Shown here: positions 1-64,000 of the stretch, one piece after another | Layout: each line of letters begins with the position of its first letter | Numbering within the stretch: the stretch's first letter is position 1 | Assembly: GCF_000002075.1 (NCBI RefSeq) | Contig: NW_004797359.1 | Span: forward strand, 388,347-452,346 | Reading direction: 5' to 3' | DNA: 64,000 nucleotides | From: Aplysia californica | Lineage: Eukaryota | The notes under the pieces: model-generated | Seen by the model: only the letters and a program-made list of their open reading frames with translations | What the model was told of the DNA's origin: nothing | The model's database searches: none | Position numbers and translations under genes: made by a program

Positions 1-2528
1 TCGCCATACGAGAAAGCTGTGACTAAAGTGAATGTTTTTTATCGATAATGATAGGGACATGCTCGCGCAAGATTCATTTTTTGTTCTTTGAAGTGTACTG
101 CAGGAAAATTTGGAAATGCTTTATGAGCATCACCATGTTCAGGCTCTGGTGATTGTTGCCTCTTCAATGCAGGTCTATGTGTTTCTTGGTCCATGAGTGA
201 TTTGATCATTTCTTTGTCTTTGAAAAAATGTTGACAGGTATCATGGTGCAGCGCATTTCTAACTTCAAAAGAAAGCTTGTGGCTATTCACATAAATGCAC
301 ATGTGTCTCTGTTAAGTTGATTGCAGTGTGCGGTGTATATATGCAAATAAGTGTGTATTCATCCATGGTCAGAGCCACACCCTTGTCTACTCTATCTCAA
401 GAGATCGGCGACTCTACACCATGGATGATTACGAAGCCACATCAGTGGGGGGCTGTTCATTCTGGAAGCGACTTCAATGAGTTTGATGAGTTTGCTCATT
501 TAAATGTTCTTTCAATACAAGGAATTTACTGATTTTAATGAGTGAAAAAAAAATGGGGAATCATTTTCTTTTTGTTGAGTCCGGGTTTGTTTTATCCGAG
601 TTCCACTGTATTCTTTGATGCATGTTGTGCTTTACTACCATTATTGTATTAATGAGTATTTGAAATGTAGCTCGTGAATTAGTCTTAAGACATTCTTTTT
701 TTGTTTGCACTTTTGTATGAGTTGCAGAGATGTACAGCATGTTTATTTTCTTTTCCTTTTATATTGTAATTGTTTTAGGACTGGGAAGCAGTTACTTCAG
801 CTGGTACGCCAATTGACCACAGTCTAACTACCTATATTCAGTTCCCTCTGGTTTCTGAACCAAGGATATTTTACAAGAGTCATGGATAACATGAAAACAA
901 AAAAACTTTCTATTTCTCCAGTTATAGCTAGATCTATACGTTATACAGTGAGTCCCCTTATACTGAACACATATATTTCGGAAACAGCGGTAAACCAAAA
1001 GTAAATAGTAAAGATTTTTTCCTTTCTATTTGAACAACCTCGTCATACTGAAGAAAATCTGGCAGGTCTGCAGGTTTTGGTTTTTAATGGACCCCACAGT
1101 ATGTTGATCTTGTAGTCCTGACAATTCAGAAGCTTAGTGTGGAAGTGGTGTAATTAGGCACTTACTGTATTCATTTACTGGGTTTGTAGTAGGCATTGCT
1201 GCATGCTGTCATTAGTTTGTGAAAGGAATTTGTATTATTTTGTCTTATGAGTACTGGTAGCTCAGTTCCTTTGAATGTTTATGTTCTTGTATGTGATGTA
1301 GCCCCTGCCCTTTCTTCTTGGCTACAATTTTTATGTCTTTAATTTCAAGTCTTCTCCCTTCACATCACATGATTTGTGTATTTTAATGTGGAATTTTTAA
1401 ATTTTAGAAACTGCCTCGTGCATCGGGGAAAATAATGATTTTGCACTTAAGATTATTTTTTTTTAAGTTTGTTCTTTCATTGTGTCTTTGATGTTATTCT
1501 TTTCCTATTTCTGTTGTGTCTGTGCCTGTATCTGTTTTATCTTTTTTTGTTTTTGCTCCCTTTTTTTGCTATTTTTTTTTTTTTTTCATTTCTGTATAAG
1601 TTCAGTTGAATGTTTTTGGATTTTCCATGGTGGAAAGAAGGTATGCTGCACTACAGCACTATGGTTATAGCTGTGGCTCAGGCAATTGATGACTATCATA
1701 TGGTGAAATCAGGGCCCACAAATTATTTCTTTACCTACCTACTTTTTCTACGGCACATACTGCTTAATTTTAGACACATTCTCAATGTTCTGACACAACC
1801 ATGAAAATATTGTTGTTTTCCCTTATGTCTAATATTTTCTTAGCCGTTTTTACATGCATGTTTTAGTCTTATTTTGGCGCATTCACTGTCCTCAGCATGG
1901 TATAAGATTTGGAAGTGCTTTGTGCTTTGCCTTCTCAGATCTTTGTTATGCTCTGAATGCTCTCTGTGCATAGACAGTTAACAACCCAAGTTGAACTGGA
2001 AAGAAGTATTCAGCAAAAATAGATACATAGCTTCATTCATTTTGCAAGTACAAAAATGTCCATTGGTCTACTGGGTTTTTTTCCTAGTGTGTATCAGGTT
2101 CCGCAGTTTTAGTCCTTATAAATTTAATTTCTCTCCTGACACAACAGCGAGCTGATAACTTTAGCTACTGCCCTTAATTCCGATGAGTAATTCTGCTTGA
2201 CCCAGTTACAGTTTAAAAAAAATAACCTACTCATAGCACAAACATCTTTATCCAGACCCAGACGTTTCGGGTAAGCAGGTGGTTCTTTACTGGGGTTTTT
2301 TAGGTTGGAAAATTGAACACTTCAGGCATTCCAGCCAAATCTGTCTTTAGAAGATGAACCAACTGGCATAACAAAACCACTAATTTTATGTTTGATTCAA
2401 CCTTTTAGTAATTGAATTTGCAAATGGTCTATTCAAAATGTTTCAGTCAGAATCTTGTTGCCATTAACTGCTGCTATTAGAAGTTCTTCTGTTGACACTT
2501 TCTTAAAACCCTTTTATGTACTTAAAAA

Positions 2529-2905
2529 TGTCTTTAGGCCAGTCCCAAAGGGGGGGACATTTCTCGTTCATGCACAGTAGAATTGTAAATGGGCTGATTC
2601 ATCAATGTCATGCTCATAACTGTGCCTGATCTACAACAGGGAACTGCTGCTTTTTCTTTCCTAATCCTTACTATTGTCATTTTTCCTCTTCTTCTTTTGT
2701 ATGTTTGTCACACGCTTGTGACCCACTATTTCCAGGGTGCCTTAATAGTCGAAGCAGACTTTGTGCTGTTGAAGCTAGAGAGGTGAGCAGAGTAAGTCTG
2801 ATTCCCTGCAAGGACTTTTCTGTTGACATCCACACCTTGGCACTCATATAACCTTATGCAGTTGCGAGCGCCGTGAAACCTGTACTAAAACTAAAAAACT
2901 GAACT
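2529..2905 (+). mobile_element. Short retroposon family A (about 370 bp, LINE-shared tail)
   Basis: Homologous to 42740-43142 and 63510-63896; tail ACCTTATGCAGTTGCGAGCGCCGTGAAAC plus CTAAAA; possible TSD ACTTAAAAA. Confidence 0.85.
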
Positions 2906-5900
2906 TAAAAAGGTATTGCAGGTTGCTTTGTTTGGGTTTTTTCCCAACCACAAAAAGATAAAGTTCATTTTCTTTCTGTCCTTCTCTTTTTCTCAAGCTA
3001 AATAAAATGATTGTAGTGCCATTGGTAGTGGAAACTTCCTCTGTTATTTGTTTCTGACTGACATTCCATGTCAACAGCCAAGCTCTGAACAGGTGAAGAA
3101 TACATCGAGTGATTTTGTGTATACTTTTGAAAAGATTGTGAGAAGTGTATAGGGAAAATTATACTGATTTTCTTGCATTTGTGTTGTGACTGATGCTATG
3201 TGTGGTTGTGTTACTTTTTTTGGTAACTGTGAGCATAACATAAAAGTTTTACTAGAATTATATTGTAAATCACAAAAATTATTCTTCTGCCTTCTGTACT
3301 TATAGCATTCCATAACGATATTTAGTAAATATGAAATTTTTATATTGGTTGTGACATTGCTGAGTGGCAAGAATTCCTATAATACTGGTAGATTTTTACT
3401 GTGCATGCCTTGAGTCATATCAAAAGTTACATTTTTTGTGGAATCAGCATTATTCCAGATTTTTCAATAAACTTATATTAAGAATTTATAATTTCCTGCC
3501 TGCTTACTTGTTTATTCTTTTGCTTCAGTATCAGAGTGTTGGTGGACTGCAGTGCATATGGCCTTGGTTCCGGCCTCTGTCAATACATACATATAAAAAT
3601 GGTTGTTTATGAAGGGAGTCTTCATGGCTTCTCACTCTCTAGTAGAGATGGGTCTCCTGTAACCTCATATCAAACCATGCTTATGATGGGCAAGTTTTGA
3701 TCTAGAATATATTTTTGTAGTCAAGGCTTAGAGTTATATCTTATTTTTTTATTTATTGGGTGGGGGTAATAGCTCTGAGCCATTGTTAGTGAACTTTTCA
3801 AACACAGTTGAAAGTGACTAGCACATTGAAGGATGTTGTCCTTTCCATGAAGCTGGTCATCTGATCTTTTCAATGATTGAGGTGACTATAATGTTACAAA
3901 ATAAGCCAGTGTGGAAAAGGTGAGTGCTGATTTATGGTTTGATGGTAAGATGTTTGCATGCCTTGTAAGTGTACGATGTACCTATCATCAAGGTCAGTCT
4001 CTCTCTCTCTTCATTTACACTATTTGATGATCATAACCTTTTATCCTTTGACACTAGATCTGTTGTATAATCCCATCATACAGCTTGAGACAATCTTGAT
4101 ATGGTCAGCTGAACGGTTAGGATGTGTCCTGTAAGTGTAATGAGAATGCCATGCTATCTATTTTATATCTCTTTGTTTCCTAATAGCAACATGTTGCCCG
4201 CATTCATATTACTGGGATTGAAGAACAGGAAACAGTTTAAAATGCTGGTAGTGACATGGCATGGAAGATTTCAAATTATTTTTGCAGAAGAAATAGGACA
4301 GTTCATCCATTTGTACTGTCTGTCATACCTTTGATTCTCATGGACACATGGACGCTTGATGGGTGTTTTTGTGTGATCAGCTTTTATTTCTTTTCCCGAT
4401 GTTACTACTGTCCTTCGTTTCTGGGATGTATAATTGTATTTCTGCCGTCTTGCCTTCAGAAAATCTTTTATCAGATTTGGTTTATACAATCTTGAAACTG
4501 TTACTGGGATCATAATGATATTTCATTCTCACCTTTGCTTTTTAAATAATATTAATATGATTTCTTTCCTTTCATTATGCTGACTGACAGTTCTTACGTT
4601 TGAGTTTCTCCCTCTTGGGTCATCTTCTATGTTGCATGTTCTTGTCTCTGTGTGCATGGTTCTTGTAATGAAGACATGTTAGAATTTAGTACCTTAGCAC
4701 ATTACGGCCTGATTGTTGGTCCTCTTGTCAAATCAGAGGATACCAAAAAAAAACTTATTTCAAGTTTCTTTTTTGTAGGAGTAGGGCTAGTAGGAGCAAA
4801 TAACTTGATGGTGGATGGATGCCTGCATCTTCCCCAGTTCCACTGTGTTTGTTGTATGCCCATTCTGTTGAGCCTTTCAATCTTTTCAGGCCATCGTCTG
4901 GTGTATTGGTTAGGCCCCTTGCATTTGAGTTCAATTCCTGAGTGAGCCAGTCTATTTTATTGAGCAGGCTATCACTTTCTTTTACCTGGGATGTATCCAT
5001 CTCAGCCCACATTGGTCCTGACAGGCAGGGGTGAAGCAGCCCACCCCTTAAATAATCTTATTGTTGTAGATAAGGGTATAAAACATTTACAATTAATTTC
5101 TCTTTTCAGGCCATAACTAGTAGTTAGAGGGTTTCACTGGCAGGTCCTTCATCTTTACCATACTTTTGTTGTTTTTGTATGTCTCTGGCTGTGCCCAAAA
5201 GACTTGAGTTCTATTCCCACACAGGAAACATAATTACTTTTGAATTTCTGGTTTTCCTCGGGGATTTAGTGTTAGTATCAATAGTATCATGCACAGCTGA
5301 GCTTATCAGCATCACATGGCATCAAATCAGCTTGCCTAGCAAATTATCTAAATTGTGTTGATGGGCTTGTACAATACTTACATTAAATTCAGGAACTGAA
5401 GACAGTGTCGGTGATGTCTTGAGCATCATCGGCAGCTTTATTCCACAATTGCTCAAATCATTTCTAGAGGTTTCCAGAGAAAACCATAATTTTAAATAAA
5501 GATTTAAAGGGCATCTTACAGTATGGATTCATTTTGTTTTGTAGTTGCCTTCCAAGTTTTTATTTGAAAAAATAACGAGGGTCAAAGTCATGTTTTTGAT
5601 TTGGGAGTAGTTTTATTTTCTTTGATTTTCTCAAAACTGCCTAAAGTGGCTTGCGCGCTTGAAGAATGATGGTGAAAATATCCTGGGATGTGCATATGCA
5701 CAGATACTTAGTCCAAAGTATGTCAGAAGGTGCTGATTGCAGTGATTTCCAGGAAATAATTGATATTGTGCTCTCTGTTAACACAGTCTCGCTCCTCTTT
5801 AGGTGCTGCATTTTAGCCTTTTGTAGTGATGTCAATCTTTTTTCATCTTGAAATTTGTCTTGACTTCCCTCTTCCAGTTGGCTGGGTGGTTGGAGGGCAC

Positions 5901-6875
5901 TACTGGGTAGGTCCTTCTTCTTTTCTGTTGATCTGTCGTTTGTCTATCTGTTTTGCTTCTTTCTTGCGCTATAGGACCCTTGTGTCGATGTGCTGCTCTT
6001 CACTCAAACTTTTCAATTGGTAAAGATCTACTGTTTGTTCCCAGGTTCTAATGTTGATATCTGTTGAAGTCATGTCCTTCTTACAAGCATGTTTGTAGAG
6101 ATCACCTTTTAGTATTCATTTCACTTTCCTTCTCTATGTCTTCATAGATGAAGACTTTATATTTTATCATCGTCATTCATAGAATGAAGGTGTCCCAACC
6201 TTATGAGTCCTTCATTTTGAGAAATGAAAATACCATTAAAATGTTCTGTCTTTTCAGTTCTGGTACTTTGTGTTTGTAATCTTGTTGGCCTTGTTATTCC
6301 ATAATAATTTGAGGCATCTCAAGTGAAAGCTGCTGAGCTTTTACTCCACTTTTGATTCAAAAATCATTTTCTTCAAGTCTCACTCAAGTACAGCAGTGTG
6401 CACTGTGCCACTATTGTTGAATAAAGATTAGAGTATGGAGCAGCTGGTGCCAACTTTTTACCCCACTATTTATTTTGAGTGTATGGTTGGTCAACATTTG
6501 GATGTGGCTGACTTTTGTTTCTTTTCTGTGCAGCTATCATCCCCTGAAGTTCAACTAATGCTGCTGTCTAGCTGACAGGCCATACCCGTCAACTTAACTA
6601 CAATCCATATGAGTCAAAACAAGTTTTCTGTGACTTATTGGTATAATTTTACTTTCAGGCACTGAGTTTTTGCCCTGATTCTCCACCGTTTTACTCTTTC
6701 AGGCACTGAGTTCATCACCTGGTGTTATGCAATTTATTCGTTCTTGTTGATTGTCCCAAATTTCCGTGTATAACCCTTGTTTCAATAAACTTCCTGATGT
6801 TCAAATCAGGAAAGAAGTTTATGGTAGACAATAGATTATGTAGTCTACATGGATTTTGCTTTCTGTTACCTGCAG

Positions 6876-7108
6876 GAAGAAGAAGAGAAAGAAGAGGAAG
6901 AGGATCAAGAAAATGAAAACTTGTCAGACGAGGATGAAAAAGCATCCACGTCATCCAAGACGAGTGTTGAAGATGTGAACTTCTACTTTCTGCCCTCGAG
7001 TCGAGGTTGTCAGTTGCTTGTGATAGAGGACTGCCTGCTGTACCAGAATGCAGTGAGGTCGTCAGGAAGATCCTACTGGAAGTGCCAGAAGGAAGGCTGT
7101 TTCTTCAG
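6876..7108 (+). CDS. FLYWCH gene exon: acidic stretch plus first half of finger 1
   Basis: tgcag|GAA...TTCAG|gtaatg; EEEEKEEE...[43 protein letters not shown]. Confidence 0.88.
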
Positions 7109-10073
7109 GTAATGGCCCACAGTAGTACATGTGACATGTGTTATGATTGTTTGAAAACAGCTGTATTGTGTATATCTCGTGTGTTTTTCCTACCAAAGAA
7201 AAAAAAGCAGTATTAACTCTTTGCCAATTCATATAAATGTCATGACGCTGTGGAATCAGGTGTTCGTCAGTTTTTGGACATATAGAGTTATTAATACTGT
7301 CTTAAAGTTTGTTTACTTGTCCTGCTTTTGGCGAAAAAAATCCCAATCTATCTTGAATTCGAGATATTTGCGTCGTTGCGTCATTTGCGTCCGATTCTTA
7401 GAAAAAATATTAAAAGTTCTGCAATCTCTTTTGCTTGGAAGCACCGATTGGACTTTTTATCGGCAGGAACTTGGAATGCTACTTTTTAAAGCATCTATGC
7501 CGAATCTAGTAGATGACTCACGCACGTTATTTTAACTAAAACCAACGTAGTATCGATTTTGAATTCCGACATGGATACGCTCAAGATGTACTTTCGCTTT
7601 TATAACACAGAATTCTCCGACTGTGTCCTGATTACTGTAACAATTATGTCATGGGCCTAAGAATAATCTATTTGTTGTTCTGCCGTTGGTTTAAAAGCAA
7701 GCTTCGTTTGAGTTCTGGCTAGTCGGGCCCATCAGCATGAGCAAGACCTGTCAGTGGAACTTTCAAACGCTCATTCGCAACCCGTGACATGACCTCGTAC
7801 GTGTGAATAGCGCGTGTGTCGGGGACCGTCGGCTGTCGGGGTCAGCAAAGTTCATTCACGCCGGTCGCATTGGTCGGGGTGTTTTTCGAGACTTCACCAG
7901 GACGACCGGGGGGAGCGGGTGGGGGTATTGTTTTGACACTTGGGCTTAAAGTGCGTGCCGTGATACAAGTAGAACCTACTAAGTGAGGATAAAGGAATAA
8001 GAAAAAAGAAATAAATGAACAACCTTGGCGCAATCTTTTTTTTCGGGGGGGGGGGGTGCCTTGAGTGTATATGCGATGGAAGTCAAACGTTGTTACTGTA
8101 TGAAAACACGGGCTTTTTGCATGGATGATTAGAGTTATGTGTCAGCTATTTTCAAGACTACAAGAGTTTCAGCTTTACTGCAACCTGCGCTCCCCCACTC
8201 TATCCCACTCCGACTCGAGTAATGTTGTCTTTCAGTTTTCCCTCTATTTAGTGGCCCAAACGTGAACTTATTCCTGCAAAAAGTTTTTTCTTGCATTTTT
8301 TCCTCATAAAAGGGAACCAGGATCCCCCTTCCCCTGTACCCCTTATGACTGATTTGCCGTTGATCCTGATTTTTTTCACCTGATCCTGATTTTTTAACTC
8401 TAAAATCCTGATTTTTAGATTCATAGAGTGGCAGGTCTGTATTATGCCTTCCTTTTGTCTCGCACCATCTTCTTGTGCTTATTTTTTCTCTTCATTAGAT
8501 TTTTTTACATGTTTACTTTATTTGAAAAGTCAGCTTGGGAATCTGGCGTTTCCTGGCGCCCGGTCCAACTTTTCACATTTTTGCAACACATTGGTATGAC
8601 AGAACAAAAGATGCTCCTCTGTTATAGAAAGAGTTATGTTGGAAAAACAGAAAACCAGCATTGAACTGAACCTTATAAAGGCAAATTGGGGCAGCTCTAT
8701 GGATTCACTTCTTACTTAATACTATATTTTTCTCTCTTGTTATGTCGGTAAAGGGAAACAAAAGTAATGCGGTAATTTATAAGATTAGATAACATTTATT
8801 GATCTACCATTGGAAAAAACAACTGATGATGCCCTCACCAGCTACTACGACACAAAGTGTACATATTATATANNNNNNNNNNNNNNNNNNNNNNNNNNNN
8901 NNNNNNNNNNNNNNNNNNNNNNNNNNNNNNNNNNNNNNNNNNNNNNNNNNNNNNNNNNNNNNNNNNNNNNNNNNNNNNNNNNNNNNNNNNNNNNNNNNNN
9001 NNNNNNNNNNNNNNNNNNNNNNNNNNNNNNNNNCAGTATTCATCACAATTTGTTTTCACCTTCAGGGCGGTGTACGATTCCCCGAGGAATTCTGTGATCA
9101 AGACGACAGGCCTGCACAACCACCCGCCAGATGTGGACCTTATGATGAAGAGACAGTTTATTCAGAATGTCAAGCACAGGATACTGGAGAACCCCCACGT
9201 CCCAGCCAAAAAAATCTATGACGAGGAGGTGGAGAAGGTGAAACAAGAGGTAAATAGAAGGGTAAATGTTGTTCACCTAGCTGGGTTTTTTTTTTTCATG
9301 TTGCATATTCCCCTCATGTGGGACACAGCTGCCTGGAGCTAGAGAAGATCGTCTAGTACAGAGACAGGCTGAGAGCTCTTCTTGGCATCTTGTACCTAAT
9401 ATTAGGGTGAAAGAGGTGAATGATGGTATTCCTTTTAGAAAGTAGCCTCCTTGATTGTTCTTTGAAAGCATTTCTGCCCACTGCACAAAGCCGCCACCCC
9501 TGGTGACAGTGTCTCATTGTCTTCAGTTGTTAGTGATGTCCTAATTCCCATCTTCTTTTTAAGGGCATTCTGTGTTAGTAATTGTTCCTTAAAACATGTC
9601 TTTTTTTTTCCAAACTTTTGTGTATTCTTATGAGGCCTAAGTATTTTTGTTGTTGTTGTTCTGAATGTATCAAGGTGTCAGTTTACTTTTAGCTGGTCAG
9701 TGTTGTTCTTTGTCTGGTCAACATAGCTGGCCAATATCTCATATTGATGTGAGTTGTACCATTGTAGTTCACGGCAAGTTGGAGCAATAACGACTCTGGA
9801 TCACTAGAACCATCTCCTGAGTTCTCTGGCTTGGTCCATGGGTTGCTGACTGTTTGTTCTTCCTACTACTAGGAAAATTTTTTTTTTTCAGTCATAGTTA
9901 TAGTAGTAGTAGGAGGAGCTGTAGTTGTACTCACTGTACCTTTTGACAAAAGTTTAGTACAGTTTTTATGTCCCTCACCACACCAAATTGTGCTCAGTTG
10001 ATTTTCTTCATTTTTTTTCCTTTTTGTCTTTTGCTCTTTTTTTTTGACGACTCCCCCCCCACACACACATGCG

Positions 10074-10134
<61 letters not shown>

Positions 10135-13100
10135 CTTCTTTTTTTTTTATGCCTTTAGGTCTCTCCAGCAGATTTTTTTCTTCTGATTTGAATTGTATTC
10201 ACTGTTTTCTCTGCCTGTACCATTTTTTGGTGCTCTTTGAACCTTTATGTCTTAATGACAGACCAGTCTGCCACCATTTGAAAATGAACTGGACAAACTC
10301 TGAGGTAAACATGAATAATAAAAAAAAAAGTAATTGTTTATGTCCCTTAGAATTAGAGGGCAAATATTTATTCTTTATTCCTGCTGGTGGATGAACAATC
10401 ACAACAAGAACAACAACAACCTCATGCTCACAGAATTTTTCTCCTGTCCTCTCTGCACAGGGTGATCTTCTGGGTGTGACTCGAAAAGTACCAGGCTATA
10501 GTTGTATCAAGCACTATGTCTACCGCATGAGGAAGACCATGTCTGTCTCTGAGGATGCTGAGGAGGATGAAGAAGAAGAGATTGGAAAGGGAGAGGTAGA
10601 ATGTTTGTTCCCTTTGTGAAACAAAATGTGAAATGGTATAGGTTTCACGTTCCTATCAACACCATTACTATTAGATTACATAATGTGTGTGACCTCTGAG
10701 TTCAATATTATCTCTGAAAGGACTGAGCCAAATAGAAAATTCATGTAAAGTGTCTTTCCCAAGGTCACATCGGACCAAACTGAGATTCGAACCCCAGAAC
10801 CCGCAATCTCACGATTATGGGTCTGTTAACATAATCACTAGGCTACCAATGTAGGCTACCAATGCCGCCGTTCCCTCTGTTGGCATAGTAATTTTAGTTC
10901 CAGCTTAAAAAAAGAAAGAAAAGAAATCCTACTCTTTGTCCTTTTCGGAAATTTGTTTCACTGGGTCATGTGCAGCTGTATTCAGATCTGTCAATATCAT
11001 GTTGGGAGGAATTCCATAACGAGTGACCACTATGAAACAGAGTAGGATAGAGGGTTTAGGGTAAGAGTAGGGGTTGGGGGTAGGGTTAGGTCTTTTTTAA
11101 ATTGTATTTGTTAAAGTAGTCGCTCGTTACGAAAGTCCTTCCATCATATTAATGTTATGCTTATATATCAAGTAAACAGACTTATCTCTGCAAACACACA
11201 TTGCTCGTCATAGTATCTTGTATTACAGAACCTGATCAATTCATGTCAGTTTGGTTAATGGAAAGATTCAATAGGTCTGAGTATATCTTTGGAAGTTGAG
11301 ATAGGGGTGTGACCACTCTAAATGCTTCCTGATGTACACATCTTTAAGAAAAAAAATGTATAGTGAATAACTCTGTTAAGCCAATTTGTGAATGTTTGTC
11401 TGTACGAGTGGTTAATATGACAGGGTTGTTTATTTCTATTAGTTTTAAAGAGCACTTTACTCTGCTCAACTTTGAAAAAATTGTTGTTTTCTTTTGGTCT
11501 TGTACCATTTAGCATTTCAGCAATGTCATGTATATCAATCACCTGAAACAGTTTGACTAATTTGTAAAACAATGTTTAGAGGGACAGTGAAAAGAGTACA
11601 TTGATCTAACACAGGAGAAAAGGCGAGAAATCACGGAGCTGGATAGAGTATTCCTTGAGGAGTCTGCCCCGTCGTCACAGCAGGAAGAGAGCTGTATGAA
11701 CATGTCGATCATCACGCCAACGCCCATCAGGTCCAGCAAGTTCCCAGAGCTCAGCTTTTATTTTATCCCGTCCAAGCAAGGTACTGTTCCATAATTAATC
11801 ACCCTTATTTGAAACTGGGCCTTTTAGAGCAATATACAAGATTCATAAATGTTTCTTTTAATATTTTGTGTCTTTTTTTGTTGAAATTATAAATTATTTC
11901 TAGTCTCCAGAAGTCTCTTTTGGCATTTAATCTATGTAAGCTATTTATGTCTTTTTGTTGATCTAAAAATATTTTGTATTGCCTGACTTTTTACAAGCCA
12001 TGCTTGGGGAATTGAATCAAATTATTTCTCTGGCATCTGTCCTGTTGCAGTTAACATCATGTTGTAATATACATAAATTTGATCAGTTTCTGGGCATTGC
12101 TCCTCAAATAGTAGTTTTATTATCAAAATAGTGTTTATAACTAGTATCAGTGGTGTCTTCATCCTCGTAATGTAACTTACTTTTAAATCTGCTGTTTTAT
12201 CATCACCAAAAAAGTATTTCTCAAAGAATCGTCATCAAATTGTGACACCTCAATTGCTAAAATATTTGTACTGATGGGCATGAGCAAAAGAAAAACACTT
12301 TTTCCAACATATAAAAAATCGTCATTTGATATTGCTATATTTTCTCAACTAAGGTAATTATAGCCCAGTTTCTCTGAATCTCCTTCTGTTACTTATTGTA
12401 CTTGTTTATCATATCTGCAGTGGACTTTCTACATTCTTAAATACAAAGAAAGGTAAATTACTGTATTTTTACGTACTTTTGTGCCTCTCAGGTAAAAGGA
12501 TCTTTGTGGTGAATGACTTCACATTGCGCCTGAATGCTCAGAAGACCGGAGGCCGCTTTTATTGGAAGTGCACTGTCGATCCATGCTTGTATCGCTGCGT
12601 GTATAACGATGTCTTAAATGACATTGTCAAGGTAAGATCCTGTTGAATATGCTCTATTCGAAAATATGTGTACATCTTTTTTTGTTTTTGCTTTTGATTG
12701 GCAGCAGTGTTTACTTATGAATTTTGCATAATTACTTGTTGGTTGTTCTCAGTGCTTTTGAGTAAAAAATGTCAATTCTTTCCCTCTGTCTGTGAAGCTA
12801 TATCATAGGTTGTATCTTATTCTGACTCTCTTGTTATGTTGATCACAGATAGTTTACATTTGCAGAGGAAAGTACAAGTGAGGGGGGGGGGGAACCCTTG
12901 GGGGGCTCTCGCGGCCTAGAGGTTAAGGTGTTGGCTTCTCATTCAAAGGTCCAGGGTGCAAATCTGGGTAGTGACCGAAAATTTTCTTCTCTAAAATTGT
13001 CTCTTTTCACTTCCTTTCCTGCTTTTGTCTCCTCTTTCTGCCCCCAGCCCCTCACCTCCTTTGCCCCCTCCTCTGGGCTCCTGGCTGTTTCTGCAGCTTT

Positions 13101-16100
13101 TCTATTGCTACTCCTTGGCTCCTTCTTACTGCTGTTTTTCAGCCACCCCCCCTGATCTTCTGGTAGGAAAGATCTACACCTAGCTTTGTCAGACAAGGGC
13201 GAAAAATCTCGGAGGGCCTGTGTGCAAGTTGGGCTTGATAATGATCGTTTGGTGGTGTAAGATTGAAAAGAGTAGGCGTTGGCTGCCACCCGGGCAAAAT
13301 AAAAAATTTCCTACTGGTTGAAAAATGTTTAATGTATCCTGCGCGCTCATATGACCTTATGCAGTAGCGAGCACCGTAAAACACTTACCAACCCTCCCCC
13401 AACCCCTTTATAGACCTTATGAATTGGTAAAAGCCTGTGTACTTTAATCAGGGTTGAGCGATATATATATATGCCATATATTATTATTATAAGAGAGTAG
13501 GACCTAACTATTTGGTTTTTGCAAGAAAATCTGTGTTCGAGGATGAATATCATTGCTGTAAGGGAAATGTGGCCAACAATTCATTTGTGTTAAAATTTGT
13601 TAACACATTACACCCTAAGGGCCTGGACGGGAAGTCCATTGTTAGATCCTAAGCAAGGGGAAAGAACCCACCTCCCGTGAATACTAGCCTTTAAAAAACA
13701 CATTTTAAAAATACTAAACAAATTCCAAAAATCCTGAAAAATATAAAAGTTAAAAAGAAAACTGAATGTAGTTTCAGAAAAATATAACTTTATGTATGCG
13801 CAAACTGTTGGAAATGTTCTAACTTTAGTTCAATCGGGGTGTCCGACCAGTCACTCTCACTCTCAGCCTCGCGGTCGGGCCCTAGGTCTAAATTCTAGAT
13901 TTTCTCCGTCTGATCAATCGGAATCGCCCCAAACTCTTCCTACAACGTTTTCATCAAAATCTGAGCCATCTGATTTGTCACATGCTCATTTTTGCTCAAA
14001 TCCATCGTTATTTCCGTTTTCGAACTCAATTGTGTCGCTTTTCAACAAGTCGAGACACTTTCGAAGTGTCGGTAACGCGATCGCACTTCGATCAGCTCTA
14101 ATACTAAAACTACTGGCCCGAAAAATTTCGTTTCGGTATCAAACGAAAGAAGAAACTTTTTGCTATACTATGCAAATCAAAATCCCGGCCCCAGAGTCTC
14201 GTCAAGGCGAGACTTTCGTTTCTAAAGACGCTGGGTCGGCGCGGGCGGTTCCGGGCGAGTCAGGGTGGAGCGCGTAAGGGAATTCCCGGGCGATCCCGGG
14301 CGAGTTAGGGTGTAATGTGTTAACAAATGTTATGCAGGTTGTTCAAACTACAGAAGTTAAAGGTGTGTGTGTGTTTGTTTACAAGAAAATATCATTTAAT
14401 GAGAGATGTTAAAAAAAATTATTTTTGCACAAGTGTTCTGCTGTTAATACGAATGCAAAACAAAATTAGTTCTTAAAGAAAAGAACATTATTTAGACTGA
14501 AAGGCTTGGATGAAAAGAACCCTTTTAAAAAGTGGAACAATAAGTAATATAAGAGGAATTCTTTTTTTGCTCCCTCTAGGTTTCAGGCAAGCACACCCAT
14601 GTGAGCAATGCGCATAGACTTCGAATTCGTGAATTCAGTTACTTGTTGAAAGCGAGAATGTCCAAGGACCCGACCTTGACCCCCAAGCGAGTGTATGACC
14701 AGGAGATTGCCAAACTGCGAAGCATGGAGAAGGGAGAGCAGCTCGTGAAGTGTCTACCTGCTTTCTCCAGCGTGCGGACGTCTCTCTATAACTACAAGCA
14801 CAAGTGAGTACATTGTGATGGTTCGGTCACCTCTTGCATTTGTCTTGTTGTGATAGGGAAGCTTCTGAACTCTTTCCCCAACAGTAGGTGTTCCCCATTT
14901 TTACGCAGCCTGTTTGTAGATTCTCAAGGTGTGTTTGCAAAATACAGCAATCACTTTGACAAATATTTACCAAAATGGATTGTTGACCCCTCAAACTATA
15001 GTAAATTGAACGGATAAGATAATCATGAAACATGTGTATTGTAGAATGTGCATAGAAATGATTATGAGAAATGAAAATTGGAATAAGTGATTAGTAAGAA
15101 GGCAACATGTAGTGGTAATATGAAAGTAAGGGGCACTTCCGTTTCACCACTTGAAGTGGCAAGCGGGGGGGGGGGGGGGGGGGGGGTTTGGGAGAATGCG
15201 TTGAACGAGACCAAGGAATTTTCTAAATTGGGTTTCACCTCTTTTCCCGGAGCATCACTCCCTTCCCAACATTTCCTAGCTGAAGATAAAGGTAATTTTA
15301 TCGAAGCAGCTATGTAGCCCTATAAGGTTACTACTTTTTCAGAAATTTTAGTTCTAAAAATTCTGTACTCATTGTTTCATAAATGATGGTGTTGTCCTCT
15401 GCTTTGCCAAATTTAGAATGTCATCTTTGTTACTTGCTGGTGGCAGGTGTTAACAATGGTATGGAGAAATATCTGAAACTGGTTTAAAAACTGATTGTGA
15501 CTTTTCATAGATGGAGCCTATGCAACAGCTTGGTCTGATGGAGAAAATGTGCTATTTTCTTAACGTAAAAAAAAAGATGATTATTATATAGGGTTTATCG
15601 TCATGTAGGGCAGACATTTTACAGTTTTTAATGGTCTAGGATTACTGCACTGTGACATTGTACTTGTTTATTCAATAAAAATTCAGACTGGATATGATAA
15701 CTCTTTTTTTTTTTTAAGGTCTTTGTATTTATTACAAGAAGCGATCTATGAGCTGATATAAAATAGTAATTTATGATAACAGAATGTTTTGATAGAGTTC
15801 ATTTTCTTACTCAAATGTAGTTTTTATACACTTTATGATTAATATAACTAAAATGTATGGCAAAGGCAAATTTATTGTTAGGTGAGCTCAAATGAATGCG
15901 AACATTTTGTGTCACAGAAAAACCCAACCCGAAGAGACGGTGAGCAGTAAGAGAGGTGCCACGTACTTCACCAATGACTTCACAGTCGAAGGGCAGGAAA
16001 CTGTTGGCACATCCAGGGGGCTCGGTGATGTGAACATTGATGGCACACAGGACATCTCACCTAAAGATTTAACAGTAATATTTTACAAACACTCTTAGTG

Positions 16101-19100
16101 ATAAGAGACCTTAATTGAGTAAAAATTATTTTTCATTTATTAAATTGAACTTTTTAAGTCTCTGAAAAATTTTTTTTTTAAATTTTGATATCGTATGCTA
16201 TGAACATTTTCTTGTACAATATTAATGAGCTGAAAAAGAAAGAATATGAGGATTGCAAATCTTAACTTTTTAATGGTTATTGTACTACCTTTCTGATAAC
16301 CACACTCTTAAACTTTTTGTGGCCAAAATTCTTCGAGAGAATTTACTATGAGTTTCTTGAACAGTAAACATTTATAGGTTCTACAGTTCAATTATTATAC
16401 TGAATGATGTTATCAGCTGTGCAAGATTTGTGCATGGCATACTGAACCCCCCCCCAAAAAAACAAAACCAAAAAAAAAAAAAGAAACAAAAAATGTTTTA
16501 GTATACTAATGTTTAAGATTAGAGAGAGTAAAAGATCTTGCAGTTAAAATTTGAAACTATTAATATTCATTACATGTATTTGTACAAGTTTAGTCATAGC
16601 TCTCCATAGATCAAAATATTTTCATTTCGATGTACTTTTTTTGTTGAAAATGTGGATTGAATGAATTGAACAAGATAAGCTATTACTGAGATTATATCAA
16701 CCAAATTCTCTTATAATTGTTGTCACTGTACGTCTGCAGCACCTGAGCCTCGAGGACAACGACCCCATGGACCAGGATGCTGAGGAGAACGATGAGGCCT
16801 CCCCGGACCGCAGCAGCAGCAGCAGCAGCGGCAGCAACGCTTTGATGGACATCGCCGCTCCAAGCCTCTATGATAGCCATGACATCATCGACCAGTATTG
16901 TAATGCTACAGTGAAGGTCAAGGTCAGTAGTTCAGGGGGCTGCTATCATTTGCTTAAAAAAAAATCAAAATAAATCATTTCAGCTGTTTGGAAAGTTTGC
17001 CTTTCTCAGCCAGGAAAATGGCTTTGCTGTACTGTCCTTGTATGTAAAGCCCATGGAAACAATGCTTTAACGTAATTGTCAGGCTGAAAAAAATTAATTT
17101 CTGACTGGTGTCAGAGTCAGAGATAGTAAATTTTTAACCAGCATTAATGCATTCATAGTTCTCATATTTTAGCTGTGTTGGAGCTATTTTTGCTGGTTTG
17201 TCTTCTTGCGAGTGAACTTCTTACAGAAGCTATAAAAATTTCATTTTAGCTGATATCAGTTATGTTCACTTTCTATTTAAATAGTTCAAGCTGTATTTAA
17301 TTGATCTTTTTAAGTGAAAGTTTCCTTTTAACTTGTTGCCAAATGCACATTTCATCTATTTTACTTGCGGAAACCAGGTGAATGTTTGAATTCAGTTGTG
17401 TGCTTCAAGTGTAGGGTCCCCCACCCCCAACTCTCTCACTGATGGTATTTTCAATGTTTCAAATTGACACAATCACAAAGTTTCCTGTACACGCTCCGTC
17501 CTTTGCAGGGTCACTTTTTATCTGTATTTGTTATTAAGTGGAGCACTCTACACAACTTGTGTCCTCAGACGTCAACTGCCAAGATAACTCCACTGGAGGA
17601 ACCAGAACATTTGGTGATTTCCCTGCCAGACCCGGCCAGCTACAGCATCTCGTTTGTGCCCACAAATCGTGGCAGTCGTGCACTGGTGGTCAACGGCTGT
17701 GTCCTGCGGATCAGCTACACGCGCGAGTACACCACCTACTGGCGCTGCAAGAACAGCAACTGCAGCTTCCGCTGTAGCTACGACAGCAAGTCCAAGAGGT
17801 TGATGAGGATCAGCGGGGAGCACAACCACCCCGTCAACGCCTTCAGTCTGGCTGTGAAGAACTTTGTGCGCAAAATGAAGAAGAGGTGATTTCGTATTTC
17901 AGGATTTACTGTCGTGCCACTGGTATGAGCAAATCTCTAAATTTTGGCTGATTGACGTAACAGCTGCCTGCGTTTTCAGTCAATAAATCTTTTATGCTTT
18001 TCTGAGGGGTTGACATGCGGGTTATGCGTTTGCCTGATTTTTCCCTGAAAAAATGCAGTGCCGTCCATTGTTGCGGAGAGTGGTTGTCTTAGACAGGTAT
18101 ATTTCTTGGACAGTGTCATTATAATATATCGAAAAAGATGTGAGGTGAGAAGCGGTCATTTGTACAAGTGATTGTCTTGGACTGGTGGTCATTAAAGTAA
18201 GTTCAACTGTACATGGTCAGATGCCTTCTGCAAAATGAGTCATGTCTTCGGCAGGCGACCAACCAATATGTTTTCGAATATCCCCATTTCCCCACCGTAG
18301 ATGAATCCCATGTAGTCCAGACTTGTGGTAAGAAGTTTGTAGAAGCGACTGTTTTCTTATTTATAATTATATCCCTGTGTCAATGAGGATGTAAAACCTT
18401 TCTTTACTCTGTTCTTCCTGGTGTATCGTTAGATGTGAAAGGGAGGTGCATTTTTCAGTCAAGGGCGAGGTGGGTGGCTTCTGTTGTTTGTATGCTATTT
18501 TTTGTGGGGATTTCTTTAACAGATGAGGATGTAAAATATTCACCACGAAAATCGCATTTACTCTTATTTTTTGTCTGTGTCCAGGGTGAGCATTGAGAGT
18601 GACCTGTCGCCCAAGATCATCTATGACGAGGAGATTGCACGTCTCAAGTCAGAAGGAAAAGACAGCGAGTTCCTTTCCAAGCTTCCCAACTACGAGAGCC
18701 TCAAGTCCACACTCTATAAGGTCAAGAGCTTGTCCAGCCGCTCGGCCAACCTCATTGAGGACCAGCTGGACGCAGCCGCTTTAGATGACTCGGAGGTTTG
18801 TTCGGCATGGACATATGCATGCACACACACTCACACACACACACACACACACATACACACACACACACACACACACAAGTGTTGACGGGAGCATAAAAAC
18901 ACTGACTTTAAACATTGATGTTTAGCCAAAAAACAAAAATTCAATAAAAGTTGCCAAACAAGCAAAAAAATATAGGTTTACTTGATTTCATTATTTTGAC
19001 GAGCGTCTTAATTTCACCATGCTGCCTCACAAATATAGACTACTGCTAAACCAGTTGGAGCTGCATTCTATCTAATGGTTGTAATACTTGCAGTGGCATT

Positions 19101-22100
19101 TAAACACAGATGAATCGGATGAAATAAAAATTCACTTTGATGATTTATCCTTCCTTTTTTTCTTTCTTTTTTGGGGGGGGGGGGGGGGGGGGGTGTTGGT
19201 CCTTTTCTTTAACCTCAAGGCTGAGTACTGTGCCTTCTAAATTACCTGTTAGTGTTGAGTAGCGTGTTATGCTCATACTATAACATACAATTTACAGATT
19301 AGGGGTTTCAAAATTATCTTATAAAGGGGGGGAACTGATTTTTTATAGAAACCAAAGGAAAAAAGGCTGGGGGGGGGGGGGGGGGGTGTGGAGTCTGGAA
19401 TAATATATACTTAATGACTTGGTTAAGCGAACAAAGCTGGAAATAATCAGAATATTTGCCTTTTTATGTTAATTGTCAGATAAAACATATAAAGCATTTT
19501 CTCTATTTTTCTTTTCAGGTTGATAATGTTGGGAATAATGACAATGGTATCACTGTTTTTTTCCTTTTTCTGCCCCTTTACTTCTCGTAGGGTGATGAAA
19601 GCAGTGAGCTGGCTTTGGATGCAAAGGGGAGCAACTTTGACTTTGACCTCGACGACCCTCCTTACGATATCGAGATTGAGTCAGCTTACACTCAACTCAC
19701 CGCGCTGTTGCCATCGTGGTTGGACCCTGACCCAGACAAAAGGATTCTGGATGGTCATCCACTGGTGAAGAAGAGCGAGAGTGAGACGAGTACTGGGTGG
19801 GCGTGTGTCCGGGAGGGCTGTCCCTTCCGCTGTGTGGTGGACCGAGAGACAGAGCATGTGACGCGCAGCCAGCTTGACCACACACACCGGCCCGACGTCA
19901 AGTACCACGTGTCACAGGCTCTGATTGCTGCGGTCAGGAGACGGGCGGTCATGGACGTGACATTGTCGCCGAAACTCATCTACGAACAAGAGAAGAGGAG
20001 AATGGAGAAAATTGTCTCCGGTAACAAAATGTTGCTAAAGTTCTTGCCCAATCTGACCAAAATCTACCAGCTTGTGATGAGGACGCGAGCGAACCCACCA
20101 CAGCCAGCTAAACAAAAGTTGCTGCTTAAGTCAAAGTCACACAAAGATATAGGAGGTAAGAAGAGCTTAGGGTCGCTGAACGAGCCCGACAGCACCATCC
20201 CCAGCTGCAGCAGCAGCAGTAACAACAGTACCAGCAGCACAATAAGCAGCACCAGCAGCAGTGGTGTGACAGCCGCAGACTATCTCATCGAGCAGTGCCA
20301 TGAGGAGACGGAGAGAATCAGCTCTTACCTTGACTCCCGGGAACAACACATGAAGTCGCAGCGGAGTGCCGAGCCGCACCACATCTTGTTTGAGCCGGAC
20401 ACTGTGACCAACCTACCTCAGCTCCTGCAGACCCCAGAGAGCAGTTATACTACGCAATATCCTCAGCAGACATCCTTCCAGCAAATCGGGACCACAAATT
20501 ACACAAATATAGTACCTAGTCAGTGTACCTCTCTACAACAAAATTCTTTCACTTCTATGGACCGGCAAATCGGTTTCAACACCTTCAGTGGTCACCAGGA
20601 GAAAAATTCTCAATTTCCATCTGTTTCTGTGTATACTCAGTTGCCATCACAACAACATTCTCAACAGCTGCTGACCGTAAGTGACCCACAGTCTGAACAG
20701 CCACAGCCGCAGCAGCTCCCATTGACAGTGTCCACAAATCTACAGCAAATCTCGGTCCCCTCCATGGTCTCTGGCTCGACGTCCTCAATTCTCCAGCAGG
20801 CCATGCTTCCCTCTCCAACACCCACATCCCACAGCAGCGAGAATGTGTTCACCCTACATGGCTACCCTCTCATGCCAGCCACCGCACAGATCGGCAATGT
20901 GTACTGGCAGTGCCGTATCCCCAGCTGCCCGTTCCAGTGTGTGCTCAACGCCTCCACCTCCCAGGTGGTACAAATCTCCAGCAATCACAACCACGACCCG
21001 CCAGGCTCACAGTCTGCCTTTGCTTCACAGGTTAGCAACTGTGCACTACCTCAGAATTTCGAAGCTCTATCTGCTCAGTACCTAGTTTTCAGAAATTTGA
21101 CATAAAACAATTTTGAGTTTCACATATTACAAGCTTTTTCAAATGTAATTTGAATATCTTGATAACGACTCAAAATAATCTTATGGTTTTGATAGAGCAG
21201 ATAGAGCTTATAATTTCTGACCTCATGGTGCTAGAGTAAAGGCACTATTTGCGGCCGGCCGAAGTATGCGGCCACTTTCCTTATAAAGTCAATAACTCAA
21301 GTCTTGTTTCATTTTCCATACGGAAACCAAGCTCCCGTGATGCACTGGCATGAATCACATGCTCACAACAGAGATGGTCTCGATAGGCAGCAAAGTTTGA
21401 AAGCGGCAGTGGTTTGAAGAATTTGGTCGATCAAAATATCAATGTGTGAAAATTTGACTGGTCACTTGTCCATGGTCATTACAAAGCTTTCTTATCACAT
21501 TTTTATTTGATTATAGGTTCATGTGTTTCTGTAATGAATGAATATCATGTGTAAATGTCTTAATATAAAGAAAACAACAAAGGGGACTCAGGGAGGGGGT
21601 GGCCGCATAGTCATTCTCTTATTTTTGAAAAGGACTTCTTGCAATCAGGGACGTCCACAAAAGGTCCACTCCATTGGAGAAGGGGCATTGTTGGGGTCAA
21701 TTACTAACAGTGCCCATTTAACAGCATTTTAGGTTACATGCACCAGAAAGCCTGATTTGTAGTTCTTGACTTCAATGCGATAGTAGATCAATCAAGACTG
21801 ACTCCATCAGATTGGGCGCAGTCTGAAGAAACTGCCCTGTCACTTCCTCTTGAAAAAAATCTGCGAGTCCCGGGAATTTGGGGAAATCTGTAAATTGCCT
21901 CAGGAAGTTCATTTCTGCTGGTCGCGATTGAGTTATTCGCTCAGTTTTTCCCGATCTGATAATGAAACGTTTGTGGCATGCAAGTTATGAATTCTATACG
22001 CTGTGTCACCGTTAAAATAAATCAATATTTGTGACTAGTCACTTAAGAAAAAAGAAAAGAAAAGAAAACGTCTTATTTTCAGCTTATTGGGCTCGCCGAC

Positions 22101-25100
22101 ATGACCGGTCAGTGAACCTGCGCGTGCTCGCATCACATGTCATCATGTGAGTAGAATCTACGTTTGCAGGGGTCACCAAAGTTCATTCAAAGCCTGAGCG
22201 TTGCTGAGTATTGGACACCGAAGTGGGGGCAGAATTATTGATTTTTTAAAAAGATACACTCGGGTCGTTTGTGAAGGTGTCTGTCAAAGTTCCTGGCAGT
22301 ATTTACGTATTCATTGATTTTTTAATCTGTCAAAGTTGTTTTTTGTCGTCAATGTAACAAGAGCCGATCATCGTTAAGCTTCTTATTTCGTTCTCACTAA
22401 CCTCACCTGTTTCTCCCATGACTTCTTTCTTTGTTGCTTGCTTTACCGAGACTGAGTTGGTAGTTTAATCGTCTCTTTCGACACAGGAAGGTCATATAAC
22501 TTATAGGAGACGGCCGCTCTGGCCATATCACTCAGGAAAAATGCGGGCCCAGCAAGACTCGAACCCGGGATCTTCAACATATGAAGCGTGTGTCTTACCA
22601 CTACGCCACAGTGACTCCTGTTGTTTATTTTATAGCACCCTACTGTACATAGATGGTCATTTTGAAGGCGGATCACTTGATCTCACCAGAGGACGCCGAG
22701 GGGGGGAGGGGGGGGGGCAATAAAAAGCCAAAGCTCAAGAGTATCATACTGTCGGGATTCCAACCTTTTGGCCAAAGTCCGTCAACGACGAGGCCACCCT
22801 GTCGGCTCGTCTTCTTAAAAAACACCCCCGCCCCACGGTACACTACAAGATCATGTTGGGAGGTCCTGGTCGTGTACATATCCCCATGTGATCGCATCAC
22901 AATTCCCTAGCCGCATAATGTGTCCTCGATGACCGCATAAAGGTGCCCTGATCGCAAACTGGTCCCTTCACATGGTGTTTTAGAATGAATATTCTTCTTG
23001 GCAATCTAGCTGAGTATGCTCTAGACCATAACACATCTATTGGCCAGAGGATGTGCAAGTTTGAAGGCCAAAAATATTTTAGTTATCTCTATTCGTTTGG
23101 TTTCTAGAGCAAATTAAGTGAGAAATGGCCACAAATAGTGCCTTTACTCTAGTAACTCAAAACAGTAAAAAATGTCAGAACTTTGTAATTTTTAGGTAGC
23201 GAGTTAGTGCTTAGTTCTTTTCCTACCAGGCCAAAATCCACCACTGGCCCAGGGCTTTTCCCTGACCTATTTTTACACCTCTACCCCGCCAAAGGAAAAT
23301 GTCAAAACATCCAACTAAACACGCACAAACCATATCATATGGCCCATCAAACTGAAGGTTAAAAAATAATCTATCAGATGGCGATACAATATTGAAGATT
23401 TATTCCAATTATATTACTTTGTGGTTTCTAAAAGTGATTATGCAATATCGAAGGTTTCATATGAAATCAACAATTTTCCAGCTTTGAAAGGTCATAACTA
23501 AAAAAGTACAACAACATCATCATTGAAACTTCCCAGGTAGGTTGCCACAAGTAATGCAAAGAAATACTGAAAGTTATGTATTTGTATCTATTATAGAAGT
23601 GAAAGTCTGAGACGTATACTAAAGTCAGGGGAGCGCTTTTTCCCCTCATATTTGCGTTTCGAATGGGACAAAAAAAGCGCTGAAATGACTAAAAATCGTC
23701 TGTCAGTGCAATATTTTCTTTTGTATTTGCTAACAGGAAGTCTATTCCATTATTTTGAAAATGTGGATCGGCCGAGAATTTTGTATCTTTTCATTACTGG
23801 ATTGGAGTAGATAACGAGCCACTCGAGCCGTATTTTGCGGCTCTCGGTCCTGCGAGGCCAGTTCTGTGAGCTGCAAAAGCTTGTGGTAGGGAAAGAGTTA
23901 AGAGGCAACAGAAAGTAGTGTTTTCATCGTGCTGGGGTACAGTCATGATTGATTATAGTCGAGTGGTAAGGCTTATGTTTGATATGACTTGCAATTTTGA
24001 AAAGTAATTTAGTTGAGTGTTAGGCCTATGATTGATATGATTTGCAATTTGTAAAAGTTGTGAGTTAATCTCTCAACTCCTTACTATAGGATATTGTATC
24101 CCTAGTGGGAAAGTTACTTTGTGTAATTCCTTCAGTTTCCTCAGCTGTGAATAGATACTTGGCAGTCAGTGGGACAATATGAATAGTAACAACAAGCACT
24201 CAACAGGTACAACATTGTATATCTCTTGGGGGATAGAAATGGTAGATTGGAATGAAGAAATAACCAGAAATGTCAAGGGAGATATTGCGAAGTTGGGTGA
24301 GCTGCTTTCTTTTAGGATATGTGACTAAAAATAAATATTTTAATATAATACTTTAAAGTAGCTTTTCATTCCTCTGGAACCTGGTATGGTTATGTGATAC
24401 CTCTTTAATTCAAAACTCAACTTTATGCTCTACCACACTGCGTTGACTAGCTTATGTGCTTTGACAGAAAGCACAGAAATAAAGTGGCATGATAATGTGA
24501 GATGTATCTATCATAAAGTGACAGGGAGCAGCTTTTTATTCCATGTGTGCTTTTTTCCAGGTAGTGAAAATGTTACAGCGTAGATCTGCAGAGACCTTGG
24601 ACCAGTCACTAGTCTCTGTCTACTCTGACTATGTCCGATGCCTGAGGAATGTCCTCGACTCTGATGAAATTCTCAGCTGTGTGCCCAGATTTCAGGACGT
24701 GGCTCAGTCCATGCAGAATGCCAGGACTGCGATGGTCACAGACAGTGCTTCTCAGAACCTTATTCTAGAGGTAAAATACAACATACCTTTCTTTTCCTGG
24801 GTATAATTATAATACTAATAATGATAATAATAATAGTAATAATAATTATAATAATAATACAGTGGAATCCTGTTTTAACGAGATGGAGGGGACCGGTGCG
24901 AAATGTCCGTTATAGCAGGATTCTCGTTATAAGGGATCCAGTAATAAATTCAACGGAAATAGTAAAGTAGGCCTAATCTATGAGCTTGGTGTTCTGTTTA
25001 TTCCTTTTTGTATTTCCCCTGATGATGATTTTGTTCAACATGATCTCTACATCTTACATGATCAAAAATCAAATCAGGTTTCTTTCTCTAGCACTAGCAA

Positions 25101-26622
25101 TGTTGACAGCTCGACGCTGGAGATCAGAAAGAAAGGGCTCTGGCTCTAGGCTAATTCGCCGGCTGTGTTGTCCCCCACCCCACCACTCCCTGTTGTGCGT
25201 TGCGTCTTCTTGCGCGCGTCACACATTCACTCCATCCATCACAGCACTGTGACCTCTCCGTCCCGCACCGGAGAAGTGAGAGGCACAGTATGCCTAGATA
25301 ATCTAGCAGTATTTTATTTACAAAGATATAGAAGGAAAAAAACGGGGTTTTAGAATAGTGTCTTTATAACAGACTTCTCGTTATTTCTGGACTCGTTATA
25401 AGTGGACTCCACTGTAATAATAATAAGAGTTTGTCCATCATGAACTGATGATTACCTTTAACATCGGAAGAGGAAGAGAAGTTTTAAACAAACTTAAGCA
25501 GCTACTGGAGGTAGCTTATATTTTTATAGAAGCAATCTTCTCAACGTATTTTGTTGAACACCACTTTTGCTTTTGATTTCCCCTCACAAATACTTGATTC
25601 TTTGTGCTTGTTGGAGGTCCATATTTATTTGAAAGCAGCTTACATACACTATACTTTGATCCTTCCATCTGAAAGGGCTGACCCAGAAAATCCACCACTG
25701 TTCCTGAACATGGTTTGATAGTTCTTGTCAAATTTGTGTTGAAAACTACTTTCTCTTTTTTTGTTGACAAACTCACGTGCAAGTTTGCTTTCATTGTTTT
25801 CGTCTGTCTTACCTTTTTCCTGCACTGAGTGACGGTTATTATGTTGATGTGTTTCTCTTTATTCAAGCTCGTGTTTATGTTTTGTCTTGTACTTGCTCTC
25901 AGACTCAGCAGGTCTTACAACTGGCCGGCACTAGCAATCAAGGCACCAGCCTGAGCCCACCAGCCCCTGGTAGCGTGATGGACTTTCACTTTGACAGTCA
26001 GAGCAACTGCCTGGTGGTGTGTGGGGAGCAGCTTCTGCTCAGCTGGACAATGAACGAGGTCTCCTACTGGAGGTGCCGCCGGCCAGACTGCAGGTAGGGC
26101 CCAGTGCAACGTTTGTAAGTGGTTGGTTGGTGGGTGCTCTGGTGTGGTTTGCTCCTTTTCTTTCCTGTCAAACATCCATCGTCCTTGTCTCTCCTTATCT
26201 TTTTGGGTTTGTGACTCTCTTGTAACACCTCTAATTTTTTACACTTAAATTATGACATAATTTGTTGCTAGTGCCGAAATGCTTTTTAAAACAAATATCT
26301 TTACTAAAAATTAAGTGTTTATAAAGAAGTTTAGGGACCCGGACCTCTAGCAAATTGCACAATTTGTTCTCATTTCCGTTGACTGTTACTGGTTACTGTC
26401 ATTGTTTTCTCTGATTTGTTTTCCTACAGATTCAAATGTGTCTATGATGAGGAACAGCAGTGCGTGCACCTGATGAACTGCCATACGCTCCCCTGTCCAG
26501 CCACATCACGCGAGGACGACCGGTGTTCTGCCGCCAAACGCAAGCTCTCGGAGAAGTCCCTGGCCAGGAGGGCAAAGTTCCCACGTCTTGACAGCGCAAA
26601 GTTGGAGGGTCACATGACCTAG
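6876..26622 (+). CDS. Multi-FLYWCH zinc-finger protein (six modules), 5'-incomplete, 14 exons
   Basis: Exons 6876-7108, 9066-9249, 10461-10595, 11615-11780, 12492-12631, 14580-14803, 15918-15939 (or -16074), 16740-16922, 17569-17885, 18585-18795, 19591-21030, 24561-24770, 25903-26093, 26430-26622. All junctions are AG/GT and phase-compatible, giving one open frame of about 1282 aa (1327 with the long exon 7) ending TAG. Motif (Y/G)WxC-x4-C...HxH occurs 5 times plus a degenerate sixth. Start codon not identified. Confidence 0.88.
8873..9033. other. Assembly gap
   Basis: N run; second gap at 61436-61629. Confidence 1.
9066..9249 (+). CDS. FLYWCH gene exon: finger 1 HNH plus helical segment
   Basis: ttcag|G...GAG|gtaaat; [22 protein letters not shown]...[14 protein letters not shown]. 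Confidence 0.88.
10061..10131. repeat. (CA)n microsatellite
   Basis: Direct reading; similar tracts at 18822-18876, 28027-28110, 61630-61745. Confidence 0.95.
10461..10595 (+). CDS. FLYWCH gene exon: end of module 1
   Basis: gcacag|GGT...GAG|gtagaa; [25 protein letters not shown]...IGKGE (not in ORF track). Confidence 0.85.
11004..11142. mobile_element. 139-bp MITE with G-rich TTAGGG-like core
   Basis: About 27-bp imperfect TIRs (GGGAGGAATTCCATAACGAGTGACCAC), 8-bp TSD ATCATGTT/ATCATATT. Confidence 0.65.
11615..11780 (+). CDS. FLYWCH gene exon: linker and start of module 2
   Basis: acacag|GAG...CAAG|gtactg; [12 protein letters not shown]...FYFIPSKQ. Confidence 0.85.
12492..12631 (+). CDS. 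FLYWCH gene exon: finger 2
   Basis: ctctcag|GT...AAG|gtaaga; [47 protein letters not shown]. Confidence 0.88.
12900..13382 (+). mobile_element. tRNA-headed SINE (family B) with central domain resembling molluscan MESC/Meta SINEs
   Basis: A box GCGGCCTAGAGG, degenerate B box, pyrimidine tract, conserved body, same LINE-type tail; second copy at 40419-40940. Confidence 0.8.
13604..14319. mobile_element. TTAA-flanked MITE (piggyBac-like)
   Basis: TIR CACATTACACCCTAA/TTAGGGTGTAATGTG; TTAA both sides. Confidence 0.85.
14580..14803 (+). CDS. FLYWCH gene exon: finger 2 HTH plus helical segment
   Basis: ctctag|GTT...AA|gtgagt; [13 protein letters not shown]...PKRVYDQE...[16 protein letters not shown]. 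Confidence 0.88.
15918..15939 (+). CDS. FLYWCH gene 22-nt micro-exon (alternative in-frame donor at 16074)
   Basis: tcacag|A AAA ACC CAA CCC GAA GAG ACG|gtgagc; needed to convert phase 2 to phase 0 between flanking exons. Confidence 0.7.
16740..16922 (+). CDS. FLYWCH gene exon: acidic/Ser-rich linker
   Basis: ctgcag|CAC...AAG|gtcagt; [19 protein letters not shown]...NATVKVK. Confidence 0.82.
17569..17885 (+). CDS. FLYWCH gene exon: finger 3
   Basis: cctcag|ACG...AG|gtgatt; [15 protein letters not shown]...[13 protein letters not shown]...GEHNHP. Confidence 0.88.
18585..18795 (+). CDS. FLYWCH gene exon: module 3 helical segment
   Basis: gtccag|G...GAG|gtttgt; [16 protein letters not shown]...[15 protein letters not shown]. 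Confidence 0.87.
19591..21030 (+). CDS. FLYWCH gene large exon: module 4, S/Q/T-rich region, finger 5
   Basis: tcgtag|GGT...CAG|gttagc; contains [16 protein letters not shown] and [16 protein letters not shown]; matches the 496-aa ORF. Confidence 0.9.
21235..23148. mobile_element. 1.9-kb non-autonomous TIR element, superfamily unclear
   Basis: 22-bp TIR AGTAAAGGCACTATTTG(C/T)GGCC, both ends flanked by CTAG. Confidence 0.8.
22542..22617 (-). pseudogene. tRNA-like sequence (pseudogene or SINE head) inside the 21235-23148 element
   Basis: A box TGGCGTAGTGG, B box GGTTCGAGTC, CAT at anticodon position, TTTTT downstream; stems pair poorly. Confidence 0.6.
24561..24770 (+). CDS. FLYWCH gene exon: module 5 helical segment
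   Basis: ttccag|GTA...GAG|gtaaaa; [11 protein letters not shown]...[17 protein letters not shown]. Confidence 0.83.
24860..25414. mobile_element. Tc1/mariner-pogo type MITE inserted in (TAA)n
   Basis: TA|CAGTGGAATCC...GGACTCCACTG|TA. Confidence 0.8.
25903..26093 (+). CDS. FLYWCH gene exon: finger 6 first half
   Basis: ctctcag|ACT...AG|gtaggg; [29 protein letters not shown]. Confidence 0.83.
26430..26622 (+). CDS. FLYWCH gene terminal exon with basic NLS-like patch
   Basis: ctacag|A TTC AAA TGT...; [22 protein letters not shown]...[14 protein letters not shown]...MT*. Confidence 0.83.
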
Positions 26623-27547
26623 CTACTTTAGCTGAAAGCTAATTGTCGGCACTTTAAAAACATTTGCTCTTGTTCTGTAACCTACACCATGTACCCATAC
26701 GCACACAGGTATTTTTACCGCTTTTTGGTCTTGTGTCTGTCATACATAATGTGCATTCGTCTTGTTTGGAGATGTGAGGCACATTTCTGATTTTGGTCGT
26801 CTGTCATTTCCAAACAGTACTACAGATGATTCCTAAGTGCAGTCACCATCTGCATTGTGATACTACTGTAAACCTCTTTCTTTCCGGACTTACGAAAGCT
26901 GACTGAAAAGGCTCAACTCACTGACGGCCAGAGGTTGAAATACCAATTTAACCCCAACTGCTGGCATTTTTAGGGTGTTCTAGAACATTCATTGTCGGAT
27001 AACAATTCAAAGTAGACTCTAATATTTTCACTATTTATTATTTCTATGTTTTGTTTTATTGGGGTGAAAACAAATTTTCAGTGGTGTCATACTTTTGTTT
27101 GAATAATTATTTGAACTATGGACAAAAATACACTCTGAATTACTTGATCCACTGGTCAAGGAGGAGCTAGAAGCAACCTCAATGGCAATTGGTCCCCTTT
27201 TTATTCATAGCTGCCACTCAGGAATTTCAAAAAAGGAGGAAATTCACGCGAAGGCGGACGTGCACTCTCCGAAAGAGTGAGATCCAGATCCAATATATTG
27301 GAACATCTATGTTTTTGGAAGGGAAAAGTGTCATATTTGTTAACTATAGGCAACTGAATTAAAATGCATTTTGAAAAAACAAAAAAACCAAAACAAAACA
27401 AAACAATCCAAGACACTAAGTTGACTAACAAGCATTTGACCAAGTTTGCTGACTAAACTAAAAATCCAGTGTTTGCAATCTAGTGTCTCATAAAAAAACT
27501 TCTTTCACTTTAGACTTGAGCAACAATGTTGAGCAGTTTTGGATTAA

Positions 27548-28041
27548 CTCATTAAAGACGCCAGTTTTTCACCGAGAATTTCCCTGGAGACGCATGATTT
27601 TTACCTATTTTCAAAAAATCAGTGGGATAAACCTAAAAACATTACAAGTATAACATTTGACAAAAAGTAAGATCATTATGTATATTTACATAAAATGCAT
27701 TTATTTTCAAAAAATCTTTGAAAAAATTATGTTTTTTGTGAGAAAAAAAAATGTATGTAAAAGTGAAAAAAACCTTTTTAGATGAACTAAGCACATGGTT
27801 GTCAAAATTGATCGTAGTCAAATAGAATGATTTCAAACAAGTAATACAAAGGGTAATCAAAGAATAATGTCAATGTCCAAATATAGGCCTATACAGTTTC
27901 GCTGAATACCGGTACTGAAACTGAAAGAGAAACGTAACGTCACCAACAAAATTCAAGATCAAATAGCAAAGATGAAACACAATGAACAGTTTCCTTCTAA
28001 AATAAGAAGCAGGTACATGGAATGGACACACACACGCACAA

Positions 28042-28073
<32 letters not shown>

Positions 28074-29825
28074 TCACGCACACACACAAACACACACGCA
28101 CGTACACACTCATGCTTACACACTACATGTCAAACTGTACATGTAATACATTATAATATAGTCAAACAAATAAAAAAGATAACTAAGCATAGTTCTCCTT
28201 TGAATGAAATGCCTCAAAGCAAGCCGTGGGACACAGAGGCTTTTGGCACGATTTGCATGTGAAGGATGTGGAGGGTGCCTTGTTTTTTTGGTCTGCTCTG
28301 CTCGCACCAGCTGTTATCATTTTTGCGTAGCACACAACACAGGCAAGGCGCTTCAGTCTCTGGCCCTCAGCGTTGATGTGCTCCAGAAAGTGTCTTCCTG
28401 TGAGCCTGTCTACAGTTGTAGCAGGATCTGGCTGAGGTGTGTCGAGATCTGCTGTCCTCTGGGTGCTGACGATACCCAAACAGACCGAACGGATAAACTG
28501 CTCCTGCTTCCACCTCCGTTTGCCGTGAACCTTTTGGTGCTTGTTGAATAGCACATGGGCTTGGACCATGGCCAACGTGAGCAAGTGTAGAGCCAGTTTC
28601 TTCCACCACTTTACTGTCTTGCGATGCAAGGGCTGGTAGCTCAGAAGCTGGTCGCTTTGATCGACCCCAGACATGTTGGTGGTGTAGTCGATCACAGCGG
28701 TGGGTTTGTTCACCCTCTCACCAGTGCGAGTCAGAACCTCTTGCACTTGTGGTCCATGACGAGTGGTGAGGAGGTGGACTTCTCTCTTGTCTTTCCACAG
28801 GAGAGCGACAGTCTGGTTGTGGCGGCGGTAGTCCACATCTCCCTTATTATTCACCTTTAGGTCTTTCGGCATACCTACTCTGTTGGCCCTCACAGTACCA
28901 ACAACAGATGTGTTGGCAGTGTCCCAGTTTGAAAAAACGGATCTCGGAGACAGCTGAGTGGAACGTCGTCTGACCTGTGCCAACAATTGTCTGAAGTACA
29001 GGTTGGTCTGTGTCTTGATCGTCTTGACCAGAGTGTCAGTAACAAACAGTTTATAAAAATCGAAGGTAGTTGCGTCAGCAGCCATAGTAGTCTTGAAGCC
29101 GCTGTCCCCAGTAAATGGTGGTTCCAAGGGGAAACCGTGACAGTTTTTCACCCAGTCGAACATCCCCTCATCATCTTGCTCCTCCTCCCAACCACCACTG
29201 ACATGTTCTGCACGTGTGTCTTCATCACTGCTGCTAACAGCTGGCTCTAACGTAGGTCGAAAAGGTCTAGATCTAGATCTAGAAGTTGTAGCTCCTGAGC
29301 TAGGCCCAGGTCTTGGGTAAGCTTGGCTTGCAGGATCAGCTGATCCAGAGGCGACGCCCATTTCCTCTTCTTCCTCACTTGTCCCACTATCCCTTCTAAC
29401 TATCAAACCTTCCTCGTCGCTACTGAGGTCTTCAAAAGAAGGATCAGTCATCACCATTCTCTTCAAGTGCTTGGTAAGGAGCATCGTCGTTATCTGATCC
29501 CTCCTGAATCAACATCTCGATCGCTTCGCTGGTAGTGAACAAGGCGCGTCTGGCAGCCATGTTTCTTGTTTACATTAAAAGTAGGTCAGGTCAGCGTGTT
29601 TCACAAGATCGCTTATAACAGACAATTCGGGCGACCAATGGTCAAAAGGACACAACAGCGATAAAGATAAATGGTTTAACTATCACTAGGAGTCATTCCC
29701 CTTGAAATTCTATTAGTTTTTAGACAGGTACCAAAAAAAATGGTACAGTTTGTCGGGTCCCGGGACCCGGCGCGTCTTCAGCGTTTGTTGACCTTGCCGG
29801 GTCCCCCCGGCGCATCGTCAATGAG
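27548..29825 (-). mobile_element. piggyBac DNA transposon, internally deleted
   Basis: TTAA at 27544-47 and 29826-29; imperfect TIRs starting CTCATT; carries the transposase ORF. Confidence 0.8.
28183..29560 (-). pseudogene. piggyBac (PGBD4-like) transposase, defective
   Basis: Motifs FYKLFVTD..TNLY, GTVRANR, LLWKDKREVHLLTT, KPTAVIDY..NMSGVDQSDQ, KWWKKL, C-terminal Cys-rich domain. Probable true ATG at 29560 is out of frame with the 433-aa ORF; central catalytic segment missing near 28920. Confidence 0.88.
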
Positions 29826-30315
29826 TTAAGGAGGCAACACCTTTGCCACGGTACTACAGGGACCTGGCGGGTCGTCAATGAGTTCAGGAGGCAACACCTT
29901 TGCCACGGCACTACAGGGACCTGGCGGGTCGTCAATGAGTTCAGGAGGCAACACCTTTGCCACGGTACTACAGGGACCTGGCGGGTCGTCAATGAGTTAA
30001 GGAGGCAACACCTTTGCCACGGTACTACAGGGACCTGGCGGGTCGTCAATGAGTTCAGGAGGCAACACCTTTGCCACGGTACTACAGGGACCTGGCGGGT
30101 CGTCAATGAGTTAAGGAGGCAACACCTTTGCCACGGTACTACAGGGACCTGGCGGGTCGTCAATGAGTTAAGGAGGCAACACCTTTGCCACGGTACTACA
30201 GGGACCTGGCGGGTCGTCAATGAGTTAAGGAGGCAACACCTTTGCCACGGTACTACAGGGACCTGGCGGGTCGTCAATGAGTTCAGGAGGCAACACCTTT
30301 GCCACCGTACTACAA
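29809..30315. repeat. 57-bp minisatellite, about 9 copies
   Basis: Unit ggaggcaacacctttgccacggtactacagggacctggcgggtcgtcaatgagtt(a/c)a starting at 29830, 29887 ... 30286; no spacers. Confidence 0.97.
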
Positions 30316-30355
30316 GATTGCCTTTCTTGTTAATTGTTTACTTTCTCGCGGTTAA

Positions 30356-31622
30356 GGCCAAGGTCTACAGTGAAAACTAAAAGCTAGACGGGTAACTTCC
30401 CATCTACTTACTTGTGATAACCATACCCCACAGAGATTTTCTTCACTAGTGATACATTTCATTTTTTGAAAAATGCTTTGGTTGCCATGGAAACGGGGGA
30501 AAACAGCCGCCATCTTGGATTTTTTAGTATATATCCATGGAACATTTTTCTTTCGTTATCCGCCCAACAGTCATGAAAGTTGGCACACATACTATCATTA
30601 ACATCATGCACATTTTGTCTGATTTTCAGTTCAATAAATGAATAGCTGTATTTTTTACGATTTTTTAAAACTTGTGTATGTATATTAAGCAATTATAAGC
30701 TCTCCCCTAACTTTAAAAAATCTTGTAAAAAATTGTTTGCGCCATATATACATATGAATGAGACAAAGTTTGTATTTGATGCTAGTAAAGACATGGTGCA
30801 AATTTAAAGCATGTCACACAAACCACATAGGAGATTTGTAACTTCAAATGCAGAAAAATTGGTTTTTGAGAAAATAAGCTTTTATTGCAAAAGTGCACTT
30901 GCCTCCTGTTGTCATGATGTTTCCAACCCGAAAAAAACAATTTAAAATGAGCCAGCAGCATGGCTTGGACCACCCTCAAGTTCTTCCAACTCCCTCTCCC
31001 TTCTAGTTCATGCCCTGTGCCTCAAAGACCTTCTGTTAGACAGTTTCTCCTCCTCATACCTTTGACTTCAAGCAATCCGAATTGCTGCCCGTTATGTCAC
31101 CAAGCTGAATTGGTTCTCTCTCTCTGACCATACAGCTCCATCACAATACTGCTACCTTTTGGGCCATGGTTGAACTCAGCAATGGCCACCAGCATAGAAA
31201 ACTTTACTTTCTTGGAAGAGGTAAACTTAACCTTCGAGCAATGGCTTCATATGACGCTATGAAGACTTTCATTTGCATTTTGAGTGGCATGAATTTTGTG
31301 ATGGAAAATAACAACTCAGAAGGTCAAGGCAGATAGTAGCGTGAAGAGGAGAAGACGACCTTTGTATCTATACCAAATTTTACATCGTAGCGTTTATTTT
31401 TTCCGGCGTAACTAAGGCCTATTGTAGCCGTACTTTTAGCACAAACTGAATTATGTGATTGCCTGCCTGTCTGTAGGTTGCATTTTCATGGACTTATAAG
31501 ACGGTTTTAGACTCTAGAATGTATTTCCCAAGATGAGCATGTGGATATAGAGTAATAATATTACATAAACAGAAAATCATAAAATTGAAGGAAATATTCC
31601 ATTCTCACTGCCGACCTTGGCC
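30356..31622 (-). mobile_element. Kolobok-like DNA transposon remnant
   Basis: TTAA flanks (30352-55, 31623-26); TIR GGCCAAGGTC(TA/GG)CAGTGA; decayed coding fragment ATQNANESLHSVI*SHCSKVKF...AIAEFNHG on - strand near 31160-31290. Confidence 0.75.
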
Positions 31623-31703
31623 TTAATTCCGGGGGAGGACTTTGTAGCGAGCGACCACTCTGAACTGTATGAATGTTATACTCAATGGCCATCAAAATCA
31701 GTA

Positions 31704-32492
31704 CAGTGGGTGCCGCATTCAATGAGGTCACATTCAACGAGAAGGCGGCTCCAACGAGGCTGTCCTTAATCCCGGATTTTCCCTTCTATATCTCTGTAAA
31801 TGTACGTTGGCTCCAACGAGGTTGCAAACAGACCGAAGTCGTTTTCATCGAGGTCGCGATAACCAAATAGGAGCAATATGCGGCCCCAAAAGCAAACAAT
31901 TTGTCTCCATCTCACGCGAAGCACTAGGCCCATCACCAATTCCTAACACATTGTATTGCTAAAACTAGCCTGCCTCCTAATTTAGGCCCCAAAGCCAAGA
32001 GGATGGGCGAGGGTTAGCCTACGGTAGGGATGAGAAGGGGTGGGTATGAACGTGATGCGGGCTGTGTAAAAACTGGATGAACTCTGGATGGGTAGGTCTA
32101 GATTACTCTAGATGGAGACCTTCATTTTTTTCAATTTTCTTTTCTTCCCCTGATCAGAAAATCCAAGCTCTCACCTTTACTTTATGTAGATGTAAGCCTA
32201 GATGTGAGAGGGTATGTTTCCACACGAGAAGTGTTCAGGAAAAAATAATATTTAAAAATGCAGAAATGACGGTCAGAACACAGCTCAAACACGCGCACAC
32301 TGATGCTGTTTGAGTTTGAGATTTTCGTCATCAGGGGGAATAAACTGTTTTAATTACTGGTATTGGAACACCCTATAATATAATAACTTGTCTCCTTTCT
32401 TTACTTTAGCCTTAGTCATGTTCAACGAGAGGTTGGATCCAACGAGGACAACAAGCCGGTCCCGGCAACCTCGTTGAATGCGACACCCACTG
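31704..32492. mobile_element. pogo-type MITE
   Basis: TA|CAGTGGGTGCCGCATTCAATGAGG...CCTCGTTGAATGCGACACCCACTG|TA. Confidence 0.85.
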
Positions 32493-33628
32493 TACGGAAG
32501 GCCTAAAGCCAGTATGGTACTGGATATCTACCTACAAATGATGAAATTGCCATGGTTTACATCCAGCGCAAAGTGTTGAATATCCAGTCGGGGATGCATA
32601 GAGTTGCGTCTAGAGCTAGGCGCGGCCGGAATTAAATGCGAGAAAGTAAACAATTGTCTTCTTACTTTATATCGCATCAAACGCAAAGTGCAGCACTCGG
32701 CTTGATAAATTCTCAAATTAAATTTTGAACGCACATTGTCTGCCTCTTTCTCAATCCAGCTAAATTTATTTTTGCATTCTGCATCAACTTTTAATGATAA
32801 CTTGACGCGCCATCGTCCTGACGCTCGATATAACTTGACGCGCCATCGTCCTGACGCTCGATCAACAGTCCACAAAAATAAATAATGTGAAACTAGGCAC
32901 AGAACGGAAGTAGAAAGCTACGGGTGGACATGCGCAAGCCGCTTTTTCATCTCACTCCCGGTTTGACGATTTCCGCATTTTAGAAATAAGTATCGCGATT
33001 TGCGACCGAGAGCGGTCCAGCGGAGGAAGGAGGAAAAAAGCGAGAAAAGCTAGATGAAGCGAAATTTCCGCTATTTTGCGGAAAAGTGGCAGCTATGTTT
33101 ATTAGAATAATTGGGATCCAAGTATTTCAAGTCACTTTTTTTATCATCTTGTATGCTCTGTTCAATATCAGAACCCATAGAAATGACCCATTTATTAGGT
33201 GGACAATGTGCCAATTCAACCTAAAATTTGGAAACACTACCAGACTTTTAAAATTCCCATTGAAACTCACCCCATGAAAAAGAAACTCACAATAGCTACA
33301 CAAATGGATCAAGTTGGGAAATCGGCTAAATGAAGCTTATTATTCTGAAGAAAATAAAAGATATAATTGCTCTGAAATGTACAAATTCTGAAACCTATTT
33401 CACATACATTGAAATGCTTTAACATAAAATTCCCACAACCTCGAATAGATTTCAAATATTTTTTCTTCTTTTCATTTAAATAATTCTATACATTACAACT
33501 TCCTGTAACATGAAATCTGTGCCAAGACAAAGAAATTCCCTATTCCCATGAAGTTCCTGTGATGAGGGTTTTACTGTAATTTAGATGAACATTCTGAGCT
33601 AGAGCAATGAATATTATGAACCCCGGTA

Positions 33629-34434
33629 CAGTGGAACTCGGATTTAATAAGCTCGGATTCAACGAGATGAGATAGATTCCCCGTTTTTTCTTCTTCTTTA
33701 AAATCAATAAAAATAACCCGGATTCAACGAGGTCGCTTCCAGGGTGAACAGCCCACGCAGACTGGGCTTTGCTCATTTTTCTCCCAGAACGAACTTTATC
33801 TATTCCCGGAAACCATCCATTGCACCTGCATTGAGAACCTTTATTCACTTAGCCGATGGCATGCGACCAATCAGCGGCGTTCTTTCATACCAACACATGC
33901 GTTGTTGGCACACGCACGTGTCTACTCTGGCGTGTGTCGGGGTCGGATGGTCGGCCTGCACACGTGTGACTGTGTGTGTGTGTCGTCGAGGGAGGGCACT
34001 AGCGGCCCGGGCGTTGAACGTCGCCGTCACAGATACAAACGCGTCACAGTCTTTTTTCCCCCTGGGCAACTGATCATTATTAGTATATTACAATGATAAG
34101 CTAGATTTAGTCCTGACGTAGATCTAGGTAATGAATTGTGCGCTGGTCTACGAAATCAAAAGTTGCCGTTATGCTAGGCTCTACACAGCAACACAACTTT
34201 TTGGTAAACAATCGAGACGACAAAGGCGTGTGCATTTGAACGAATCGGGTCTTTTTTTTTACACAACTCATAATATGCAGGCATTTCAGGCACTACTTGT
34301 GACTTCTCTTTATACATTACTTGCTCAGTGCCTGTAATTATCTACACAAAACCTCGTGTTTGCTATAACGAACACTCGGATTCAATGAGATTTTAGGTCA
34401 GGCCCGGCGACGTCGTTGAATCAGAGTTACACTG
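33629..34434. mobile_element. pogo-type MITE
   Basis: TA|CAGTGGAACTCGGATT...AATCAGAGTTACACTG|TA; related right end at 585-608. Confidence 0.8.
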
Positions 34435-37021
34435 TACTTCCAATTGATGGCAAATACCGGGTATATAAAATATATGTGTGTCACGGCGTGGTGGAATCAG
34501 GCGCTTGTCAAATTTTTGGCTTGTGGAGTTATTCGTATCATCTGAAAGCTGATTTATTTGCTTTGCTTCCAATGAAATATAAGCATCCGTTTTATCTTGA
34601 ATAGAACTCAAGATATTTGCAGTTGAAGGAGGTGAAGTAGCCTGGTTTTAGTGTTGAAATTATAAGCAAGAAAATGGCCGCCAAAGTTTGGTAACATTTT
34701 GTGCCTTTAATCAATTGTTTTCAGTAAACTTCACCTGGAAATGTGCTTTTATATATTGACGTTAAAGAAGTTAACTTAAACCAAAAAATAAAATTCGATA
34801 AAAATTTCCAAACTGGCACGAAAATGCCTGTTTCTCCGATTTCGTTATTTTGACGAGCGCCTGATTTCACCATGCTGCCTCACATATATGCTAGTAGCCA
34901 GGAGGCCCATCAGTAATGACATGGGAATGCTTTTGTATATTTTCAGCCCCACTGGCCTCATATCGGCTGTTTCTAGTCAGTTATTTTTTATGTGGCTTGG
35001 TCTGTTTCACCACAACTTTTATTCTGCTTCTGAAACTCACAAATGATCTTCCTTACTCTGCGGTGCTTTGCATACTCAGAAACTCAGGCAGTGATTCTCA
35101 AGCTCATTCATTATATTGAAAATAAAGGTCACATAGAGGTTCACAGTAACATTTACTCGATGAAACCTGCCCACAAGAAGAAATAAATTGAAATCTGCCA
35201 TGATTGTAATCAGGATGACAAAAAGTGAGTGGAAAGCTACAGTTTGGAAATCGCTGCCTAAAAATGTAGCAGGCGTTACTATGTGCATTGACCCTGTGTG
35301 TTTACTTTTGTGCCGTGAACCTCAGACTACAGAAAGAATGAAAAAAGATCTCCATTATGCTATTTTTATTTACTCAGTTAACATACACCTCGCATTGGAA
35401 TGGTTCTTAAACAGGCAACCTTTAATCAACAAAGATATTCTTGCAGACAGCTCCCAAGTGATACGTCTTTCCTTGTTTGACAGATCTCACTTTAGCCGAA
35501 ACGTTTGGTACCTGATATAGCAAAACTGAAATTTGGCAACCGTAGGATTTGTTGGATGTAAAGTACTCCTACTGCTACTATTATTTTATATGCTATTAAC
35601 TAATGTATTTCTTTAGTTCCTCGTGATCAAATGTGCCCCACATCCCCTCTCCGTGTGCTCACACATTCACAATAGATTTCCATTGCACTGTTCATTTTTA
35701 AGGTGTAAAGTGTAAAGAGCAGCAACAGGTTTTCTTCTTTATTCCTTCTTCTGTACACAATGGGAACAAATACTTGCTCATTCCTGTTAGTAGCGTGTGT
35801 GAGTCGGAGATTTCACCGACCCTTGTGCCCTTGGTTCTTTCCTGTTTTTGTTGTTGGGAAACTTAGTCACTTGTGTGAAGGCTGTGCTTTGAATGTTATT
35901 GTAATAAAGCATATTATATGAATTTAAAAAATAAATATTATCAATATATATATATATCACTGTTGCGGAGTTTGTTCTTGAATTGACTAACCATTTTTTA
36001 AATACTTTATTGCTACACCTCTACTTTCCAGATCTGAAATTTAAACTCTTCTTACACTGCACCACAGTGTGTTGAATGTTGTTTTTGTCTTGTCTGATGG
36101 AAATAAACTAATATTACAACAACGAAAAACCCCACTCATACTCTATCCAATCAAAACATGTGGGAAAAAAATGCCAACATATTTTTATTTATTTTGCAGG
36201 CTAAAAAAATGCTTAAAATTTTCCTAGTTGTCCTAGAGAACGTCTTTGAGCCCTGAAATTATGAGGAAAGTGAAGAAAAGAAATGCATTGTGTATAACTT
36301 TCAAACATTGCATAGGATTGTTTTAATTTGAAGAAAGTGCTTCTTTGGGTAACAGGAACATAACGTAAATTCCCTCAATAAGGCCCTCCCCCGACCGTTA
36401 TTTGGGCGACCTGTTCATTGTAACAGTCATTGATCTCTAGAATTGAAGGATTAGTTCTGCTATCACAGTTGGACATCCTTGTTTGTGTCAATAAGATGTG
36501 AAAAAAACAACCAAGCTTACATTTTTTTTAAAATGGGTGTAAAAAAAAACTAGCTTACATTTTTTTTAAAAACCCAACATCTTTCTTGTTCAGTTTGGTT
36601 TCGTCTCTGTGCTCCATGACAGTAGGCCAATACACCTGTGTGCACGTACAAGATTATAGACTATATATTGGATAAAAAGCCTGTGAATTTCAGTCAACTG
36701 GATACATAATCCTAGATCTTTGTGATTCAGTGGATCTAGCTAGATTTATGGGATGTTAAGCGCTCAGAGCCTGTGTACTTTAACCGGGTTAGAGCACTAT
36801 ATAAATGTCTATTATTATTATTATGTACTGAGACTCTTTGGGCTGCATTCCTCTTTCAGCAGGATGGGCCTAGATCATGTTACCGAACCTTTCTCATTCT
36901 GTTCAGCTTTTGTCTTGGTGCTTAATGTTTAACAACGGTAATATAATGAATGTAGTATCAGTTATAAACAATGCATTTTCTGGATGTTTGTAAGAAAACA
37001 CCAGTGAATTTCTGTTTAGTG

Positions 37022-39683
37022 CAGTGGTTTTCAAAGTGGGTGCTACCGCCCCTAGGGGGGCGGTGGCGAGAGTTTGGGGGGGGGCGCTGTGGCGAGAGTT
37101 TGGGGGGGGCGCTGTGGCGAAACTGGGCGATTGGGGGGGCGCTGGTGGGCGCTGTGAAATTTTCATGAAATGCAACATAAAACATGATGAAGGGAAAAAA
37201 GCCACATACAAAAACAAAAATAGATAGTTTAGGCATAGTTTACAATACTACTTATAACTAAGAACTTTCTTTCCCAGCCCACAAATCTCATATAAAGAAG
37301 ATTCATCACGACAAATCTGACAAAGATCTGGCATACTTCAAAACTCTAAAGATCAATTTTCAGAAATGAAAATCAGTTAAACCGATGTTTGCAGCTAACG
37401 TCGATCAAGCTGATGTAGGCTTACGAGCAACATATAATTTATCTCAGCTAATTACAAAGGCAGGCAAACACCATGCTATCGGTGAGGACTTCATATTGCC
37501 TGCGATAAGAGAGGTGGTCAGCACAGTCCTGCAACGTGCCCCGGAGCCTGTGTTGAAAGTTCTCCCACTAAGTGACAATACCATTCAAAGACGTACTGAT
37601 GAAATGTCAACAAATGTTGAGGAATCACAGTGCAAAATGCTGAAAGGACGTGAGCTCAGCCTTTAACTGGATATCAGTTCATAGAAGGTGAGGAAATAAT
37701 GCAAGAATTGTTATTTGCCAAAATGTTGGAAACAGATACCAAAGGCGAGTCCATTTTCAAAGTGGTCCAAGAATTTTTCGAGGAGTAACAGATCCCTCTG
37801 ACCAATACAGTTGCCTGTGCAACAGATGGAGCACCGTCGATGGCAAGTCGGAAACGTGGATTTATGAACTTCTTGAAGAAATCAGTCCATGGAGTATTTA
37901 CTGTTTACTGTGTCATTCACTGACAGAATTTGGTGGCAAAAAACCTGAATGAAAGTCTGCATGACAAAGGCCTACTGGCCATTGCCATCAAGTGTGTGAA
38001 CAAGATCAAAGCCCACGCTTTGAACTTGAGACTATTTCAACAGCTGTGCCCTGAACATGACGAGTACTTTCAATGCTTACTTTTGCACACTGAAGTCTGG
38101 TAGCTCTCGAAAGGAAACTGTTGAACACGATTATTGTTCTGCCTGTTTGACTCTGTGCTGGAGTTTTTTTTTTCAAGAAACAGACAGTGATCTCTGCAAT
38201 ATACTGAAAGAACACAAGAACAACATTGCGCTCCTCACAGATCTTTTCTCAAAGTTCAACCAGTTCAACATTCAGCTGCAGGGGGATGACACCAACCTGA
38301 CCAAGGCTTTCGTCATTCTTGTCGAAATTGGAAATGATCCGCCGAAACATTGGCAGAAGAAAATTTCTCAATTTCCTAGCTTGGCGGAGACACTGAAAGA
38401 AGGGCACGTTTCTGACGAGGAACTACAAATTTAAATTTATAGCAACCACCTCAGAGATTTGCATGCTGATATGAAGACAAGGTTTAGCCTCCTGATATTT
38501 TTAAACTGGAAATTCCATACTGGATACTGGACCCATTGAACGCTGAAACAGATGATAACTTGCAAGTAGCAATTGAAGAAGAGCTTCTGACGATGAAATG
38601 TGACTTTGAAATCAAACCATTGTTCAAAAAGCCATACCAGTCATTCTAGTTGAAAACTGTTGTGCAAGACAAATATCCCTCCAAGTGGGAAAAGATCAAG
38701 TAGTTGTTCATTTCTTTCCTCGCCTCCTATCTAGTAGAAAGGGGATTCAGTGCAGTGACAAGGTTGCTGACGAAGCGTAGCGATTTGCGTCAGCTACTGA
38801 CCAATCTGAAACCTGATGTCGATAAGTTGGTTTCGTCTTAGCAGGTCCATCCTTCCCATTAGGGTAGTGTCAATAACTTATTTGCGCATGCTTACTCCGT
38901 AGTTTACCCTTACTTGATATCTCAATGTGTCTTTTCTTTTTTTTTTCTTTTCTTCCTTTTTAAAAAAAGCAAAACATTCACTTGTTTAACAGTTTTTTAT
39001 GTGCACGTGCTGCCACTGCTGATGAAACTGATGATGATGATGGTGACGATGATGGTGATAAATACAGACTACGATCCATGCATACTTTTTCTTTCGTGTG
39101 GTTTCTCACATTTGAACAACTTAATATTTTTATTTTCTACAATGGAGATATTTTATACAAATCTCAGGCCACTTCATTGCAGCACGTTGATGGGAGAAAA
39201 CGTTTCATAAAGATAACGTCAATCTGTTCTCAAACCAAGGATCACAGGCGTTTTTATTTTATTTTTATTTTTTTTGGCGTTTTGCTTCTGTAAATGTGAT
39301 AATACATGTTTTATTTTTATTGATGTTAATAACACTGGTCGTTTAGTACCGATGACAACTATATGCATAAAGAAAATGACAGTATTTTGCTCTCAGTGCC
39401 CTTGCCTAAGATTGAAGAAAAATGTGTTTTATTTTCTCTCGTCCACGCTTAATTTAAGACTGTAAAGATGGTGATTTGAGACTCAACTAATATTCAGAAC
39501 TAAATCATTAGAATTTAGGCACGTTACTTTCTACCCTGCTGTTTGAGCTCTCTCTTTATTTGTGATTGTTATTATATTACGCCTGTCGTTATGTCAGATT
39601 GATGATTGGGGCGGAGTAGGGGGCGGTGGGACTCGGCTGGGTGAAAAAGGGGGCGGTGGGCGAAAAAAGTTTGAAAACCACTG
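37022..39683 (+). mobile_element. hAT-Charlie/Buster transposon with decayed transposase
   Basis: TIR CAGTGGTTTTCAAA/TTTGAAAACCACTG; perfect 8-bp TSD GTTTAGTG; subterminal GGCG repeats. Confidence 0.92.
37290..38861 (+). pseudogene. ZBED5/SCAND3-like hAT transposase pseudogene
   Basis: Fragments KAGKHHAIGEDFILPA, PLSDNTIQRR, CATDGAPSM, HCVIH-like CVIH*QNL, FLASYLVERGFSAV, with many stops and frameshifts. Confidence 0.88.
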
Positions 39684-39933
39684 GTTTAGTGGATAGAGCC
39701 TACATAATTTTATTTCAATATCTAGATTCTATGTGATCAGTTGAGTCTTTCGTTAGACTCACTTTGCCTCATCTGACATTCAGTAGGCCTGGAATCTAGA
39801 TGCTACTTGGCCACAGTGATGCCAAGATAAGGCAGACTACCTCTAGATTGCAGAGTTGAAACACAATTAGGTCAAATAAGTGCCAAAGATAAGGTGTTAC
39901 AAGAGAATAACACACAAATAAAAATAAAGAGAT

Positions 39934-40410
39934 AAGTTTTAGTTTTTATAGTAAAAGTTTTACGGCGCTCGCAACTGCATAAGGTCATAGGAGCGCTAGA
40001 AGATTAGGTGTTACAAGAAAGTAACAAACATAATAAAGAAGAAGGTGAGATAACGACGATAGATGTATGATAGGAAAGAAGAAGCAAACCACACCAGAGC
40101 ACCCACCAACCACCCATATTTAGGTTGTTAACAAGGCAGGACACTTTTAGTTTTAGTAAGAGTTTTACGACACGCGCAACACAATAAGGTCATATATATA
40201 CAAGTGCCGAAGATTAGAGGTGTTACAAGAGAGTAATAAAACAAAAAAAGGAGAGATCAAGACGACAGATGTTTGGTAGGAAAGAAGGAGCAAACCACAC
40301 CAGAGCACCCGCCAACCACCCACCAGGACACTTTGGCTACAACAGAACAGGACAGAGTCTCCACACAGTGAAAGGCCAGAAGTGTGCTGTAGAAGGGACT
40401 CAAATATGAT
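39934..40410 (-). mobile_element. Two stacked 5'-truncated retroposons (family C)
   Basis: Body gtgttacaaga...ggaaagaaggagcaaaccacaccagagcaccc plus shared tail, twice; further copies near 26119-26240 (+), 45805-45962 (-), 48093-48258 (-). Confidence 0.78.
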
Positions 40411-40418
40411 TTATCAAC

Positions 40419-40940
40419 GGTTTTGTTTTTGGTAAGCGTTTTACGGCGCTCACAACTGCATAAAGTCATATGAGCGCGCGGGACACATTAAACATTTTTA
40501 GTTGGTAGGAAATTTTGAATTTTGCCCGGGTGGCGGCCGAAGCCTACTCTTATCAATTTTAGACCACCAAAGGATCTTTAACATGTCATGTGCAACTTGC
40601 ACACTGGACCTTCGAAATATTTCGCCCTTGTCCGAGAAGGCTATGTGTAGATCTTTCCTACCACTACCAGAAGACCAGGGGTGTGGCTGAAAGACAGCAG
40701 TCAGAATGAGCCGAGGAGTAGCAGTAGAAAGGCTGCAGAAAGAGTCAGGAGCTCAGAGGAGGGGGTGGGGGCAGAAAGAGGAGACGAAAGTAGATGACAG
40801 AACATTGCTAGAGAGCAGGAAAGGAGGTGAAAGGAGACAATTTTAGAGAAGAAAATTTTCCCGTGACTACCCCGATTCGAACCCAGGACCTTTGTTGAAT
40901 GAGAGACGAACACCTTAACCTCTAGGCCACGAGAGCCCCC
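40419..40940 (-). mobile_element. tRNA-headed SINE family B copy
   Basis: A box GTGGCCTAGAGG, B box GGTTCGAATC, body matches 12900-13382. Confidence 0.82.
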
Positions 40941-41084
40941 TATCAGAACTGTAGGTAACCTTATTGTTGAAAGCTGACCTAAAGACGTGCCCAATATAAG
41001 GACAGGAATGGAAAAAGCTCGGCAACTTGCACCTTCACTGGTATAGTTGTAGTTGCAGGGTCTCTGCAGCCCCAATCAAACCGT

Positions 41085-41138
41085 AGTACAACATTTGGAG
41101 CAAGTTCAACATTTGGAGCAAGTACAACATTTGGAGCA
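41085..41138. repeat. 18-bp tandem repeat x3
   Basis: AGT(A/T)CAACATTTGGAGCA three times. Confidence 0.9.
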
Positions 41139-41286
41139 AATGATAAGAATTTTGTCAAATCAAGGTGAAGTCGTCATATCAAGCTAAAAGTATAAAGCAT
41201 TACTATTACTGTCTTTTTGAACAGTAACTTACTTGAAAGATCTTTTTCAAAAACAACAAAAGACAATGTATAAAAAAATCAGGACA

Positions 41287-41292
41287 TTTATT
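41287..41292 (-). terminator. Candidate CDKN3 polyadenylation signal
   Basis: AATAAA on - strand about 235 nt after the CDKN3 stop. Confidence 0.45.
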
Positions 41293-41524
41293 TCTATTGT
41301 TCAAAGAAAATTAAGTCATTTGTTCACATCAAGGTATATCCAGACAATATATAACAACAGGAGCATATTCCCTGAATATACTGTAAGACCCGCACTGTCG
41401 AAACATAACAGCTGAGTTGAAAGAGTTGATGAACACATGTACGTAGCTGCAGAGGAACAAGAAAGAATAAATAGGGTGTGGTTTTTGTGGAAACAGCAGG
41501 AATGTACACATCTGCCCTCCATGT

Positions 41525-41614
41525 CTAGCGGGACACGGATCTGTCATCCACTCCTTTCTGATTTTGCTTGTGCAGCTTCAGCTTCTCTTCAAACTCGTTG
41601 ACAAAATTGAATTG
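41525..41614 (-). CDS. CDKN3: CDKN3 exon 9 (terminal)
   Basis: QFNFVNEFEEKLKLHKQNQKGVDDRSVSR*. Confidence 0.93.
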   Translation of the reverse strand, partial: QFNFVNEFEEKLKLHKQNQKGVDDRSVSR

Positions 41615-44600
41615 CTGAAAAGGAGATAAAAATTACACCAATGAATATTTGAGCCACAAAAAGAACAAATGCGGTCTGTTTACCAAGTTGATTCCAGGAA
41701 GTGATTTTATTAACATCATGTCACACATGAAAAACAACACAATTCTTCAATTAAACTTTAAGAAATTTTTTATTTAAAAAAAAGATTCAAATCTTTCAAG
41801 AACCCTATCCGTACGTCATGTTTTACTATCATATCCATACGGCGTGGGGAACTTTGTGCCACCACTTTCCAAAGAGGAAATTATTCGTTAATCCGACCCA
41901 TACACTTTGCATAGCAATCTATTAAAATGATTTTTTGAGAAATACTGAAAGTTTGAAAGAGATCTTCGTACTAGAAGTATTCTAAAATGTGAAGAATACA
42001 ACCCCGGGGGTACAAAATGACCCCAAGGCAAACGGATAGGGTTAAAAATAGTCTAGGAAGCACATAGTGAATAGATTTGTCAGATCCCCAGTGTTTTTCT
42101 TTCATATTCTATGTATTATGTACCTAAACCATGTACATGATAGCAAAATACACAACGAAAAGATTTCGGCACCTTGCAGATTACGCTATGTGTGTGCTAG
42201 ACAGTATCTTTCTCTAGACCAAATGGAAAAGAATTTCCTTTCATCCTTTCCCGACATTTCAAGATTATTCCATTATTCAGTTCCAGCTTAGATTTCATAT
42301 TGTGAGATCCACAACGCAGTAGCAAAAAATATAAATAACATAACTCAGTCCCACCAATATCTTTCTGTTAATAGCTCCCTCTCCGTACGAGAAGGGGACA
42401 CATAGCATTATAACTCTGTGCTGTACGAAATAAAACGTTTTCTAACAATTGTGTAGGGAAAAAACCAGGCATGATAGAAATATCACCTGAACTACAAAAG
42501 ATTAGTCAAACTCAAATAGCAGTCAATGATTCTAAATTTTAGTTGTATTTTCTCTTTCCTCTGCCCCTGAGACAGGACAATATCTAGATCTAAATTCTCA
42601 TGCATATCTGTTCCTCCCACCTCTGACCAGGCATTGGCTTCTCGTACATTATATTTCTACCTTTGCTTGAATAACAATTATAATCATATAGCTTGCCATC
42701 ACATAAAAGATCAATAATATATATAGGAAAACATGTATTTTTTAATAAAAATTTTTAGTAGGTTTTACGGCGCTCGCAACTGCATAAGGTCATATGAGCG
42801 CCAAAGGGGTGGGTGTCAACAGAGAAGTCTTTAAAGGGAATCAGACTTACTCTGCTCACCTCTCTAGCCTCAACAGCACAAAGTCTGCTTCGACTATCAG
42901 GGCACCCCGGAAATAGTAGGTCACAAGAGTGTGACAAACATACAAAAGAAGTAGAGGAAAATGACAATAGTAAGGATTAGGAAAGAAAAAGCAGCAGTTC
43001 CCTGTTGTAGATCAGGCACAGTTATGAGCGTGACATGATGAATCAGCCCATTTACAATTCTACTGTGCATGAACGAGAAATGTCCTTCCTTTGGGAATGG
43101 CCTGAAGACACTACAGTCAGGGGCACTGCCCCGGGGGCTAATACATGTATTGAAAAAAAGCATCAGATTTATTCAATTATAATTTGCTCTCTGGTGGCCC
43201 CATAGTCAAAAAATTTTTTTTGGAAGAAGCCAGAAGATATAGCAACTCGAGGTCATGCTGATAACTTTAGGTGAATAAGATTCCTTCATCGCAAATTATG
43301 GGAAAATCCTGAGTGTGAGTGTGAAACTAACGGGCAGTGACTGGTGATTTATGTGCGAATGAAACAATTATCAAATTCTTTCACCTTGTGTTCCAACATA
43401 AATTCCTCTCAGTTCTAACAAGTACGTTCCAGAACAAAAATACATGACCATTCAATTATACATGTAACCACCGATTGCATTAAAAAAAAAAAAATTTTGT
43501 TAGAAAAATGACATCAGAAGTTGTGTAAAAGTAAAGTACCATAAACAATGCAGTGTCTCTAAAACGACATCTGAGGCACCAGTAAAAAATGTCATTATAG
43601 AGAGTTGTCGTTATACAGAGGCAACCAAAAATTACTAAAGATACATAAGGAAAAAATGTGGACCTGGGCACCATGTCGCTATATCGAAGGTCGTTATAGA
43701 GAGGCTGCATTGTAGTAAGTTTATAATAATTCAGCATATCATGCTCAACACATTTCATCTGGACTTTTTAAAATCATAGCTCAATGGACCATTAAACAAA
43801 ATTCAACTATTAAAAATTTGGGAAAAAAAAACAACCTACTTTAACAGACTGAATGGCCGTTTTGCCCCTCAAATCTTTCACTCGTTTGATGGCCTCTTCG
43901 TGGCCCACACTGTCATCCATGACCATGATCAAACACGCTGCCACTGGAGAAAGAAAAAAAATATTATGTGAAATTCTAAACATAAAAAAAACAACAATGG
44001 TCTTCAACGAAACTGTAATACACAATTAACTAATGCTGGGTGGTACCGGTACTTCACTGGCACAACCAGACTTCAAATACCAGCAGAAATACCAGTTATG
44101 GGTGATGTCAGAGGTTCTATATGTCTCACATCCTATCTCTCTTTTCACCACTGTTCCCCCTACACACATATAAACAAAACAGCACAGATGAAGTACACTG
44201 TGGCATTTGAGAGGAGAAGCGACAAAGTGAAAGACAGTCAGTAGACTCTAGACGAAGCAGAGTACGTCAATGACAACTGATTTTTGAAAATATTTGCTTT
44301 GGCAAGGAAGACAAAATTTAAAACCCTTAAATGTCTTTGGACACTTTTCATTTGATAAATTGGCTAGCTACTGCAAGTAATACAAAATCTGTGCGTGTCA
44401 TGTGTCTATCACCTGCTCACCCATTATAATTTAGTTTCATGGGCACACATCACTCAAGGTACTTAACATATGAAGTCTGCAGCTTACCAGTGACTGAATC
44501 CACAATAAGGAGTTGTCAGAAACATGGGTCTCAACTCAGAATTTAAAAAAAAGGTGGAACTTTCCGCATGATCGCGATAGAAGACCATTTTCGCGAGACA

Positions 44601-47600
44601 CTCATTATTATTATAATGTTTAACCCAAGAATGTTGAAATAAAAACCATCAATTTATCACAGCAAGGTTATTTCATACCACTTTCAGGGTTTGGAAGATA
44701 ATTTCAAGTAAGAGTCACTTACCAAACATTTACAATCTTGATTATGTACAGAAAGTGGTGGCGATTTCTGGGTTGCGGAGTTTAGCAGAGGAAATGGCAG
44801 TAGCAGAAATCCTCTTAATAGCAGAATATTGAGACCCATGCAGAAATTGTGAGACGGGTGGGTCACTCCTCTACTTGAGATTTTTTTTTTTAAATACCGT
44901 ACCCTCAACAATAATGGTGGCAACAATCTACAAAAAAGCACACAGGGCGTTATTGTCATAGAGTAACTAATCTTGCATACAAGTAAAAATGAATATCATT
45001 ATGGATCGGTGTCAAGAACAACTTATACAGTGTTCACACAGATGCATAGAAATCTATAAGTAATGACCTACCAGAACAAGATCGGCCGAGTCCACCAAAG
45101 CAACTGAAAATGAAAATGATCAAAATAATAGTTATACTAGACTATTAAATATGAATTTGCAGAAAAATATGGAAAGAAAAAGCAGTGAAAATAATATGAC
45201 TTTTCCATTCATAAAACACATAATATAATGTACAGTGGAATCCCCTTACTTGAACATGATTAATCCATAAACAGCTGTATACCAAAACACGTCTTTTTAA
45301 TAGAAGTTACAATGCATAGAATAAAGATGGGGAAAACAATGGGGATTTGAAATCCTTTCGTTGTAACAGGAATTTTGTGTTTAATTACTGCATTTTAAAC
45401 AGTCTACAGTAACTCCACTATAACAACCCAAAATAAAAAAAGTGTGCTTTTCTTTATGTATTCCTTCTACCAATGAGAACAATATCAATGATGAGTCCAT
45501 TAACTACTAACCAAACTTCTGCTTCCAAACGGATACTGATGTTTAGTAGTAGACAGGTAAAACCAATTGGCACTGAAATTCATTTTTAGATAGTAAGACA
45601 CGCAGCAAAGGCGAAGGTCTCTGGATGCCATTGGAGTACTCACTGCAGTAGAGTCTTCTTCCCTCCCAGCAGGCACAAACGCAATTTTTCTGTAATGTCG
45701 AGCATGGACGCTACCTCAGGAACTCCTCCATCCTCAATAGGGAAGTGGTGCACGGTAAAGCCAGCTTCACCATACTAAAAATACACCAGTTCAAAACACA
45801 AATCTAGTTTAGTTTTAGTTTCAGTGAGGGTTTTACGGCACTTACAACACAATTAAGTCAAATACAATGCCGAAGATAAGAGGTACTACTGGAGAGTAAC
45901 ATACAAAGAAAAGGAGGAAATTGTAATGAAGATAGATATTTGATGGGAAAGAAGGAGCAAAAAGACAAATTTGAAACTCAAAATGTGCAGTACAACTCAT
46001 AGGTCTTGCAAACCCGAAATACTTGTTACTTGTTTGTAACAAAGACAAATCTCCAAAGCCACTACTGATTCACTCTCGCCAAAAACCTGAGTGCAAAGCA
46101 AAATTATCAAATTATCTTTACCCATACTCAAATGAAGTTACTGTAAATTTTCAACCATTATTAACCCTTGTCCTGCGGGGGCCGGGTTTATGTCGCCCGA
46201 TAAGCCTATTTCAGCACCTCGCCTTTGTTCTGGTCCTGAATCAGTAGCCCCTGGCTCAGCGCATGCGCACCGCGCATCATCTTACGTGAAATTCAGGCCC
46301 CGAGTCGGATCCCCATTCACGCAGGTAAAGTGTGTGTGCGTCAGTCTGCTTGAGTTTGTGTGCATTTGTGGCCTTCAGAACCGCCTGCGTCGGTTCGTAA
46401 TCGAGGCATATGTCTCGTTCAAAACACGCCAAGTTGGTAGCTCTAGATGTTCGTCCAATGAAATTATAGAAGAAATTGACCCACTTAGACATGAGGAGCT
46501 CGAAAGGATAGTCAGGAAACAAGACTTCCATTTTTCTATACAAAATCTTTCCAATGAGCTTGATTTTGTATGAAATGATACTAGCTGATAAAAAAGAAGC
46601 TTGTTTGATAGTTTTGAATACCATTATGAAGGTACAAAGAACAATTTGAGTGCAAAACATTCGGAAATTGACCTATATTATCCCCTTTCGAACCTCAGGT
46701 CATTCACAACAAGAGTGTCTAGAAAGGTTATTCGAATGGGCGTAACTACTCGTAATGTCTTATCAGCTTGTGAGAGGGGGTAATTCATGTGTTTGTAACA
46801 CTTTATAAATAGAAAGCTATGAAAGATAGATCGTTATTTTCATCATCGATTAACACATTCCCACTGTATTCACGACGAAAACATGTTTCCCAGCGCGCGC
46901 GCTGTACACCAACAGTACACACTGAGTGACCCCGGCGGCCTGCCCGGCACGTCCGACGTAATCGGTTGCTGATAAGATTCGCATCTCGGCACAGACGCAG
47001 GACAAGGGTTAAGTGAGGGGTACAATTCGAGGGTAGAGCCAAAAGACAAGTGCGATGGTCAGAGAAACAGCACTGACAAGTTTGCAGTTTGATGACACAG
47101 ATGTGATCCCACCTGATGTGTATGATTTTGTCACGAGTAGGGTCTGCGAGTGTAATATTAGGGAAAAGTAAATGCTCCTATGAGTAGGCACACTTCAGCA
47201 TGATCCTGTCTGAGGCAAACATTGTACTCACCCATCAAGATTAACAACAGAGATTTGATCGTATTCACCAAAGTGGATGATCTGTGATGCAATAGGTAGT
47301 CGACAAATGTCAAATTTTCGCTGCTTGGTCGATCAGCTGCACGCATGTGGGTTTTTGTTCCGTTAATTATCATCTCAAATACAGAATTTTAGCAGAATTT
47401 AGTTTATTCAGAGTGGGATCTTAGGGTTGGCTCTGTGTTGTTTACTTTTTATAAAAATTTTATGTAAGTGTTTTTACTCCCCCATCGACACAATTTAGAT
47501 AATTTAGATGGCTGGCTTCCATCCTGCCTGGCAAGGCCAACTTGGGCTGAGAGGGATATGTCCCACAGAAAGTTCAAGATACCCAAATAAGAACTCTCCT

Positions 47601-50600
47601 CACAAATGAACTGAACTGGATTTTCCGTGTGTGACTGAAGCGCTTAACTGCTACACCACTGACGAACCTTAAACAAACCAGGATCATAAACAGTGAGATC
47701 TGAGGAGAAGACTGCCACAATTACCAATTGTACTAACACACATGGCTTGATTTATTTTAGATGGCAAGTCAACATGACAATAACGGCTATATTTTGCCAA
47801 AGACAGAGGGACTATGGGAACACCATTGAATAGATGCAGAAGCAGCAAACCACACCAGAACACAAGACTAAACCATCAACAGCACCAGCAGAGAACAAGC
47901 CATTATTCTATAATCTTACAATTCTGTACAGAAATAATGTATTGTACTGCATTGACAATATAGTTGTTGCTGACCAACCTTGTCCAGCAGTTTAGTTGCC
48001 CTGCACATATACAGCTCCCGCTTGGTGCACAAACAGAAGACATCCTCAATTCCTTCCTTCTTCAAGCATTCTGCAAATAAAACACAGGAAATGTTTAGAT
48101 TTAATTTAGTTTTTAGTAAGAGCTACGCAGCACTTGCAACACAAATAGGTAATTTTAAGTTCCGAAGATTAGAGGCATTACTAGAGAGTAAAATATAAAG
48201 GAAAGGAGAAGAGATGAGAACGATAGGTGTTTGATAAGAAACAAGGAGCAAACCACCTTCTCAAGAAGTGTTTTGAATGGCTTCACCAGTAAAGAAATGA
48301 TCTTTGGGAAATTTCAACGTAGAAAGAATTCAACATGAATGTCCTCATCATGCACAATTTTTACGGCTTTGTCTGACACTGTTTTATTTTCAAATTCAAA
48401 GGATACTTATTTTCAGTCTCAGTATTCCCAAAGGCGTTTGATGTACACCAAAAAATTTTTTTTTTTTTATTGTTTACCCAATTCTTTAAGAAAATTCAGC
48501 AACTTGAGCTTCATTAACTGATTCCGTCCATGATTTTTTCAAGCTCTGGACAGAATTAGTTTTCCTTGTTCAGTTTTAGACCTGGGGTGCATCTATTTAA
48601 TGCATTTTACTGTGAAGTTCTAAGTTACTCTAAAGGTATTGTCATCAAAGTGATGGGAATTAATAGAGGAATCTGTATATATCAATACACAGTGATTATT
48701 CTCAGCGACTATTGTCGATTAGGGGAAAAACCTTATCTTTTGAAGAAATAACGTCACCTTTTGTTGCTACAATATTAATTTATTGGTTCTGTAATGGAAA
48801 ATTTTACTCTTGAATGGTTTAACCAATCAAAATTAAGAAAAAAATAAGCCTAAGGTCAAGGCACTGTGTTCCTTAAAAATAATCGTGGGTTCTGATAGGG
48901 ATAAAAATTAAACATGTTTTTTGTGTTGTAAACAAATGACAATTCTAACATTACAAATGTCAAACTATTACTATTATTTCATTAAACAGCTTTCAGTTTT
49001 AAGGCTATTATTTCTAAAAACATACTACTCTGGCAAGTGAATTCCTTTCTGAATTTAGAATATATCTATATTTACACTTGTCTAGGGTTTTGGTGAAGAC
49101 ATAATAATAATAATAAAATAAATTACACTTTTATTTGTCCCAGAAGGGCACTTTGTTTACAATGGCAAACATACATACATAAATACATGATTATAGATAC
49201 CTACATACATAAATACATACATGCATAAATACATACATAAATACACACTATTACACAAATACAGAACAGTTTACAAACAATGCCACTGTCGGTCGCCACT
49301 GTGCAGCGCCCTGAAATTTTGAGCTAGGGTTGTCATGTCTTGCTCAAGGACACACTCCAGTGACCACCCATCTGATCCCCGTGTCACCGACACTTGCTTG
49401 ACATGCGTGCATACTCTCAACTCAAGATTTTAAAAAAAAATGAAACAATAACAATCCCTGCGAGAGCCTAGAATAATCGGCCAGCGCTCTGGGGCAAGTC
49501 ACAAACGGTCACTCTCTTATAATTCAAAAATTATTTTCTATCATCCGTTCTCAACACCCAGGTAGACCTAAAAAACCATTGCATTCTCAGACTGGGAGAT
49601 AAAAAAATGGATATTATTCTCAACCCGGGTGAGAATAACAATGGCCTATAATCTGTATTGTATTTTCCGTCAGACAAAAACGAATAAAGAAAGAAAAATT
49701 GCGCAACACATCTTCGAAAATTTCGACTTACCGCATTTTCTCAGCTCTACAAGTCCTTATATAATCCATAGGAATCAATGCAAAATTGATATCACCCTAG
49801 CACACATTTATGCAAGAATTTCACAAATTTAGTGGAACATCTTTCTTTGAAGGGCCTTTTACTTAGATATCTAGATCTATACCAGGCTCCGTGTTATTTA
49901 CCCTTAGATCTAGCCTACATAGCGACCACAAAAAGATTTTTGCAAAAATTTCACTGAGTTTCGATCGATATTGAGGTCAGGTTTGTTTACAAGTTGTACT
50001 TCCTTTTGACAACTTAAAAAGTAGAAAATATGTTAAAAAGTGCACATTTGTTTCGGATTTCGTTGAGCCGCTCACAGCGGTCGAAAGGATGCAGCGGAAA
50101 AACGCAGAGCCGCTGTCAGCGGCCGAATGGATGGAATTAGTTAAGAGTAGCTTACATCTGGCAAAAAGAATATAAAAAAAGATAAAATACAACAAATAAA
50201 ATGCAATGTAAGATATACTGGCCACTGGCACAAATTACATAAATGGGGAAAAAAAAGATCTACAGTCGAACCTGCCATGACGGCCACCAGTACAGTCACT
50301 TTCATTTTCCCCCCTTGCGTTTTTTCTATATAATTTAACTGTGTAAAACAGTCACCAGTCCAATGCAGTAGCAGCCACCTTATTTTATCAACCCACAGTC
50401 AAATTTACTTGCCTCAGGCGTACAGGCGTGGTCACTCATTGCCTGACGCTTTGCCAAAAAATTAGAATCGGCCCCTCACGCTGTGGACGGGCCGTCATAA
50501 TTCATTCACCTGTAATTATTGTTAGTCCCTCCAATGAATGTTTACCCAAGTTGACCAATGGGTAGGCCAAACAATAAATTTTCAACAGCTGGTGAGGGTA

Positions 50601-53600
50601 GCGTAATCCGTCATAACCTATAAGCCCCGCCCACAACTCATGTACAAATTGTATGTGAGGTGACTGGTCACTGTTTTGCTTACCTAATCCGTAACAGAGT
50701 AACAATTGACGTTGACGTGAACTTGCGACAGAAGCGTCGCTCATTCTCCGAGTGGTAGCGACACGTGTGTTTGTTTTACCATGGCACTCAGTCTTCATCG
50801 TCTTACATAATATTTCGTTTATTTTACCCTTGCACAAAATCAGCAACAAACAGAAAGCTAACCCAAAAAACCCAACAAAAACAAACAACAAAACAGCAAC
50901 ACAAAAAACCCTCCTTACACCACCCAAACCCAGAAGAGAATGATTTGCTTTCTTCATTTTGACCAGTCCTGCCTAAGACAGCCACCTGTGTTATACGGCC
51001 ACTTTTCTCTTTGACAATGGGAGGCCGTTTCACACAAGTTTTACTGTATATAAGAATGCTGAAGAATAAAAAAATTCAAGCAAATAACTCTGGAAAGCAA
51101 ACAATGAGACCTTAAAACAAAACAGTGATCAAAGCTGTTTCAAAATTTCCTCTTTGCTCTCATGTTTGCAAAATAACACTTTGACAGTACAGTACCCCTA
51201 ATATATAAAATTAGTTGTAATTGTCCATATTGATTCAACATTATTGTTTATTTCTGTGACTATGCAACCTTTGAATTAATCTTTATTAATCACAGTACTT
51301 GAAGTTTTTGGTAACCTTAATTTCCAGACAAAGATCACTAAAAGTTGTAGGCCTACGAGGAGAAAAAAAAACTTGAGGAACGAAGTCAAATGTTTCTTGG
51401 ATTACTATATATTTCAAACGCAAGATGCACCGAGGTACCAATTTCATGAGTAACTGGGACCACTACAAACAGAAAATACCACCAAAACTTTCGGGACAAC
51501 TTTTACTTACCCACATCAAAGACCAAACTTCTCCATGTATCTTGATAGCGGCATCCTGTCATGAGGATAGAAAAGAGGCAAAAGTTGTGAGCGAAACCTT
51601 GATGTGAACATGTTCGAGAGGTTAACGATACACCATGGAAAGTCACACAAACTGGTATGGTAACCTCAGCCAAAGATCCTGAAGCCCAAGAATTGGGGGC
51701 AAAAAGCAGGATCTTATACTGATCGAGTCGAATAATCTCCACCTATCTAAAAGTAAAATATGACAAGAGAAGAGATCTCAGAATCCCCTTCTCCCCCAAA
51801 ACAACTGTTCCGATCAATATGAAATCAAATCTACGTACATACTATACTTGTTACCTCTTAGTATAAGACAATCACCTAAACAAACGGACACTTTTCATTC
51901 CCCCCTTCTTTATAATAATACTGATACTGTGTAACACATCCACTCATCTGAGACAATGACATTTCTTCTTGACAATGGGTGGCCGTTGCAGACAATTTCA
52001 AATGTACATATATGTAAAGCATATAATAGATGATGACATTTCTTTCAATAAATAGTATCCTCTTTCTTCTTATACTCAGGCAAATGAAGTAAAAGAACTC
52101 TGTCATCCAGCGCAGCTGATTGAAAGCACAGTACAAAGTTTGTTTTGTGTATCTTTTTCAGGAAACCCCCAAGACCAGTGCTCAGACTGGAATATGATGC
52201 TAGCTTTTTCTCTGTCTACTCCGTAGCTCACAATGAGTTCTTGTGGAGAAGTTTGAGACTTCTTGGCCATTTGACACTAAATCTCAAATAAGGGTTAGCC
52301 AACATTTCAAGATATTTTTGTGAGATGCTGCATTATGATTGAATCTATTGTGAAAAGATTTTTCTTTAAGAAGCACCGAAAAAGTTCTGAAAGAGAAACA
52401 GTAATTTTTGGTCAAAGCCCTAAGGTGGATGAGCATTCGTAAAAAAAAAATTATGGCAAATTAATTAGACTCAGATATTGAGAAAGAAAAAAGTTTTAAA
52501 ACTGACAACATCCAGTGTTTTCCCCAGAGCGCGCCCTTGCGCCTTTTAGCACACCAAAAATCGCAAAGGCGCCCTGAGAATAAGAGAAGGGGCCAGTGGG
52601 GTGCGCTGTGATGAGAACTTTAAACCGGCTGATTATCTTATAGTAGATCTGTTGCAAATAAAAGGCAATGTCATTTTTATCAACCGTGATCGAATTATGC
52701 GGAAGGTAGGCCATAGATCCTAGACTTACTGTTGTGTTGAACTAACATTCCAGACTTCGGCCCTGCCTTATTACAACATTAGGCTAGGCCATAGGCTTAG
52801 GCGGGGCGGGCCGAGAGTGGGGTTCATAGTTAATGCGGTTTCTTTGAAAAGTAGGATCGACAGAGGACCGGCCCTGGGCACAATGTGAAACCAAAAAGAC
52901 TAGTCAAGTACCTGGTACTATCGCTTTTTAACCTATAGGTATTGGATGTTGCTGCTGCTTTTCCAATGTGCTTTCATTTGCCGCATTCTTCTATTTTCGT
53001 GTCTGTTCTACTTAAATGAAAGAACTTGTAACAAATTTGCAAGAAATAAAACTTGCTTTGCTTCACTTCGGCTACATAGATTTGGACTCGATTCCAGAGT
53101 CAGAACTCGCAAATGCCCAAGAGTTCGACCAGAGATGGTTCGACATGGTGTTCGCGGCAGGGCTGCCAGATGGCCACGGGCGTGGCCAAAATGCTCGAAA
53201 ATTGGCCACACGGAAAATTGCTTGGCCACGACAAAATTGCTTGGCCACAGATCTAAATATACTTTCTCCGAGTCAAGTCGATTTTTTTGTCATCAAAACT
53301 GATGAGTTTTTCAGAATGTTAGTTGAGTTTGGTCACGTCAGGTTCTATTTGGCCACTTGTAAAGTCGAAACTGGCCATCTGGAAGCCCTGGTTCGCGAAT
53401 TGGCGGTTACCAGAACTGAAACACATGGGGCATGCATGTGTTGTCTACGCAATACTACGCATAGAAAAAGAAAATTCCAGGAATCAAGTTGAATCACAAA
53501 ATAATTGTATTGTGTACATTCTGTATCAAAGCCTAGATCTAGATCTGGATTTCTAGGAACGAGAATCTTAAGTTGCAGATTCTGGACCTTACAAAGTGAA

Positions 53601-56600
53601 AAGAACAAGTGACTATTTCAAGCCAACGACATCAGGATCCAAAAAGTCTAAGGACAGTAGTGAAAATGTTTCCAGTTCTGATTCAAGTGGATCGTTTTCT
53701 GTGCCTGCAACAGGCTGTGGTGATAGTGATAGGCCTGGGCCTTGCACGCACTCTGATAATATAGATCTAAAAAAGAATGGTGAGAACTTAGTTTACTGGA
53801 CCACTCTTTGACCTTTGTTGTGTTTTCTCTTGGCTCACCCCTCTACACTTCGTGCCAAAACTCCAATAGTAATGACGGCCTCTTTATCTTAAAATGACAA
53901 AGTGTTTCTTGCCTGTTTCATACATTAATTACTATTTCCAAATAGGACAGTTTCTCAAATCTACACTTTATTTCATCAAAATGGAGCCAGAAATAAATAT
54001 TTTACAAGCCTACATCCTGGTGGAAGGAGTTTTAGCACAAGGTGTAGATCTAGATCTAGATCTATCGTTAATTATCCTTAGTTGGTAAATTAAAACAAAA
54101 CAGTTTATGGGGTCCAGTAAGCTAAGATCTTATGTCCTTAACAGATTGTGACGGAACAGTGTCTGCAGAACCAGTAGATCTAGATGTCATTGAGGTTAGT
54201 AATGAAGCAACAACCTCGCCAGGAACAAAAACTGTGAAAAAAATCAATAAGCCTTTCCTACCCAAACGGCTAAATGAACCAAAATACAAACAGTGGCTCA
54301 AATGAGAGTCAGTAATCCACTCTTTTCTCAGTAGAAATAAAGCAAGATCCATAACATGCATATCTTTTAATTTAACCTTTGTCGCTTTACATTATAGGGA
54401 AGGGCCCCACAAAAACTCAAAACGCCCCCTTGAAATGGCTTTGGGGGGCCCGGGCCCCCTCTATCAATAACCGGGGGAAAACACTGCAACATCATTTAAT
54501 ACATGACATGAAGATCCAAAGAAACAAGAAAAGGCACATTGCAATACCTGGGAGAGGAGAAATTCCAAGCTTTTGATCACAGCCAACAACCTGTAAATCA
54601 AGCCTGTTGAGCAAATACAATAAAGAAATCAGAAAATGCACAAAAATCTACGAGTTTGTGTAAATTTCTTCGGCTTGCATTGGCACGACTTGATTGACTT
54701 TCTTTAAAAGGACAACTCAACATCATGTGTGGCAATAAAAAAAGGAAAAGAGACAAACCTCAAACCTGTACACTAAGGTTTTTTAAGAACATAAGAATAT
54801 CTTTTACTTTTACTTATGTTCCCCACAGTGTTTCGTATTAGAATTTAGGTTTACTTATATTTATATTTTTCGAATCTTCTTTCACATCATACAAAAATAT
54901 TATGGCAATGAGCAATTCAAAAAACTTACTTTAATTTAAACAACAGACCTGCAAGAAATTATCCACAATCTTAATTTTTCAAATCATTATATTATAATTG
55001 AAAACAAGGGCTCTGCAACACAAAATATTCTGAAAAAAATAAACAGAAATTCATTTACAAGCTGTACTGAGAACAAAATCAAAATACCAGTCAACTTGAA
55101 AAGGAGTAAGATCTAACTGTTCAGCATCCTCTTTGTCGGAGAGATCAGACTGATCCAGTATATCTGCAGACACACCATCCGGTAAAGACTGATTTGCATC
55201 CTGAAAACATACAGAAAGCCAAAATAATTTTTGGACTGGAATCATTAAAATATAGTCACAAAAATGTGTTGATAACAGTTTTAGTTTAGTATGGGGTTTT
55301 ACGGCGCTCGCAATTGCATAAGTAGAAGGTCATATGAGTGCACAAAACACAAGTTGGTTGCATTCGCAACAGTTCACTGCACGGTTGGTCAACTATTAGA
55401 CTTTAAAATGTTAAAATATTAAAATTCGGTGTAAATATATTTTCAATTTAAAACAACTCTTATAAATAACAATAAAATTTTTTAACAATATTGTTTCATT
55501 TTATAATTTCCCATAAAGGCCAATGGCCTTCATAAAATCCAAGATTCTGTTGGGACCAATGACAGAAAAAATGTCTTGCAATTTCTTGCATTTGAAGTAT
55601 TTTCTTCGGATCTCTCCAAAGTCTAGACATTCGGTTAAAATGTGTCTAAATGGTAAAATCTGTGTTGCATCCGACACAGAACGGCTTTTCATTTCCCTGT
55701 AGGAGGTTAAGAGGTATTTGTGCGTCAGGGCCGTGTGTCCGATGCGCAATCGAGTAAAAATGACTTCGTGTCTTCTGGAGAGGTCTGAAGGATTTTGTGG
55801 TCCCAGTTTGGGTTTTTATATTATAGAGTTTGTTATTCTTCTGTTTTTTCCAGTGGCTCTCCCACAGACTGGAGGTGTACTTTTTTACTTTATTTTTAAA
55901 GTCAGTCTGAGGGAGAGTGTTCGTCGTTGATCCTAACAGAAGGGATGAGGATTTCTTCGACAGGTCATCTACCTGCTCGTTTCCTCTGATGCCCACACGG
56001 CTAGGTATCCATGCAAACATGATATTTTTTCCTGTTTCAGATAGGGAGTGAATTTTCTGTAGTAGCCTAACTATTTTTGGGTGTAGGAGTGTGACAGTTT
56101 GTGAGTGAGGTGATGCAAGACAGAGTCAGAAAGGATAAGGAAAGATTTGGTAGGAGAATTTTCTACTGAGTCCAGTGCCATGTCAATGGCAGGCAGCGGC
56201 CTCCGCAGAGAAAATGGAGGCTTCAGGATGGAGTCTCCTCTGGTGTGTACTGTTGGAGGATAGGGCTGCGGCGCCCACATATTGTCTTTTTTGGAGCCAT
56301 CCGTGAAGATGAGCTCCCCACCGGGGTATTTATCTATTAGTTTTTTGTATTCCATTAAAAAAGTTTTGGTGTTCGTGCTTTCTTTGTTGTGTGTGGTCAG
56401 CTGTAAGTCTACTTTTGCCTTGGTTAGGTGCCACAGAGGGAGGTCTGGGAAAAGGAATTGTTGGAAGTCTTGATTGGAAAATTGTAAGTTTTTGAGGTCC
56501 TCAAGGATTCTGAGGCCGAAGGGTTTGATGAGTTTTTCGTTGTTTTGGAATTTGTTTATGGTTTCTGGGTTTGTTTTAGAAATGCTGTTGTGTGCTGGAT

Positions 56601-58415
56601 TTTCTGGTGTTGAGCTCTGTTTAATTGCGCATTGTAGTGAGAGTTGTGTGCGTCTGAGTGAGAGTGATGATATGTTTGCCTCGGCCTGGAGGCTCTCCAC
56701 CGGGGAAGTGCGGAAAGCCCCCAGAGCGAGGCGGAGTCCTTGGTTTTGTACTGGGTCTAGCATTTTCAGGATGTGTGGTTTTGCAGATCCGTAGACTTGA
56801 TAGCTGTAGTCAAGCCTGGGCCGGACAAAGGAGATGTACAAGTGGAGAAGGTGTTTTGAGTCCCCGCCCCACTCCGGATGCGAAAGAATTTTCAAAGCGT
56901 TTAATGCTTTCTGGCACCTCACACGAAGGTCTTTGATGTGTGGTATGAAAGTGAGTTTTTTGTCGAATACAACGCCGAGGAAACGAGCCTGGTCCTGGAC
57001 AGGAATCCTTTCCCCGTATAGTGTCAAATCCGGTTGCAGCACACGGCTGCCTTTTCGGCAGAAGTGTACTGCAACCTTCTTTGACGGGGAGAACTTGAAA
57101 CCGTTATTGTTTGCCCACTTTTCGAGTGTTTGCAGCTGCCTTTCCATAGATCTCAGATGAGGATTTTTCGAACGGCAGCATATATCAGAAAGTCGTCAAA
57201 GTATACGAGTGCTGCTTTGGAGGGTTTTTACGATGGAATCTATTTTGATTTCAAATAGGAGAGGAGAAAGGATGCTCCCCTGGGGAACGCCTTCCTCCTG
57301 TTGGTGGGGGTCTGAAAGGGAGGATCCGACATGAACCTGGAAGGAACGGTTCTTTAGGAAGTTGCCAATGAAGGCAGGGAGGTGACTGCGTATGCCGAGT
57401 GCATGCAGATCTTTGAGAATGCCGTACTTCCAGGTTGCATCGAAGGCTTTTTCTAGGTCGAAAAAGATGGCGATCATGTGGCCTCCTTCAGCGAATGTCT
57501 CGCGTATAAAGGTCTCCAGGCGGACAAGGTGATCTAGAACTAGAGTGGATCGAGTTTTCCTGAAACCGCACTAGAGGCCGCTGAGCGAGCCCGTCATCTC
57601 CAGAAACACATGAGTCGCCTGTGAATCATTTTTTCAATAAGTTTACACAGACAGATCGTTAGTGCTATTGGTCTGTAATTGGATGGGTGTGTGTGATCTT
57701 TTTTTGGTTTGGATATTGGAATGACAGTGGCGAGACGTCAAGACTACAGAAAGTGAGAAAGGAGTGCGACCGCCACATGTCGTTACGTCTAGATCTAGTA
57801 AAGTAGGAGTGTACTACAAGTGTTTCTGAGGGTAAGTGTCTAATGATCTGGTTGTGGATGTCATCCGGTCCCGGGGCTGTATTGCCCAGGTCCGAGATGC
57901 ACGATGTTAGTTCGTCTATTGCGACGTCTGCATTGTAGGTTTCAGTGTTGTTTTGAGTCTGAGTGGAAGTTTAGGTGTTGTTGTTCTGTTAGTTTTGATG
58001 TTTTGAAAAGTGGTGTTGTAGTTTGCTTGGGATGAATTTTTGGCAAGAGATGTAGCTATTGTGTTTGCGATGTCTACACAAGTGTTTCAGCTATACATAA
58101 TTCCATTCAGCCTCGTCTTAAGTACGGCACGGCTAGCCACTTCGAATCTGAAGTTCTTTCTTCATAATTTAGGTTTAGCTACATCGATCTCTAAATCTAT
58201 AGATAGGTCTATCTATCTGGACTCTAAATTTATCACTGTCATTATCAAAATCAATCTTCCTACCCATGCCCAAGAGATTTCTACAGATCAACTCTGATGA
58301 ATGATGCATAACACTGTCACTGACTATGGCCTGGGCCTGGGGAGTCACCTACCATCATGTCTTCAGTATCCTCAAGTTTATTTGGCTTCATCGTACACGA
58401 TTCGACCTCAGACAT
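41525..58415 (-). CDS. CDKN3: Cyclin-dependent kinase inhibitor 3 / CDK2-associated dual-specificity phosphatase (KAP), 9 exons, 241 aa
   Basis: Exons in transcript order 58415-58353, 55200-55088, 54603-54548, 51555-51511, 48070-47979, 45774-45644, 45103-45072, 43943-43840, 41614-41525; 726 nt, all phases consistent. Motifs LGISPLPGCRYQD, VFCLCTKREL, HHFPIEDGGVP, catalytic HCFGGLGRS, LRGKTAIQSVKQFNF and C-terminal RSVSR match KAP. Confidence 0.95.
41803..42041. mobile_element. piggyBac-like MITE
   Basis: TIR CCCTATCCGT/ACGGATAGGG; right TTAA intact. Confidence 0.7.
42740..43142 (-). mobile_element. Short retroposon family A copy
   Basis: Reverse-complement match to 2529-2905; TSD ACATGTATT. 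Confidence 0.85.
43551..43712. mobile_element. Short degenerate pogo-type MITE
   Basis: CAGTGTCTCTAAAACGAC...GTCGTTATAGAGAGGCTGCATTG|TA. Confidence 0.55.
43840..43943 (-). CDS. CDKN3: CDKN3 exon 8
   Basis: (V)AACLIMVMDDSVGHEEAIKRVKDLRGKTAIQSVK. Confidence 0.93.
45072..45103 (-). CDS. CDKN3: CDKN3 exon 7 (catalytic P-loop)
   Basis: (H)CFGGLGRSCS(V), CX5R intact. Confidence 0.93.
45644..45774 (-). CDS. CDKN3: CDKN3 exon 6
   Basis: YGEAGFTVHHFPIEDGGVPEVASMLDITEKLRLCLLGGKKTLL(H). Confidence 0.93.
46165..47008. mobile_element. Non-autonomous piggyBac element
   Basis: TIR CCCTTGTCCTGCG/CGCAGGACAAGGG; TTAA both sides. Confidence 0.88.
47979..48070 (-). CDS. CDKN3: CDKN3 exon 5
   Basis: (E)CLKKEGIEDVFCLCTKRELYMCRATKLLDK. 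Confidence 0.92.
50263..51046. mobile_element. pogo-type MITE
   Basis: TA|CAGTCGAACCTG...CAAGTTTTACTG|TA with subterminal GGCCAC repeats. Confidence 0.65.
51511..51555 (-). CDS. CDKN3: CDKN3 exon 4
   Basis: (G)CRYQDTWRSLVFDV(E), donor gtaagt. Confidence 0.9.
52513..54486 (+). mobile_element. Non-autonomous hAT-like element in CDKN3 intron 3
   Basis: TIR CAGTGTTTTCCCC/GGGGAAAACACTG; flanking direct repeat CAACATC; possible transposase N-terminal remnants (SDYFKP; KPFLPKRLNEPKYKQWL). Confidence 0.75.
53158..53390. mobile_element. hAT-type MITE nested in the 52513-54486 element
   Basis: TIR CAGGGCTGCCAGATGGCCA/TGGCCATCTGGAAGCCCTG; 8-bp TSD GTTCGCGG/GTTCGCGA. Confidence 0.82.
54548..54603 (-). 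CDS. CDKN3: CDKN3 exon 3
   Basis: (W)LDLQVVGCDQKLGISPLP(G). Confidence 0.9.
55088..55200 (-). CDS. CDKN3: CDKN3 exon 2
   Basis: DANQSLPDG...DLSDKEDAEQLDLTPFQVD(W). Confidence 0.88.
55278..58075 (-). mobile_element. 5'-truncated, decayed LINE (I/Nimb-like, RT plus RNase H) in CDKN3 intron 1
   Basis: FFDLEKAFD, GVPQGSILSP, FLGVVFDKKLTF, IFTDGSK, WIPSRVGIRGNEQVD, RIGHTALTH; frameshifted; 3' tail ...GCGAGCGCCGTAAAAC plus (CTAAA)n. Confidence 0.92.
58353..58415 (-). CDS. CDKN3: CDKN3 exon 1
   Basis: MSEVESCTMKPNKLEDTEDMM|gtaggt; phase 0 fits exon 2; second ATG (MKP) at 58391 is an alternative start. Confidence 0.7.
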
Positions 58416-59217
58416 CGCGATAAAAGGTAAGACTGAGGAAGAACCCGTTTCCCAAGTCCAGGTCTGCAAGTTTACTGTTCTCAGGAATTGGAAAAGAACG
58501 GCGCCGTCGGTAGAAGCAAGCAACTGCGGGGGTGAAGTCCTCGCCGGTCCTCGGTGATTTTACTGAGAGTAAAAAGAATTTCAAGAAAGTAACACAAGAC
58601 AAGAGTCTAAACCAACTCAACGCAATGAATATAAATAGCGGGGTCTGTTAGATCTGACACTGTAACTCACGCTCACTGATTCGCGCCGTGCGTGCACGCT
58701 TTTGTTGACTATTCCTCTAAGGCTAAGGCCAAAGGTCTACTTTTCTTTCTCTCTCCGTTTGCTAGCAGGCTGCGCTCAACTGCGCTGGCTCAAATTTCAA
58801 AATTTAAAAATACCACACAATTTTGTTTCGTTCCCAGTTCTTTATTTTTAGTAAAATCTCATGATTTACTAAAACAAGAACCGTGTTTTTTTTCTGGAAG
58901 GAAACGGAAGTAATTTATAGTAAACACTGGTGGGTAGGCGAACCAAAAATACTACGGTACACAATAGTAGAGAGAAAAGATATAGTCCGTTCGATTTGGA
59001 TGTTATTTACCCAGCTAAGGGCTAATGGAGTGTGATGATTTCTACACTTTTAGATTCTTGATCATCCCGTAGTTTCCTGATCTAATAATGGTTACCTGCT
59101 AGACTCTACTAACTAAATTAATTATCGAGCAAACTGCTGCTTTAACGAGTGTTGTCTGTTGACTTCATTTCATAAAAACCCAGTTGACTAGGCTAGTTTT
59201 TCAAATCAAACTAAAAC
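58416..59217. promoter_or_regulatory. Bidirectional promoter/5'UTR region CDKN3-MEA1
   Basis: Divergent ATGs about 800 bp apart; CpG-richer patch; ETS-type CGGAAGT at 58905-58911. Confidence 0.6.
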
Positions 59218-59652
59218 ATGGCCCCTATTCCAGAAGATCACCAGGACAAGCCCCCAAATGATAAAGACGACGGTGACTTAAATGACTTTTCGAATCCCAA
59301 TCTGATGATGCCCATTGATGTGGCAGAGTCCAGTGAAGACAGTGAAATTGAAAGTGATACAGGACACAATGGTTACGCTTTGTTGCCTCAAGAGCCTGGC
59401 GAGTGTGAGGATGACTCGGATAGTGATACTTATGAGGAGGAGATGGTAAATCATTCTGAAACTCAGGTTAATGGAGACACAATAACAGCTTCAGGTCAGT
59501 CAGTTAACAACAGCAGGCATCACTCTGTACCTGAAGCTGTCCTGTCATCTGAGGCAGGAGCTGCTGGGCCTACAGTGGCAGCTTCCGAAACAGCATATCA
59601 TCCTGATTTTCTAGCCAAATTTCCAGATGGCAAAATTCCTTCGTACATGCAA
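59218..59652 (+). CDS. MEA1: Male-enhanced antigen 1-like protein, exon 1
   Basis: aaaacATGG start, acidic low-complexity 145 codons with HNGYALLPQEP (cf. MEA1 GYxYQPLNQDP), donor CAA|gtaagt. Confidence 0.7.
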
Positions 59653-59970
59653 GTAAGTCCTGTGAGTTGAAAAGGGTTTTTTATTTGTGTGGTGTACCGA
59701 ACGCTCGATACTGATTCGTTATCCGTGAGTGCTGAGGTTCGGGGTCCGCTGGCAGTTCACTTCAGTATAGCGGGGGGGGGGGGGGAGGGGGGGGGGGGGG
59801 GACACAGTACAGTGGCATTCGGACTCAACGAAGTCGTTGGGCCTGACCTTCAATTTAGTTGAATCCGAATGTTAGGTAGAGCAAAGATAAGGTTTTTGTG
59901 TAAATAATTACAGGCACCGAGCAAGTATAGATCTAGATCATGTTATTATTCGACTTCCTCAACCAAAACA

Positions 59971-62414
59971 AGTAGGGTAGAGGGTGCATATTTCGACACC
60001 CCTTCTGGCAGGTCTGAGACTGCTGCTGTGTTCATTGGTCTGTGTAGTCGGATAAAATCAATTGAGCGGCGAGGTTCTGTCACCAGATGGTGGAGAAACC
60101 TCTTAGAAACTGTTTGTTGTATAAAACAAGTGAATGTGCCTGTCAAGTTGATTGTAACCCTCTCTTAAAGTGTGTGGGGTGCGTAATTCAAAATTTCGAC
60201 ACCCCTTGTTCTAATTCCGACACCCCTGTGAGGGGAACTTCGACACCGGTTGTTCCAATTACGACACCACTGTGGGGAAATGCGACACCCAAGGCCCGGA
60301 CTGGCCCAGTGCTGTAGTTAGGCCTAGGCCTAGGCTAGGCTTGGGTCCAGGAGGTCGTGGGTTCGATCCTCGGCATTTCAGTATTAGCATTTCTTTTCTG
60401 CTTGACACACGGCATTAATTTCATTAAAGGAAAAGTAGTTGGTCTGTCGTTTGGCTAGTATACACTGACTGAGTGAGGCAAACATATTGCCCTGTCCTTT
60501 CACCTGATTGTGGTTTCGCTGCATCATCAAATATCCACAATATTATTATCACTACAATTATCATAATTATTAACATAACCATCAGCGACAGCAGCATCAC
60601 TGACCTCAACATCAGTAACAGCTGCAACAACTGAATTAGTATTAGTTCATTACCATGATCATCACCAGCACCAGCATTGCCCTACCATCTTCATCATCAC
60701 CATCACCATCATGTCATCATCTTTATCACCACCGCTACCACCAGCATCATCGTTACTAGGCCTATCACCCGCATCATCATCTCCACCACCATAACTGTAG
60801 AGCCCAAGGTAGTGCTAGTTTAGTAAAATCATTGAACAAGAAACAAGGCGTAAATCATCAAAATTTATTACTCTGGAATTCAGTGCAACACATGCTGCCC
60901 TCGCTGAATTCCTATCATTAGGCTACCAGGTGCAAAAGAACCCTATAAAAGTATTAAAAAGGAACAAAATAAAAATCAACAACAAAATGAAACAAAACAA
61001 ACAAATTTGACTTCTCAAGTTCAGTAGACTCATCTGAGTCATCTGCTGCTGCTGCTCCTATGCTGCTGCTGATGTTGCATTTATTCCTGCTGGTGCTGTT
61101 GCATCTGTTGTTGTTGCATCTGTTGTTGTTGCTGTTGCATCTGTTGTTGTTGCATCTGTTGTTGTTGCATCTGTTGTTGTTGCATCTGTTGTTGTTGCAT
61201 CTGTTGTTGTTGCATCTGTTGTTGTTGTATCTGTTGTTGTTGCTGCTGCTGTGGTTCTTGTTGTTGCTGCTGCTGTGGTTCTTGTTGTTGCTGCTGCTGT
61301 GGTTCTTGTTGTTGCTGCACTGCTGTGGTTCTTGTTGTTGCTGCTGCATTTGTTTCCACTGCTGCTGTTGTTACTGTTGCTGCTCTTGTTGGTCTTGTTG
61401 CTGCTGCTGTTGCTGCAGCTGCTGCATCTGCTGTTNNNNNNNNNNNNNNNNNNNNNNNNNNNNNNNNNNNNNNNNNNNNNNNNNNNNNNNNNNNNNNNNN
61501 NNNNNNNNNNNNNNNNNNNNNNNNNNNNNNNNNNNNNNNNNNNNNNNNNNNNNNNNNNNNNNNNNNNNNNNNNNNNNNNNNNNNNNNNNNNNNNNNNNNN
61601 NNNNNNNNNNNNNNNNNNNNNNNNNNNNNCACACATGTACACACATATGTACGCCAAACACAGACACACGCACACACACACACACAAACACGCACATACG
61701 CGCACACACACATCTACTTGCTTATCACACGCACACGCTTACACATCGTCACGAAATGAGCAAAAAATAATATTCACACTGCAATTCACAAAATACATAA
61801 ATGGATACATAGTCATATACATAACATTGTATTGAAAATGAATCTACTGACATAGTGTCGAAATAACCCACAGGGGGTGTCGACATTACCACCAGGGGTG
61901 TCGAAATAGCAGCATGGGGTGTCGAATTATTGACAGAAGGGGTGTCGTAATTCTGAGAGTGGCATTTTTTGATGTGGGGAAATTCGACACTTTTTGAGCA
62001 CATATTTAACCAGTTTAAAGCAATAAAATCTATCAAATTTTGTTGAAAACAGCAATTTTAATCATCTAATATTCATTTAGTACATTCATTTATCACATAC
62101 AGCCTTTTACACAAGAAATAGGACTTGTTTACTCAACTTGTGATATTGCTGCTTTAGAAACACGGAGCTTGAAAACGTTCGAAATTGGACGCGCAAAAGA
62201 GCGGTGTCACTTCTTGGGGGTTTATGGGAAAACTATTACACCTATATTTAGAAATGACGCACATAATTAAAAAAAGATAGTTCGGCTGCCGGTTAAAAAT
62301 AGACCCGCGCGCATAAGTTGTAGTATTTCCGCACCGTTCGTTGTTTTTGGAGTGCACCCCACGAGGGGTGTCGGAATAGCACACAGTGTCGGAATATGCA
62401 CCCTCTACCCTACT
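59971..62414. mobile_element. TIR element in MEA1-like intron 1 carrying microsatellites
   Basis: 21-bp TIR AGTAGGGTAGAGGGTGCATAT; many subterminal CGACACC/GGTGTCG motifs; spans an assembly gap. Confidence 0.75.
61040..61435. repeat. Compound (TTG/CTG) microsatellite with 15-bp and 21-bp higher-order units
   Basis: (gcatctgttgttgtt)n then (gctgctgtggttcttgttgtt)n, running into an N gap. Confidence 0.92.
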
Positions 62415-62711
62415 AGATTGTAGATCTAGTTTTGTTTCATGAGAGGCATTTTTATTTCTTTGATGTTCTCTGAAGAAATGCTGGAAAATTCTAGGAAAAT
62501 ACATTGAACTCTTCCAAGCACACGCTGTGCAAAAGGTCTGATTAGTTCAAATGCAGGCATATATAATGTTGTCTATCATCTAGTGACGTATTGTTTGTCG
62601 AACAAGTTGTGTTGCTGTACCTTGCCTTCATTCATTGTAATCTTGATCAGTAGCTGGGTGGAAAGATGAACTGTGATGCGGTTGTATCTTTACTGATTAC
62701 TGACCTTCCAT

Positions 62712-63243
62712 CAGGGTTGGGTTGATTTAAATCAGTTGATTTTTTAAATTTAAATCAACTTGATTTTAAAAATAAAAATCAGTGATTTAAATCACTTTTA
62801 AAAATTTTTATTTTTATTGTTTTTACACATTTCAACATTCAGAATTCCTTTCCTTGGTTTCATAAAACAGATATAAGGTTTAGTAGACTAATATAATCAT
62901 GCTTAAAAGTCTGCTTTTCCCCCTTTCACTGTAAAATAATACAGTTCTCAATTTACTTTTTTTCATAATTGAAAACCAGGGTTGGTTTGATTTAAATCAG
63001 TTGATTTTTTAAAATTTAAATCAACTTGATTTTAAAAATAGAACTCAGTGATTTAAATCACTTTTAAAAAATGTATTCTGTTTTTACATCTTTAAACATT
63101 CAGAATTCCTTTCCTTGGTTTTATAAAACAGATATAAGGTTTAGTTGACTAAAATAATCATGCTTAAAAGTCTGCTTTCCCCCCTGTCACTGTAAGTAGT
63201 AAAAGAATACTGTATTCAATTTACTTTTTTTTCATAATTGAAA
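62712..63243. repeat. Tandem duplication of about 265 bp (hAT-like left end)
   Basis: Two copies starting CAGGGTTGG(G/T)TTGATTTAAATCAG at about 62712 and 62977. Confidence 0.85.
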
Positions 63244-63403
63244 TTAGCATTTTCTTTTTCTTTTTAAACAAACACATTTGAACTTTCCATTTTAGTCTCT
63301 TAGTTTTTTTTTATAATAGTCTAATTTCTTATAGAAGTGCTGACTCTGATCTGATTTATGCTCATTGTTAATTTTTTTTAAAATAATGATTTTCATCCCT
63401 CAG

Positions 63404-63485
63404 GTTCCAAATGTTCCAAAGGACAGCAAAGATTTACTATGGAACCAGAGTCGACTGGCCTCAAGTAAAGTCAGTTTTGATGCTG
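63404..63485 (+). CDS. MEA1: MEA1-like exon 2 (gene continues past window)
   Basis: cctcag|GTT...G|gtaatt; VPNVPKDSKDLLWNQSRLASSKVSFDA; phase matches exon 1. Confidence 0.65.
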
Positions 63486-63509
63486 GTAATTCATAGTTGA
63501 CCCTGATTT

Positions 63510-63896
63510 TTTAAATAGTTTTAGTATAGAGTTTTTACGGTGCTCACAACTGCATAAGGTCATATGAGCGCCAAGGGGTGGATGTCAACAGAGAAGTCCA
63601 TACAGGGAATCAGGCTTCTTTGCTCACCTCTTTAGTTTCAACAGCACTAAGTATGCTTCGACTATCAAGGCACTCCGGAAATAGCGGATCACTAGAGTGT
63701 GACAAACATACAAAAGAAGTAAATGAAAAATGCCGATAGTAACATTTAGGAAAGAAAAAGCAGCAGTTCCCCGTTGCAGTTCAGGCACAGTTATGAGCAT
63801 GACATTGATGAATCAGCCCATTTACAATTCTTATATGCATAAGAACATGTTAATGTCCCCTCTTTGGGAATGGTCTTAAAAAAGACACTTCAGTCA
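63510..63896 (-). mobile_element. Short retroposon family A copy
   Basis: Match to family A; 17-bp TSD ATAG(T/C)TGACCCTGATTT at 63493 and 63897. Confidence 0.88.
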
Positions 63897-64000
63897 ATAG
63901 CTGACCCTGATTTAGAAGAACAGCAGACTTATAGTAAAACAAAGTCATTTAGCACAAAATTCCTATTACAGTGAAAACCTGATATAACAGGGATGGTGGG

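Follow-up and report, generated by a model that had tools for sequence, protein, structure and literature searches.

The window (the whole 64,000-nucleotide stretch of Aplysia californica DNA that was analysed) contains 14 exons of LOC101859393, a gene whose protein product, XP_005094823.1 (1584 aa), is uncharacterised and maps at full identity to these 14 exons plus one upstream exon, U1. All 14 window exons have AG acceptors and GT donors, remain in frame, and when joined give 3984 nt (1327 codons plus stop; 0 internal stops), bearing out the phase-consistent 14-exon open reading frame proposed in the initial annotation. That annotation had also described six modules in a gene spanning 6876–26622. 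Six W-x-C-x4-C motifs do lie in the window (followed by HxH in five of the six), but the exon at 6876 is internal and lacks a start codon, and a search of the genome with window exon 9 gave one more strong match approximately 10 kb upstream. This match is U1 (G000:C89:378248-379018), which begins with ATG and carries a complete module, bringing the total to seven and placing the start of the gene about 10 kb upstream of the window. A module profile built from exon pieces retrieved XP_005094823.1 with seven matches, and the gene carrying U1 was found in a single copy by genome search.

Gene structure of the long isoform

On the forward strand, the first window exon (6876–7108; exon 2 of the long isoform) encodes an acidic linker and the N-terminal half of the module 2 finger, with an acceptor that joins U1 at phase 0. 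The C-terminal half of this finger and the first helices are encoded at 9066–9249, and the last helix of module 2 and an acidic linker at 10461–10595. Module 3 is distributed over exons for a linker and the start of the module (11615–11780), the finger core (12492–12631), and the HxH and helical bundle (14580–14803), after which follow a linker exon (15918–16074) and a second linker exon (16740–16922) with two short motifs that are invariant in all eight proteins compared and are possible partner-binding sites. The module 4 FLYWCH finger and first helix (17569–17885; PF04500, E 5.7e-9) precede the exon for its helical bundle (18585–18795). The large exon (19591–21030) encodes the complete module 5, a Ser/Gln-rich linker, and the module 6 finger, while the helical bundle of module 6 (24561–24770) is diverged and not basic. 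Module 7, consisting of a finger only, is divided between 25903–26093 (N-terminal half) and the last exon (26430–26622; C-terminal half, a conserved basic patch, and the stop codon).

An assembly gap (8873–9033) lies inside the intron 7108–9066 and ends 32 bases before the acceptor of window exon 2 at 9066. The junction across the gap (window exons 1/2, aa 335) is phase-consistent, and its position in the protein is unchanged in six orthologues, all of which lack any additional exon at this intron, so the gap poses no threat to the gene model and an assembly artefact was rejected. The large exon is present in 18 sequencing runs guessed or unlabelled as RNA, and the long isoform as a whole (U1 plus the 14 window exons) is predicted from gene models.

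The Pfam FLYWCH family (PF04500) matched window exons 1, 5, 9 and 11 when each was searched separately; exons 9, 11, and U1 each pass on their own. Across XP_005094823.1, PF04500 was the sole Pfam family matched (120.3 bits over 5 stretches), with none of the accessory domains FLYWCH_N, GST or BTB.

Sequence and predicted fold of the modules

The repeat unit is a WRKY-fold zinc finger followed by a small helical bundle (~130 aa), of which Pfam covers only half. The W-x-C-x4-C...HxH ligands are kept in modules 1–6 in all orthologue models in which the finger is covered. Amongst themselves, the seven Aplysia modules are 20–37% identical. The predicted structure of module 3 (pLDDT 93.8) consists of the antiparallel finger sheet and then four helices, and its best match in the Atlas was a FLYWCH-MULE cluster (129/137 residues, TM 0.70), with clusters of FLYWCH1 and BTB-FLYWCH proteins ranking below it and covering only ~85–90 residues. 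In a PDB search, the best matches of the finger part were FLYWCH1 (2RPR, Z 7.5) and WRKY domains; the helical bundle gave weak matches to transposase and paired-box helix-turn-helix domains (Z ~5).

The modules depart from the full unit towards the C-terminus. In module 6 the PKxxY motif is missing and the basic character of modules 1–5 is much reduced, and module 7 has a variant zinc-ligand pattern and lacks the helical bundle. The last module in the window had been read as degenerate, but it does not reflect random decay: module 7 is 52–61% identical to its orthologues, retains invariant residues (W1513, C1515, C1520, H1534, H1539, C1543), and amounts to a conserved finger without a helical bundle. 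The basic patch noted at the C-terminus is present, with K1557–K1559, K1563, and K1570 invariant among orthologues.

Charge and homology suggest that the modules bind DNA. Based on the zinc ligands, the basic residues, the invariant C-terminal patch, and the kinship of the FLYWCH fold, we take both products of the locus (see below) to be candidate nuclear DNA-binding regulators. The array may instead be mainly a protein scaffold in insulator or chromatin architecture, like Mod(mdg4), that does not itself read DNA sequence. Some FLYWCH domains act via proteins rather than DNA, and the FLYWCH isoforms of Mod(mdg4) have been described as depending on DNA-binding partners for their action (PMC3169594); modules 6 and 7 have no basic character, and the short invariant linker motifs also suggest partner binding. 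We consider this scaffold role unlikely, as each of modules 1–5 has 21–25 Lys/Arg and an intact set of four zinc ligands, a DNA motif has been obtained for human FLYWCH1 (PMC13538051), and PEB-1, in the work as cited by a second paper, requires its FLYWCH motif for DNA binding (PMC1702500).

Conservation, synteny and selection

Full-length orthologues (47–51% identity) were found in Lymnaea, Physella, Biomphalaria, Candidula, Bulinus, and Bradybaena, and share module order and intron positions with Aplysia; the first exon is missing from the Bulinus model, and one additional small exon is present in two of the orthologue models. A more distant orthologue on an ENA contig (38–54% identity) has the same exon breaks. 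Between species, modules 1–6 are 56–75% identical and the linkers ~18–52%. Simple codon counts between orthologue pairs, where dS was unsaturated, gave dN/dS values of 0.13 for U1, 0.014–0.05 for the C2H2 exon described below, and 0.15–0.27 for the large exon. In the window and in all six other species, CDKN3 is located downstream, in the opposite orientation. The upstream neighbour in Physella and Candidula is a GST gene, and upstream synteny is not conserved; approximately 33 kb upstream of the window in Aplysia there is a MYND-finger exon resembling EGLN1/PHD2.

The proposal in the initial annotation that this is a real host gene thus holds on orthology, synteny, and purifying selection, with its suggested check of the CDKN3 neighbourhood giving CDKN3 downstream in the six other species. 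Its description as possibly lineage-specific was too narrow: the gene is an old, single-copy, 1:1 host gene across sea hares and pulmonates under purifying selection. These two lineages split roughly 250 million years ago. Consistent with its having been regarded as unnamed, no named orthologue was found, nor any name for the locus in the literature searched. No orthologue outside sea hares and pulmonates was identified among the named matches, and the whole protein found gastropod proteins only, which is weak evidence of absence. Two metagenome scans returned no relative of the long form, only unrelated C2H2 matches (32–34%).

In a survey covering Aplysia, Mutator-derived FLYWCH genes are described as species-specific, without homologues in related snails, and two Aplysia FLYWCH genes are listed, Ac_FLYWCH1 and Ac_FLYWCH2 (PMC10027918, Mukherjee and Moroz). 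LOC101859393, which is old, syntenic, and constrained by purifying selection in both sea hares and pulmonates, is a counter-example to this view.

A conserved C2H2 terminal exon in the first intron

Two further exons lie between U1 and the window: U2 (C89:384010-384273), which is short and acidic, and a C2H2 terminal exon (C89:385886-386602), whose seven zinc fingers comprise five of the C2H2 type and two that end in Cys; this exon includes a stop codon and has a polyadenylation-like hexamer on its 3′ side. The junctions of U1, U2, and the C2H2 exon in Aplysia are all phase 0. The same order (U1, U2, C2H2 exon, FLYWCH exons) occurs in Bradybaena, Candidula, Lymnaea, Physella, and Biomphalaria, and the Bulinus locus, fetched over a span that does not reach U1, runs from U2 through the C2H2 exon to the FLYWCH exons, its annotation including a FLYWCH-C2H2 gene. 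The C2H2 exon is 81–97% identical between species, including Aplysia, which is above any module. A conserved seven-finger terminal exon in the first intron of all seven species is the new observation here; like the seventh module, it was absent from the initial annotation.

A 2027-nt JGI contig, contiguous and representing a spliced transcript of a relative, encodes the U1-U2-C2H2 combination, as do Biomphalaria gene models. Together with the long-form models, this suggests that two alternative DNA-binding proteins are probably produced from one locus; a choice between alternative last exons would be the simplest reading, and exon order, phases, and gene models in seven species are compatible with it. 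The competing account is that there are two adjacent genes, the first combining FLYWCH and C2H2 fingers and the second having six modules and its own, so far unseen first exon, and that the joined models are annotation fusions. Two assemblies (one Biomphalaria and Bulinus) do annotate the locus in this way, and the sole spliced transcript found corresponds to the short form. Against this, U1 is connected to the following FLYWCH exon, through one shared phase-0 junction, in six annotations (Aplysia, Physella, Lymnaea, Candidula, Bradybaena, and a second Biomphalaria model), Bradybaena has models both with and without U2, and the exon at 6876, having no start codon, is preceded in the window (1–6875) by no conserved alternative first exon, such that two genes seem quite unlikely.

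Origin of the module

The FLYWCH finger has the DNA-binding fold of the WRKY-GCM1 group and originated in MULE transposases (PMC1702500). In many proteins, residues 1–130 match the module profile and a MULE core follows from about residue 170–230 on. A profile of the helical part only also matches MULE-core proteins (iE down to 4e-9 to 5e-11), these being proteins preselected by the whole-module profile. When the host helical profile was compared using hhalign to the segment after the finger in transposon-like Aplysia ORFs, chosen by FLYWCH family alone, the match was significant (E 5.9e-6, score 30.7) relative to 40 column shuffles of the profile (score at most 16.9). A helical-only HMM built from the Aplysia modules alone had no significant match to the Aplysia transposon ORFs (best E ~0.05). 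The MULE/DDE core (PF10551) had no match in XP_005094823.1 or its orthologues. These profile results and the fold match of module 3 support a derivation of the module, helical part included, from the N-terminus of a FLYWCH-MULE (Phantom) transposase, an origin that had been proposed from the sequence alone along with the missing catalytic domain. An active or decayed transposon was rejected as an explanation for the locus, given the lack of a catalytic core, the single copy, and the fixed position beside CDKN3 in seven species.

The initial annotation had envisaged repeated capture of the transposase N-terminus, and in this respect the data point the other way. For the profiles of modules 1–5, the sibling modules outscore each of 112 outside modules, while for modules 6 and 7 the difference is marginal, outside modules scoring about as well as siblings. 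Two trees placed modules 1–6 on one side of a branch (91/76; SH-aLRT 82), neither at starred support, and the N-termini of Aplysia transposons formed a separate starred clade apart from the host modules. Since the host modules are closer to one another than to any transposase sampled and group together, one capture followed by internal duplication is favoured with moderate confidence over repeated capture. Exon shuffling of an intron-bounded unit is unlikely, as no two modules share an intron position.

It is very unlikely that the long protein is, as also suggested initially, a transposon repressor that binds Mutator terminal repeats and was assembled through repeated captures of different transposase ends. 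The genome does contain many FLYWCH-MULE elements (though none on contig C89 among the 37 matches listed), the modules retain the transposase part expected to bind such ends, and Mod(mdg4) FLYWCH variants are reported to repress a retrotransposon (PMC9723646). However, modules 1–5 are closer to their siblings than to any outside module, the Aplysia transposon N-termini stand far from them in their own clade, and purifying selection holds the number, order, and sequence of the modules constant in all species, which is not the pattern of an arms-race gene.

Comparison with known systems

Mutator-derived FLYWCH transcription factors are already known, and LOC101859393 is not a new class of system. 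Each module matches the first 130 residues (finger and helical segment) of FLYWCH-MULE transposases of the Phantom/Muta1 type, from which the gene differs in having no MULE/DDE core, seven copies of the unit, 14 conserved introns, and a single-copy, syntenic position. Human FLYWCH1 (five FLYWCH fingers; PDB 2RPR) similarly has tandem Mutator-derived fingers in a host protein, but FLYWCH1 clusters align to the module over ~85–90 residues (TM 0.53–0.55), without the full helical bundle, and there is no sign of orthology, as modules and neighbours differ. Insect GFZF (FLYWCH x4 + GST; P0086) also combines several FLYWCH fingers in one host protein; unlike the snail protein, it has a GST domain, and the module profile matches its finger part only. 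In lola-type loci, a constant 5′ part is spliced to alternative 3′ exons encoding zinc fingers. The same arrangement, with a constant 5′ part and alternative 3′ exons for different zinc-finger domains, is found in Drosophila mod(mdg4) (PMC1702500). The snail locus differs from both in that the constant part is itself a transposase module, with no BTB domain, that there are only two apparent alternatives (the C2H2 exon or the 14-exon array), and that nothing suggests trans-splicing. By analogy, the gene may work like FLYWCH1, PEB-1 or GFZF, with splicing that resembles mod(mdg4), while being an orthologue of none of them; orthology to FLYWCH1, GFZF or Mod(mdg4) was rejected for lack of shared accessory domains or any best-match relation.

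Arrays of four to seven finger-plus-helix modules were also found in Littorina (XP_070180617; P0011), the insects Condylostylus (XP_055383237) and Phthorimaea (KAI5646691), and an ENA sequence (P0025). Unlike the orthologues above, each of these forms its own clade, which indicates that they arose independently and that the architecture is recurrent. The Littorina protein carries four recently duplicated modules and ends in an array of C2H2 fingers, a pairing of these domain types that was reached by convergence; orthology to it was rejected on its separate clade and the 25% identity of its C2H2 fingers to the C2H2 exon. ENA P0025 (L081:235-4020), a 1261-aa ORF uninterrupted by introns, encodes four of these modules in tandem and, behind them, a MULE core in which the acidic catalytic residues, judged by eye, look altered; it appears to be an independent intermediate between transposase and array.

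Proposed evolution and function

Overall, we assign a probability of about 0.65 to LOC101859393 being a euthyneuran host gene that arose from the capture of a single transposase module and makes two isoforms, both nuclear DNA- or chromatin-binding regulators, with different targets. A single capture event would have brought in the N-terminal region of a FLYWCH-type Mutator (Phantom) transposase but not its DDE core. Internal duplication would have raised the number of copies to seven before the separation of sea hares and pulmonates, and the copies would have diverged to their present low identity. The first exon, with module 1, would be shared by both products: a short one (~580 aa) spliced from U1 to U2 to the C2H2 terminal exon, and a long one (1584 aa) in which the C2H2 exon is skipped and U1 is joined to the 14 window exons. 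Each product would have its own DNA target sites. Being basic, modules 1–5 most likely read DNA in the major groove as in WRKY and FLYWCH1, and the acidic and Ser/Gln-rich linkers may act as effector regions.

A broader proposal, to which we give somewhat less than even odds, is that, at a locus conserved across sea hares and pulmonates, regulated choice of the last exon switches the captured module between seven C2H2-type fingers and six more modules, yielding two transcription factors that have different targets in different cell types, and that tandem amplification of the entire MULE finger-plus-helix unit represents a recurrent and undescribed route to new animal transcription factors. Such a candidate isoform switch between two DNA-binding arrays is testable in laboratory snails (Aplysia, Lymnaea, and Biomphalaria).

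Other features of the window

Just 3′ of the gene, a piggyBac-like transposase ORF with a zf-Tnp_2 domain lies on the reverse strand (28186–29508; PF13843, E 1e-18), followed by a 57-bp minisatellite (~29750–30330; approximately nine copies, 96–98% identity). CDKN3 exons occupy ~43834–51570 on the reverse strand, and there is a MEA1-like exon (weak Pfam match, E 0.13) at 59215–59667 on the forward strand. Translations also indicate a broken DNA-transposase-like relic (37370–38430, forward strand) and a broken non-LTR reverse-transcriptase relic (55500–57970, reverse strand).
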